Positions 1 through 64,000 of a stretch of DNA of 64,000 nucleotides are shown piece by piece (the stretch's first letter is position 1; each line of letters starts with the position of its first letter). A program made the translations under genes and the position numbers. The notes beneath the pieces are model-generated. The model had not been told where the DNA came from and did no database searches. It saw only the letters and a program-made list of their open reading frames with translations. Location of the stretch: NCBI GenBank assembly GCA_965235115.1, contig OZ249448.1, positions 20,460,001-20,524,000 on the forward strand. The letters are read 5' to 3'. The DNA comes from Laetmonice hystrix (lineage: Eukaryota).

Positions 1-409
1 TGGCGACCTGCTGTATGACCTTGAATGGGATCTCTTCCTTGACTTGGAATGGGAATATGACCTTGACCTTGAGCGGCTGTAGCTGCGGGAGTAGCGTTTG
101 CGAGGTGGTGTTCTTGAGTGACTGCGGGAATGGCGCGAGGTCGGACGTCGCCGTGGGCTGTGAGACTTACTGCGAGACCGTAAACGACGTGGAGGCGAGT
201 AGCTTAATGAGCGACTCCTTGAATGAGCACGGCGCCGTACTGGGGACACACTAGGAGATCGCTTGGAACGTGGACTGGGAGCCGGGGCTTTATTCTGTCC
301 ATTGTGCTGTCCTGGGGAGCGATTTGTACTTGTGACTGGAGCTGTGGCGACATCTGGTGAGGGATGAGATTTCTGTGACCTTGTTGACCTCTGCGACCCT
401 CGCACAGAC
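1..409 (-). CDS. SRRM2: RS-rich distal coding exon of SRRM2 (alternative C-terminal extension), truncated by window edge
   Basis: Acceptor ccacttgtag|G at 410/409. It is open in the SRRM2 frame to position 1: ...RAHSRSRSLSYSPPRRLRSRSKSHSPRRR...RSYSRSRSRSYSHSKSRKRSHSRSYSRSP. Confidence 0.85.
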
Positions 410-3400
410 CTACAAGTGGAACACCAAGTCTGAGCTACAATTTCTAGTCAATTCACAAGTTTAGCTTTCCCTACTTCCTATAAACCCTGCCAAAGTATGT
501 TACACTGCGACGGAGAGTTACAAAATGTTCCCTGGAGAAGCACCTCACTCACCGCGTCTCGAAAATCAACCACCCCAAGGGTGTTAGTGGTAACCCCAGA
601 TGGGGTGTGAACCCTACACATACCCCGGAGACCATGGCTATCCCATGGTCCCGACAAATGTTACATTCTAGTATTATAACCTCCAACCCAACTCTAAACT
701 ACCAACTCTACCTGATGTCTCCATCTTCCTGACCAGCCTAGATCTATAGGCATTCCATCTCGAGACCAAAATATGACAAAGCTCTGCTTACAAATAACGA
801 ACAAAATTGTAATAGCTGTTACCCAATGTAAGATATTCATGATGCTAGGCAGACCAGACCTAAAAGGGTTGGTAGCAACGGTCAACCATAACAAAGGTCA
901 AATAGCTAGGTTGTTGTTGTTTTAAGTGATTCAGTACACACAGTTTATGCGACAAGACTAAGGTGACCTTACCATGTTGTACTAACGTTTCCAGCCTGAA
1001 ATGCTAGGAAAACAAAGAAACCATCAATGGCTATGTCTGCTGGGTGAACCAGCGGGCGCGCCCTGTTTGGGGGGTTCTGGGCCCCCCCCCCCCCGCCATA
1101 CAGGGGGTGACATCGACATTACAGGTTTTTTAATTCAACTTCAACCCCTCTTTTTGTACTGTTAAAAAAATCTCTTTTTGTATTGGATGGTTGGTGGTCA
1201 GTACTACATCAGCCTTTGTTGTGTGCAGTTAGTACAAACAAAGTACATGAACTTGAAGGGAATGTTGAACACAGCCAAGGTCTAGGGACAATGTAAGTAG
1301 GCGGTAACTGTACAACCTTATATGTTAACATGAGCCACTCACAATCAACCCCTCTTAAAACTTACACCACAACTTTCTGTTACACCCATTTTTATTTAAC
1401 TTACCATTACTCAAAGGTTTGCTCATTCCATGCTCGTAGTTTTTGACAAAAATTGCAAATTATCCAAGATAAAAAATTGTAATTCCAGACCTTAATTAAT
1501 GAGCTGCCAATATATAATATATGTACCGCTAGATGGAATTTTGTTGGATTTATTTGGGTAAGTTTAGAAACACCTGTACAATTGCTCGCGATGACAAAAA
1601 GTTATTATACACATTCTTCCAATTCACACAGTTTAATAGCGAGCTTTTTAAGACAGCCAAGGAAATTCGGCAGAGAGAGCAGTTTATAATGAAGTTTTCT
1701 ATGATGCATGCTTTAGTGGTGGTTCTACTGAATCTTGAACCTGGCCAAAGCATGCAAGCTCTACACAAGATCCTAGTCACCCTTGTGGCAATTATTCTAT
1801 TTTTTTGAGAATGACAATGTCTGTTAGATCATCCACCTTGGTCTTAGGACATTTTGATATTTCTCCCAAAAGCCATCACAAAGTCATTACAGCAGACATG
1901 ACTGTTCAAACAACAGGTAGTTGTATTTTCTCATCAAGTCACCTGAACATGGCCAAAATAAAAGATATCAAAATAACAAGGAATTCCTTTGTCTATGACC
2001 CCATCTACATCATAATCCCACTAAAAAGAACCTCTCCGACATTTAGAAGTTCTGACATGGCCTTAGAGTGGCACTAAAACTTCAGTGCCACAGAAAACAA
2101 GAAAAAATACAAGTTAAAGGGAGGGAAAACCCACACGGCAAATAAGGTTTCGTAGACCAAATGAAACACCAGGATTTACCTCAGGGCAATAAATGCCACA
2201 ATTACGTTGTCTGAATGAAGTAATTAATGTGTAACCGCCCGATGTATGACGCCGCTGGTTCTTACCTTGACCTGCTTGTGTGTTCATCAGAGCCGAATGC
2301 TGCACACCACGGCATATTGCGCAACATTACGTGTTACTCTGCTCGCAGACCTTGTCTACACGATACTTGGAGTCCCAACGTTTGTAAACGTCCGAGGTGA
2401 TGAACACGCAAGCAGGGCAAGGTAAAAACCAGCGGCGGACGGTTACACGTTAATTACTTCATTCAGACAACGTAATAATGGTATTTATTGCCCTGACGTA
2501 AATGCTGGTGTTTCATTTGGTCTATGAAACCTTATTTGCCGTGTGGGTTTCCCTCCCTTTAAGTCAGGTGAGTCAGGAGTTAACTAAGTAAAGAGGGCCC
2601 AGGTACTGGCAACCTTAGACAAGCCTTACCTTTTACTACCTGAAACACAAACATACGTGTTGCCAGATACTGGTAGGGTTAGCTAGTGGGTAGGGGGCAT
2701 GCAAGCCTTCGCGTACATCATATCATTGATAGGTGTAAGACTGAAGTACAAAACCACCAACGACCTGATAATCATGATTTGGGGGGGGGGGGGGGGGGGC
2801 TGTCCCCCAGCGGACTGGAGGTGGCCATATTGTATTTACAGTAGCTGATGTCGCCCCCTGTCTCATTTTCCTACTGGGGTCGCTCGGTCTAAACTACAGG
2901 TTAAATAAAGAGTGTGCTGGGGACCTTTTGTATGACAACTGTTAGCACTGAGGTTCATAAACACCTACTGACAACTGGACAGATACTGATACAAATCAAG
3001 AACAAAAATATACATATAAGATCAGGGACAAGACTTACGTTTTATTTCAGAAAGTATCAACGTTATGTGATCTTTTTTTTTTTAAACAAACTGTGCGACA
3101 TTACAGGCTCAGAAACCCTTGTATTTTTATGACAGAAAACATTTATTTAGTTGCGTCCTATCACTTCCTCTCACAAGGTATACAAGTATCAGAACCATGC
3201 ACGCATGTGTTACATCAACAGAGTGGTTAGTGGTACTACTCATCAAAAGGGGAAAAAAACCCTCTAGTTTTAGAACTGTTTTCTAATCTCCCCAAACCGA
3301 GTTAGATTAGCAGATGTATTAGCAGAACAGTAAAAATCACTTATATAACAGAACGTGATCGTGAGAGATAAATAATCAATAACATTAACATTAACAGGAA

Positions 3401-6400
3401 TCAAGTATTATTTGGAGCCTATAGCCAAAAACTATACTGGTCTTTAGGATAATTGCTGTACTGGTTTTGATTCAAGTTTAGGCTAAAGTGCTATACAGCA
3501 CATGTAATTCCAAGAAAAATTTGATTTACTTCAGATCCACTGAGAAAATAAATACTAAAAATAACGATGAACCAAACAAGGCCAAACATTAGTTAGCTTA
3601 ATTAAATAAATAACAAAAAATTAAAAAAAAAACAAATTAATAAACAGCTATTTGTAAAACCTTGCACATTAAAGCACAAATAGTGGGATTGATGAGGATC
3701 AGTAAGAGGATGCAGATTCCCTGATAAATGTGTAACAACTGGAGAGACCACTGTCCCAGAGACTATAACCTCTTGGTGGACACTCCACAGGACGTGCCTC
3801 AAGCAATAACGAATGAAGAATGCGGTCACAAGTCAAAAAGGACTTTTTATTGGTGGTTATTGCTGGACAAGGACCAAATACAGCCAAACAAAAAACCGAC
3901 CAGTTTTTTTGTTGACGTATTTTATCGTCCATAGATTTCAAGTTTAGATGTGCCATTTAGTATGTAAAACAAAATTGATACTAAGTACTGGCATAACTAT
4001 AAACAGTCAGTTTGTGAGTAAACCATTTAGTGGTGGAAATGATGATCATATGGTGTCAGTTTCTATGTCAATGAGCAGAGATTGGAATTGTTGAGAGAAC
4101 AATCGTTTCTAACTTGAGGCAGGTCGCCTATTCCATACTGCCCTACTGCCTGGATAGTGTCGAGTGTAACTTACCGTGGTGGTGATGGCGATGGTGTGTC
4201 ATGTCTCGGTGCTGGTCGAATCACTGGTGAGACATCCCGTCTACAATTACAAACCAAACCCTGTCAGAATATTTAATCCATTCCTATCATCAGGTCAAAT
4301 TTTACTGTTACCAATACATGTACCACTTTCTAAGCCTAGGATCCTGATTAGTAGTTTTGAGGAGCAAATGTGTTCCCATGCCTTATTCACACATCAATTG
4401 GGTCGATTTCTTAATATTATTTTGGTAGTGGTTTTTGGTCAAACCTAGTGCTTGAATCTAGTGCTATCACCATGGGTCCTAACCTTGTTTTAGATGGAGA
4501 TCTGCTGGCTGAAGAGCTTCTTGACCTTGACCTTTGGGATGGCCTTGACCTTGGCGAGTCTACCGGTGGCTTTCTCCCATGATGGGCAGGACTGGATGCG
4601 GCATGCTTTCCTCCATTCTGAGGCGACTTTGACTTGGATTTGACCTTGGGTGAAGGACTTGGGGACCGCTCAGAGGAGGATGCTGCCTTTCGCTTCTTTG
4701 CCACGTTTTCTTTATTCTTGACTTTCTTCAACTCTGGCACAGGGCTCACAGAACTGAAATTTTACAATCATTCATTCTTCAATTAGTATCCCAGTACTGA
4801 GTAGGTGAACACCGACTTTCTTTCAAATGATTTCTTTCTATGACATATCCCCAAGGAGAATGGAAGTGAAGAGTGCTGCCACCTACCTGTCAGAGTCAGA
4901 ACTACTCTCATTGTCTGCCGAGCTGGAGCTGGAGGACGGACTGTGGTGCTTGCGTTTCTTCTTGCTGGCTTTGTCCTTGACTTTCTCACGCTCCGGCGAT
5001 GCACTTGGTGACCTGGAGAAGCAACAAACCATGAGCCTCCGCTCCAACACTGCACTGACACCAAGCACAACTTTAGACCTGAGCAGACAGTGTTCTCAGT
5101 CGCAGCCAATCCCAGCAGTTGTTACAAACCATTCTCGGTCTCTAGCAACCAATCAGAGGTCGTAGCTGTTCGTTCAAGTCATTCTAATCAACCCTCAATC
5201 TAGTATCACTTCAGTTTAAAGAAAGGCTTCCAGTTACTTTGAAATACTCCTCTCAACAGATCAGCCTGGAGAACACCGTCCATCGAGCCAGTGCATAACA
5301 AACACCCTAGATGATGCTCAAGGCAGAGGACACTTAGGTGTGAAATGTGAGGCAAACAGAAACGAACAATAAAAGCTAGTTGATCCCTGAACCCCCGCCG
5401 ACCCTGAGGGTCAAACGACCCCCCTGGCTCGGATTATTCACCTGGGGTCTCAGTACCCGCGACTCTTCACAAACAAACCCACTCCTTTACCCAATGGACT
5501 CCTTTACTGCCAACACCCTTTTCATGTGTGCCCCAAGGACATTGGGGATCTTATGACAGAAAAACAACAGGCAAGGAGCTAGATAGTGTACAACACAAAA
5601 GGCAGCAAAACTGCAAACAAACATGCCCGGGAAAGGTGTGAATCGAGCTGATAATACACGACAGTTAGTACTACAGACGATCAGGACCCGCAATCAACCC
5701 GTTCAAACGTCAATCCATCTAACTGATCGTTGATTTCAAATAAACAGAGGCCATCTTTGGCCACTTACATTGTATTGTATGTATATAGGCAGAAATGGCT
5801 TTGTCATCCATGTTACAGAGTAAAACATCTAATGGATGAAAAAAAAACTACACGAGACACATGCTCTATCAATATACTGATATATATATATATATATATA
5901 CAGATGTACATGTATGTTATAGCAATGGACATCCGACTGAGTGTCCCAACAAATAAAGTGCAACAGGGCGGGCGCCTTCCTCACCGGTCTCATAGCACAT
6001 CATCACAGCAGCTACGCATTAAAAAGAGAAGGCAAATTGGACAGCATTAGATAGCACAACTGGCACCTGTCCCTGCGACCAACGACCCCTACCGTCAGCG
6101 ACCCCTAGCGAACAGTCCCACAACCACTGTCTCCATCCCGCTATTGTCAGACTTAGCCAGCAGTTGTACGGGCAAACCCCCTCCACGCCTGCCTCTCCAC
6201 CACACCCTACCACTCTTTGTTTCCCCCATACAATTAGCTTTCTTTGCCTTCCAACCGGTTCCAACACAATCTTATATTACTGGGGAACATTTAGTTATTG
6301 TCCTTTGTTGTAAGTGATTACAGAAAAATCTATTATTTTATTTTAAAACTAGTCTTCTTTGCTCTGATCTTTTCTATTAATTGAAGTGTTCCCAGATTGA

Positions 6401-9400
6401 GTTAGTTAGATATCGTTTTTATTGACTTGCCTTCAACTTGTGGTGTTTATGGGGGTAGCAGAGATTCTAAGATTAAAGTTACTTCTTATTACATCAGATT
6501 ACATCTCAACATTACCAGATGTCCGAGCTTTCCCCGCGTGGTGGGAAGTATTGGTCATGTAGGATCTGTACAAAGGTTTTCTTACTATAAATTGTGAGTG
6601 CAGTAAAGTAACTTCATCTGGTTTGTTACCTGCCAAATCCCCATACAAAACTCCAAGCTGCCATGCATACAGGACTGGCTCCTAATGCCATAACATAACT
6701 TGTATGCAGACGTAAATATATATATTGTCATATATATTCACAAATTAATGTAGCACTTGGAAAGCACATCTCTGGTTTAACTCATGTATGCATTACTAAA
6801 AGTACTTGTTCATGTGTGCAAATTCCTGGTGTGAATCACTTGGAATCCCAGTATACGACACGTATACTGGGCAACAAAACAGAATTTGTCATGGCCTCCA
6901 CAACCCAAGCCCAATTTTCCCGCCATTTCAAGAAGAACTTTAGACAAATTCTACAAAAACAACATCTGATTGAGGTCTGTTTATCGGTACAGTTTTTATA
7001 ATCCTCACACGAAACCAACTCCATGAACAGATGAGCTTTTCAAGCTCGGTTGAGTGAATACGGATTCCAAATGAAATATCTATGTTCCTTTTAGGACCGA
7101 CTTTTCTTACTTTTAGTAAAATCTTAAAATATATTCGTATCATCCCGTACATAAGTCCCAGAGCTGCACTTTTCAAAATCTAATGAAAACAAAAGTACTA
7201 TATACAGAAACCAAGTGGAGGTGGAGGTCTGGAGGGGGCTAAAATGACCTCCGTGATGGTAAAATCTATTACCAGGTTCTAAATCTTCACTCCTAAAATA
7301 ATACGTAAGGGTCAAAGAGACAGCCTCATCTTCATCAAACAAACCACACTTTTCAAAAAGATTAACTTCTACTGGCTTAATTAGTTGGAGCATAACTTGA
7401 AATCCAATACATACTAAAATACTGCCTCTGCTACAGCCACGTTATACCAGTAAAGCAACACAAAGTACGAAAATAATTCAAAAGTGCAGTACGTACAATG
7501 AACCATCACATGTTGGAATATCCACCGCTAGATAATGTCACACAGGTAAATCGTCCACAAAAACAAAACCCGGAACTGGTTGTTTCTACCACTTGTAGTA
7601 TTATTAGAGACGATGTCTTGATGATACAACTGACAACAGAAGTATCGGATTTACACTGTCGAGTTTTGCCATGATTATTGATTGAGTACTGGTCACCATT
7701 TCTTTGGCGAGTTTTGTCTGGGCCCCCTGTATTCTCAGCCGGATATCAACATGTCATTTGGTGTTCAATGGTGAACGATTCTCCCCACAAATTAACACAA
7801 CAGTAAGAAACCAAGCAACTTTTCAAATGCTAGGAACATTCGGACATGCTAATAATCGACGGAATACGTAAAAAAAAAATCGGTGTAGATCTAGGCTCAA
7901 GCAGAGACATGAGGTCAGTTCAACCTGCAACTAGGAAAGTGGTGTGAGCTGGTCCATTTCCAGCCTGTTTAGGGGTCATTAACTGTAACGTCTGTAGCAT
8001 ATCCCGTGTGTCTTGACCAATAGTATATAACCAGCAACATGTTATAGTTTGTCAACCTGCGTCACAGATGGGCGCCACCTTGAGTTTGGGCGGGAACACA
8101 ATGTCACTTACGTCGGCCGTCCTCCTCCCCGGGGTTGTGATGGTAAAGGTCAAACAGATTCTGTTAGAGACGGTGATGTAGTCCAGTTGAATCCCATCCC
8201 GCCCTGCCCTGCCCGACCAGCCCCGCCCAGGTAATAATTACGGCCGCCAATACCACTATATCTCCTCACCTACCGTCCCAATTATCATCCCCGACTCAAA
8301 ACTCCCAATGATCCTTGATTGTCATTCAAATTTTACATACAAGAGTCCTGCATCAGCATGTGTGATTGTTTGGTATTATAATCTCCCACAGCGAATGCCC
8401 ATTTCTGAGATAAATCTTAGGATAAAAATATTCTCAACCCTTTTGTTTTTTGCCCCTTTGTTCTAAGTGACAGGATATCTGCCATCAGGACCCCAGAACG
8501 GTTGGTCGGCCTGCCGCCAGAGTTCCCCAATTGGTCAGTTGCGGTACAAAATTAGAATCCCCTTTCAACGCTTTGTTTCATACCTTTTATGCTGCTTCTT
8601 GTTCTTCTTGCTCTTCTTCTTCCTAGCAGGCGACTCAGACCTGAAAGATCCAAAGTAGGGAGATATTTAACATTTTGGGCGGGAATGTTGAGGAGTTTGG
8701 TGCATGCAGTGGTCATGTGGGACTAGTCACTGACCCTTCACTAGAACACACCGAGTCCACCCGACCAGTATCAACCTAAGTGTGTGAAAACAAAGGTGGC
8801 TGAGCAACACTGTCCCTGCATGGGCTGAGCAACACTGTCCCTGCATGGGCTGAGCAACACTGCCCCTGCATGGGCTGAGCAACACTGTCCCTGCATGGGC
8901 TGAGCAACACTGTCCCTGCATGGGCTGAGCAACACTGTCCCTGCATGGGCTGAGCACACTGCCCCTGCATGGGCTGAGCAACACTGTCCCTGCATGGGCT
9001 GAGCAACACTGTCCCTGCATGGGCTGAGCAACACTGCCCCTGCATGGGCTGAGCAACACTCTCCCTGCATAGGCTGAGCAACAGTCCTTGCATGGACGGA
9101 GCAACAGTCCCTGCATAGCTTAGCCTCCATTATACCTGATCCCCTTTTAAATTACTTTCAACTCCGACCTTTGTTAAATCCCCTCAACCCCATTTGTTAA
9201 GACATTTCAATTAGAAACTACACGCCATTAAGGCCCCCTACAACGGGCCCAAACTGATCAAATATAACGTTAATACTAAACCTTTCTTGACAGACAAAAT
9301 CGCGCCGTCGATTGTTACAAAATATGAAAATTTACCATTATTACTTTCTTGTGGCGAATTTAAAAGATACCAGTTTAAAAATACTTGCAAAAATACAACT

Positions 9401-12400
9401 GAATTGACATTATCAAAGCATTAGAGTATGTTTTGTCGTCCGAAACTAGTATGTACTTGTTGCGACAATCTGTTAATTAATCAGTTTAGTTCTAAGTTAA
9501 CATCAAACTGAACGTATGCCAACATGCAGGACAGTGTTGCTCTCAAATCAACACGGTAAGTATGTAATACTTAACGTATCAGTTACAGCAACTAAAGAGC
9601 AACTAAATGTTGCTATAAGAAACGCTGTTTGAGAAAGAAACAAAACCGTGATTACCCGAGCTCTCCTACCCCTTACCTGAGTCAGTCTTTGCAATGTCAG
9701 GGAAGGCAAAAAAAATCTGAGTACCTTTTACCCGTGGCAAAATCAACAGGACATGTTAGTGCAAGATCATCAAGACATTCAGTAAACAGTGTCAACGAAG
9801 AACGGGACGGTTTAGGCATACGGATTGAGATCATCTACACCGAAACATGTAGGAGACACTAAGGGGGCTGGTCTTCTTATTGGCTTGTCTATCAAAGTAT
9901 AATAGAACAACTTGCACGGAAACAACTCTACATATAGAATACATACACGTAGATATATATATGTGGCGGTGGCTTTTCTGCCAAACCCTATCAGTACTGC
10001 CACCAATGTCTGCCGCTTGAGGTGAACTGTTAACGAAGTGAACGTAGTTTGTGTTTGGGGTTTAGATGTCTGTACAAAGTTTGTCGACTAGCAACATGCA
10101 CAAGAACATAACCACAAGAATTGAAAGGTGAGGGAAGATGGCACAGGGCTGTGAAAGTCTAGAGGTTCAAAACTCCAGGAGGAGGAGAAAGGAAGGCAGC
10201 AATGTTAGGCATTCAGGCTACAAAACCAATACAACAGATTACCTTAAGAAACTGCCTGTGAAAAAAGGACAACATATTGCGGCTGACGTAACAAGTCACA
10301 GTCCGCTTGAGGAATAATTAGAGGGGCGAGTTTTGTATGTCGGGGCGGACTATGGCCTGGGTAACCAGGGGCAAAGTGGCCAATCTTGTCACAAGTAGGC
10401 TCACGTCATCTCTTTAAAGCACACACAAAAATAGTTTCTATGAACAAAAACTTTTAAAATCTAACAATGATGTACATAATATATATATATATGAATGATA
10501 TGTATATGTATTTGGCAAGCTAACACCCAAATCCCAAAATTTCACCTCCTGTTATCCTTTGTTTGAGGGAAAGAAAGAAAGAAGTGCATATATTTAGGTC
10601 TAAGACTGGACCATACACATAAACTTAGAAATCATCTTGCGACATTTCCTAGATGGCATTCTCCAAGTAAATTATTTAAAGTTATATGAGTTTTTTTTTT
10701 CTCTTCTAAAATCATACTATATAGTGTGCATTTCAAAAGATTTTTCAATACTAGTGATGTAATTTGCCTCTTAAAATAACCTTATAAATCTACCCACTTA
10801 TTGTTACCACACAGACTACACATTTCTTCACGGCAACCTTCTACCCTTTAACATTAAAATGAAAGACAAAATTTTGACCAGGCTAATAACCAGAAAATCA
10901 GTCCTAAAAATCACACGAACTAAAATCTTTCTGTAGCAGAGTTAGTTGCCCACATTCGTATCTTTCAATCCACTGCCCCCGAAATTTAAGAAAGCTAGTT
11001 CGATGTGAACTACCGACACATTATAATGACAAAGGTTGCGTAAATTGAAAGGTGGCACGGTTGTGCGCGTTCCTCCACCCAAGCCGCACGAAGCAGCGTC
11101 TCCTGGCGTTGCCGTCTGACAAGTCAATACAAGCGGTGACTGTGGAGGCGGTAAACACGTTGTGCTCACCGACTCTCTGGGGACAAACACTGGGTAGAGG
11201 GATGATGGGTGGGAGGATTACAACTACAGCACATCAAGGTCAACTGAAGCCAAACCGAACCCACCACCTAACTACAGCCTAAATCAAACGGCTAACGGTA
11301 TACAACCAATGGAGGTAGAGGGCTGGCCCTGGAACGGGGGGGGGGGGGGGTTCAACCGAGCCAGGTCGAACCTCGTATTATCATAGAATCTGTAAAACAT
11401 AGTATGGTGTTTCCTACTAACCGTACCAAATAAACTACCTGTCTAAATTACAAAGAAATACACAACATAGAGCAAACATAGTGAGACTGAATCATGGTAT
11501 ACTGGTGGGGTGTGAAAGCATGCAACCCAAGCGGTGCAGAGGACATCCTTGGTTCCCATACCTGTCTTAGTCAACCTTTCCACCTGCCGCTCCATACAAT
11601 CACTATTTTACACAACTCTACTTCATCCCATCCAGAGGTATATTTTAGTTTTACTTTCACCTCATTCTAGAACTATGGGATGATTTTTTGTGGTCAGCGG
11701 TAGGTTTTCTTTTGAAATGTTTTGTGTTTTGTCAGTGTATTTGGCTCCTGGTTGGTGACCATGAGGTTCAAACACGTGGACAGGTAGAGACCGGTGGGAG
11801 GTGTAGGTTCACACAGGTGTGAGATCCAGGTGCTGTGGGGGGGGGGGGGTGCGGCCCGGGACAGGTGTGGGTTGGAGTGGGGGTCTGTCAGGGCCCCGGA
11901 GACCGGCCAGTCATGGTCCGGCCGGTGACCACACTCACCACGTCTGGACAATACACATGCAAACCCTGCACCGTGGTTCCCAAACACCCGCACACCGACC
12001 TACACATCGAGACTCACTCAATCACACAGGCACTCTCAACCGATTCCTAACTCTCTCTCTCTCAACCAGCCACCCACACAAGGTTACATTACTGGGCCGT
12101 CGGGTTCACTAAGTCCATGTTTGTGCCATGTTTGTGCATCTGATCATGTGTGGGCAATGGATAATCAGCTGACAAAGAACAAGTTATAAAACGGGCAAAT
12201 CCCGGTTTCAATCAGGGTTACTTGTGGCAAACAACAATAACAACATCAAGAACAACCCAACCATAGAAAAGGTTAATACCAATCCCCGATCTCACCCCCT
12301 TCCGTCATCCGCTGTTTACTTTTAATTCTGCCTTCCAAAGAAGCAGGTTTTCAAAACAGATCTGTCTACAAACGCAGATCCCTGTCAAAAGTTTCCTAAA

Positions 12401-15400
12401 TTAGATACATGTAAATACTTTGAAGTTAAAACTACTGATTTCTTGGCACATCTTCCCTTAATACGATTTTGGTTTAACAGAAGCAGGCCATCCATCCCTT
12501 AACACCGTCTTAGATAGAAGTTTTGACCTTAGAGACTGTGTCATCCCATCACCAAATAAAGTTCGTGCTACAAGCGTAACAACCTCCCCGAATTATCAAC
12601 TTCACTAGACATTTATTGGCTAAAACTAATAATAAGAGGAGAAAAAACAAAATGGATTAAAAAAACCTTTCGTTGTGCTTTTGTCCAGATAAATTCTTAC
12701 TTTGTGCTTCAGGGACACACGGTCAAACACGAAACATTTCAAAGTTAAGTGTGTAATTTCTTAATAACTTCAACAATAACGTTACACTTGGGGCACATCA
12801 TTTCATTCAGGCACATTCAGGAAGGGATATGCATGGGTAACCAATTATTTTTAATCAATCCAGGAAATTTCTTTGTTGTTTAATCGTTTATTTTAATATA
12901 TATATAATACAAGAACAATATTTAGCAAATTTTGGGGATGTTCCTAGCATACGTCACTTAAAATATATCATCAACATTATCATAATATAGGGTTTTATGG
13001 TCTTTCTCAATCGGATTTCATGGAACTATAGATTTATGTCTAATAATAATAAATTCATAACTGAATGTACGGGTACTAACAGTCAGTTGATTGTTGCAGG
13101 TCCAAACTTAAACTCAGGTAATATAACAATGGCTTAGGAATAGAAACTCTTGGCATGCGTAATAATAGTCGTTATAACCATAGTCCCTATGGTAACGAGG
13201 CCTCTGCAGTTTACTCCCGTCTCGCCAGGTGGCAGCAGCTGAGTCTAACTTGCCCCTCACACGGACGTCACCGTGCTGTTTCCACGGACTTTTCAATAAC
13301 TATCTTTACTTTCGGTTTATTGAAATAAACTGATTTCATAATGTTTCTGAGAGTCAGTTTTGGAGGCACGTGCCGATTAGATGCTGCCTGTTACGATTCG
13401 GGTGAACCCTGTTCAGCCTACTACAGAGATGCACGAACACTATGGTGTGTGAGCCGTCCCACCCCGTCCCACCGACCGGGCGGGCGGCGGGGCCCGGTCT
13501 GCCGGGAGTTGGCACTCAACCGGGACACAACCATGGATACAATCCTCAACCACCCCAAGCTTCATCTGGCTTCTCACGGTGGCTTCATACATTATGGCTT
13601 CATACTCAGAAAGTAGGCCCCATCCGCACAACAGCTTCTCCTTATGATATCATTAAGTTTCTTTGAATCTTCATGAATCCTTCAATCAGACCAGTTAGCA
13701 ATTAGCTGTCGAGTTCGCTCTTCTCGTTCTAAGATCATCACCGTTAGTATTTTGCAACTGATTTGGCTTGTCATCGAAAATTCCCCACGCCGGTGTGACT
13801 CGTTCAGCCTAGATAAACTTAAAGCACAAGTCTTCAGAACGTAGGCTCGTTACACGGCAGTGCTGCCACCTATCGTCAGCTTACTGTTACCTTAGTTTAC
13901 TGGCAGCACGTGACTGCGACTACACTTCGACCCAAGGTCATTGAGGTCATTGATCAATGGCACGAGACGCAGGTCACGAATTACTTCATCTATGACATTA
14001 CAACACAGCTTATAAAACAATGACAAAGGATGTACAAAAATAGATAGCCCTATTCTCAAGTATAAATCTCATTACTATAGACTTGAGGTAATTCACTTTT
14101 ATAAGTCTCCTGTCTGTAGGAGAGATGGTAGAGTTTATTCCGACAGGTGGATGCTGCCTTTGTGTTGGTTATAAAACCGACTATGGCCCAGAGTATTTCT
14201 GTCTGTGGCTGTTGTGAGGATGGGGCGGTGGCCGCCCATTGTGTTGGAGGCTGGTCGGGCGGCCAGCGGGCCGGGTCGAGATGCTGCCCCACCTCGTACA
14301 CAGCCCACAGAGAATGGCTACGGCACGGGTTGGGGTCGGAAAAATATCTCTCTGGAAAGTTGGGCTCAATTCTGGCACGTAAACAACCTACCTTGGCATG
14401 TATTTGAAAGCAAAAGAGACAAAAATATATGGTTTGATGAAACTGCTGGTCGGCCAACACTCCCGAGGTTGGGATGATGTTGATGGACAGGGGCTGTACA
14501 ATCTTAACTTGTCACCACTCACAGTCGACCACTGAGTGCCTGCACTCGACTCTACTGACCGACCTATCAACTTCTCGGACCGACGGACCGGACGGACCGA
14601 TCAGTCCGACTGACCGTCCAGACCAACTGTCCGGACCGACCAACTGATTCAACAGTCTGACTAGACCGACCAATTTTTTGGACGGTCCGATAGGACCAGC
14701 CATCCGAACCGAGCGACTGATCGGACGGTCCGACAGGACCAGCCATCCGACCTGACCGACTGATCGGACAGTCCGATAGGACCAGCCATCCGAACCGGCC
14801 GACTGATCGGAAAGTCTGACTGCACCAGCTGACTGGACCGACTGACTGATCGGACAGTCTGACTGGATCAGCTGACTGGACCGGCCGACTGATCAGACAT
14901 TCTGACTGCACCAGCTGACTGGACCGACCGACTGATCGTGACAGTCTGACTGGACCAGCTGACTGGACCGGCCGACTGATCGGAAAGTCTGACTGCACCA
15001 GCTGACTGGACCGACCGACTGATCGGAAAGTCTGACTGCACCAGCTGACTGGACCGACCGACTGATCGGAAAGTCTGACTGCACCAGCTGACTGGACCGA
15101 CAGACTGATCGGACAGTCTGATAGGACCAGCTAACTGGACCGACAGACTGATCGTGACAGTCTGACTGCACCAGCTGACTGGACCGGCCGACTGATCGGA
15201 CAGTCTGACTGCACCAGCTGACTGGACCGACTGACTGATCGGACAGTCTGACTGGACCAGCTGACTGGACCGGCCGACTGATCAGACAGTCTGACTGCAC
15301 CAGCTGACTGGACCGACCGACTGATCGGACAGTCTGACTGCACCAGCTGACTGGACCGACCGACTGATCGGACAGTCCGATAGGACCAGCCATCCGAACC

Positions 15401-18400
15401 TACTGACTGATCGTGACAGTCTGACTGGACCAGCTGACTGGACCGACCAACTGATCGGACAGTCTGACTGCACCAGCTGACTGGACCGACCGACTGATCG
15501 GACAGTCTGATAGGACCAGCTAACTGGACCGACCGACTGATCGGACAGTCTGACTGCACCAGCTGACTGGACCGACAGACTGATCAGAGAGTCTGACTGG
15601 ACCAACTAACTGGACCGACTGATTAATCGGACAGTCTGGACCAACCAATCAGACTCTGACAGGACCGGCTGATTGGACTGACCGGACTAACCAATCGGAC
15701 AGACTGACTGACTGATAGACTGGCACCAGTAGCTGATCGAGTAGCTGGATGATACGGACCAGCCAGAGTGGGTAGAGGCAGTCAGTGGCCGACCTTTGGG
15801 AGAGAACACTGCATGGCGTGAGGGCTCAGGTTGGAGGACAAACACCGTCCTCCTCCGGCACTGACAATGACAAACTTCAAGGTCATTTCTCTCTTACTCA
15901 AGGTCATTTCTTTCTTTCCCCGATTATAAACAACTTCTAATAATTCTAATTCTAAACAATTCTAAGACATGTCACGCCATGCATTGACTCCCTTCTCTTC
16001 TCAATAGAATGGTGACAATCTGAACAATTGTTTCTTTTTAAATGTCAGTACCTTCAAAGCACACTTTTAACCCTTTCCCTCTAACTCTGTTGTATTGTCG
16101 TCATTTTAAAATTACTGCTTTTAGTATTACAAAAGCACTAAAGTAGCAATGATTGCTGCTAGACAGTGCAATTTTCAGTAATATATTCAAACACACATTA
16201 TGTTGATGTATATTAAATAAATAGCTATTATATTTTAGATACTTATATGTAAACTTCAGATACTTATATGTAAACTTTAGATATCTGTAAACTTCAGACT
16301 GAGAGGGAAAAGGTTGTAAATGCTTGGAAATCATCCAAGATTTAACAATAGAACAAAAAGCAGATGTATTTGGACAATGGCCATTGTCTGTCGTCGACTT
16401 ACCTGTGAGAAGGTTTGGGCAGCCCAAGTCTACAGCCATACCCACTCTTATTGATCAACTCTCTCATCTTGGAATGTCTGAATCGGGGCGGCGGTCAAAA
16501 TAAGAAACACCTCCTGCCCTGCTACAATGTGTTAGGTGACGGATACCATTTTCGTGTTTGGTTGAGTAGTTTTTGTTGTTGTTAAACCATGTCCAATAAA
16601 CAGAGCAGATGGTAAGGTCGCAGTGATATGTGTAAAACACCTACCCATCCCGCTTGTTGTGTTTCTTGTCCCTCTTCTTCTTTTTCTCCTTACGCACTGG
16701 GGAAGCACTCTCTGATCTGAAGGCCATCATACACAAACAGGTTACTATCGTGCTAAAATACAAACTAAGAAAGGAACTAGATCTACTAGATATAGACTTT
16801 GCGGTCCACAAGACGCCATTTTTGGGTATCAATTTTTGTATTTTGAATCGTTAAGATGGCTCCAGCGTCCAATACTTCAGTGCGTCTTATAGTCCACAAA
16901 GTACGGTACAAGACATGAAGTCGTCCAACCACCTGCCCAGTTTTCGACTCCTTCTTTGACCCAGTTTCAACTCTTGGTCATTTTTGATCATGAATCTTGT
17001 TATCTACTAACTACTAATTAACTAACCTGTACCAACACTACTTTACAATGAAATAGTTGTCCGTTATCATATGATTTAAATAAGTTATACATTAGTTTTA
17101 GGAGTCAAGATTGTTTCACTGGAGCGAATTCCCATTATGCAAGTCACTTAGGCCTATATCCTGAATTCTTTCTTAACAAATCTCTCTGAGATCTTTGTTC
17201 TTGCCGAAGCTCTGCCTGAGAAACTCTCAGAAAAATGAGATTTGTATGGCAGACCTTACCTGTCATCATCATCATCCCTTTTATGTCTTTTGCTTGGAAA
17301 ATAAAACGCCAAATCAGGTTACAGTGCTGGCCTCCCAACGTGAATGCTCAGGTACATTTTAATGGATTCTCTCTCACAAATTAAAGTTTTTCCTGATTTA
17401 CTTTCAGATCTTTGATGAATAGGCTTATAATTATGGGTGTATGGGAATAAAAGCATAATTTTGAAGTTGTCATTTCAACAAAGTATTGACTACAACAGTT
17501 CTACTGTGTTTATACACTAGAAGACCGCTCTGGCAATAGGAATTTTGCACGTACGTTGAAAAATAAATCTTTCATGAGCGTTTTCAAATATATTTCTTCC
17601 TTTCTATTGGGGGCATGGAAACTGTAGTAATACTGTGGCCTATTGAAATCGACCCCACTCAAACCGTTTCTCAATGTTTATGACGTTTCTAAGTCACCGA
17701 GCAAAACGTCATAGATACGAGATCACGTGAGGGCGACGATCTCCAAGAAACCGGCCCACACGTGGCCCACCCTGAGAGATACTTCCTGGCCCAACCCGAG
17801 GGGATCCTGGGCCATTTAACCTGCAAGTGTGAGCCATCACCCAACATTCGTCAATTAGAGCTCATGAAGGACTAGAGTAAGCAACACTTGATCCTCATCT
17901 AGCGCAGCCGCTGTGGGTATTGTACGGGTGATGAGACTGAGTGACTGGACTTCCCCACTGTTGTTTCATACTCCATGATTCACAACAGACGGTGAGTCAA
18001 ACGTGATTCACTGAGAATCTGCATTGTAAAAGTCAATTTACAGGTTTCTACGTATGTCTGGGGAACTCTGTGCTTCTTCTCCAATCACTGGAATCTGCCA
18101 ATATAAATATCTCCTTCCCCCAGTCTGTCCATGCCTGGACCAATACCTCCATCCCCTAGTCTGTCCTTGTCTGGACCAATACCTCCATCCCCTAGTCTGT
18201 CCTTGTCTGGGCCAATACCTCCATCCCCCAGTCTGTCCATGCCTGGACCAATACCTCCATCCCCTAGTCTGGACCACATATCCCGGACCTCCGGACCAGT
18301 GGGCCGGACGCCATCCCCGCAGTGTGACCGTTACCTGGCCACCCACCCAATGCCAGCCGTGGAAGCACTCCCTGACACCTTGATGTAGTACCGTTACGCC

Positions 18401-21400
18401 GCCGCCTCCATTCCCAGCCTCCCAGCCACAGCAGCTCCCAACGCCACGCTCCGCCGCCTCCTGGTGGCGCCCCCCTGTGGCAGTGGCCCGAACCCATCCC
18501 GGCGCGGTACACCGTGACGGTAGCAGCCCGTGGCCGGGGGCGGGCGGCGCCGGGCCCGGTACCACGGTCCGCGCCCTCCCCTGCTATCCCAGCCTCTCCG
18601 GTAAGTACCTAATGCACGCCCTCTGGCGGAACGCCCATGAAGCATTCTGCAGTGGTTGATGATGTCGGCGGCGACGCGTGGCTTGAGGTCATGATCACTT
18701 TTACCGAGATGAATGTGTACTGTGTTAAAACACGTGCAACACGTGCTTCCAGCACTGCCGCCTGCCATGACCATTATCTTCAAACACAATACTTCACCCA
18801 CTCTCTACTCCACAGCTGCGGCTGAGAACTACAGCTTTCTGCTCAAAATGCTGCAGTATTATTTCAAATCCGGTCATATTTTAACAAACCGAGTTCTATT
18901 CTACTGCAGTCTCCGCTATTAACCTGACGATGTTGATGATATACACATGTAGACATCTTTTTTCAGTTCAACAGTAACTTTATATAAGGTTTGGAATCGC
19001 GCAGTTTTATACATCTACGGTTAACCAAGATAGGACAGGAATAATCTGGTGACACTCCAGTGAAATGGCAGCTTACCGACTCCGTCGTCCACTCGATTTC
19101 TTTTTCTTCTTCTTCGCTGGAGGTGACGGGGACCGAGATGAACTTGACCGGACAATTCTGGTACAAAAAAGAAAGATAAAATTTTGAAAAACTTTTATTT
19201 AGTTATTGCTTTCGAATCACAGTGGATATTGAGGATAACAGAGTTTATCATTCGGTGGTGTAGGGGCTGAACACTACCTGGGTCAACCTTGGGGTGTATA
19301 AAGGGAGGTCACCAAAAATCCCTCCTTCACTCCCCCCTCCTAGTGCTGAATCGATCAGAACAGTACCAATAGGTTATACGGGCTACGGCTCAATCCAGGA
19401 CCACTGTGACGTACTGGAGGTGCCCTGGTACTGAGGACGATTTCACAGGACCTGGAGCAGTAAGGACCTCTGGCGCAGAGAGTCGACATGATCGACATGT
19501 CTCGATTCTCTAAAAGCCCTCAGAAACATTTCTAATCACGTCCTGCCGTGTTTGGTAATATTAAACCCTACTCCACGGTCTGACCTTGCGTCCACGTCTC
19601 CAAGGTCAACACCCCAGTGAGGGTGGCTATTCATACCGTTACCATTTCTAGAATTCCCACGTCTTGCTTATAATTACATCCGATGGTAACCGTATTCAGG
19701 AGTCCATAACCTTACGAGGTCGGCTGACTAACCTGATCACGGGGCTGGTGTCGATGGAGACTGATGGCCTGGCCGTCAGACCGCACGACCTGCCCACATC
19801 GGTCTCCGAACTTCTACTCCAACCTCTCCGATACCTACCACCGACCCTGGGGTACAAAATACCCCTACCACCGACCCTGGGGTATCAACTACCCCTACCA
19901 CCGACCCTGGGGTACCAACTACCCCTACCACCGACCCTGGGGTACCAACTACCCCTACCACCGACCCTGGGGTACAAAATACCCCTACCACCGGCCCTGG
20001 GGTACCTACTACCCCTACCACCGACCCTGGGGTACCAACTACCCCTACTACCGACCCTGGGGTACCAACTACCCCTACCACCGACCCTGGGGTACCAACT
20101 ACCCCTACCACCGGCCCTGGGGTCCCACCGACCCTGGGGTACCAACTACCCCTACCACCGATCCTGGGGTACCAACTACCCCTACCACCGACCCTGGGGT
20201 ACCAACTACCCCTACTACCGACCCTGGGGTACCAACTACCCCTACCACCGACCCTGGGGTACCAACTACCCCAACCACCGACCCTGGAGTACCAACTACC
20301 CCTACTACCGACCCTGGAGTACCAACTACCCCAACCGCCGGCCCTGGAGTCCCACCGACCCTGGGGTACCAATTACCCCTACCACCGGCCCTGGGGTACC
20401 AACTACCCCAACCACCGGCCCTGGGGTACCAACTACCCCAACCACCGACCCTGGAGTACCAACTACCCCAACCGCCGGCCCTGGAGTCCCACCGACCCTG
20501 GGGTACCAACTACCCCTACCACCGACCCTGGGGTACCAACTACCCCTACCACCGGCCCTGGGGTACCAACTACCCCTACCACCGACCCTGGGGTACCAAC
20601 TACCCCTACCACCGGCCCTGGGGTACCAACTACCCCAACCACCGGCCCCGGGGTACCAACTACCCCTACCACCGGCCCTGGGGTACCTACTACCCCTACC
20701 ACCGACCCTGGGGTACCAACTACCCCTACCACCGGCCCTGGGGTACCAACTACCCCAACCACCGGCCCCGGGGTACCAACTACCTCTACCACCGACCCTG
20801 GGGTACCAACTACCCCTACCACCGGCCCTGGAGTCCCACCGACCCTGGGGTACCAACTACCCCTACCACCGGCCCTGGGGTACCAACTACCCCAACCGCC
20901 GGGCCTGGAGTCCCACCGACCCTGGGGTACCAACTACCCCTACCACCGGCCCTGGGGTACCAACTACCCCAACCGCCGGGCCTGGGGTACCAACTACCCC
21001 TACCACCGGCCCTGGGGTACCAACTACCCCTACCACCGACCCTGGGGTACCAACTACCTCTACCACCGACCCTGGGGTACCAACTACCCCTACCACCGAC
21101 CCTGGGGTACCAAATACCCCTACCACCGGCCCTGGAGTCCCACCGACCCTGAGGTATCAACTACCCCTACCACCGGCCCTGGGGTACCAACTACCCCAAC
21201 CGCCGACCCTGGGGTACCAACTACCCTTACCACCGGCCCTGGGGTACCAAATACCCCTACCACCGGCCCCGGGGTACCAAATACCCCTACCACTGGACCT
21301 GGGGTACCAACTACCCCTACCACCGGCCCCGGGGTACCAACTACCCCTACCACCGGCCCCGGGGTACCAAATACCCCTACCACCGGCCCCGGGGTACCAA

Positions 21401-24400
21401 CTACCCCTACCACCGGCCCCGGGGTACCAACTACCCCTACCACCGGCCCTGGGGTACCAACTACCCCTACCGCCGACCCTGGGGTACCAACTACTACTAC
21501 CAACGACCCTGGGGTACCAACTACCCCTACCACCGGCCCTGGGGTACCAAATACCCATACCACCGACCCTGGGGTACCAACTACCCCTACCGCCGACCCT
21601 GGGGTACCACCGGCCCTATAGGTCTATTGGTACTTGAACATTTAGGTACCTAGAGTTTCCATCTGGGTTGGTATATATATCGGGGTACTTGTATAAAACC
21701 ACTCCTACAGTACCAGATCTGGCTCTGTGTGGATCCTCCAGTACCAAACCGGGTGGATTTGATTGTCACCCTGTGGGTACAACTTGCGGGGTGGGGTAGG
21801 GGAGCTGTTGTCCCGATCACCGGGCAGTCTGTAGGCAGTGTACGCACGGGACTGTATTGGAGGAGAGCTGGGTTAACCTCCGTACGCCTTGACCACTGAG
21901 TGACCGCCGCCGGTCAGTGAGAGGTCAATCGACTGTAGAGTAGCCACCACATTATTACCTATACCCCGCTTCTCATCATCTTCAGCCGGACCACCAGCTC
22001 AGAGCTCACTGCACGTCTCACCCTCCCGGCCTCACAGAATAAAAGACAATTAGGCCGATTAATTCCACTTTAATCTCGTTAGACGTTGACTGGGCACACC
22101 TGGTTCGCGCCAGTCGGGAGAAGGGTGGGCCCGGTGCTGGGTCGGAGCTGGTCGAAGGCTGACAGCTGCCATAATTCCTCCTGGCGGGCCATCTATGCTT
22201 CCCGGCAGGCACGCGATTAAAACTAATCACCAGGGTCAGAGGCGGCAGATTACTACACCTATTATTGGGATTATTTACTCTCTGCCGCCGCCACGGGGGG
22301 CGCCACTGTACAGGAAGCTCAGGTCTCGTTGGGTACACTCAGTACAGGAGCGTCACCTCCGTTACCATGGACACGACCTTCATGACATAGCCACTGAATG
22401 GGACGCTGGTGTCAAGGTCAAATACAGACACAGAAACTGACAAGGTGTGCCACGTCACAGGGCCCCCCCTCCGTCCAAATGTAAATAAGGACTAATTGGA
22501 AAAGACAACACAACCTTAATTAACTGATATCAGAGTTCAACTGTCTTCAGCATTTATCAGGTGCATCATCGTTATTCTTTTCCAATCTTCTTCTCGTATA
22601 AAAATTAATTTCCCCTATCAATTATTCTGCAGGTCAAATTATCAACAATAATCGCTGTTTTTTTAAGTTTCGATGTCACCACTTAATCATTGTCTTTGCC
22701 AATTACGTTTCATCAACAAAAAACTTCTCCACAGCTTTCTTCAGACATCAGAACTCTTAAAAACCAGTAAAACAGCAAATTTCCAAGGGTAGACATAGTC
22801 AGGAGTAAAAGATAGTGCGACGACACATTTGGAGACAGGTTAGTGACGTCAGACATATGGATCCGCCTGTATGGATCCGGTTTAGGACTTGAGTCTGGTT
22901 AGTGACGTCAGACATATGGATCCTGTTTAGGACTTGAGTCTGGTTAGTGACGTCAGACATATGGATCCTGTTTAGGACTTGAGTCTGGTTAGTGACGTCA
23001 GACATATGGATCCTGTTTAGGACTTGAGTCTGGTAAGTGACGTCAGACATATGGATCCTGTTTAGGACTTGAGTCTGGTTAGTGACGTCAGACATATGGA
23101 TCCTGTTTAGGACTTGGAGTCTGGTTAGTGACGTCAGACATGGATCCTGTTTAGGACTTGAGTATGGTTAGTGACGTCATACATACGGAGAGGACAAGTA
23201 GTAATGACCAGTGCTGTGTGATTCATGATAGGATTTAGGACTCGAGTATTGGCCAATGATACAATACATACGGCTATACCGTTTCTGAATAGAAGCACAT
23301 GTTTTTGCAAGTGACGTCACAGATAAAGACAGAGGACATATTGGCTGGTGGCATGTGATACATACGCATACTGTTTCTGGGCGCTGGCCGCCGCCCTGGC
23401 CGCCTTCTCCTTGGCCTTGCGGTCAGGGTCAAACGAGCTGCCGTCCACGTAAAACGGACTCAAACCAAACGCTTCATGTAGCTTCGCGTTCTTCTCCTGG
23501 TTGGCCTCGGCCACCTGGTGGGTTTCTTTGGAACTGAAAATACAAATGGGAAAGAAAGCTTAGTATGGGATGATCATAAATATACTAGCATCAAACAAAG
23601 AATTAATCTGGGATCATGTGGATATTCGGCAATTTTCTACTTTCATTGTTTTTTTCTTTGAATTGTTTTCAAACCTTATTTCTTTTCTCTGATGTTTGAT
23701 GTTGTTTCTTCTATTCCCCAATGCAATTCTTTCTAACATATGAACCTATAGAATCACTGGCATGTACAGTGAACATGACAGCTTTATTTATCAACCATTC
23801 GTCATAGACTGAGGATAATATCTATAACCTACACATGTTCTCACAGCAGAGTTCCAGGTTAGTAAGGTTAGTTACTAAGTAACCCACACCTTAACCTCAG
23901 CGGTATTGTCGATTTTATTCCACTCAAAGCGCTCAATATAATCACTGTACGCCGATTCCATGCCTCCGTTCGCGGATATAATTAGGTGCACGCCCTGACA
24001 CAGGTACGGCTCAGTTATTGGGCCCAGTGTGGCCGTCACAAATTGGCCGCTTCCATGAGGGCTGGGGGCCCGTGGAGGACGTCCCTGCGGGCCGGGGCTG
24101 GGGCCAGGGTGGGCCGGGCTGGGGCCGTAGAGGGGCCGTAACGGGCCGTGGGGCGGGCTGAGAATGGCAGTGTTGCATGTCAATCCCATACAAGCCTGCC
24201 CGCCCATCAATCACCCCACCCCACCACCTCCCACCGACCGTACTTCCTCCACCCCGGATCATCCTACACTGACTGGCCGGCACCGTCCGCCGTGTGGCCG
24301 GGGCGGGCGGGGGTCACCCAGCTGTGCCGTCCCGGGCTCACCCAGCCGTGCCGTCCCGGGCACACCATGCTAACAGGTGCGCGGGACACAGCTCAGGGCT

Positions 24401-27400
24401 CCCTCTGGTGTCGCCATGACAAACCACGGCCGGTGACAATCACCACGGTCAAGTTGGAGCAGGCCACTGCGGACACTTCAAACATAAAACCATCCAGTAC
24501 AACAAATGTACTAAGACCTGGTAAATCTGCTCTGTTCACAGGTTGGCCGTGGAGATGGCTGTCAGGTTGGAGCAGGCCACTGTAGACACTTCAAACATAA
24601 AACCATCTCGTACAACAAATGCACTAAGACCTGGTAAATCTGCTCTGTTCACAGGTTGGCCGTGGAGGTGGCTGTCAGGTTGGAGCAGGCCACTGTAGAC
24701 ACTTCAAACATAAAACCATCCAGTACAACAAATGCACTAAGACCAGTCTGGGAAATCTGCTCTGTTCACAGGCTGGCCGTGGAGATGGCCGTCAGGTTGG
24801 AGCAGGCCACTGTAGACACTTCAAACATAAAACCATCCAGTACAACAAATGCACTAAGACCAGTCTGGTAAATCTGCTCTGTTCACAGGTTGGCCGTGGA
24901 GGTGGCTGTCAGGTTGGAGCAGGCCACTGTAGACACTTCAAACATAAAACCATCCAGTACAACAACTGCACTAAGACCTGGTAAATCTGCTCTGTTCACA
25001 GGTTGGCCGTGGAGATGGCTGTCAGGTTGGAGCAGGCCACTGTAGACACTTCAAACATAAAACCATCCAGTACAACAAATGCACTAAGACCAGTCTGGTA
25101 AATCTGCTCTGTTCACAGGTTGGCCGTGGAGGTGGCTGTCAGGTTGGAGCAGGCCACTGTAGACACTTCAAACATAAAACCATCTCGTACAACAAATGCA
25201 CTAAGACCTGGTAAATCTGCTCTGTTCACAGGTTGGCCGTGGAGATGGCTGTCAGGTTGGAGCAGGCCACTGTAGACACTTCAAACATAAAACCATCCAG
25301 TACAACAAATGCACTAAGACCAGTCTGGTAAATCTGCTCTGTTCACAGGTTGGCCGTGGAGGTGGCTGTCAGGTTGGAGCAGGCCACTGTAGACACTTCA
25401 AACATAAAACCATCCAGTACAACAAATGCACTAAGACCAGTCTGGTAAATCTGCTCTGTTCACATCTTCATGAAATGACATGAAGAGTGCGGATGGTTCC
25501 AGCTCAGAGGTCATTAAACCAATGATCAGATCTTGGACTAATTAACTAATTAATTACCCCAAGGTCAGACAGGATGCCCCTGTCGGATGACCTGACCGAC
25601 AAGAACAACCCCACTAACGGACCGGGTTCGAAGAGTTGGCTCTGACTTGATAACATGTGTATTACTTTGTAAAACACTTTCTATTTGATCCCGATGACTT
25701 GTTATCAAATCCCTAAGACTAGAGTGATTGTACTCGGAATATCTTCTCTCCAGAGAGTGATCGGCTTATAGAGAACGAACCAAACCACTTCCACCACTCT
25801 GATCGTACCGTACGTATGGCTCACTCAGCCGGCTATACACTCAACAATTCTGTCGCGGCGACCGAGTCGTGACGACAGAATCGCCTAGTGTGTCATGACA
25901 TGTTGCTTGTCTCTTCCTTGTCGCGGCGATAAAATCTCCGTTGCCTTGAAATAGAAACGTTCTATTTGGCGCAACTGGTCGCACGAAACCAACCAATCAT
26001 CGTGCGTTGCACTCCGTTGAAAGTGACCAAGGGAATCTTTCTTTTTAAAACATAGAACATTTTTATACTATTTGTTTAGGGATCAGTCAGGACTTAAAAA
26101 AACACGGGGGCGCACCCCCCCCCCCCCGCCTCACGCATGTGTGTGTGAACCACGTTCCCCGACATACACACGGACCCACACACTAGTTCTCCGTCGGCAC
26201 CCGCCATTTCGGAGCACTGATCGCAAGCAATAAAATGATCGCCCTGACCTAGGTTACCCAGTGTGGTAACTCACCTTAACCAAGACAATCAGCTTATGTA
26301 AACCATTAGCTTCCATTGTCTGGAAGGCCATAATCCCAGCCTACAAGGAACCAAGAGGTAGAGAAAACTGGCTCAGCAAACCGTCTAAACCAGAGCAGTC
26401 ACAACACCTTGCCATGTCGTTAAATTTAATTAATTTCCCGGCCTTAGTTTTCAAGAAAGCTGTCATTTCAGCCACTTTCCTTAAATTCCCCCTACTTTTT
26501 TTCAAAATGACAGAAAGAAGACTGTCACTGGTGGACTAGCAATGATTAAAGCGTGGCTGATAGTTTTTAGTAGTTGCGAGTATAATTCCTTGGGCCTGTA
26601 CTGACGCCAAACACAACCAATATCCGTTAGTAGGCGTGATTAACAGTTTCCTGCGGCAGATTTCCATTAGTATGACAAGGACCATGATAAAGGGGGTCGC
26701 TCACATGGAGGGGTGGGAAAGGTTAGATTATGACACGTTACCTTACCCCCTCCCTCTTCTCACGGTAATATCCAACACTTCACACACTTGGATGGGACAA
26801 AATACAAGAAACAAGACAGGATTATGCCAACTCTTTCACGTTCATGTCACTGCGCTAAACGGCTTTCTACCCTACAGTGTTATATATTTCTACCATACAG
26901 TTATATTTCTACTAGACACTGTTATATATTTCTACCAGACAGTGTTATATATTTCTACCATACACTGTAATATACATGTATTTCTATCATACAGTGCCAT
27001 ATACCCTATATTTTAGTAGTGAGCTGGCTAGAAGTTAAAACTCTTTCGCACAAAAAACTATTTTAAACTGCACCCCCCTTCGAAATCTGAACTTGGAGTG
27101 AAAGGGTGGAGTTGGGTCGCCCCCCCCCCCCCCCCCCGCCAGTCCACTTACAATGAGATCCCGTTGATGCCTGCAGAAATGGGAGCACCAAAATACCCTC
27201 GCCCTCCGCCCAGGTCGGCGTTAGTGTCGAACCCTCCTTGTGTGGCGTTGGTAGGCAGGAGGTCAGTCCTGGGGTCAAAGGTCAGACCTGAGGGGTGCGA
27301 CTGGCCGTGGAGACGGCGACAGCAGCAGCAGCAGTGGCAGTCATCTCCCCAGCCACGTGGGTCACAGCCACGTGGGTCGCCGCCACGTGGGTCGCCGCCA

Positions 27401-30400
27401 CGTGGGTAGGCGGGGTAGGAGCTGTAGGTACAGTAGGTCTGCGGGGCCCCTACCATCTGTAAGGTTCCCCGCCAAAAATGGGCAAATAGCATCCTCTCCT
27501 TTAGCGACATTCTGTCAGTATTCACTGCCAACAGTCAGCAGCAAACATTCTGTCAGTATTCACTGCCAACAGTCAGCAGCGACATTCTGTCAGTATTCAG
27601 ACTGCCTGGACATACCGTCCTCCGGGCAGAGAATACCGGACTCCAGGCAGAGGCTACCGGACAACATTCCATGCTCAATCTCCGATCACTGCTCCAATGA
27701 ACCATGACAGTGCATCCTGCAGGGGCTGCGGTATATCGCACTTCAACACACTTATGCAATGGTCCATGACACCCCACCCTGAACGCACTTATCCAATAAT
27801 CCGTCACGAGCCTAAGCCAGCAGCAGGTTCCCGCGCACTGTGGTGGTTGATCGTATTCCAATAATGCTTGGCCAATACTTGAACGGCTATTATCAAGTCA
27901 AGCGTGAAACAGGACCGCGAACCGTGGTCAGCTGGCACTGCCAGGGCTCTGACGGGCACTGCCGGTGCTGGGAGGGAGCTGACTGGGGCGGCGTTCCGGA
28001 GGCCTGTGAAGTGGTGCTGATTGGATGGTAGTGAGTGGGGCGAACACCTGCGGGCCGTGGAGTGGGAGGAAGGGGTGGGGGTATGGGAACCGGCGGCACG
28101 CGAACCGCGCAGCACGACACGAGGCAAGGCATGCTGTGCCGAACGTGAACCCAGGGGTACACTGTAGGAACGGGATCTACGATGGACACCTCCCCCCCCC
28201 CCGGCACCTCCCTCTATCCGGGCACACTCCCATTGATAGGATCACCTGACTCTGCCCATTGACAGTGGCTGAAAAACTCTTTCCCAGCCCCACCTACACC
28301 CCAGCCACCCTCCGCCCTGGCAGGTCACAAAACGATTCCCGGGCAGGTCACAAAACGATTCCCAGGGCAGGTCACAAAACGATTCCCAGGGCCGGTCACA
28401 GAACGATTCCCAGGGCAGGTCACAGATCGATTCCCAGGGCAGGTCACAGAACAATTCCCAGGGCAGGTCACAGAACGATTCCCAGAGCCGGTCACAGAAC
28501 GATTCCCGGGCCGGTCACAGAACGATTCCCAGGGCAGTTCACAGAACGATTCCCAGGGCAGGTCACAGAACGATTCCCAGGGCCGGTCACAGAACGATTC
28601 CCAGAGCCGGTCACAGAACGATTCCCAGAGCCGGTCACAGAACGATTCCCAGGGCCGGTCACAGAACGATTCCCAGGGCCGGTCACAGAACGATTCCCGG
28701 GCCGGTCACAGAACGATTCCCGGGCCGGTCACAAAACGATTCCCAGGGCCGGTCACAGAATGATTCCCAGGGCAGGTCATAGATCGATTCCCAGGGCCGG
28801 TCACAGAACGATTCCCAGGGCAGGTCACAAAACGATTCCCAGGGCCGGTCACAAAACGATTCCCAGGGCAGGTCACAGATCGATTCCCACGGCTGGTCAC
28901 ATATCGATTCCCAGGGCCGGTCACAGAACGATTCCCGGGCCGGTCACAGAACGATTCTCGGGCCGGTCACAGAACGATTTCCGGGCCGGTCACAGAACGA
29001 TTCCCGGGCCGGTCACAGAACGATTCCCAGAGCCGGTCACAGAACGATTCCCAGGCCGGTCACAAAACGATTCCCAGGGCCGGTCACAGAACGATTCCCG
29101 GGCCGGTCACAGAACGATTCCCAGGGCCGGTCACAGAACGATTCTGTACCAACTGCATGCATTAAGAAGACGTCCGAATAACTTTAACTCTTACTGGGTG
29201 GAGAGTCCTAGTTCCACTCAAACCTCGCAATAATCACCCAATCATCTGCTAGTTACCTCACCACCAATCAGAGACCCTGTCGGCATCAATCCCGACAGTA
29301 CGGCCCCCTGGTGGACCTTCCGTTCACTACGACTGGATCACCTTGACAGAAGATCGTACAAAGTGAACAAAACAGACGAACTGGAACTGGAAGCACATCT
29401 TCGCAGGGTCGTGGAGAGTAGGTTTACAGAAACCCGACAAAAGATATCGATGACTGACATAATCAGATTAATAAGCACCACCTGGCGGGCTTGAGGCGCA
29501 CCGAGCCGGTCGATCTGACATGAACGGCGAGGTGCGTGCTAGGGTTCCTTCCTCATGGCGTCATTCCCACCAAATCTGGGGGTAACTACCGTAAAGGATG
29601 AGGGTCAAGGGTAGGGTTGGGGATAGGGATATGTTTCAAGAGGAGGTCTGGAGAGAGGGGTTAGGTTTGAGCCTAGGAACAGTGAAAGATCTTTAGTTCT
29701 ACATGTCCATGTAACCATGGGGGGTCCACCGTGAGCGGGGCGGCGTTCAGTGAGCGTCCACAGGTGCGGTGATCACTCAGGTAGGCAGGGTGCCGTGTGA
29801 GGACCCGTGGACACACCTGGCACAGCTCACCTGAATCAACCACCAATCACCTGGCCTCAGGTGGCTCTTCACGCTTCAACTGGTCTGTCTACACTATGGG
29901 AGTGAGTATAGAGTAACACCGTCATCCATCCAAACTTCCCAGACCCAACACCCCCTTCAAAGTCTCCTAACTTTTCAAACTCACTCTCACCGACATGATT
30001 TTAAAGATAAGCCAGGATCCACTGATGCCAGCAGGAATTTCGAGCACCGCTGCCTCCCTCGCCATTCTTGGGTGACCTGATCTGTTGGTTGTCCTTGGCC
30101 CTCCCTCCCACGCCTAGACATCTGCGCCCTGCCTCCCTTGTATTGGCCCGAGGAACATCAGAGGTTCGCGAGGAGTGCATCCTTTCTGTGGTTGTTTGTC
30201 TTGTTACAGTCAGGCCCCGATCGCAGCTGGCGCAGGTCATGCAAGGGGACCATCTCAAAGAAACCAACGGGAGGGTTCCGTCACTGTGTAAACCGAGAAC
30301 TCGACGGCCATAAAAACAACAAACAAAACATGCCAACTTTACTCTTACAGGCAGTCCCATTGGGATGCCAAAAACGGCTGTATGCTGCTTTGATAGGTCA

Positions 30401-33400
30401 TAGGAGCGGATGCAATCCACGATCTATAGCGTTCCATGCCGAGCCGCTGCCAAATTGTTACTATTGAAAATATCCTGGCGGCAGACCGAGCGACATACGC
30501 CAATATGGTTCATCTGTCACTCACGGTCAAAGTCAGACCAGCAGATAGATATCTGTAGTAAACTCAAGCCAGCAGACAGATATCTGTAGTAAACTCAGAC
30601 CAGCAGATAGATATCTGTAGTAAAGTCAGACCAGCAGACCAGCAGACTAGCAGATAGATATCTGTAGCAAAGTCAGACCAGCAGACATATATCTCTAGTA
30701 AAGTCAGACCAGCAGACATATATCTCTAGTAAAGTCAGACCAGCAGACAGATACCTTTAGTGTGTTGGTTATACAGTGAGGACTTTCCCATTTCAGACTC
30801 TGCCCCCCATTGAAAGAGGGAGGGGGGGGGGGTAACACTACATTACGCGAGTAATAAGACTGTTGAATATTTCTCTTAAAAAAAGACATTTGGGTCATAC
30901 ATGAACTCATACTACATGGTAATGAAGGCTGATCCCCAAAATAATATCTCTACGAAATCTGGCGTCAATAAACCCCTTATAGTTATAATCCTCCCCCCCC
31001 CCCGCCCGACAGAGAACACCCCACTGTCGGCATAATACCGGTACGTATACATTATGTTATGAGGACCCGCAGAGGATTACACACCTGCCTACAGTACGAC
31101 TGATCTACGCGGATAAACTTCATACTGCTTTGATCATCAACAGTCGTCAAGTGTCTCCTTATCACACTGACGGCAATCCGGGAGACGGCTTGCCGGTGTG
31201 CACCGCCAGCCGGGTGTAGGTCACCCGGCGACTCAATGCCAGCAGGGACTGACTGAGGCCAGTGAGGGACTGACTGACTGGCTGACTGACTGACTGACTG
31301 ACTGACTGACTGAGGGACTGACTGTCTGACTGACTGACTGTCTGACTGACTGACTGACTGGGGGACTGANNNNNNNNNNNNNNNNNNNNNNNNNNNNNNN
31401 NNNNNNNNNNNNNNNNNNNNNNNNNNNNNNNNNNNNNNNNNNNNNNNNNNNNNNNNNNNNNNNNNNNNNNNNNNNNNNNNNNNNNNNNNNNNNNNNNNNN
31501 NNNNNNNNNNNNNNNNNNNNNNNNNNNNNNNNNNNNNNNNNNNNNNNNNNNNNNNGACTGAGAGATTGACTGATAGTCTGCGCTAATACCGTTAGTAGTA
31601 CGTTTGTATATAAAATGGCAGTTCTGCAGCAGCTGACTGACTGAGGGACTGTCTGAGTGACTGAGAGATTGACTGATAGTCTGCGCTAATACCGTTAGTA
31701 GTATATAAAATGGCAGTTCTGCAGCAGCTGACTGACTGAGGGACTGTCTGAGTGACTGAGGAACTGACTGACTGGCTGGGGAACTGACTGACTGACTGAC
31801 TGTCTGAGTGACTGAGAGATTGACTGATAGTCTGCGCTAATACCGTTAGTAGTATATAAAATGGCAGTTGTGTAGCAGCAGTAGGATCGGAGTCATGCTC
31901 CAAACCGTCCTTTCATATACTACTATCGTCGTCTACCACAAGGACTGATTGTCCCGAGTCGGTGGTGCGACCGGCCGAGCGCTCTGATCGCAGTGTTTTC
32001 AGGTTCTCATGCCCACCTCGGTACCAGTTCATCCAGAACTCCTCCAGTAAATTCTCTACCCACCTCCTCCAGGGACGGCAACCTGGAGGAGTACAACTGT
32101 GTGAATTGTGCCACAAAATGACGGCTGATTGAGATGGTGAAGGATGACGAGTGCCACTTGTACTGAGTGATCCCCGCGGGTAGTGTGAAACGCCCGTAAC
32201 TGGGTGAGTGGTGGAGTGGGGAGGTAGTACGGTTCGGTACGGTTCGGTACGGTTCGGTACGGTTCGGTACGGTTCGGTACGGTTCGGTTCGGGTGGTGGT
32301 GAGGGCCTTCATCCCCCCTGCACCTGCTGACCCCTGGTTAACCCCTCGGCCTGCATGTATTCGGGCTGATGGTCACGAATAGACATCCTGAAACGTCTTT
32401 AAAATAATCCATGGGCAAATCGCTAACTGAAAGCTTAAAAACTTATATCTATAATTGCCTTAACACTCTTACTATAGCTGAAGTTAGAAATTAATTTACA
32501 TCTCGATCTATACATGTGGAGGTTTTCTTTGGAATAATGTCATCAGCCAAGCCGGGTTGACGGGTCCTCCCTAGTCGGTCATATGACGGTCTTTCGGGAT
32601 CGTGTCAGCTTGGATCACCAGATGGCAGGTCGGTCGCGCCTCATCTCACAGGTCATGGATGGGGCCAGCCTCCAGCTTCCGCCTCCGGTACTGTTGTCGG
32701 CCACAGGTATCGACTCTACGACAAGTGTCAACAGGTCTGATCACACCAACCAGCCGGCATCTCCGCCCTCGGATCGTTCTGGTCAAACTGCCCGGCTGGA
32801 AGTCTCACTGACGTGGGCGGGGGAGAAAACGGGGAAACGGGGAGAGCAGAGCGTCAGTGACGGGTAGAGGGGGCATGACACGCCCACGTGCTACAAGGTC
32901 CCGGCACGCGAAGTTGTCAGTGTGAAAATGACCTGTACCTCATATAACAACGGTGAGAATCAACTCGAACCGACTCACCCGGAAACACCAATAACGACTT
33001 CTCCCTGATCAAACACCAATAACAGTTTCTCCCTAATCAATCACCAACAACCAGGGCTCAAACTTGACGCGCACAAAGAGAAAATTAGGGCCTTTCACCG
33101 CCAACTTTGGCCCGTAAACCTCCCAGGCTATTGGCTAGCTGCTAATTTCAGGAGTGCCTAATCAAACCGTTAAACCAACTTTTCCCTAATCGACCTGCGC
33201 CTGCCGGTCTCTCGGGCTGACAACCTGGCAGACAGACACCAAGACCCATAATGCTTCTGTTACTGGCCAACATGCACCAGCTTACCCTTTGACCCCCCTC
33301 CCCCCCGTGTCAGAGTCGACTGGCCTCAAACAAGTACGTGCTCAGTTATCACAACCCCACACCAGGCCGGAGCTTCATACTCCAATACGTACTCTAAGTA

Positions 33401-36400
33401 AACGTCTTTTTTCTCTGTTATTCTCCTGTATTAGATAATTATTCTCTAACCTTAACGGTCAGGTACTGCAATACGTTCACGTGTGTGTACTAAGTAAACG
33501 TCTTTTTTCTCTGTTATTCTCCTGTATTAGATAATTATTCTCTAACCTTAACGGTCAGGTACTGCAATACGTTCCCGTGTGTGTACTAAGTAAACGTCTT
33601 TTTTCTCTGTTATTCTCCTGTATTAGATAATTATTCTCCAACCTTAACGGTCAGGTACTGCAATACGTTCACGTGTGTGTACTAAGTAAACGTCTTTTTT
33701 CTCTGTTATTCTCCTGTATTAGATAATTATTCTCTAACCTTAACGGTCAGGTACTGCAATACGTTCACGTGTGTGTACTAAGTAAACGTCTTTTTTCTCT
33801 GTTATTCTCCTGTATTAGATAATTATTCTCTAACCTTAACGGGCAGGTACTGCATTATTGATAGCTTTCTCCCCATACAACTTGCAGTCGGAGCACGAAG
33901 ATCAGAATTTGTGTTTTTACTGGCTGGTCATAACATAATTCGGGTTCTTTCTAAAGCCTAAGCCTTTAACCAAAACAGAAAAGAAAAGAAAAAAAAAGAA
34001 GAGAACTCCAGGACTCATCCCGAGTATATCGAGACGCAATATGTACCAACCCTCCGAGCACGCACATTGTCCTGTAAGTACCATGCAGGTTCTCCCCCTC
34101 CCCGACCAATTTCCTGAGAACTACTCAGTCGTCCCGTGTTCCACGTAACCTGTATTCGTGCAGGCGTGCATGATCAAAGAAAGGATCAGGATCGGGAAGT
34201 TTTCTCACAAAAATCTCCCTTTTCTCCTATTACATGTTCTCCATGCACAAACAACTCCTAGCATTTTGCAATGTACATCATATATTTTCTATTCCTCACC
34301 TGATTTACAAAAATATTTCATTGATTTCGAGTCATTTCACCGAACTCGCGAGTCTGCATGAAGCGCGGGAAGGTAAAATTGTTCTTCCCTAACGACCCTG
34401 TCGTGAGGAGATAGTCATTTTAAATTCTACCGGTACTAATTCTCACGAACCCCCTTCCCACCAAATATCCTAGACCAGTCGGAGCCGGGTGGCAGCCGAC
34501 GATCGTGAGTGAGGAAATGTAGCTAAGCTCGCATGACTGGGTGTAATGCATGTTATATGAGGTGATCAATATTCCGGACAGCTTCAGGGAGTCCCCGGTT
34601 GGAATACCAAGGCCCGGTCCGGGACCGTGAGGCCGCCAGCGCCTCTACCGGATCATCCACCTGCCGTGTTTGGTCTGGCAACATAACGGCCTGATAAGGG
34701 CCGTGGTCAGCTGTAACGGGTTGTCTTATTGGTCGTTGCAACGTGTACAGGGTTCTGGCTGGGGTCACAGGGGGCAAAGTTACTATAAATATTCTGGGAC
34801 ATTGGCTCTTCATTCATATTCTAGGACACCCGTTCATCATATTCTGGGACACTGACTATTCATTCAGTGTCTGGGACACTGACCGTTCATCATATATTCT
34901 GGGACACTGACTATTCATTCAGTGTCTTGGACACTGACTGTTCACCATATTCTGGGACATTGACTGTTCATCATATTCTGGGACACTGACTATTCATTCA
35001 GTGTCTTGGACACTGACTGTTCATCATATTCTGGGACATTGACTGTTCATCATAGTCTGGGTACTGACTGTTCATCATAGTCTGGGACACTGACTGTTCA
35101 TCAGTCTACGACACTGTTCATCATATTAAGGGACACTGACTGTTTATCATATTCTGGGACACTGACTGTTCATTCAGTGACAGGAGGACTGACTGTTCAT
35201 CATATTCTGGGACACGGACTATTCATTCAGTGTCTGGGACATTGACTGTTCATCATATTCTGGGACATTGACTGTTCATCATAGTCTGGGTACTGACTGT
35301 TCATCATAGTCTCGGACACTGACTGTTCATCAGTCTACGACACTGTTCATCATATTAAGGGACACTGACTGTTTATCATATTCTGGGATACTGACTGTTC
35401 ATCGTAGTCTAGGATACTAACTGTTCATCATATTCTGAGCCACTGACTGCTCATCATATTACGGGACACTGACTGTTTATCATATTCTGGGACACTGACT
35501 GTTCATTCAGGTCTGGGAGTGGCACATCGGTAGTTCACCATTCATATTGCAGATCACTGGCCCGAACCAGGCCTGGTCCAGCCAAACCATCACCTTTCGT
35601 ACCACTCCACCTCTGGCTCTACATCAATTTAACAGTTCCCAGTTGAGGGTCATTCATCAACGCCGAGCAATCACATTTAAAATGCCGCTGTCAGAAGTTT
35701 AGTTGGCAATGAACGTGACTGTAACAGGGCTGCCCTCTGGTGGCTGTTTTCCACACTAATACGATGAGCATGGGTCAGTCGAGCTCAAGAAAAAAAACCT
35801 CAAGCCTCAACAGCAACGGTACCTGGCCATGGTCATTGTACATGTAAGGTATGAGTATATGTTTACAATTCCTTACACTGTACACAGACGACAAAATACC
35901 AGCGTACCGATTCTATTTGAACGAGTAGCAAGTATCAAGGGAACACTCCTGAATACCGGATTCTTCAGCAGGAGTAACTTAGAGGTTAAACAATGAAGGT
36001 CGATCAAATATTTTAAAACAAAAATTAGGTCATTGTTTATCACTGTTTGTACGATACACACACCGAGGACAAACAGTAAGTCCACATGAAAACGGTCCAG
36101 ATCACTCTGCCTGGCCACTGTTTGTGGGACAATATGCTAGCCTGTCACTAATACACAATACCAGTGTACAATACACACACAGAGGACAAACAGTAAGTCC
36201 ACACGAAAACGGTCCAGACCATTCTGCCTGGCCACTGTTTGTGGGACAATATGCTAGCCTGTCACTAATATACACAATACCAGTGTACAATACACACACT
36301 GCGGACAAACAGTAAGTCCACATGAAAACGGTCCAGACCACTCTGCCTGGCCACTGTTTGTGGTACAATATGCTAGCCTGTCACTAATACACAATACCAG

Positions 36401-39400
36401 GGTACAATACACACACCGAGGACAAACAGTAAGTCCACATGAAAACGGTCCAGACCACTCTGCCTGGCCACTGTTTGTGGTACAATATGCTAGCCTGTCA
36501 CTAATATACACAATACCAGTGTACAATACACACACCAAGGACAAACAGTAAGTCCACATGAAAACGGTCCAGACCACTCTGCCTGGCCACTGTTTGTGGG
36601 ACAATATGCTAGCCTGTCACAATACCAGTGTGCCTTGAACCAGGCCGTGATTGAGGTACATGGTGTATTATTACACAACAATAGATGTGAAGTGGCCACT
36701 GGTGGGAGGGGGTCCACAGTCAGACAGCCAGCCTGCCATGTGAAACCTTCCACAGGGCCCGTCTCAGTCCACTTACCAAGTTTTAACATTTACTACACGA
36801 CACACGATTAGGGCTCTGCATGATTGAATTCTTGGTATAATTCTGATGACAGTCGTCGTTCCACACCCATGTGATCATATAGCACAGCCGTTTACATAAC
36901 CTCGTCCCTCTGGCTCTGAGGTCAGGGCTAGTATTAGTGTATGTAGTTTATGTACAGTACGGTCACACCTCGGGGCTCCAGCTGGGATCCCAACCCTGAC
37001 CTCGGAATCGGAGGAGGCCAGCTGGGATCCCAACCCTGACCTCGGAATCGGAGGAGGCCGTGTAGTGGGACAAGTACAAGCCTCCCCAGTCACATTCCTG
37101 AGCATGAATTGATAATCCCGTGAGTTTCTGAGACCACTAGGCGTCCCGACCGAATGACCTCATGTGAGACCCACCCCACCCCTCAACCCGCCACAGAAAC
37201 TAGTGAATCCGCGGGACTTCTTGAACTTGAAGGCTCCTTTAGAGTCTCCCCTCCACCTATCAGATTACACAACAATATACTGTGAATGTTCCTTTGAAAC
37301 TTGTGTGGTCACAGGAGGTGGCCCTGGTCTCCACATCCCCAGTATGTGACTGGGTGTGGGCAGGTCGACCAGGCAGATGGTCAGGCACGGACTCCCCTCC
37401 CACAACACACAAACACGCCCCCTCTGGTCCCACCGGGCCAGCCAAAGCCAGGCATCAATCTAGCTAATGGGGTATTCACCCCCCCCCCTCCTCCTTGACC
37501 AGATCATCCCCTTATTTCGAAAGTCCTGAGTCCGTCCACTAACAGATGGCAGCAGCTGTCGGGATGAGCAGCTGTCCTGCTGTCTGTGGTGACAATCGCA
37601 GGCTGATGAGACAAGGCGGTGCTTCACACTGCCGTCAGGTGGCACCACCAATCGGTGCCGGTTGTCCAAGGATTTAATGCCTACAGTTCCTATTGCATGG
37701 TGGGTATTATCATCCACAGGCTGCAATGCTTCCCCTTAAATAAACACTTATAATTCCATATATCCTCTCACACTCCCTGGGAAGAAATTAAGTTAAACTT
37801 AAGTTAATTAAATATATGTTGTACATAATTGAAAAGATTTGCCACCCTGAAGTCCTCATCTGACAGGTTGGTACAACACACAAATCTTTTTCCAAGCATA
37901 CTGATGATACTCTGCTTGCATGCTCGTTGTAATATATGCTGCAATGTAGACATCCATCTTCCTCAGATTGGGGTAAACAAATCAATGCCTGACTGTGATC
38001 ACTTCAGTGCATGACTGAGCGCATCAGCTGAGCTCGACCAGCCCCCTGTGTGAGTGGGACTGAAGGGGCACGGAATCCTTTATCTACACGCGCAGCCTGA
38101 TACATCTGGTATCACATCACAACCTGCTAATAGTGCTATCCTTTCAGGTTGCACCTGCAAGGTAATCTCTGTCATGCACTGTATTGAGAAGATATGTGCT
38201 GCTTGGGCACAGAAAGACTTTGGGATTTTTCCAGATAACCCAGTAGTTTTTCCACGACTGCAGAGTGATCTTAGCATGACAACCTTAATTTCAAACAGTA
38301 TTAACAATCTTGAACAACCTAGAGCTTTTTGAATGCTCACAACAGATGGAAGGAAGATTCCCCTGCCCCTGTCAGGCTGACAAATCAAGCAATCAAGTAA
38401 TCTTGGCTGTAATTCTCAGCTCACCTAATTACGATGGGTATACCTGACATAATAATGACAGACCCTGTACAATGAAAGCTGACGGCAGGCCTAAAGTTCT
38501 AAACCTTGGCTCTGGCCAAGTGTCTTTTAGTACAATACAGGGTGTCTCAAATTGTGATGATAACACTTATATAGTGAAATCAAAGTGGACAAAAGAAAGG
38601 ACCACATATACTCACATTGGTCGACCAAATTCGTCCCGCTCAATGGTCCTTTCTGAGACTCCCTCTTTGTCCATCAACATTTTTCGGAAAGTTGATACCT
38701 TTTCTTCCACTTCGTCCTGTGAATATCTGCAATATAACCAAGCCACATTCAGTTACTCTATAAAAGCTTGCCATCAGTCTTGGTTGTACATTAAATTTTA
38801 AACCACAGAATCCTTTATAAATATTCCAGCTGCCTTGAATCCATCCCAATCTAATTACCCTGCATTTCTCAGTTATTGAGTGGAGTGTCGAAGGTTACAG
38901 TGCTGCCCCCTGGTTTATAACTAATTAGCACACGCCTGGCTGCTCCCAGCGTGTGTTATAGGCCCAAAACCGTGAAATTATTAGAGCCATAATTCACGGG
39001 TATGACGCGTCATGAATTGACCAATCGGAGAGGGTGCTCATTCGAATTCATTGTGTTTGCCTGTCCTCGCTTCAAGGTTGTCAATAGGTAGAACTAGCAA
39101 CTAATGGAGTGTTAATGGCTGAGACTTCGCAGTTGTTATAGAATTACGAGAAGAAACTCGTCTGTATAGTTCAGTTGGGTCGTTTCGATTCGATATGCCC
39201 ACAGCGAACTCTGTTTACATCGTTTAAATGACGCGCCGAGTCCATTTGCCTAGTAGAGGGGATGGCGCTATTGCTGAATGCATGGCCTTAATGTTCCGTC
39301 CAATCAGAAAGCTCCTTTTATAGGCTCGCTAAGTCAATGAAAGTCACGTGATAACGATCGACCAATAGTGAAGCGTGGTACAAATCGGCCGGTTCAAAGG

Positions 39401-40233
39401 TCATTGTGGGAGGCCCCCCCGACCTCAGATTGTAAACAAGATGTGGTGGCCACAGTTGCTGAATGAAATCGCCGGTAAAAGCTCAACTGGGTGTAGTTTT
39501 GGCACTGTTTGAATTGTTTATAGTTATAGGTTGTGTGCTAAAGTAAATAAAGCACTGCCAGAGCCAGTCTCGACGTTGTTCTGGCGATATAATGCACTCG
39601 CCTTCGGCTCGTGCATTATTTCGCCATAACAACGTCTCGACTGGCTCTGACAGTGCTTTATCCACTAAACATTGCATGGCCTTCCCTCCATATCCGCTGC
39701 CTGTCGTCTGATGGGTCCATTTCCCACAGTTACATGAGCATTGGTGGCTTGAACTAAAAAGGTATCAAGTACTCAAACTTAACCCCAATCCCTAACTGGT
39801 GACCATCAGACCTCTCCAAATCCAATTCCTATCTCTAGCACCTATTCTATTAACCTAACCCCCCACCCCATAACCTTTCAATGTATACAGTTTGAACACA
39901 ATGCACATATCCAGTACTGTCTAGGTCCAGTCTCACCTGATAGCTCATAGTCTGTTTCATATGGTTAGGTTTCCGAACAGGATTGAACACTTACCCTTGT
40001 TCCAACATAAGCTCTTGCATCTCAATGCACTTGAGCTCCACTTTGCGTTTTCGTTCATGATCCAAGATTTCCTGGTTTGGCTTCTTGTTGAGTTGAGCAT
40101 CGAGTTTCTTGAGCTCCTCTTCTGACTTGTAATCCACCTTATCTTTGTGGTGTCGGATGAAGGAGAGATTTCTCTGAACATACCCGTTTGTCCCGCTGCC
40201 ACGGGCCGTGTCCAGCCCAATACCATTGTACAT
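1..40233 (-). CDS. SRRM2: Serine/arginine repetitive matrix protein 2 family (Cwc21 domain; invertebrate Srrm234-type), spliced, 3' end extends beyond window start
   Basis: Coding exons (minus, all GT-AG): 40233-39995 (MYNGIGLDTARGSGTNGYVQRNLS...KRKVELKCIEMQELMLEQG, the diagnostic Cwc21/SRRM2 N-terminus), 38726-38616 (YSQDEVEEKVSTFRKMLMDK), 23533-23366 (KETHQVAEANQEKNAKLHEAFGLSPFYVDGSSFDP), 19157-19077 (IVRSSSSRSPSPPAKKKKKK), 16716-16645, 8640-8584, 5012-4887, 4753-4484, 4240-4175 (RDVSPVIRPAPRHDTPSPSPPR), 409-<1 (RS-rich). The frame is continuous across all junctions, all in phase 2. Confidence 0.93.
973..995 (-). other. Candidate 23-nt frameshifting microexon of SRRM2
   Basis: Minus strand reads ggtttctttgttttcctagcatttcag|GCTGGAAACGTTAGTACAACATG|gtaagg, giving a strong pyrimidine tract and a consensus donor. 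No expression data. Confidence 0.5.
2118..2558. mobile_element. Palindromic MITE with TTAA target site and AGGG termini (Kolobok-like non-autonomous DNA transposon)
   Basis: TTAA|AGGGAGGGAAAACCCACACGGCAAATAAGG ... CCTTATTTGCCGTGTGGGTTTCCCTCCCT|TTAA. The imperfect inverted arms are about 170 bp. TTAA with purine-purine termini is the Kolobok pattern, whereas piggyBac starts CCC. Confidence 0.75.
2630..2639 (-). other. Candidate 10-nt stop-codon microexon of SRRM2
   Basis: Minus strand reads gctaacc...cgtatgtttgtgtttcag|GTAGTAAAAG|gtaagg. After the phase-2 upstream exon it translates as (CG)G TAG TAA. Confidence 0.55.
8798..9122. repeat. 25-bp minisatellite, about 12-13 copies
   Basis: Unit GCTGAGCAACACTGTCCCTGCATGG repeated head to tail. 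Confidence 0.95.
14520..15720. repeat. 43-bp minisatellite built from GACC/GACT tetramers, with degenerate ends
   Basis: Core unit CAGCTGACTGGACCGACCGACTGATCGGACAGTCTGACTGCAC (period 43, e.g. 15001 to 15044). Confidence 0.95.
16233..16296. repeat. 21-bp tandem repeat, about 3 copies
   Basis: TTTAGATACTTATATGTAAAC-like unit. Confidence 0.8.
18111..18275. repeat. 36-bp minisatellite, about 4.5 copies
   Basis: Unit CCTCCATCCCCTAGTCTGTCCTTGTCTGGACCAATA. Confidence 0.9.
19828..21612. repeat. 30-bp minisatellite (roughly 55 units) interrupted by a 17-bp deletion variant
   Basis: Unit ACCCTGGGGTACCAACTACCCCTACCACCG, with variant GCCCTGGAGTCCCACCG. The unit lacks stop codons, which explains the long ORFs in the track. 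Confidence 0.97.
22838..23180. repeat. 45-bp minisatellite, about 7-8 copies, each with TGACGTCA
   Basis: Unit TTAGTGACGTCAGACATATGGATCCTGTTTAGGACTTGAGTCTGG. Confidence 0.95.
24445..25465. repeat. 113/117-bp tandem repeat, about 9 copies
   Basis: GG(T/C)TGGCCGTGGAG starts at 24541, 24654, 24771, 24888, 25001, 25118, 25231 and 25348. Confidence 0.95.
26874..26990. repeat. About 22-bp degenerate tandem repeat
   Basis: Recurrent GTTATATATTTCTAC. Confidence 0.75.
27350..27408. repeat. 15-bp tandem repeat x4 containing CCACGTGG
   Basis: CCACGTGG at 27353, 27368, 27383 and 27398. Confidence 0.9.
27503..27598. repeat. 37/38-bp tandem repeat, about 2.5 copies
   Basis: ACATTCTGTCAGTATTCACTGCCAACAGTCAGCAGC repeated. 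Confidence 0.85.
28318..29143. repeat. 23/24-bp minisatellite, about 35 copies
   Basis: Unit GGTCACAGAACGATTCCCAGGGCC with single-base deletion variants. Confidence 0.97.
30530..30752. repeat. 31-bp minisatellite, about 7 copies
   Basis: Unit AGTCAGACCAGCAGATAGATATCTGTAGTAA. Confidence 0.9.
31250..31875. repeat. (GACT)n microsatellite plus about 100-bp GACT-rich tandem units flanking an assembly gap
   Basis: (GACT)n runs up to 31369, and the unit GACTGAGAGATTGACTGATAGTCTGCGCTAATACCG occurs x3 from 31556. Confidence 0.9.
31370..31555. other. Assembly gap (N run)
   Basis: Contiguous N bases. Confidence 1.
32226..32291. repeat. 10-bp tandem repeat (GTACGGTTCG)n, about 6 copies
   Basis: Direct reading of the sequence. 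Confidence 0.95.
33385..33853. repeat. 96-bp tandem repeat, about 5 copies
   Basis: AAGTAAACGTC at 33396, 33492, 33588, 33684 and 33780. Confidence 0.95.
34785..35515. repeat. About 26-bp degenerate minisatellite
   Basis: Unit GGACACTGACTGTTCATCATATTCTG with length variants. Confidence 0.92.
36040..36625. repeat. 117/119-bp tandem repeat, about 5 copies
   Basis: GGACAAACAGTAAGTCCAC at 36067, 36184, 36303, 36420 and 36539. Confidence 0.95.
36978..37058. repeat. 40-bp direct duplication
   Basis: CCAGCTGGGATCCCAACCCTGACCTCGGAATCGGAGGAGG x2. Confidence 0.9.
39548..39660. mobile_element. Long hairpin, probably the core of a non-autonomous foldback element (resembles CryptonV-type palindromic repeats)
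   Basis: The 50-bp arms TAAAGCACTG...ATAATGCAC / GTGCATTAT...CAGTGCTTTA have 5 mismatches around the loop TCGCCTTCGGCTC. The family assignment is from recollection only. Confidence 0.5.
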
Positions 40234-42776
40234 CTTGTCACTACTGGTTTAGCCCGCGTTCAAACCTGACCAGACACAATATAAACAAACCACCAAGTCA
40301 AATACACAAAAAGTGCAGTTTTATGTAGACAGCAGTTTCTCAAATATACAGAACAGTGTGTACATGTATGGTTTATCAAGAATAAAAACAAAATGAACTT
40401 ATAAACTCTAAGTATCAAATCTAAGACCCAAAGCGTTCTTACACAGCATTCAGATCCAAACGGCAAACCACACTGGCATTGGGTACACAAGTGAGACCAA
40501 TGTTCCTATATAAATGTTGTTTGAATAACAAACTTACATTACTACATCCAAACACTAATTTCTGAAGTCTACAGTACCCTGAATCCCTGATTCTCAATCT
40601 ATTGGTGAACGCTGCTCCAGTAATCGCTCTGTGTAAATTGTACTGAATTGTACATGAGAATGACCACACAAAGGTTATATTTATAAATATGTTGAGCACA
40701 CACAAAGGACAGTTCTTCTCTTGACTCCATCCAGGGACTGTGAACATGGAATCCAGATGGTATATCTGTGCTGGGACAGAGACTGTAATCAATGTCTACC
40801 TGGTCATCCTACTGTACCTGGTTGAAAGCGAGAGGCCTGCCTAATCGCCCTCTGCCCCAGTTCCTCTCTCACCCCCTCCCCCACCACCACAACCAGCCCC
40901 CCACCCCACCTGACAGGTGCCGGTACACCCCTGGGGGTCAGTAAGCTGATTTAGCCATGCATGCAGCCCTGCTGGCCGAGCAAACCAGGCCTACTCCCAC
41001 TGTGTCTGATCAATACCCCAATCAATACTGGACGGTCTGTCGGCGGCCGCCTCCACCAACATCCAACCACGGTATGGATGGTGGGGGCCACACACAGGCT
41101 CACAGAAGTCCCGCTAGTAGAACAATACTTCACCACCCCAATAGACCATTTTCCGAACTACTACTAGCGCCACCTACAAGCTCCCTAGCGACGCCAAAGT
41201 CGGTGCAAGCGCACCGCGTTGCTAGCGCTTGGGCAATAGCGAGCAATGAAGAAAGGGGTGTTGAGCAAATCTGGGATTTTGAGTTTCTCCGTGTCAATAT
41301 GAGCAGTTCGGGGTGGCCAGATTAATAAAACAATGGGGGTGATACAATACAGTCAGTTGGAATCTCGGTAACAGGCAGAAATAAGTTTTAATCGTGGTGT
41401 GAAGTTGAACGGTCGGAACTTTGACTTGAGCGATATTAGCAACATCGAGACACCTGACAGTCGAAAACATTTCGATACTGACCATTAATGCCAGGTAACA
41501 AGCACTGTTGGTATGGAACATGTGCAAGTCACAGTAAATGGGGCAGGAAACAGTAAATCAAGGCCATCCATGGATGATGTCAGTTTTTTTACCTTCCCCG
41601 GACCCGTGCGACAGAGAGGAGGGCTATAGGCCTACAACCCGTAGATCTCTACCCTATGTAAAATTCCCCTCATAGGGGGCCTACATATGTAAAACTATCG
41701 TAATAGGCCTAGGCCCTAAAAATATTTGCCCGTCTAAATCTCCCGCAATGTGTAAAAATTCTGCCCGTATGTAAAAAATCTTCGTTCTCCCAGTATGTAA
41801 CATTCTGCCTATATGCTATGTAAAATTGATTTTTACCCGTATATAGGCTAATATAGGCCTATGTATGTAAAATATCTCCCCTTAAAAGTTAAATGAAAAA
41901 AAATTAGGCTACTGACGAATAGGCCTAGACTCCCCTATATAAATCAACAGCTGGTTGCTGCCTCAATAAAAATACATTTTAAATTAATAAACTAATAGCT
42001 AATTTGTTTTGGTCATGATGGCATGCCGCAAACGAAAAGCTCCTGGTGAACGGCTACCCCTTGGCCTTGCACCTAAACAAGCGCCCCGGCCACCCGCGGC
42101 GCTTGACCCCCGGCAGACCAGTCAGCCGGACCGTGTATGTCAGCCAGGCTGCTGTCGATCGGCAGTTCGAGGTCCCAAACACAACTTGATAACTCTACCA
42201 GTGACGCTTTATTATACCCAGAAATAGTCACACCGCGTTCTTGGAGGGATGATCGTAGTCGGGGGCCGGTCCAAGTTTCGAAATATTCTATTCTGCAAGG
42301 TTTTGTGAGCAGTTCAAAATTAGCTCTCTCGAGTGATTGTCCATAGGTTAACTATGGCGGACATCGGTCGTCAACTAGGCGCTTGCACCGAGTTTCAAAA
42401 CGAGGCAGCATAGCAACCGGCAACGGAAAACGGTCTATTAGCCCACTACATAACAGCCTTCCAGCTCAGAAAAGCAAGTCCCTACCAACATATATGTCAT
42501 TGTCCAGAGGTGGACTGAAGGGTGGAGGTGGCACACAAGTTTTCCTATGCTTGATGCACTGTGGATTCATAAATATGTTAGTTGAAACCTATTTTTTCAG
42601 CAGCCTAAAGATGTATCTTCACCGGACGCGTGCGACGCGAGTAATGGAAATGAATGGAGCCATCTGCACTGGCCGCGCGCGACATTTTCTGTGACGCGCG
42701 CATTAAGACACAGATAGGATCTGGTTCTATTTCGATATCACGACACACGCGTCCATTGAGGATACAACTTTTAAAA

Positions 42777-42898
42777 CTTACATTCTACCACTCCTAGCCG
42801 TGCACTCCCTATAGAGAATAATGAATCAACACCGTGCCGTTGGTCTCGAGACCAACGGCACGGTAAAAGCGACCAAGAGCACGGTTAGAGGTTGTAAG
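42777..42898. mobile_element. Small foldback element with a perfect 34-bp central palindrome
   Basis: ACCGTGCCGTTGGTCTCGAGACCAACGGCACGGT at 42831-42864, with imperfect outer arms CTTACA..TAGCCGTGC / GCACGGTTAG..TGTAAG. Confidence 0.6.
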
Positions 42899-43843
42899 AA
42901 AGAACGTGATTGGTTCAGAATCTATTTATTTATGCTGACACAATCACAATACCGACGACACAATTACTAACAAAATTTTGTGAGAGCTTCACAATTAGAC
43001 TGATATTAACCACTGAGGTGGCGCCTTTCCTAACGTGCTCGAAATGCACTGCCACTTATAAACACGGTCGTAATGTAGAGCTTATAAACTCGGTCAGCCT
43101 TTTTTTCTGATATTTGAGGTACCGTATTATTTATGAAATAAAAAGATATGGTATTGTCATGATAGAACAGGGTTTAAACATGATTTTTGGTGTGTGGCCC
43201 CAGATCACAGCACTCGGACCTCGACGTTCCGTCTCGCCACTCTCGGTCCTCGTGCTGTGATCTGGGGCCACACACTGAAAATCATGTTTAAACCCTTAGT
43301 CAAAGGTGGCAGGTGCCCTCTTGGCAACCCCTTCATGGGGAGCCATGTCACAGAAATGAATTCTTGGCTAGTATGTTTTTTTGACATTGTTCAGAGTTTA
43401 GACACTGATCAATACTCTACTAAAACGCTATGACTGTGCACTCGGCGTAACGGTTCAAATTTGGATTGATGGGGGAAGGGTGAATTCACTATGTTGAACT
43501 CTTTGAATTTGCATATCATATTAATTGAATTATATTTTGGGCATACGATCCCCACCTGGAGGGCATTATGACTGGTCCTTTAGCCGTATTAGAGAGGATT
43601 CCGGGGTGGTGCAGGGGTTAGAACCCGGGATCTTTATCTAAAAGTTCTTACCTGTGCTGTTCTATGGACCTGTGTTGATGCAAAGCACTGGAAATATGTT
43701 CTTTTGGTTCTGAGAATTCTGCAAATAATGAAGAAAACAAGGTAACATTTTAATGGGGTTGTCACAAAAATAACCACATGTATATCATAATTTCTACATT
43801 GTAAACAGCTGAAATGAAAGCAAAAATATTTAATCCGTAATAA

Positions 43844-43907
43844 AATACTGAAGCCTAGATTTCTGTCTTGCCTCATGAGGCAAGACAGAAATCTAGGATT
43901 CAGTATT
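43844..43907. repeat. 64-bp spacer-less near-perfect palindrome
   Basis: AATACTGAAGCCTAGATTTCTGTCTTGCCTCA|TGAGGCAAGACAGAAATCTAGGATTCAGTATT, one mismatched pair. Confidence 0.95.
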
Positions 43908-44049
43908 AAGTCAGGGTTAGAGCTAGGCCAGGCCATCTTCTAGTCAGATTTTCGCCACCTGTGCCGTTAATTCACCAAATCCAGTCACTCTTTGCTATTA
44001 ATTTTATAGAGTGCAGGGAGAGAGTGGGCAGAGCTAGCCCTGTTTTCTG

Positions 44050-44183
44050 GGGCTCATTTCACTAAGACTGTACGAGCTCGTATATGGCCGTATAGCTCGT
44101 AAACAAGGAAAAACTCATACCTTTTGCTATTGTGATCTATAGAAAATATGAGGTCGTAAAATTGTGTTTAGTGAAACGGTCCC
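44050..44183. mobile_element. PIF/Harbinger-like MITE
   Basis: CTG|GGGCTCATTTCACTAA ... TTAGTGAAACGGTCCC|CTG, with a 3-bp target duplication CTG. Confidence 0.65.
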
Positions 44184-44413
44184 CTGGCTTGCATAGGTTG
44201 CCAATCACTTTTTACTCTCATAATACACATAATCATACACATATCAAAACTTTTCTGGGGGAATGCCCCCAGACCTCCAGCGAGAGTGGGGTTCTTCCTC
44301 CCACCGTGAGTCCCACGGCACCCCCGGCCAAGGTGGGCCGGCGTGGTACCGACCTGTGGATGTCATGCTGCACCAAGGCCGCCTCCTACTTGTCAACTTC
44401 CCCTTAGAAGTAC

Positions 44414-44738
44414 CAGGGGCGGATCCAGGATTTTCGGTGAGGGGGGCCAAAGTTAGCTGAAATTTGGTGTTGTACCAATATGACGGGCGCCAGCCGGTGG
44501 GTGATATTCCCGGTGCACAGTTGTATATCGAAATCGGCCGCCGCTCGAAATCGGCCGCGCGTAAGTTACAGGCGGCCGTACTTGCCCAGGGCCTAGGCAG
44601 ACCATATTCCCTCCCACCGGCGGGGTCTGGGGGCCTCCCTTAGAAAACTTTGAAAAAAGGATGCAATTTGGTACATTAGAAAAATTTTAGGGGGGCCCAT
44701 GCTTTTACCCCCCCCCCCCCACCTTGGATCTGCCACTG
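44414..44738. mobile_element. MITE-like element with CAGGGGCGGATCC termini
   Basis: Starts CAGGGGCGGATCCAGG and ends GGATCTGCCACTG, with an internal poly-C run. No clear target duplication. Confidence 0.55.
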
Positions 44739-44968
44739 AGTAGGCCCCTACTACTTGGTCTTTTTTCTTATTGAAAACCCTAATAGCCTATAATAAGACT
44801 CTGCTATCAAAACCATGAGAAGAGTAAGTTATACTCTGACGAAGACTCGTGATAAGTAGGGACGCTGGGAGAGGGGGGAGGGGGAGTGGGCGAGAGATGT
44901 GAGGTGTGAAAACGACCGTGAAACCCGACGGCCCGAGTAGACGAGGTCGGTCTTCGATTCGTACTCAC

Positions 44969-45100
44969 CCGCGTCCACGTCGACTGTACCTCACCAACCA
45001 CAGTATCCATGCTCACAATCAGACCATACACACCTCGGCCTATCAGTAATCTCAAAATCTTAGAAGACTTCACTGCCATGATACATCATGTCATGTGTGA
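44969..45100 (-). other. Candidate non-coding first exon of SRRM2
   Basis: Consensus donor CGCGG|GTGAGT at 44969/44968. The ATG exon has its own acceptor (tgtctggtcag| at 40266/40265), so an upstream exon is required. The 5' end is not defined. Confidence 0.45.
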
Positions 45101-45339
45101 AATGATGTAGTCTGTAGTCTTGTCTAATCCCTTGTCATCTTCACCGTTTAAAATCCACTCGACATTGTGTATTGTAGGAAACCCCATTGTTTTCGCCAAA
45201 ACCTTGGCGTAAGCTTGTAATAACTTACATACAGTTTGTTAACTGCCTAAAGGTTATTTGCAGATATTAAGATTTGTACAAACCTTCAGCGTTTTGTCTG
45301 CATCCTTAATTTTCTGTAATCATTATTCCTCGGATGGCA

Positions 45340-45430
45340 CAGAAAAATGGAGTACGTCACATCTGCGCATGTTTTCACCTTCTTCATAGGTGGCGCTGCG
45401 GCGCACTTCCGGCTCGTGTGGCACGGCCTC
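45340..45430 (-). promoter_or_regulatory. Candidate SRRM2 promoter
   Basis: CpG-rich patch with an ETS-type CCGGAAGT (plus-strand ACTTCCGG near 45406) and an NRF1-like TGCGCATG, upstream of the candidate first exon. Confidence 0.4.
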
Positions 45431-46148
45431 ATTAAAATATAGGTCAGGGCCAGCCAAAACAAGTAGAGTTTTATTTTGGGGAAAAAGTCTCGTCCTTTAT
45501 TCCATACCTTTTTTTTCTCAAGGGTAACATTTAACCCATGTATTTATCACGATATTAAAACAATATATGCAGCTGACAAAGTGAAATAAAATATTAAAAG
45601 CTATCAGAAGCAGAAACTATAGTCTCCAGAAACTAGAGCAAGTTGGGTAGGGGAGTTTTTAACTTCCATGCCTGTTCTTCACTTCTTGTTAACCCCCTGC
45701 CCCCCCCCCCCCCTTAGATGCTAAAAGAAATATAGTTTTAAGCTTTCTAGCACAGAACACACACGGAAAATTGTCATGGGGGGAAAACAAAATTTCATGA
45801 AAAGTAATTTTATTGGTCAAAATATATTACACAAAACCATCAGCCATCATACTTCTGGCAGATTTTCAGCGAGCACCTAATCCTAAAATGCCTGACTTTC
45901 CACACAGGACCAAAATGACAGGTCCATGCATGTGCTCTACTCGCAGTTGAGAAATTTGCAGCCCGTTTGGCATCAGAAAATATACTTTGGAAAAACCAGT
46001 GGTGTTTGTAAAAACACGATAGTTTGTCAAATGAATCACATACATCTAATCATTTATCTAATGAGAACATATAATTTAGTTTATTATAATATTTTGAATA
46101 CAAAAGTGAGAACTGTCTAATTGAAAGGCTTTTAACAGGTTAGAATAA

Positions 46149-46619
46149 CAGGGTGCCCAGCAGTTTACACAAAAAATATTATGGGAATACATGTATCAGA
46201 ATTATCAAACCATAATTATAGAAATATATAGGAGCAATTTCATTTTATAGGCGATTATAGCAAGATCGAGGTACATGGTAGCTTCTAAAATGGCAAATAA
46301 TAACCACATTTGTATTAATTCAAGAATGCCTCCACCATCCCTCACCATCACCATAGACAAAAACGAGTATCAATTACAAACAGCAAAATGTGTTTTAATT
46401 TAACATTACTTCAAATGGATAATCAGCTTTTAATAATAATAATTTGAATTGAATCTATGCTTCCACAATGAAAATTGTCACCAGCACGGGTAGGCCTACA
46501 AAGGCTTACAGAAACGTTCAAATATAGAAATTTATAGGAATTTTCTCGAAATATAGGAACTCAGGATGGCAAGAAAAATATAGCAATTTATAGGAACTAT
46601 AGGAGTGCTGGGCACCCTG
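46149..46619. mobile_element. MITE with 14-bp terminal inverted repeats
   Basis: CAGGGTGCCCAGCA ... TGCTGGGCACCCTG, with internal ATATAGGAA-like subrepeats. Confidence 0.7.
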
Positions 46620-47548
46620 AACCTAGTTCCCCCACCACACAAAGTGTAACTACAAGCAGTGGTGATCATTAGACCTTCTCCAGTGGATTACATAGACCTT
46701 ATTATTTCTACATTCACACTGTGATTCAGCAGACCATGGTCACATGTCACCATGCGTGATTGTATAGAAAAGTGAATGAAATATACAAATATACAATGTT
46801 TTTCCAAGTGAAATGCGTAGGTGGAATTTGGGTGTTGCTTCAATTAATTATTTGATTTCTAGAATGACCCCTTACATCGCAGCCGTGGTTTTGACCAGTT
46901 TTTGGCATTCCCCCACGTCCCCATGAGAGTACTCATTTTTGCTCTTCCACAATTTACCAACATATATCTCACCCCAGCACCTGAATTATTTTTTTTTAAT
47001 TTCAAATTATCCCCACGTTGATAACTTACCCCTTACTGGGTTGTAACGTCCTCTGCATTAACATGCCACCATTTTCTATTGCCAACAAAACTCAAGATGG
47101 CAATCCACCTCAAAATTAGCTTCAGCATATTTGAACTTTTCTAATTATTCTGAATATTTTCTTTACTATTTGACATTTTGCAAATCATGAAGCATTTTCC
47201 TTAATCAACAAAACAGAAGCAAATTTTCTGAAATCCCAACCACAGGAATCCCAGTGAAGCAATATCAGGCTGGACAACTCTCCAACTAGTATAACCTGAT
47301 ATCCTCAAACTTCTCAAACACATTTTTATACCAAAGGCACGTGGCATGCACCGAAACAGGAGCTATAAAATGCTCCAATCCAACATACAATCAAAAGTTT
47401 ATCTTTGTTGATTTAGTCCACTGATAAATTGTCTTCTCGAAGACGATCAAGCACAATGGCACTTTATAATATCCAGCACACAAAAACGGCTGCTGACTTT
47501 GAAAAGTCAAAAGGAAAGTCTGCTGCTGATTGTGATATGATTTGGAGC

Positions 47549-49943
47549 TCAGGTCAGTTGGACTTCTGTCTCGTCGATATTTTTCAGACTGAGGACTTCC
47601 AACACTCCTTTCCCTTTGGTGTCTGCCCTGATCAGTTCGTCTATCTCACGGAAACATCCTGGGTCAATCAGAATCACCTGTAAGTATACAACCACAGATT
47701 TACGGTCAGCAAGTACTCAGGTGGGAAAGTAACAGATCCTGACTGTACCAATAAATACCATTAAAGTAGCCTACATGTCAGTCTCATCCAGCCCTGATCA
47801 GGAGGGCTGAAATAAGTTTAAAGATAGAAATATACCTTCTCAAACTCATACCGTTTCAAGGTCTGCCCCAAATTCCTCTGCCTCAATCTTGGAAGCAAGC
47901 CTGTGGATCTTTTCCTTCATTTTCCCTGCAAATTTGCCTGTAAATATAATAAGAACCAGACATGATTTCACCTTCAAGAAAATAACTCTGAACTTTAAAA
48001 AAATTGAAGCATGAATTCATCACTTTGGATTTGGTTACATCGCACTATGAATTTTATTTGCCAAGGGGCAAATTACTACCACTGTATAAATATTCTATGT
48101 ACTGTTAGTATACTGGCATGGCATTAACAATTTATCCACCTGGGACAGTCAACTTGAGTCTCATCTGTGCCCTCTGTATGTCAATGACTGAAGAGGCCTT
48201 CAGCTGCCGGATAACTTCCAATGCCTGGTTTAACACAATTAAAAGAAATTTGTTAGAATTTCAAGAGATTCTTTTGCGGTTCAAATCAATCACAACTCCT
48301 GTCTTGTGTTTTGCAAATAAAATATCTTGATTTTAATGTAGATCCAGAGGTCAACATTTTTTTTCAGCAAATCCCCATGATTTGTGACTTATTAAAATTT
48401 TATTTTTGATATGATTCATACAAAATATTTGTGGGATAAAACCAATTAGGAACCTCTGTCAAGAATCTAAAGACGCCACTGCTTGACTGCCAAATCAATT
48501 CAAATTTATTCTAAATCTCATTCAGACTGATTTCAATGCTGAAAATAGTTTCTCCAGTGACCATTTCCCACAAACAAATTTCCCCCATTTCCCTGTGATG
48601 AGAGGTTGGATTTAATACTGACCTGCTGTTTGGTGTTCTGAGTTGATTTCACAGAATAATGTATGTCCTTCATCGCCTGTTCAATCAGTGTCACCGTGTA
48701 TGGTCGATTACTCTCTGGGTTCACACACATGTTGTTCACAATTGTGGCAATGTCTCGGAACATTGTCTCCAGTTCAGCATGTCTTTCCTTACCAGAAACT
48801 TGCAGCTCTCCTTTAGCCAAAATCTTCAAATGACATAGAAATTGAAAGAAAATGATTATATGTACAATCCCAAGAAACCTTTGAGTCCTTGAACATTTTA
48901 AGGTCTTTGCACTACCAGAGCTTCAATCATAAATAAGATTCCTTTCATATATGTTTTTACGAACTGGACCCAGGACTTCATGTGGGTTATACCTCAGTTT
49001 AGTGAACACCACCAAAAAGAGATTTTTTTCAACATTTTTGGGTAGCACTTTTCACTGCGGACTACCGTGGATGACCATGCTCCACCGTGGACTAAGGACC
49101 ACAGACCACCGCAGATCACCAGATTTTGGGTTAGTTAGGGAACAGATTAGTTATATTGGTCAAGCGGCAGGTGGTGGGCAGGCGTCCCCCAGGACACAGT
49201 TGAAAGCAGCAATCTAGTCGGATGGATGTTGCCACTCTTCTGTCTTCACCTGTTAGGGTTAGTAAGGTCTACCGTCTTTACTTGTCCACGGTGATCCACA
49301 TTAGTCTGCAGTGGTCCACGGTAGGTGAAAAGTGGTACACTTATTTTTTAACTCAGTGCAATACAACCAGGAGCCTTACCCACCTGCAGGCAGATTTCAT
49401 CTTGATTGTCAGTATTGAATGCTTTCTTCAGCTCGTCACTCTTTGCCACTTGCCCTTTGGAAACATTCATGAACACAGTATGTGTCTGCAACACTTCATC
49501 TATGTCCGTCTCTCTGAAATGAAAAAAAGAAATGCATAATATATTCACTTCATTTTCAAAAAGAAATTCTACATGATATTGAAAACACTCGATTGAGATT
49601 TTCTAGGGTAATTTTCTCCTTTTTTTGGGGGGGGGGGGGGGAGGACAAATAAATGTCATCTCACCATTCAGTCGCTCGTCATGCCATATAAATCTATTAA
49701 TATATAATTGATTGTATCACGACACACGTTGACAAGAATACTGGGAAAATATTTACCTTCTGGCTATGCTTACATTTGAACGGTAATTTATTCTAGTTAA
49801 ATTTATACTCACAACTTTCTCCTCCAACATGAAACTTTGTTGGGATAGCAAGCGATTTCGAACCTTTTCCCACCCTTCTTCAACCTGACAACTGCCACAT
49901 TTGTTAACCGTTTCTGGTTTGTTGGTGTGAATATCGCAGCCAT
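47549..49943 (-). CDS. SBDS: Ribosome maturation protein SBDS, 6 coding exons, 253 aa
   Basis: Exons 49943-49813 ([37 protein letters not shown]), 49513-49384, 48823-48623, 48224-48140, 47937-47852, 47677-47549 ([30 protein letters not shown]). The total is 762 nt and open. Confidence 0.97.
49046..49334. mobile_element. Decayed inverted-repeat element in SBDS intron 2
   Basis: CACTTTTCAC..CCGTGGA at the left end and TCCACGG..GTGAAAAGTG at the right end. Confidence 0.45.
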
Positions 49944-50699
49944 TTTTGTTACGTCTTAGACTGGGGCAGAAACCCAAAAAGTTTATGATAAAAGAGTTAG
50001 GCTAGTCTGTGACCGGGCCCGCTTGGCACTGACACGGTCAGAGTAAACTGCACGGCCACGGCTGGGATGGCACTGGCACAGAATCGACGACAGACCCGCT
50101 GAGAAGCGTGGTTTGGACTGGAGCTGTCAAAATTAATCAAAGTCGGTGAATTCCAGCGTGTCGATAATTCCTGAACTGACCAACAATAACTTTAGTTCAA
50201 TGGGTGAATAAAGTGAGAAACACACGTCTTTCGTTTCACCGACGCAACTGCAAAACTTATTTCACCACTTTGCAGCAACTTGCATGACAGAAAGGTGAAT
50301 CAGTCATGGCGGAAATAACCACACTAATGACGCCCTCTGGTGACAAGCTGATAAAGTTTTTAACATAGTCCCCTGGTGGAAAATTTATGTACTATTAGTT
50401 ATGGTTTCTCGCTACTAAACACATTGAAAAAAAATAAGAGCGATCGTTTTTCAGTTTCACCCCAGCACAACTAAAAATATTAATAAGTGACTGAATAGGA
50501 TTAATTTAATATAGCGTTATTTCAAGTTGAAATAATAACATTTGGCAACTAAAACAAGAAACGGCAGTGATACAGGTAAATATATTTTCACAATTAAATC
50601 AAGTTTCCTACCTGCTACCTGAATGTGCTGATGAAGAGTTTCCGAGACTAAGTAAGAAGGTACACCACATTGAACAAAGACAACATAAAATCTTTAAAA
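49944..50699. promoter_or_regulatory. Head-to-head (bidirectional) promoter region between SBDS and the zinc-finger gene
   Basis: Divergent start codons are 756 bp apart, with CpG-containing segments between them. Confidence 0.6.
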
Positions 50700-53442
50700 A
50701 TGGCTATGGACCCTGGCGGTGGTGCTTACAACGACCGAAAACGTCGTAATTTTGTTCATCTGAACACCCAGACATTTGAAAGATGGCAGAAGGTGAAGAA
50801 CGAGGTCACACAAGAGAAGTCCTTCTACTCGGACTCGGATTTTGCTGGATACTTGCTAGAAAAATACGAGGCAGCGCGGTATGCGAATTTGCGATATTAT
50901 TTGATGAAGCTTTTATACTGTACCAACACAACAATGTACAACAGTGTATGATGGTTAGATAATCACTTTGATTTATAGGTTAAACCTCTTTATGAATAGA
51001 ATGGCGTGGTTAATTATACACGACAGAATAAACACTGTTCCCACTCGCCACTGCCATGACTGCAAGGAATGGTGGAAGTTAAATTATGCAGCGCTGGCTC
51101 CGTGAGCCTCTTTCACTGTAGTCTTTTAGCCTGTGTAGTAGGCCTACTAGTGGGAGGGTGGGAAGATTTGCCAGTCAGTCTCCTCACATTAATGTGCTAC
51201 CCTGTCCCTGTTGTGTTGAGTGTTGACTGTTGTTATAATAGTTTAGCAGTCATAAAGTTAAAAACACCGAATAGGCAATGGAAGAATGGGGGGGGGGGGG
51301 GGGTTAAATTGGCTCAACCACCGAACCAGGGTGTAAATTAAATTAATCACAGATAATCATCAGGCTCCACAGATCATGTCCGGTGACAATAATTCTATAG
51401 CACTTGAAAATGAACGTGAATTTTTATGGCATGCCAGCCCTGCCCTGGCCAAATTAGGAAAATTTATCATTGAGAGATTTTTCTAATCAGTTTGTGCAAT
51501 TTCAACTAACGTGTTATAGTTTAAATCAGTGCATAAAAATTACAGTTGCTGACTTATATTTTGTGAAGATTCTGAAATTGTTAGCATTTCTATGACAAGG
51601 AATAAAAAATTCTATATATATTAAATATAATAGGAGTTTAGTTGTGTGTTTTTGTAAATGATAAGTGAGGGCAGCACAGTCTGTGAACTAAATAATGCCC
51701 TGGTCCCAGTGGTTGGTACCGTAATATTGATAAATCAGATGGCATGGCAGATCTCCTCTCATATTGATACAGCCGTAGATGAGTAGGCTAAATACACGCT
51801 CGCTCTGTAATGGTCAGAATTTTGTTGTTTGAGGTGTTAATTGAATATTGCCTGTGTATTTACCTGTGTTTAAGGGCTGTGTTATTGTAGGATTACTGTA
51901 ATGACTTTATGTCAGGGCTATGTTGTTATAGATGCCTTAATGTATTGAGAGCCTAGTATAGGTTGAACAAAAGCTTAGAGCAGTGTTGTCGTATGTGGTT
52001 TGCTGTATTGCTTGATTATGTTTTTTCCATCTATGTTTCAGGGCTGTGATAGCAGAGAAGGAGATCCAGAAAGATCTACAGGAGGAGGTGACCAGAAACA
52101 CCCGTTTTGCTCGTGGCACTCAGGTGTTGCACATCCCCAGGGATCTGAAACATGAACTTGATTCAATATCCGTACAGTCTGGGCTGCACTCCACTGTGAA
52201 GACTGTCCGCTTCCTCGTGGATGCTTTCCAGTAAGTAAACATAGGTTATGGCATGGCTCCAGTAATATTACATTGAAAATACACAGTGTACCAAAGTAAG
52301 ACTACTTTGTGTTCTATATTTTTTTTAGAATTTGTATTGATTGTAAACCAAGGCCGTGTTCACACTAGGGAAATCTGCTGGCAAATACGTGCTATAGCAG
52401 GAGCGTGCCAGGCGGCAGGAAAGTTCCCCCGGCAAAGTGTGGGTAGTCTGAATGCTGATCTTAATCAGACCTTCTCATTTCTGCCGGCAGAAGCTCTGCC
52501 GGCAGCTAGGTTTGAACGCGGCCCAAGTTGCTGACCTACAGAAATCTGATATATCCTGCTTTTGTTTGTTTTTGCAGTGACAGGATACCTGATGTGAAGC
52601 TGAAGACTGGGAATGGTAAAAAGACTAACACAAGCTCAGTGGTATGGGATGCTTCGCGTGGTAAGCCAGGGACGTCAACAAGCATGGGGGATGACTCAAT
52701 GCAGTCAATCATAAAGAATGTGATGGACGTCCTGGAGGCAGAGGATAAGGGTACGATTCAGACCATCGACTCAATGGATGCACCAACACCAGCAGCTCGC
52801 AGTGAGGGTAAGGCCATGGTGGTTGAAAATGTCACGGTGCAGGTCAACAATGGGACAGTCCAGGAGGATGGCCTGAAAGCCAAGGATGATGCCACACAGC
52901 ATGCCATTGATGTGCGGGTCAAACGTGATGAGAACATGATTGAGATCGGACCAAGTGGAGGAGGGGAGGATATCTGGTCGTCAATGATACTGGAGCAAGT
53001 AATCCTTGGTGGTGACGGCGCTCGCAACACTGATAGTGGTGAACCCTCGTCAAAGAAAAGGAAGGCAGCGTCACAACCACGAGAGAAAGTGTTCCGTTGC
53101 AACACCTGTGCTGAAATTTTGACGAAAGAAGCTGACATTGAGAACCACGTCTATAAGATGCATGGTGCATGGCCGTTCATCTGTCGGTTGTGTCAGCTCT
53201 GTCTGTCGGAGGAAGAGGACATGATTGAACACGTGGACACAGCACACAGCGCCATCTACCTCTGTGGCTTTGCTGGCTGCAATTACAGCGCAGCACGTGA
53301 ATTCTCAATACGGGGGCACTTCATCACCACCCATACCAGGGGAACCAGCCTACCAGTCTCCATTTTGAAGGGCAAACTTTGGGATATGTATGTGAACCGG
53401 AGAACTACATTCTATGGACTCACGCCTGTCAACATTTCGTAG
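50700..53442 (+). CDS. Uncharacterised protein with three C2H2 zinc fingers and two N-terminal RHH-like motifs, 410 aa
   Basis: Exons 50700-50878, 52042-52230 and 52578-53442 (GT-AG, in frame, 1233 nt). Fingers: FRCNTCAEILTKEADIENHVYKMH, FICRLCQLCLSEEEDMIEHVDTAH, YLCGFAGCNYSAAREFSIRGHFITTH. A basic NLS-like KKRK precedes the fingers. Confidence 0.82.
52352..52523. mobile_element. PIF/Harbinger-like MITE in intron 2 of the zinc-finger gene
   Basis: CAA|GGCCGTGTTCACACTAG ... CTAGGTTTGAACGCGGCC|CAA, with a 3-bp target duplication. Confidence 0.7.
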
Positions 53443-55748
53443 CCCTAGCAAGACTTGGCCCAGTCTCAGATGAAGCGACTGTTGGGTTAGTGTATGACGG
53501 ACCACTACAAACATGAAACATCGGAAAGAAAAATGACCCCAACACAGGTTTTTTTTCTGGTCAAGCAAACGCTTGAGTTGAATAACGGTTGAGGTGCTCG
53601 AGAGTTGTATCTAGTGTTGTTGCTTTTAGATGCTGCAACTTTCACAAGGATGAGAAGTTGGTTTACCCCTTACCCCTAGTGATTGCATTCTCATAGATGG
53701 AATCAGATTAGTTTTCAATTTCGCCCCCAGGTAGAGTTCCCATTTGTTATCACAGGTAGCATAAGAGATGACCAAGTGAGTATAGAGAGTAAAGAATAAT
53801 GGAAACAGACCCAGGTAGAGAGAAAATGTAGTGCACAATAGCTGGGAAGCAGGGAAAATCATTTGTAACCTGATTGTTACTAGAAGTGGACAGTTGATAC
53901 TAACTGAAATGAAACTGGTTGCCCTAGTGGCATTGAAGGACAGACCAATGCAAAACTCGTCATAACCTGGCTTGAAAAATAAGGAGGGAAGATTGAAGAC
54001 TGTAGTATGGATTGAGAAATTTTAAGCTTGTCTCCATTAACAAAAATTGAAGACGTGGATCTAAGCCAAAGGGACAGTTAAGTGACAACCATGTCCTCAA
54101 TCTCTATGGGATAGGGAGCAACATTCAATGGAAACAAGACTACACCAGAACTTCTGCATTGTGTACTTGATTAAACGATATGAAGTAGGTTTGTGGCTCT
54201 ACAGTGGATTCACAATATTATTTGGTCATTCTGTGTTAATTTGAATCCCATCACCTTACCAATGTAAGGATATTATGAGTGTTATCCTGTGATAGTCATT
54301 CAAAAAAATGCGTCATTATGTCAGTAGAATTTCATTATTTTCTTTATTACCTGTATGGATTTCGACTTTGATTTAACAATTTGTTTTGTTTTTTTAACTT
54401 TAATTTTTAATTTTAAACTAATGTAGCACATTTTTCAATACATCTTTAACGTCTTAGAACAATCTTATGTGAAAGAAAAGCATGGGTTCGTGGTCTTAGA
54501 GCTTGATGACAATGATCTAGTAAGTCTACTTGAGCAGTGAAGGCTGTGCACGATGCTTCTGGTGTGCTGTTTCTGTCTATTTCACCTCTACGTTAATTCG
54601 TCCTTCGACATATATAGAATTCGTAGAAGGCACATTAGTCGCAGCGGTATTCGACCTGTTAACATGATATTGAATGTTTTCTACAGTATAGAAAGACCGC
54701 TATTTATATACAAGTATATGTATGTATGTATATCGAAATGTAAATCTCTAAATACAGTAACCAATCTTTGAGTATGATTAAAGGATTCTTTTGTAATACA
54801 TGTGTCTGTAACCCCACATAGTGTACTAGTAATCCTTGCATGAAACCACCCTTAGTGTTTTACATGGATTCCAAGATACCCTGATGACCAAATAAAACAT
54901 AAGTACCAAAATATTCTACTGTATGTTGTATTTTCATCTGCATAAGTTCTATCGACAGTACTAAAAGAGTTATCTAGAAATTGTATGGTTTTGTCCACAC
55001 AATTTTTTCTTCTTCCTCTTCAAGGAATGTATCGCAATAGTTTTGTGACCTGATAAAGTGTTGTTTAGAGAGAATGTCGATTTCGCAGTCCTGTGAGGTG
55101 CCCCTATCACTGTCACCATAAATTAGTTTGACCGAGAAAATGTTGAGCGCCCTGAAAAAAAAAAAACTAGGTGCGATAGACCTATCATTATCATGTGGCT
55201 TTTAATTTGGCATCCCTCTTGATCTGCAAGATGAGCCCATATTATAGATATAGTTCCTAGTGTTTGTCAGAAGTGGTGTAAACCTTTCAGGTCAACCCAG
55301 AATGTCCTCGATCTGCTTCCCCTGTACGTCAGTTTTTGGCAGCATTCGCAGGAGAGCTGTCGGCCAACTAGCAGCTGTCGGCGAGGCCCCCAAGCGTCAA
55401 GAAATGACAGTGCAAGCATTGGTGCTGCCATCTGGTGGATAAGTAGGCATCAAAGCTGTGCGGCAGGTTATTTAATTAATAATAATAATTTATGGATCGG
55501 AATTAAATGGGGACAAAAAAATGCCCTGTCATAGCTTAATCGTCAACCACCGTTTAGGCCTAGTTGGCCAACATTTATGTTTTCTGTGATCGACTAGATA
55601 GTAGATTGCTCGGCTCCGTTAAAACGGTTACCAAGAATACCTACCCGGCGTAATTTTACTCTATGGCGGCGGGCTTTCCGTTTTCTTCAACACGTGTGCT
55701 CCTTTGGAAATATCTGAACGAAACTAGAGTTTAACAAAATACAGTATC

Positions 55749-57856
55749 ATGTCTGTGGAACCAGAATCCCAATCTAAAACAAAAAATGGAGAACCAGCAG
55801 CCAAAAAAATGAAAACGTCACCGGGTAGCGACGGGGACGCGGGGAGTGGCGATGGTCGGTTCGTGGGGTTTGAGGTAGACAGAGTGCTGAGTGACAACTC
55901 CCAGAACAAGTTGATGACGGTGGCGGGAAAGTTTGCCGGTAGCGAGGCGGAGGCGGTGGTGATCGTGGAGAAGACACCACTAACAGTGGAGACGGTCAGA
56001 AAGATGTTGACGGCAGACACCCGAACCGAGCTCACCCTGCAAAACGACATCTACGGCACATTTCAGTGCTACCCGCCACCTGCTTCCAACAGTCAGTAGA
56101 TCTACACTAAACTAGTCTACAGTAGTACTGTCACTTCACTAGTCTAGAGTAGAGACTAGTATCAGAGTATAGTCTAGCTAGAGTAATGTCAGTAGTCTTT
56201 ATTAATAGCTCGAATTTTGGAATTTTTACCCGGCCTTCCCCCCCCCCCCTATTTTCCAAACTCTTTTTTTCTATGTTTCATGCTTAAAAATAATGGAATT
56301 TCGTTGAAAGATTTGGGAGAAATTTCTACTCTACATAGTACATGTTCAAAAGACATGTTTTCGACGTTCCTGAAAATTCCCCCCCCCCCCAAAAAAAAAA
56401 AATTCGGGGAGGGCCCCCAAAAATGGGCCACTGATTATCCAACAAAAGTTGGGCCCCCCCTCCCTTTTCTGGAATCCTGGATCTGCCACTGGTACCTGTC
56501 CCATTTACCCATTTTCCAGGCTTAAAAACAACAGTAATATACCCAGCAACAACACGGCACATTCAGAAGTACACAAAACAGGATGTGCATTTGGTGGAAG
56601 AAACCCCAGATGACTACTCCAATATTACACTTCCATTTATTGAAGAAGAGAATTTCAGCATACAGGTGAGAAGTAGTCAAGCAGTTAAAGCACTAAAGGT
56701 GATGACTCCTCGTTCTGTGAGTCTGGGTGCTTACAAATGTAAAAGCAGGGCCGTAATTCAAGGGGGGAGGGGGGCTAGGGGGCTTAAGCCCCCCCAATAT
56801 TTTCAGTGTTGCCTAATAATTATCCTACTTTACCAGGGAGACCCTTGGATCCGTTCATTGAGCCCCCTCAATAATTCAATAGCCCCCTCAATAATTTGAT
56901 GAAAATTACTGGCCTGACAAGTAACATGATAAAGTTGTTGTACAACAGGGGAAGGACATGATCGATTGTCTGCACTGTTAGATTCATTGAACCAAACCAA
57001 TACTTATACCGTTATAGTCTAAAACATGGTCATTTAATAGTCTTCCATGAGCAGTTTAGTTACCCAGGAAATGCTGTCATAATCGTAAAGTACAACTGTA
57101 TATTCATTTTGTATTTTTCTGTGGTGTCACAGTGGGTCTACAACATATTGGAGAAGAAGCAAGAAGCAGACAGGATTGTGTTTGAAGATCCCGACCCAGA
57201 GAATGGTTTCATTATGGTACCGGACATGAAATGGGATGGTCGACAGGTTGACGATTTGTACCTGGTGGCCATTGTTCATCGACACGGAATCCGCTCACTG
57301 AGAGATCTCAACGCCTCCCACCTGCCACTACTTACAGGAATACAGGATAATGGAATTGTGAGATATTGTTAGGTTGCCAAACTAGTTCATGACTGAAGAA
57401 AATCTTCATGTGGGCCATCTCCTTTTATACAGCTCCCCTTCCCCTCCCCCTACATGTTGACCTTGGAATTTTGCTTAAAAACAAGATTTTTTCTTTCATA
57501 TTGTTCATCCTACCAACCTTATCCTATGCCCAAAAATGTCTAGTTGATGAAGTTGTTGGTGTAAAAGTGGAATTTTCCATGTCTTTCAGAAAGCCATCAA
57601 GGACAAGTATAACATCAAGAAGAGTAAACTGCGCATCTACTTCCACTACCAGCCATCGTACTATCACCTACATGTCCACTTTACCCATCTTCACTACGAT
57701 GCACCAGGTAGCGGGGTGCTCAAGGCACACCTACTCTCTGATGTCATTGCAAACATCAAGATGACTCGCGATCACTATCAGAAGGCCAGCCTCACGTTTG
57801 TCATGAAAGAAAACGACAAACTCTGTCAGAAATACAGAGAACTTGGAAAAATCTAA
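55749..57856 (+). CDS. DCPS: m7GpppX diphosphatase (scavenger mRNA decapping enzyme), 4 coding exons, 326 aa
   Basis: Exons 55749-56091 (NDIYGTF), 56520-56665 ([14 protein letters not shown]), 57133-57357 ([21 protein letters not shown]...PDMKWDG...RSLRDL), 57590-57856 ([15 protein letters not shown], the HIT motif). The total is 981 nt and open. Confidence 0.97.
56746..56916. mobile_element. Short MITE in DCPS intron 2
   Basis: CAGGGCCGTAATT ... AATTACTGGCCTG imperfect terminal inverted repeats. Confidence 0.55.
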
Positions 57857-58818
57857 GGTTGAAATCCCGAGCCATCCGGGGGGCGGGGGGGGGGGGGGTG
57901 TTGCACATGTTTTTAAGGGGGGCGGCAGATGAGGAGGCTAGGGCCTGTGTTTAGTTTGGTTCTTTCCCAGCTGTTTTGATTGACATCCAAGTTTATGTTT
58001 ACTTTTCTGATTCAAGGTATCATAGGTACACTGAATAAATGACATTTTACTTTGAAGTTTTTGTGTACCATTTTGTTTGTTTTCAAAGAAAAATACCCCC
58101 TCCCCCAAAAAAGAGATAGGGGTCGTCAATTAAAGTATACCTAGAGGGGTCTTAACCCCCTTAGCCCTAGAAATATAGAAGAAAATTCCAGTGATCTTCG
58201 GCATGTCATGCCCCCTGGCGGAACTTCAATATATTACGTTATAACTGGTAGTCGAAGCTTAGGTCCCGCGCGGGGCAAAAAACAAGGACAACACCACGTA
58301 GGGAGTACACGTGGGTAACTGGTGGTAGCCGATATATCGACACTCTGGGTCACCCAACTCTCTTGCTGTTCGAGAGAAGTTGAGGGAGCCACCGTGGGAC
58401 ACGGTAGTCTACGATTATCGGGTGCCAACCAGTGGGGACGGGAGGGTGGAGGAAGTGGTCGCACGACCTGCCTGGACGGGCACCTGGGGCCGATGCGGGC
58501 ACCGGCCGTGGCCCCGCGGCCGCCTTATCACGTTAACGTTCCGTGCGTGAGATAAATAATAGGCTATGTGTAGGCAGTAAATAAACTCAATCTGGGAGAT
58601 CTGGGATCAGACAATCTGATAATTAACTTGAAGATGGAATCGATATGAAGAGTCGGATGATAACGTAATCTATAGCATAGGTTAGCCCGCGACTCAACCC
58701 CCGCCCGCCCCTTGACTTGGCCTTGCTAAAATTGCTGCGCTCGAGCCTGGGCCCAGCTCTGACCAACGATCCAGTTGCTCTGACCAAGGCTCCAACGTCC
58801 AAGCACTGAGAGGGCGCC

Positions 58819-61800
58819 ATGCTGGCATCGCGTGGTGGGAGAAAACGGGCGCACACTGCCACTGGCTCGGATGGTGGGGGCCGTGAGGGGGAGGAACGGG
58901 GTTACAAGGAGCGGGGCCCGCCCGACAGCGGCGGCCCTGGACGTGCCACCCGCACGGCTACACGGGCGGCGACGGGCCGAGCGACACGTATCACTACACG
59001 ATCGGCTACACGTAAAGCCATGGGCCGAGCCACACGCCTTACTACACGCTCGGCTTCACAGACAAAGTAAGGACCCAGGGACATGTTCAAAGTACATATC
59101 ACCGAACCGGTGTGTATGACAGGGTTCCCACGGTCATGGAAAATCATATTTGGTTTTCCAGACCTGGAAAAGTCATGGAAAATAGAAAAACGAGGGAAAG
59201 TTATGGAAAAGTAATAGAATTTGAGATTTCTCTTGAACCACATTTTTGTTTTTGTTAGGCCTAAATTGTAAAGTTCCAAAACAAACTACGGGACAATTCG
59301 ATCTAGGATTTTAGTGTATTTGATTAATTTTATCTGGATTGGTCATAAAAGTTTTGGAAAAGTCATGGAATTTCAATATATAGCCAACTTGTGGTACAGC
59401 TAGCTGTATGCAGCAACAAAGTATGATTAGCAAGACCATGTACCAGGCCCATCTAGGGGCAAACTTTTTATAAAAAGAGCAAAAACTTTTTTTTGGGGTC
59501 AGTTTCCTCCCCCTTTCAATCTGCAAGTACAGAACCAGTGTCAGGTCCTAATAAAATCCTTCAAAAAATCTTTAAAAATAACTTAAGTTTGTCTTCTACA
59601 TGTATTTTTTAGTGCAGAGTCAGCTCGTTTGAGACAGGGGTCAGTGTGGAAGAAATGGGGGCCATATCTGTCTGAGCGACAGTGGGGCACGGTCAGAGAG
59701 GACCACTCCGAGGACAACAACTGGTATGGTTTACATGATGTGTACACAATAAGAGAATCTAACTAAGGGGGTATAAACTGGGGATTCGCAGGGTGTACAT
59801 GTTGAGCGCAGACTGGGTGGGGGCTCTGCTAGAGTAGACACTGATGGGGGGGGGGGGGGGCATCAGATTTGGAAAACTGGATGGTCTGAAGTCAGAGTTT
59901 GTGAAAGTTGTGTTACTACTGCCCCTTCCTGAGTGGCTGGTATGCTTGTGGTTTAGCTGGGAATATTTCCCACATGAAGATGCCGTGTCCAGGGCCTACA
60001 AGTGGGGAGAGGATGGACTGTTTGGTGTTGGCGATGATGGTGTCAATGTGTGTCTCAGTCTGGCTCTGTGGAATGGGAAGGATCCAATCCTGAAGGAACG
60101 ACTGTTCGGTCTGACGGGACCTCAGGTAGGCCTGCATATATAGTCACGGTGATCAGTATCTACTGAGGAAATGTAACTTTTCAGTAGCAGCGGATAATGT
60201 AAACCTCAAATTTACAAATTTCAGTACAGAAAATCTGTAGGATTTTTTACTGTGCTGCTGAACAAGACTTGTCATTATACAGAAAACAATATATTTACTT
60301 CTAGTTATAATGTTCAGTGACAGTTTGGTACGGTGACTATGGCTCTACCATTACAGGGTAACCATGGTGAGGACGTCAAGGAACTTTACTACTACCTCGA
60401 TTCCACTCCCACTCACTCCTACATGCGTGGTTTATACAAATACCCACAGGCAGAGTTCCCCTACAGTGAGCTGGTCAAGGTGAACTCCAGACGCACAAAC
60501 ACTGAACCTGAGTATGAACTTCTGGATACAGGTAGCTAAACCTGAGTGTGAACTCCTAGGTACAAGTGGTCAAACTGCAGCATGAACTCTATAGATACAG
60601 GTGGGCAAACCCATGCCTCAAAGAGTTTCATGTTAGAATGAAAACATTGAGTTTATTACACTTGAAATGAATATTTAATTTACCGGTGATGACTTGTCTG
60701 AAATAAGAACATTGTGTTTTGGCACATAAAGCACTGTATTTTAACTAAGGTGATGGGACTTCATTTTGTTCATCAAATAAAATATTACAATACTGAAGTT
60801 TGCAATCTAGGGTAACTTTTAGGAGCACCTCTATGGGATTGTAACTAATTGCAGGTGTGTTTGCTAGTGATGCTTACTGGGATGTGGAGGTGGAGTATGC
60901 CAAGGCCTTCCCTGGGTCCCTGCTCTGTCGGTATACAGTTCACAACCGTGGCACAGAGGGCGCCACCATCACTGTCCTGCCACAGCTGTGGTACAGGTAG
61001 GAAGGGGGTTAAGGGGCTACTTGTCCTTTCTATGTTATTGACTTTTGGTGTGTGCTTTAGTTTGTGCTTCATTCTATAAGTGACCCAAGAAGTATCGATA
61101 AAGATTGAAATTTTTGAACATTATTTTTTACCATAGAGTGCTTTAGTAATAAGTGTATTCCCTGGATAACTGCAGGCCATATTTAGGAGGCTGACTTGTT
61201 CAGGCCTCCAACAGTGTAGAGTGTCCTGTTTCAGGAACACGTGGTCGTGGGCACAGGACAGCGAGGCCGAGATCCCGATATTTGTCCAGGAGTCGGATAC
61301 GACAGTGTCGGGAAAACACCCAGAGATTGGTACAGCAAACCTTGATATAAAACCATGTAGTAATAGAGTAGGCGTAATTAAAGATGTTTAGTATAAAAAG
61401 AGACAGAGCAGTGTTTTCTGATCGTTTCCGTCTGTAAATGTCTGTAGTTTACGGTAATTGAGAAAGGCTGATATTTGGTTTGCTGGATCTAAACCAGGAT
61501 CTACTGCTAACAGGGAGATGGCAAGAGGTGAAATCTGGGATCATAAAGGTTCAGAGTTAAACTGAAGTCCCATTGTGCTGCTCACATTGACACAGGGAGG
61601 TTGGAAGTGGAGTTTGGGAAGACAAGTCATGGACAGTTACCCAAATTGCTCTTCACTAACAACAACACCAACAGTGGAAGGCTTCAAGGCAAGGTGCCAT
61701 CTCGACACGCCAAGGATGCCTTCCATCGCTATATTGTTCATGGTTGGTGGGGATTCCCTGCATTCTCTCGAGTTGACTGTTGTTCTCTGTTACATAGTTT

Positions 61801-63794
61801 GGCACCACCAGTAAGCCCACACTGACTCGTGACTGAACAATGTACAAGATATTGTACACATGTAAATCCTAAGGTGGATAAATTTGAGTGTACTCCATAC
61901 TGATTTTATTTTAGAATCGGGCCTCCTCTGAGGAAGGACTTTTTGAGAGATATCTCTAGGTATAACTGGTGCATCTGTGTGATGTTCTACTCCAGGTGAG
62001 ATAGACCACGTCATATGTGGCACTGCACCAACTGGGACAAAGGTGGGGGCGTTGTACACCCTCACGGTGCCGGCAGGGCAGTTGGCCACGGTGGAGTGCA
62101 TCCTGTCAGAGAAGTGGTGCAGTAGTAAGATTAAAAACATCCTGGCTTTTGGACAAGCTTTTGATGATGTCATAAAACAACGCAGAGAAGAGGCAGATGA
62201 ATTCTACAAAAAGGTCAGTTAGTCAAGTGATCCTGACATATAGTCTTTAAACAAAATTCGTTAGAAAGAAAGGGTATAATTTTTTAAATTTGTGTAAATC
62301 ATTGACAACGTCGGGACCCGTAGTTATAATGATGCTGTATTGTACAGATTCTGCCAGCCCAGCTGACCGATGATGAGAGACTGGTGGCACGCCAGGCCTA
62401 TGCTGGGCTCCTCTGGAGCAAACAGTTCTACTTCTATGGTGTCGAGGATTGGTCAAAAGGTAGTAACTAGGCCCCAGAAACATTTCTCCCCATTTGGCTT
62501 TGTGAGAAATTGTGACTTGTGACTTTGTTAATTTGGCTCAACAGTATGAAGTGCATATATAGGAAATCTATCTTGATATGGGTTGCTGATTTTGACTCTC
62601 ATAATTCTCAGCTCAATGGTTTGAAAAGTCCATGAATTCTAAGCTCCAGAGAGGAAATCAGAGACAAAGCTAAACATGCAGTGGCGCCACCTGGTGAACA
62701 AAGACATCATCTCCATGCCCGATAAATGGGAATTTCCCTGGGTACTGTATCCTCTTATTTTCTTGTCTGAAAAGTATAGACATGGAGGATCATTTAGATT
62801 TCGAATTTTTAAAAAGAGAATAGAGAATAGTAGTGATGAATTTGAAGAAATCTTCATGATTTGAATATGCTGTTAATGTGGACTGATTGTCAAAGGTATG
62901 TACCAGTTCATGTAATATGAGAACTGTTGTGAAGGGAGAACAAAGACATACCACTAGTTAGCTATTGGTGGTGTACAGTCTGAGCCCTGTCCCCTCCTTC
63001 CCCTCTCACAGCATGCTCAGTCTCTCAGTTTGGTAATGTTGGTGGCAGTACGCAACCTGGGACCTCGCCTTCCACATGGTGCCATTTGCTGCCATTGACC
63101 TGGAGTTCACCAAGAACCAGCTCCTGCTGCTGCTGTCCGACAGGTACATGCACCCAAACGGACAGGTAGGGCATGCGGTCAAGCAGACAAATGATTGATT
63201 TATGTTCCAATGTCAGACTGAAAACTCGTGCCAAATGTTTGTCTGGACTATGAGCTATAGTACAGTGATGTTGTAGAGTTTTAGAGGGTAGATTACTCAG
63301 CAATCTAAGGAAGTAAGCTGGGTAGTTGGGGACTGAACTATGAATCGGGACCTTTCTGGTTACTTTTTCTATTGTTTCCATGTCACAGGCATGATGTAGC
63401 GATGCAGCTGTAAACGTTTATCAGCACAGGGCCCGGTTTCTCGAAAATACTTAAGTCTGAGTTTCACTCAACTTTACTCAACTCAGGAAATGGAGGATTT
63501 ACATTGGCTAAAAACGTTCTTTTGAGTAGATTTGAGTGAAACTTAGACTTAAGTATACTTAAGTATGTTCGAGAAATCGGGCCCAGAAGGTACGATTTGA
63601 ATACTTTCACTTTAACCCAGGTATGACATTTCTATTCAACAGCTTCCAGCATACGAGTTCAACTTCAGTGATGTAAACCCACCAGTCCATGCTTGGGCCT
63701 GCCTGCATGTGTACCGTGTGGGCAAGACACAAGGAATTGATGACACAACCTTTCTGAAAAAAGTCTTTCATCGGCTCCTACTCAACTTCAACTG
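58819..63794 (+). CDS. YMR196W-like / MGH1-like glycoside hydrolase (GH63-related), 5' part, continues beyond window
   Basis: Exons 58819-59066 (putative first), 59613-59723 ([19 protein letters not shown]), 59957-60125 ([10 protein letters not shown]...[20 protein letters not shown]), 60357-60531 ([23 protein letters not shown]), 60855-60996, 61235-61329 (RNTWSW), 61596-61742 (KDAFHRYIV), 61996-62213, 62348-62459 ([14 protein letters not shown]), 62650-62741 ([13 protein letters not shown]), 63049-63165 (WDLAFH...YMHPNGQ), 63643-63794 ([19 protein letters not shown]...HRLLLNFNW). These motifs are characteristic of the bacterial/fungal YMR196W family. Confidence 0.88.
59120..59403. mobile_element. 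DNA-transposon-derived repeat in intron 1 of the glycoside hydrolase gene
   Basis: Starts CAGGGTTCCCACGGTCATGG with repeated GGAAAAGTCATGGAA subunits. The right end is decayed. Confidence 0.55.
63430..63583. mobile_element. PIF/Harbinger-like MITE
   Basis: CAG|GGCCCGGTTTCTCGAAAATACTTAAGTCTGAGTTTCACTCAA ... TTGAGTGAAACTTAGACTTAAGTAT..TTCGAGAAATCGGGCC|CAG, with about 40-bp inverted arms and a 3-bp target duplication. Confidence 0.75.
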
Positions 63795-64000
63795 GTAAGT
63801 CAGAAATTGCAACAATTGCTCAGATGCCATTGAAGAGTTGCATCCATATTAAGTTAATGGTTTAACAGTATTACGTCAAAGAGTGAAAAAAACGATTTTA
63901 AAGGGGATCTAATATTGCTTATAAATAAGGACTCATATTCTTAATTTTGGTATTTTTGGTTGTCTGATCTCTGAGGTGGATCAATCAGAAGAGTGTGGAG

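Follow-up and report, generated by a model that had tools for sequence, protein, structure and literature searches.

The neural microexon programme goes back to an ancestral gene, Srrm234, and, to our knowledge, Drosophila is the sole species in which the rationing of the isoforms of this gene is known in detail. In this insect, the neural choice made by Srrm234 (CG7971) is between a proximal last exon without the eMIC and a distal last exon encoding it, and isoforms that lack the eMIC but still contain the first eMIC-encoding exon are expressed chiefly in non-neural tissue (Torres-Mendez et al. 2022, PMC8797185). This alternative-last-exon layout has been called the ancestral bilaterian state (PMC10551640). 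SR and SR-related splicing factors are known to carry poison exons that serve autoregulation by AS-NMD (Lareau 2007 and others, summarised in bioRxiv 10.64898/2026.09.14.751627), and a shorter transcript of human SRRM2 is reported as well (PMC2817002).

The window analysed here is a stretch of 64,000 nt of Laetmonice hystrix (GCA_965235115.1, OZ249448.1:20460001-20524000). The region of interest covers the 3' part of the one Srrm234 (SRRM2/3/4) splicing-factor gene that this genome contains, which is encoded on the minus strand. The reading preferred below, to which a probability of about 0.55 can be attached, joins a single Srrm234 gene and a productive 4175-409 junction to an intron 8 that probably contains at least one frame-ending alternative exon.

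The identity of the gene is established at both ends. In phmmer searches of PDB sequences, exon 1 matches residues 1-70 of human SRRM2 (E=1.2e-24) and S. pombe cwf21 (E=2e-10), which is the N-terminal cwf21 hallmark of the Srrm234/SRRM2-3-4 family; the Pfam PF08312 match is partial because an intron splits the domain. The C-terminal SRRM_C/eMIC hallmark (…SPSxLDRRRIT-SARKRPxPYYRPSP…) is present too: exon 10 matches positions 29-55 of PF15230 (E=7e-7, 30.2 bits for a cut-off of 27), and the distal last exon matches positions 56-67 (E=0.0017). This SRRM_C match spans the junction of exon 10 with the eMIC exon, and the region can be aligned to those of Haliotis X2, Saccostrea and S. purpuratus. 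The 627-Mb genome yields one cwf21 match and one SRRM_C match, about 44 kb apart on the same contig and strand. Judging from these matches, the locus is in the non-vertebrate state, in which one pre-duplication gene carries both domains.

The original prediction had named the same gene, correctly, but on the grounds of a likeness between the HDTPSPSPP end of exon 8 and the C-terminus of human SRRM2. This likeness is not supported: phmmer with exon 8 returned nothing at E<=10 from a PDB set that includes the 2752-aa human SRRM2 chain, and exon 9 was equally without a match among the same sequences. The motif SRSLSYSP of the human SRRM2 C-terminal region is located here in exon 9 (409...) and not in exon 8; it is kept among invertebrate orthologs in an alignment built without a human row.

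Table 1. Features of the Srrm234 locus, in window coordinates (slashes mark splice junctions)
Feature	Position	Strand	Remarks
Exon 1	39995..40233	-	Start codon and beginning of cwf21 domain; phmmer, partial Pfam cwf21; sole genome copy
Exon 2	38616..38726	-	Rest of cwf21 region; tblastn with orthologs, splice sites and frame checked
Exon 3	23366..23533	-	Conserved NAKLHEAFGLSPFYVDGSSFDP motif; tblastn with orthologs, 61-67% identity
Exon 4	19077..19157	-	Frame-consistent AG/GT model
Exon 5	16645..16716	-	Frame-consistent AG/GT model
57-nt Lys-rich exon SESPARKKKSKKNKKQHK	8584..8640	-	Phase 2-2 scan of the 11.6-kb intron
Exon 6	4887..5012	-	Splice-site/frame model
Exon 7, RS/SP-rich	4484..4753	-	Splice-site/frame model
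Exon 8, 66 nt	4175..4240	-	Ends ...HDTPSPSPP-CG in phase 2; sequence read and translation
TAA stop on read-through of the 4174 donor	4171..4173	-	Generic for phase-2 GTAAGT introns
Intron 8, 3765 nt, GC 0.40	410..4174	-	Carries all proposed alternative events
AATAAA followed by T/GT-rich stretch	3041..3046	-	Could end a read-through transcript; candidate, from sequence alone
Candidate 10-nt exon GTAGTAAAAG	2630..2639	-	cag/GTAGTAAAAG/gtaagg; acceptor 3.6, donor 11.3 (PWM)
Palindromic MITE-like repeat inside intron 8	2114..2562	.	At least 40 copies, ~90% identity, both strands
Candidate 23-nt frameshifting exon	973..995	-	ttcag/GCTGG...CATG/gtaagg; acceptor 6.8, donor 9.3 (PWM)
Exon 9, RS-rich, conserved SRSLSYSP	1..409	-	426 nt; ends 16 nt past the window, C18:20459984

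The exon model is given in Table 1. Exon 8 is an ordinary phase-2/2 exon (acceptor ttgtag/A, donor CACG/GTAAGT on the minus strand), and its counterpart by position in Saccostrea, Dreissena and Pomacea is a short SP-rich exon. Between exons 4 and 5, a search for a gastropod-type 24-nt Lys/Arg-rich microexon found none, and positions 1-3602 contain no Rfam family. Exon 9 found no homolog in a search of the protein collection. It belongs to the same gene, as originally proposed: it aligns with the contiguous middle of single-protein orthologs (Haliotis, Pomacea, Paralvinella) and leads into an eMIC-type end outside the window. Its attribution to another gene is rejected on the basis of this alignment and of the single cwf21 and SRRM_C loci.

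Beyond the window edge, exon 10 carries the first part of SRRM_C and ends in ...HLDRRRIT. It is followed, in the right order and frame, by two alternative last exons located about 1.3 and 3.8-3.9 kb from the edge. The first gives a non-eMIC form of 622 aa in total, and the second (SARKRPVPYYRPSP...) an eMIC form of 624 aa. These ends align with Haliotis isoforms X4 (non-eMIC) and X2 (eMIC), respectively, and both types of isoform are annotated in Haliotis and in Pomacea.

The frame logic of the paths leaving the 4175 donor can be followed by translation. Exon 8, its GTAAGT donor, the 10- and 23-nt AG...GT units and the acceptor at 409 are all located as the original prediction had them, and among the four paths the frame stays open only through the 4175-409 junction. 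Splicing to the 10-nt unit produces CG/G TAG TAA and the same 397-aa product as read-through, a length that agrees with the original prediction and is obtained with the 57-nt exon 8640-8584 included; splicing to the 23-nt unit shifts the frame, which then runs to a stop at 206 and yields 472 aa. The 4175-409 junction is, by translation, the predicted productive one, linking the cwf21 (Cwc21-like) half, of 397 aa, with the conserved C-terminal one. The fourth path, read-through, had been presented as one layer of an off-switch. The immediate CGG TAA stop is indeed there and the density of AATAAA in the intron is raised, but the stop is generic: it arises because a phase-2 intron begins with a GTA/GTG donor, and it is found in 8 of the 10 introns of the gene.

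Intron 8 probably contains at least one alternative exon ending the reading frame, the two short units being the candidates. The 10-nt unit presents two in-frame stops in the sole frame that the upstream exons can deliver; it could be a cassette or, equally, the start of an alternative last exon, an AATAAA being found 3' of it at 2484-2489. The splice-site scores of both units at least match those of the accepted exons of the gene. Each unit is single copy in the genome, so that a repeat origin can be discarded. The premature stops would lie at 2638 (10-nt unit) and at 206 in exon 9 (23-nt unit), with at least two exon junctions downstream of either. The neural microexons that depend on eMIC/SRRM4, of 3-27 nt, usually measure a multiple of three and keep the frame; the candidates differ from them, as their 10 and 23 nt break it or carry stops.

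The strongest competitor is a plain constitutive intron 8, in which both units are unused chance motifs and polyadenylation does not occur inside the intron. This reading is rather unlikely, but several observations speak for it. Microexons need dedicated enhancers to be recognised well, and TGC, corresponding to the UGC motif, is absent from the 40 nt upstream of either candidate acceptor. Metagenome contigs contained no relatives of exon 9 and no exact copy of the 31-nt pattern of the 23-nt unit, and no nucleotide similarity was found between intron 8 and the homologous intron of Pomacea. Against chance stands the clustering of the candidates: on the minus strand of 94 kb, four units of at most 30 nt reach such scores, and two of them fall inside the 3.8-kb intron, where about 0.1 would be expected (nominal P=0.01 for at least two, by Markov simulations, with a crude PWM and thresholds set post hoc, after the candidates had been seen). 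That the one readable frame of the 10-nt unit meets tandem stops argues in the same direction. So may the reads of run X4, one of four runs from a single study, none recorded as RNA and this one only inferred to be so: it contains 100% of the words sampled from exon 9 and 32% of those sampled from positions 1-4800, about 0.9 kb beyond the share of the exons.

A further argument against a plain intron comes from a gastropod. The SRRM2-like isoform X4 of Pomacea canaliculata (XP_025092137.1, a RefSeq model of 316 aa) ends in ...KTR-C-stop. One sequence alone matches this end within the homologous intron, tag/GTGTTAATGA...; it carries tandem stops, and a GT and an AATAAA follow its acceptor at 23 and 131 nt, respectively. 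The annotation of this exon is RNA-supported; the exon is either a cassette or a terminal exon, between which the protein does not discriminate. In Saccostrea and Dreissena, the homologous introns, as assigned here, are too short (105 and 73 nt) to hold such exons. A 333-aa RefSeq product of Dreissena ends by read-through of the exon two upstream of the SRRM_C exon, and the annotations of Musca, Glossina and Drosophila takahashii include short cwf21-only isoforms.

The original prediction went further and described a layered off-switch, in which polyadenylation after the 4174 donor and two poison microexons restrict the whole RS/eMIC extension to neurons. The frame logic, the two strong microexon candidates and the short cwf21-only products of other species are all compatible with it, as is the abundance of poly(A) signals: AATAAA/ATTAAA hexamers reach 2.1 per kb in intron 8, against a range of 0.3-0.9 among the other long introns, and three AATAAA (3846-3851, 3142-3147 and 3041-3046) could end a read-through transcript. 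It is nonetheless improbable. In addition to the generic nature of the read-through stop, the long non-eMIC isoforms of orthologs (Haliotis X4, Pomacea X3, Logan P0157 and P0159) contain the equivalents of exons 9 and 10, and the mainly non-neural isoforms of Drosophila retain the first eMIC-encoding exon (PMC8797185). The described neural step is the choice of the last exon, which lies beyond the window here. By analogy, the neuron-restricting step is more likely to reside at this exon pair than at the 4175 donor, because the Drosophila choice occurs at that pair, which is also present in Laetmonice.

According to the preferred reading, that of a single Srrm234 gene with a frame-ending alternative exon in intron 8, splicing from 4175 to 409 would lead to exon 9 with its SRSLSYSP motif, then to exon 10 with the SRRM_C start and finally to one of the two last exons. 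The first candidate for the alternative exon would be the 2639 unit opening with TAG TAA and the second the 23-nt frameshifting cassette 995-973. Use of either would result in the cwf21-only 397-aa protein or in a premature-stop transcript, and would thereby set the amount of long Srrm234, not neural identity. The neuron-specific decision would come later, if the Drosophila model holds, with the choice of the last exon. It is very improbable that the eMIC isoform boosts inclusion of two poison microexons lying in the Srrm234 pre-mRNA 5' of the eMIC-coding exons, thereby ending or destabilising its own message, as a negative feedback atop the last-exon switch. A positional counterpart of the stop exon does exist in a gastropod.

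If the stop exons of intron 8 are used, lophotrochozoans would possess a second, upstream decision point, at which the long RS/eMIC forms part from a core-spliceosome protein of the Cwc21 type. Annotated products of Pomacea, Dreissena and dipterans suggest that short cwf21-only forms are widespread, though unstudied. If the stop exons are unused, the locus simply adds one more clear case of the known Srrm234 layout.

Four described systems other than Pomacea can be set beside this locus. Vertebrate recursive-splicing exons, reportedly described by Sibley and colleagues in 2015, are said to become poison exons when the downstream donor wins. Here too an acceptor AG abuts a GT at 2640/2639 (cag/GTAGTA) with a stronger donor 10 nt further on, but the site does not qualify as recursive: such sites have a good donor and lie in a very long intron, whereas the reconstituted donor ACG/GTAGTA is weak and the intron measures only 3.8 kb. 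The poison exons of SR genes provide a second parallel, namely a splicing-factor gene in which short alternative exons bring a premature stop upstream of exon junctions; the classical ones are longer and ultraconserved, whereas predicted microexons of 10 and 23 nt are concerned here. As for the short human SRRM2 transcript, it indicates that SRRM2-family genes yield shortened transcripts in vertebrates too, and no homology of mechanism is claimed. The likeness to Drosophila lies in a single pre-duplication gene that begins with cwf21 and in the order of its 3' exons: the first eMIC-encoding exon, whose donor is shared, then a proximal non-eMIC exon that has a stop of its own, and a distal eMIC exon. 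The differences are that the last-exon switch is situated 1.3-3.9 kb beyond the window and not at the 4175 donor, that no canonical AATAAA or ATTAAA lies between the proximal last exon and the eMIC exon, and that the candidate events of intron 8, two exons upstream of the switch, are not described for the fly.

In Pomacea, a comparable event is annotated in the homologous intron. The Laetmonice candidates are predicted from the DNA sequence, and the gap to the next exon is 370 nt there versus 2230 and 586 nt here. In both species, the intron preceding the long SRSLSYSP exon contains, as an annotated or a candidate feature, an exon opening on stops (G TGT TAA TGA in Pomacea, G TAG TAA in Laetmonice), and the resulting or predicted product is a cwf21-only protein, of 316 and 397 aa respectively.

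The gene on the minus strand of the window is Srrm234, the single pre-duplication form of SRRM2, SRRM3 and SRRM4. A motif scan placed a cwf21-type protein start at 40233, and the first exon aligns with residues 1-70 of human SRRM2 (E=1.2e-24) and with fission-yeast cwf21 (E=2e-10). Across the whole genome, the N-terminal cwf21 domain and the C-terminal SRRM_C (eMIC) region were each matched once. The original prediction had reached the right identity, but on other grounds: the likeness that it claimed between the 66-nt exon 8 and the human SRRM2 C-terminus returned no PDB match at E<=10, the full 2752-aa human chain included. Its coordinates were all correct when the minus strand of 1-4600 was read. 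The exon model was built from ortholog tblastn matches and AG/GT boundaries consistent in frame, and the internal exons are phase 2-2 throughout. In the ortholog alignment, exons 8 and 9 are contiguous and internal, and the conserved SRSLSYSP motif is located in exon 9. What is established comprises the gene itself, the logic of its exons and the pair of alternative last exons.

Features of the Laetmonice Srrm234 gene and products of the paths leaving exon 8 (window positions unless marked as contig; slashes denote exon boundaries)
Feature	Position	Strand	Details
Exons 1-2	40233-39995, 38726-38616	minus	tblastn with AG/GT frame model
Exon 3 and next two	23533-23366, 19157-19077, 16716-16645	minus	tblastn with AG/GT frame model
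Further exons	8640-8584, 5012-4887, 4753-4484	minus	tblastn with AG/GT frame model
Exon 8	4240-4175	minus	66 nt; acceptor ttgtag/A, donor CACG/GTAAGT, phase 2 end
AATAAA in intron 8	3851, 3147, 3046	minus	hexamer scan
10-nt unit (candidate microexon)	2639-2630	minus	cag/GTAGTAAAAG/gtaagg, sequence read
23-nt unit (candidate microexon)	995-973	minus	ttcag/GCTGGAAACGTTAGTACAACATG/gtaagg, sequence read
Exon 9 acceptor	410/409	minus	ttgtag/G, sequence read
Exon 9	409 to 16 nt past window edge	minus	426 nt
Exon 10	contig 20459845-20459756	minus	encodes SRSPRRDSRSPSIRRRKGSPSHLDRRRIT
Proximal last exon (non-eMIC)	from contig 20458696	minus	encodes RSPYRRSGDRYSS...RDRHY-stop
Distal last exon (eMIC)	from contig 20456230	minus	encodes SARKRPVPYYRPSPASS...-stop; AATAAA at 20455771
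Read-through at 4174	stop 4173		397 aa
10-nt unit included, with or without 23-nt unit	stop 2638		397 aa
23-nt unit alone	stop 206		472 aa
Direct 4175-409 joint	stop in last exon		frame open; 622 aa (non-eMIC) or 624 aa (eMIC) by translation

Each path out of exon 8 was translated, with the 19 aa of the 57-nt exon 8640-8584 added to the lengths. The frame logic proposed for the four paths is right, and the short product of about 397 aa is matched by read-through at 4174. The immediate stop seen on this read-through is indeed present, but it is not special: 8 of 10 introns behave alike, because two codon bases in the exon followed by a GTA or GTG donor make the next codon TAA, TAG or TGA.

With a crude consensus PWM, the 10-nt and 23-nt units score at least as high as the accepted exons of Srrm234, and each is single copy in the genome. 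In 94 kb of minus strand, candidates of at most 30 nt at such scores number four, two of them in intron 8 (410-4174); first-order Markov simulations of this intron gave on average 0.10 candidates, with P(>=2)=0.01, the thresholds being set post hoc on data already seen. The density of AATAAA/ATTAAA signals reaches 2.1 per kb in intron 8, against 0.3-0.9 per kb in other long introns, and an Rfam search of window 1-3602 found no family. A plain intron 8, the stronger of the two alternative readings, can be considered rather unlikely. In contrast to the single-copy units, a MITE-like palindromic element, about 450 nt long and inside the intron (2114-2562), is repetitive, with at least 40 further copies of 89-92% identity on many contigs, each with an opposite-strand match of 76-80%. 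It carries an AATAAA at 2484-2489, which follows the 2639 acceptor at a distance of 150 nt. On the minus strand, a 20-C run (~2781-2800) and an 11-G run (~1085-1095) are each found slightly upstream of one candidate microexon, in single-copy surroundings.

A protein of the species itself was not found with exon 9 in the protein collection, nor a close relative in metagenome contigs with exon 9 and a 31-nt pattern of the 23-nt unit. In more distant orthologs, the intron preceding the exon 9 equivalent measures 105 nt in Saccostrea and 73 nt in Dreissena, where a 333-aa RefSeq product ends by read-through of its donor (GG/G TAG). The exon layout of Pomacea mirrors the Laetmonice locus, and RefSeq isoform X4 (XP_025092137.1, 316 aa) terminates in ...KTR-C-stop. 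In the homologous 2.46-kb intron, a single site fits this end, ttatgatttgtag/GTGTTAATGACAACTCGCACAAG/gtaatt; this stop exon displays in-frame tandem stops, with a GT after 23 nt and, 131 nt downstream, an AATAAA. Comparison of this intron with Laetmonice intron 8 gave no nucleotide similarity. Musca, Glossina and Drosophila takahashii likewise have annotated cwf21-only products, with lengths of about 300-360 aa, and Tubulanus carries a cwf21-only gene of 358 aa devoid of introns. In Tubulanus polymorphus (nemertean; OZ123229.1) this gene sits between unrelated genes and resembles a retrocopy derived from a short transcript of Srrm234. In Mytilus (transcripts; 21 Logan contigs), a product of 226 aa reaches its end, ...HKHDR-YVKR-stop, at another intron that lies earlier in the gene, and at this junction one model carries five inserted residues (YIYKS); Srrm234 seems prone to truncation at several introns. 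An alternative 24-nt microexon (8 aa, Lys/Arg-rich) is observed at the same position, residues 196-203, in two gastropods, Pomacea and Haliotis (RefSeq isoforms X1/X3 versus X2/X4); the matching window intron, 19076-16717, showed no counterpart.

Searches of sequencing runs returned four, all of one study (X1-X4). Of the words sampled from window 1-4800, 81-93% are present in runs X1-X3, together with contigs of about one genome's worth, and these three runs behave as DNA. Run X4 (59 million letters) contains 32% of these words and 100% of exon 9, and is therefore transcriptome-like. Since exons account for about 14% of the words of 1-4800, run X4 would also contain about 0.9 kb annotated as intron, which may represent retained introns or a read-through tail.

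Elsewhere in the Srrm234 introns, long coding-looking tandem repeats occupy window 14500-15650 and 18000-21650. Several reading frames are open in them on both strands, and their GC content is up to 0.63; a plus-strand ORF at 19664-21637, for instance, has 657 aa and is made of (LGYQLPLPPT)n / (PGVPTTPTT)n. The repeats are probably minisatellites. Upstream of Srrm234, exon-like minus-strand ORFs at ~47550-49960 belong to what we take to be an SBDS-type ribosome-maturation gene.

The 4175-409 joint would be the main productive junction, and intron 8 would contain one or two frame-terminating alternative exons, whose use would lead to a Cwc21-like short protein or to NMD substrates. Such stop exons would modulate the level of long Srrm234.

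The 30 kb beyond the low-coordinate edge of the window, which covers contig 20460001-20524000, supplied the end of the gene. Exon 10 gives a Pfam SRRM_C hit above the cut-off (E=7e-7, profile positions 29-55), which continues on the distal last exon (positions 56-67, E=0.0017). The alternative last exons span contig 20456062-20458696, 1.3-3.9 kb below the window start, and a tandem array of ~50-nt units (...cagattatcttggcaaacagagattgtcttagcaaacagaggccacttaa...) occupies about 0.8 kb between them. The proximal exon is followed by no AATAAA/ATTAAA before the eMIC exon, only by an AATACA about 300 nt past its stop, and may therefore serve chiefly as an internal, stop-carrying exon. The same eMIC/non-eMIC difference separates RefSeq isoforms X2 and X4 of Haliotis asinina, and likewise X1 and X3 of Pomacea. 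The choice of last exon, outside the window, is the most likely point of the neural decision, because orthologs have long non-eMIC isoforms with exon 9 and 10 equivalents and because, in the fly, isoforms lacking eMIC are predominant in non-neural tissue; the neural gating at the 4175 donor, raised as a possibility in the original prediction, is improbable.

The Srrm234 gene and its 3' switch are already known, as are poison exons and intronic polyadenylation in splicing-factor genes. The upstream truncation point is visible in public annotations but only predicted in Laetmonice, and no discussion of it was found in searchable papers. In Drosophila Srrm234 (PMC8797185), the donor of the first eMIC-encoding exon is shared by two downstream exons: a proximal one, terminal or 'poison', and a distal one that encodes the eMIC, the choice being controlled by Elav/Fne. 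A review regards this layout as the ancestral bilaterian state (PMC10551640). The 3' end of the Laetmonice gene, with exon 10, the proximal exon and then the distal eMIC exon, has the same layout as that of the fly.

Follow-up and report, generated by a model that had tools for sequence, protein, structure and literature searches.

A spliced, single-copy gene of Laetmonice hystrix joins a ribbon-helix-helix-like domain to three C2H2 zinc fingers

The window, by which we mean the whole 64,000-nucleotide stretch of Laetmonice hystrix DNA that was analyzed, carries a three-exon gene on its plus strand at positions 50700-53442, encoding a protein of 410 amino acids. The locus is a genuine invertebrate gene, probably annelid, that is spliced and conserved and has the following parts.

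50644..50699, plus strand: 5' UTR, minimum extent (the X4 contig described below starts at 50644)
50700..50878, plus strand: coding part of exon 1, residues 1-59 and two bases of codon 60 (ATG at 50700; donor GT at 50879-80; joint seen in the X4 contig)
50879..52041, plus strand: intron 1, GT..AG, phase 2, with a poly-G tract near 51285-51305 (sequence and X4 joint)
52042..52230, plus strand: exon 2, residues 60-123 (acceptor AG at 52040-41; donor GT at 52231-32; both joints seen in the X4 contig)
52231..52577, plus strand: intron 2, GT..AG, phase 2, with a high-copy repeat at ~52344-52530 (sequence, X4 joint, and read depth)
52578..53442, plus strand: exon 3, residues 123-410 and the stop codon (TAG, 53440-53442; sequence and X4 joint)
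53443..54200, plus strand: 3' UTR (2047 of the 2378 nt of the X4 contig are placed by 54200; the contig extends ~330 nt more, to ~54530)

An in-frame stop is present upstream of the ATG at 50700. A single contig of 2378 nt from run X4 spans 50644-50877, 52041-52230, and 52578 to beyond 54200, and its GT..AG joints coincide exactly with the predicted exon borders, bearing out the first-pass annotation's description of an intron-bearing animal gene; the exon 1 and exon 2 peptides that it quoted are present at the place and in the exons claimed for them. Run X4 and the genome derive from one sample, and X4 is not recorded as RNA. Because each exon peptide occurs once in the 627-Mb genome, which makes this a single-copy gene, the joined form represents a transcript and not a retrocopy. 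The introns are covered in runs X1-X3, and read depth over the intron 2 repeat reaches 1000-1700, against ~40. SNPs and indels between runs are numerous in intron 1 and absent from exons 1 and 2.

The gene is conserved and under purifying selection. An orthologue from a second assembly (L003) matches it in exon order and in intron phase, and SBDS adjoins the gene upstream, head-to-head, in the window, in L003, and in the contig of the related protein P0001. Identity to the L003 orthologue is 52% for exon 2 (tblastn E 5e-9), 51% for the zinc fingers, and about 32-33% for exon 1 (tblastn E 5e-4). Across exons 1 and 2, the orthologue's two haplotigs show 7 synonymous and 0 nonsynonymous differences; their intron 1 divergence is 2.2%. 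When exon 3 was compared by phmmer with 1.84 billion representatives, the specific matches were P0001 and P0002 only; P0138 is a distant relative with three fingers, and the remaining matches are multi-finger proteins. The finger region, used to scan metagenomes, matched nothing beyond the 1.5-kb contig of P0138, and the homologue search with exon 2 yielded no candidates. Elsewhere on the chromosome the exon-2 profile had one more, marginal match (L179), which was discarded as junk. We consider it probable, in a judgment made jointly with the overall interpretation given below, that this is a working, lineage-restricted animal gene.

The first-pass annotation had read exon 2 as a ribbon-helix-helix (RHH) unit, and this reading stands, with a profile match over the full strand-helix-turn-helix as its main evidence. 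The exon divides into a linker and a domain.

52042..52111, plus strand: linker between the two units, ~25 residues, poorly conserved, modeled as a helix at low confidence (orthologue alignment, AlphaFold)
52112..52228, plus strand: RHH-type domain, residues 84-122, with an invariant A-R-G-T-Q arm, strand, helix A, short turn, and helix B (hhalign, shuffles, AlphaFold)

We compared a two-sequence profile of exon 2 and its orthologue with an RHH_1 profile of 27-28 bacterial domains; the latter were drawn from bacterial genomes, a NikR-seeded homologue search having returned near-identical NikR fragments only. The hhalign probability was 86.6% (P 4.5e-6, 35 gapless columns) and, in a second run, 85.1% (P 6.2e-6), with a span of 33-35 columns over both runs and a score at z 9.7 over column shuffles. 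The exon 2 profile also scored z 5.6 against RHH_5 and z 5.9 against RHH_3, 0 of 300 shuffles reached its score against a NikR-only profile, and RHH_1, RHH_5, RHH_3, and NikR fall in a common register on exon 2. Smith-Waterman comparison with Escherichia coli NikR gave z ~4 for both orthologues; pairwise comparisons with DinJ and MetJ and the DUF3950 profile gave background scores. Judged by these sequence comparisons, the RHH resemblance of exon 2 is well beyond chance. The G-x-S turn is present in L. hystrix exon 2 and absent in the orthologue.

Structure prediction is compatible with the RHH reading. A lone RHH monomer is expected to show an unpaired extended segment, a helix, a turn, and a second helix; AlphaFold, given a two-sequence alignment, modeled the exon 2 peptide (pLDDT 62) as an unpaired extended or coil segment at 20-32 followed by helices at 33-46 and 49-61. 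In Foldseek searches, 14 of the 15 informatively named top rows from AFDB were CopG/Arc/RHH and 8 of 15 rows from PDB were RHH proteins (CdbA, NikR, ORF56, and VapB), all with E-values of 0.8 or worse, TM ~0.3, and rmsd 6-9 Å. Language-model neighbors of exon 2 belong to the RHH clan, mostly of CopG/Arc/NikR type.

An opposing explanation, which we regard as quite improbable, holds that the likeness to RHH arose by convergence or is spurious, the N terminus being a lineage-specific helical protein-interaction module and DNA binding being left to the fingers alone. Consistent with it, no RHH model in Pfam, NCBIfam, or PHROGs matched exon 1, exon 2, or the orthologue exons up to E 10, PF01402 had no match in the whole genome, and the exon-2 profile, itself made of two sequences, found out-of-frame junk only in 301 proteobacterial genomes. 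Superposition of the exon 2 model on NikR, CdbA, ORF56, and VapB was poor (TM ~0.3, rmsd 5-10 Å, E ≥3); a monomer model cannot display the intertwined RHH dimer. The strand positions predicted to face DNA also vary, being V/T and H/P between orthologues, which would be odd for a conserved DNA reader. Further searches gave no RHH relatives: the exon-2 profile found nothing in viral contigs and prokaryotic genomes, PDB sequence and profile searches returned chance matches only, the one phage tblastn match was by chance, and VIA-align at Z ≥2 reported one row, which was not RHH; wide VIA-align and Atlas shape searches were uninformative because the linker helix dominates. A spurious likeness is nevertheless hard to reconcile with a gapless, whole-domain alignment 9.7 standard deviations above column shuffles that was reproduced in a second tool run, with three RHH families and NikR in one register, with the helical exon-1 profile staying at background as an internal control, or with the independent agreement of Foldseek names and language-model neighbors on RHH. 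As for the BESS, MADF, or transposase origin that the first-pass annotation had named as alternatives, Pfam gave no such match and the gene is single copy. Weak, unrelated N-terminal matches to phrog_3455 and, in the orthologue, to zf-NOSIP (E 0.004) and DUF7648 (E 0.04) were set aside.

Exon 1 had been proposed as a second RHH unit, which the results so far do not support. Its candidate region is as follows.

50748..50876, plus strand: unit 1, residues 17-59, a candidate diverged RHH or helical hairpin, with proposed strand NFVHLN, a helix, a 7-10-residue loop, and a conserved Y-x-D-S-[DE]-F-A opening the last helix (orthologue conservation)

Against RHH profiles, exon 1 gave no significant hhalign match (probability 0.3-2.4%, in every case <3%; z 1.0-2.5), the best being RHH_5 (P 0.02, z 2.5) in the expected register. 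AlphaFold, again from a two-sequence alignment, modeled it as all helical (helices 6-39 and 45-58, no strand; pLDDT 76), with the proposed strand falling inside the long helix, and Foldseek returned no RHH rows. Exons 1 and 2 share no sequence similarity, and known RHH proteins, with few exceptions, form homodimers (bioRxiv 10.1101/2024.12.19.629322). All of this suits an explanation that we find rather unlikely overall, namely that exon 2 is the sole RHH unit and forms its ribbon in trans by homodimerization, exon 1 being an unrelated helical hairpin that serves, for example, in partner binding or regulation. This explanation leaves aside that exon 1 shares the length and layout of an RHH unit and that its D-S-[DE]-F-A helix start resembles the RHH_1 R-S-E motif. 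Moreover, a proline in the orthologue falls right within the stretch that AlphaFold models as a continuous helix, and the language-model neighbors of exon 1 are RHH-clan for both orthologues, even though the two are only 32% identical.

RHH function requires two strands that form an antiparallel ribbon inserted in the DNA major groove. Since the ribbon is made of two paired strands, the exon-2 strand needs a partner, either the exon-1 unit or a second molecule. We slightly prefer TraY-like pairing within the chain, with the exon-1 unit, over a homodimer, at somewhat short of an even chance; pairing between the exon-2 domains of two molecules is possible at appreciably less than that, and failure to form any ribbon seems unlikely. 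Prediction of a complex of exon 1 and exon 2 gave an ipSAE of 0.25, against a mark of 0.34, which counts neither for nor against pairing.

Exon 3 encodes the fingers and their flanks.

53053..53064, plus strand: KKRK, a possible nuclear localization signal (sequence)
53098..53163, plus strand: C2H2 finger 1, C-x2-C-x12-H-x4-H (C174, C177, H190, and H195 of the exon-3 peptide invariant; Pfam ZNF451-type match below cutoff)
53182..53247, plus strand: C2H2 finger 2, C-x2-C-x12-H-x4-H (C202, C205, H218, and H223 invariant; PF23108, 26.9 bits)
53263..53334, plus strand: C2H2 finger 3, C-x4-C-x12-H-x4-H (C229, C234, H247, and H252 invariant)
53368..53421, plus strand: conserved C-terminal tail, KGKLWDMYVNRR..FYGL (kept in P0001 and P0002)

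The zinc ligands are invariant (12 of 12) across four sequences and satisfy the C-x2-4-C-x12-H-x3-5-H spacing. The fingers fall below Pfam cutoffs (26.9 bits versus 29 for PF23108; 18.2 versus 30 for PF23107), and their linkers are 3-4 residues long and not TGEKP. Between the exon 2 domain and the fingers lies a variable, acidic region with the KKRK patch; the orthologue also has a basic patch N-terminal to its fingers. The fusion of an RHH-type unit to C2H2 fingers, as first proposed, is borne out, with the exon 2 unit and three fingers in one protein. From N to C terminus, the predicted protein would present a ~45-residue exon-1 unit, a ~25-residue linker, the exon-2 RHH_1-like domain, the acidic middle, three tightly spaced fingers, and the conserved tail.

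The most likely role of the protein is that of a sequence-specific DNA-binding regulator, in which ribbon and fingers would read neighboring DNA sites. A further explanation, which we rate as improbable, accepts the RHH domain as real and assigns it to dimerization or partner binding only, or to reading RNA or another ligand, with fingers that bind protein too. The varying DNA-facing strand positions, the orthologue's proline among them, fit this, as do ZNF451-type fingers whose very short linkers differ from those of classical DNA-reading arrays; the invariant A-R-G-T-Q arm before the strand, by contrast, suits nucleic-acid contact. Those RHH domains whose function is established are known as DNA binders (Schreiter and Drennan 2007, cited in the Plant-TFClass preprint 10.1101/2022.11.22.517060).

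Taken together, we think that the gene probably encodes a nuclear RHH plus C2H2 DNA-binding regulator with a paired ribbon. A more ambitious proposal, which at present appears doubtful, is that it encodes the first animal transcription factor with an RHH DNA-reading head, in which the two exon units make a TraY-like single-chain pseudo-dimer alongside three C2H2 fingers, and whose domain either came from a bacterial or phage RHH gene that a spiralian ancestor had taken up, and was later divided by introns, or was reinvented.

In textbooks, RHH domains figure as repressor and antitoxin modules of prokaryotes and phages. In the literature, we found no animal RHH-zinc-finger protein described, and among eukaryotes the plant TCP domain was the one RHH-like transcription-factor class that we found described. 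If our interpretation is correct, the union of an RHH_1-like domain with C2H2 fingers, in an animal gene that is both expressed and conserved, would give animals a further DNA-binding class, would be a natural hybrid of finger-based and ribbon-based recognition, and would offer a clean case of a dimer-dependent bacterial fold domesticated in a eukaryotic multidomain protein. Because no curated HMM detects the N terminus, ordinary annotation would yield a weak zinc-finger protein only.

Among known systems, fingers 1-3 are matched best in Pfam by ZNF451-type fingers (PF23108/PF23107), which share their H-x4-H spacing and very short linkers; the differences are that the scores are below cutoff, that there are three fingers only, and that the Pfam search detected no other ZNF451 resemblance outside them. 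The fingers are matched by thousands of multi-finger proteins.

The closest counterpart of the exon 2 domain is RHH_1 (CopG/Arc/NikR-type, PF01402), found in bacteria, archaea, and phage, with which it aligns without gaps across strand, helix A, turn, and helix B and shares the hydrophobic pattern and a P/D at the strand-helix junction; the L-D-x-[IL]-S of NikR helix A also occurs in exon 2. Unlike RHH_1 members, the exon 2 domain has no Pfam HMM match, and whereas RHH_1 is a stand-alone repressor or antitoxin of ~50 residues, here it is encoded by a single exon and forms part of a 410-residue zinc-finger protein, the product of a spliced animal gene.

F-plasmid TraY, a solved single-chain RHH pseudo-dimer, establishes that one chain can suffice for the complete RHH dimer fold (bioRxiv 10.1101/2024.12.19.629322). 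Like TraY, the L. hystrix protein has two RHH-sized units in one polypeptide and a linker long enough for pairing, but its first unit cannot be called RHH with confidence and shares no sequence similarity with the second; TraY itself is a relaxosome accessory protein without zinc fingers. The plant TCP domain (PCF6), which belongs to eukaryotic transcription factors, has a dimeric ribbon of RHH-like kind (Plant-TFClass preprint 10.1101/2022.11.22.517060). TCP is plant-specific and TCP proteins lack C2H2 fingers; its likeness to the exon 2 domain, compared by description rather than by sequence, is that of an RHH-like DNA-binding domain in a eukaryote.

The gene at 50700-53442 has three exons, and the two peptides quoted in the first-pass annotation are found in the exons to which it had assigned them:

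50700-50878, + strand: exon 1, starting with an ATG in good context and ending at a GT donor
52042-52230, + strand: exon 2, preceded by an AG acceptor
52578-53442, + strand: exon 3, preceded by an AG acceptor

Both introns are phase 2 (codon split after the second base), and the spliced frame encodes 410 residues. We aligned reads from four runs of the genome's own sample to window positions 50200-54200. Introns were covered as well as exons in three of the four; the fourth (X4) gave a single 2378-nt contig on 50644-50877, 52041-52230, and 52578 to 54200 and beyond, whose GT..AG joints coincide exactly with the predicted exon borders. X4 carries no RNA record, but a retrocopy as the source of this contig is rejected and a spliced transcript accepted, because the 627-Mb assembly contains each of the exon peptides just once. 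The three-exon model is thus confirmed. Two intronic features emerged from the same reads. A poly-G tract of ∼20 bases in intron 1 (51285-51305), with a 10-base length difference and higher depth in two runs, is likely a length-polymorphic or error-prone homopolymer. In intron 2, read-contig depth over a short element (52344-52611) rose to 1000-1700 versus ∼40 on either side, with many contigs breaking off at the element's borders; the element is therefore a high-copy repeat. Judged by eye, its ends (∼52354 and ∼52526) resemble the imperfect terminal inverted repeats of a MITE, although a repeat search did not report them.

The first-pass annotation proposed two ribbon-helix-helix (RHH) units fused to C2H2 fingers. 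Residues 84-122, encoded by exon 2, probably take the RHH fold: profile comparison with RHH_1 (hhalign probability of 85-87%), an extended-helix-turn-helix model, and RHH-rich neighbors all point that way. Curated HMM libraries returned no RHH match to exon 2, nor did a PF01402 search of the whole genome. As a lead only, the nearest named language-model clusters were HicB, RHH_1, RHH_5, RHH_3, RHH_7, and NikA-like (scores 0.87-0.90). We built a reference from 28 RHH_1 domains, each above the Pfam cutoff, from 61 proteobacterial genomes. Against it, the exon-2 query profile, consisting of only two sequences (the peptide and its orthologue), scored a probability of 86.6% (P 4.5e-6) over 35 gapless columns that take in everything from the strand through helix B; a second hhalign run, on a rebuilt alignment, gave 85.1% (P 6.2e-6). 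Column shuffles (n = 150) had a mean of 8.65, an sd of 1.94, and a maximum of 16.9, versus the observed 27.55 (z 9.7). The RHH_5 (z 5.6) and RHH_3 (z 5.9) profiles aligned in the same register, as did a NikR-only profile (score 24.6; none of 300 shuffles as high), and Smith-Waterman comparison of exon 2 of both orthologues with Escherichia coli NikR gave z ∼4.

AlphaFold prediction from the two-sequence alignment yielded a low-confidence linker helix, an unpaired extended segment (20-32, numbered on the exon-2 peptide), a helix (33-46), a two-residue turn, and a second helix (49-61), the last two helices at pLDDT 71-76; this is how a predicted RHH monomer should look without its partner. Foldseek rows were rich in RHH proteins: 8 of 15 in the PDB (CdbA, NikR, ORF56, and VapB), 14 of the 15 informatively named rows in AlphaFold-DB (CopG/Arc/RHH, aligned to residues 21-61), and rows for CopG, NikA, DUF1778, and antitoxin in BFVD. 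Peptide length alone does not account for this enrichment, since the similar-sized exon-1 model yields no RHH rows. Against this, no row was significant in any of the three databases, and superpositions on RHH structures were poor (TM ∼0.3). Among the VIA-align matches with Z ≥2, none was an RHH chain.

The second proposed unit, in exon 1 (residues 17-59), is unproven, and we put its chance of being a diverged RHH at just short of even. It is the right size, it carries a Y-x-D-S-[DE]-F-A motif similar to the R-S-E with which helix B of RHH domains begins, and its language-model neighbors are all RHH clan (DUF3950, RHH_1, MetJ, RHH_5, RHH_3, and RHH_6), as are those of the orthologous exon 1 (32% identical). 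The hydrophobic-alternating stretch reads NFVHLN (DFILLQ in the orthologue, which has a proline where the strand-helix junction would fall). Against an RHH reading of exon 1, AlphaFold predicts helices 6-39 and 45-58 without a strand (pLDDT 76), and neither Foldseek nor Atlas searches with this model gave RHH rows. By hhalign, exon 1 scores no better than background against RHH_1 (z 1.0; probability 0.3-0.4%), and its matches to RHH_3 (P 0.06) and RHH_5 (P 0.02, z 2.5) are no more than marginal; the RHH_5 alignment keeps the right register, with five residues inserted in the loop. No similarity was found between exons 1 and 2.

An RHH requires two strands. The ribbon could be completed within one chain, as in F-plasmid TraY, which carries both RHH halves (bioRxiv 10.1101/2024.12.19.629322); the linker of ∼25 residues between the units would be long enough. 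On an equal footing, the protein may homodimerize through exon 2. An ESMFold2 complex of exons 1 and 2 (ipSAE 0.25, mark 0.34) gave no verdict either way. The invariant A-R-G-T-Q arm ahead of the exon-2 strand suits nucleic acid contact, but positions aligned with the base-contacting strand residues of NikR differ between orthologues (V/T and H/P), so that DNA reading by the putative ribbon is plausible, not assured.

Fusion to C2H2 fingers is borne out: exon 3 encodes three, with H-x4-H spacing and linkers of 3-4 residues, and all 12 ligands are invariant across four sequences. Their top Pfam matches are ZNF451-type double fingers, slightly under the cutoffs. Exon 3 also holds a conserved acidic motif (DDSMQSIIKNV...), a KKRK patch, and, C-terminal to the fingers, a conserved tail, KGKLWDMYVNRR. 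Elsewhere in the assembly, the finger profile picked out clusters of many small ZNF451-like double-finger ORFs (C1, ∼29.25-29.75 and 51.72-51.74 Mb; C8, ∼24.5-26.7 Mb), which look like tandem finger-gene arrays with no relation to the N-terminal domain.

When exon 3 was compared by phmmer with 1.84 billion representatives, just two relatives proved specific, P0001 (73-75% identity) and P0002 (45% over the fingers), each of them a bare ORF from an ENA assembly. The family is rare in databases (three assemblies and one distant fragment). On L003, the P0002 contig, homologues are collinear: exon 1 at 33% identity (E 5e-4), exon 2 at 52% (E 5e-9), and then exon 3, with donors likewise in phase 2 (AG|GT and CA|GT); this orthologue lacks the middle ∼100 residues. 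Between L003 and L004, the second haplotig, exons 1 and 2 show seven synonymous and no nonsynonymous differences, versus 2.2% divergence in intron 1; in the L. hystrix runs, the sole exonic variant is synonymous, whereas intron 1 has >12 SNPs and several indels. Both N-terminal exons are therefore under purifying selection. The gene evolves much faster than its neighbor SBDS.

48533-49977, - strand: SBDS exons, upstream and head-to-head with the gene
55749-57372, + strand: DcpS-like (scavenger decapping enzyme) exons, downstream, recognized by eye in the ORF list

Some 700 bp separate the first coding exon of SBDS from the transcript start; on L003, SBDS exons are also upstream, ∼420 bp from the ATG, and on the P0001 contig SBDS is again upstream on the opposite strand. 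That three assemblies keep this divergent pair suggests that both genes use one bidirectional promoter. Farther downstream, at ∼59844-62222, exons similar to those of a mannosyl-oligosaccharide glucosidase-type glycoside hydrolase were recognized in the same way as the DcpS-like ones.

Overall, the original interpretation is correct as regards exon 2 and the finger fusion; the exon-1 unit is a candidate RHH, and the intramolecular pseudo-dimer is a hypothesis. Orthologue exon 2 (L003, 7883-8062) weakly matched the NOSIP N-terminal zinc finger (E 0.004; 17.6 bits versus a cutoff of 30) across the arm and strand region (GTQ...D...LSLQ), probably by chance, since the cysteines are absent. No close prokaryotic or viral relative indicating recent transfer was found by phage tblastn or in viral contigs, prokaryotic genomes, and 301 proteobacterial genomes. 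Our literature search found nothing relevant on animal RHH cases; in the literature searched, an RHH-like eukaryotic transcription factor domain is described for plant TCP proteins only (10.1101/2022.11.22.517060). The exon-2 domain resembles RHH_1 (PF01402) by profile but scores no curated HMM match, and for that reason we file it as an RHH superfamily domain in a new setting rather than as a PF01402 member; it is probably homologous to RHH_1 domains and putatively works as they do.
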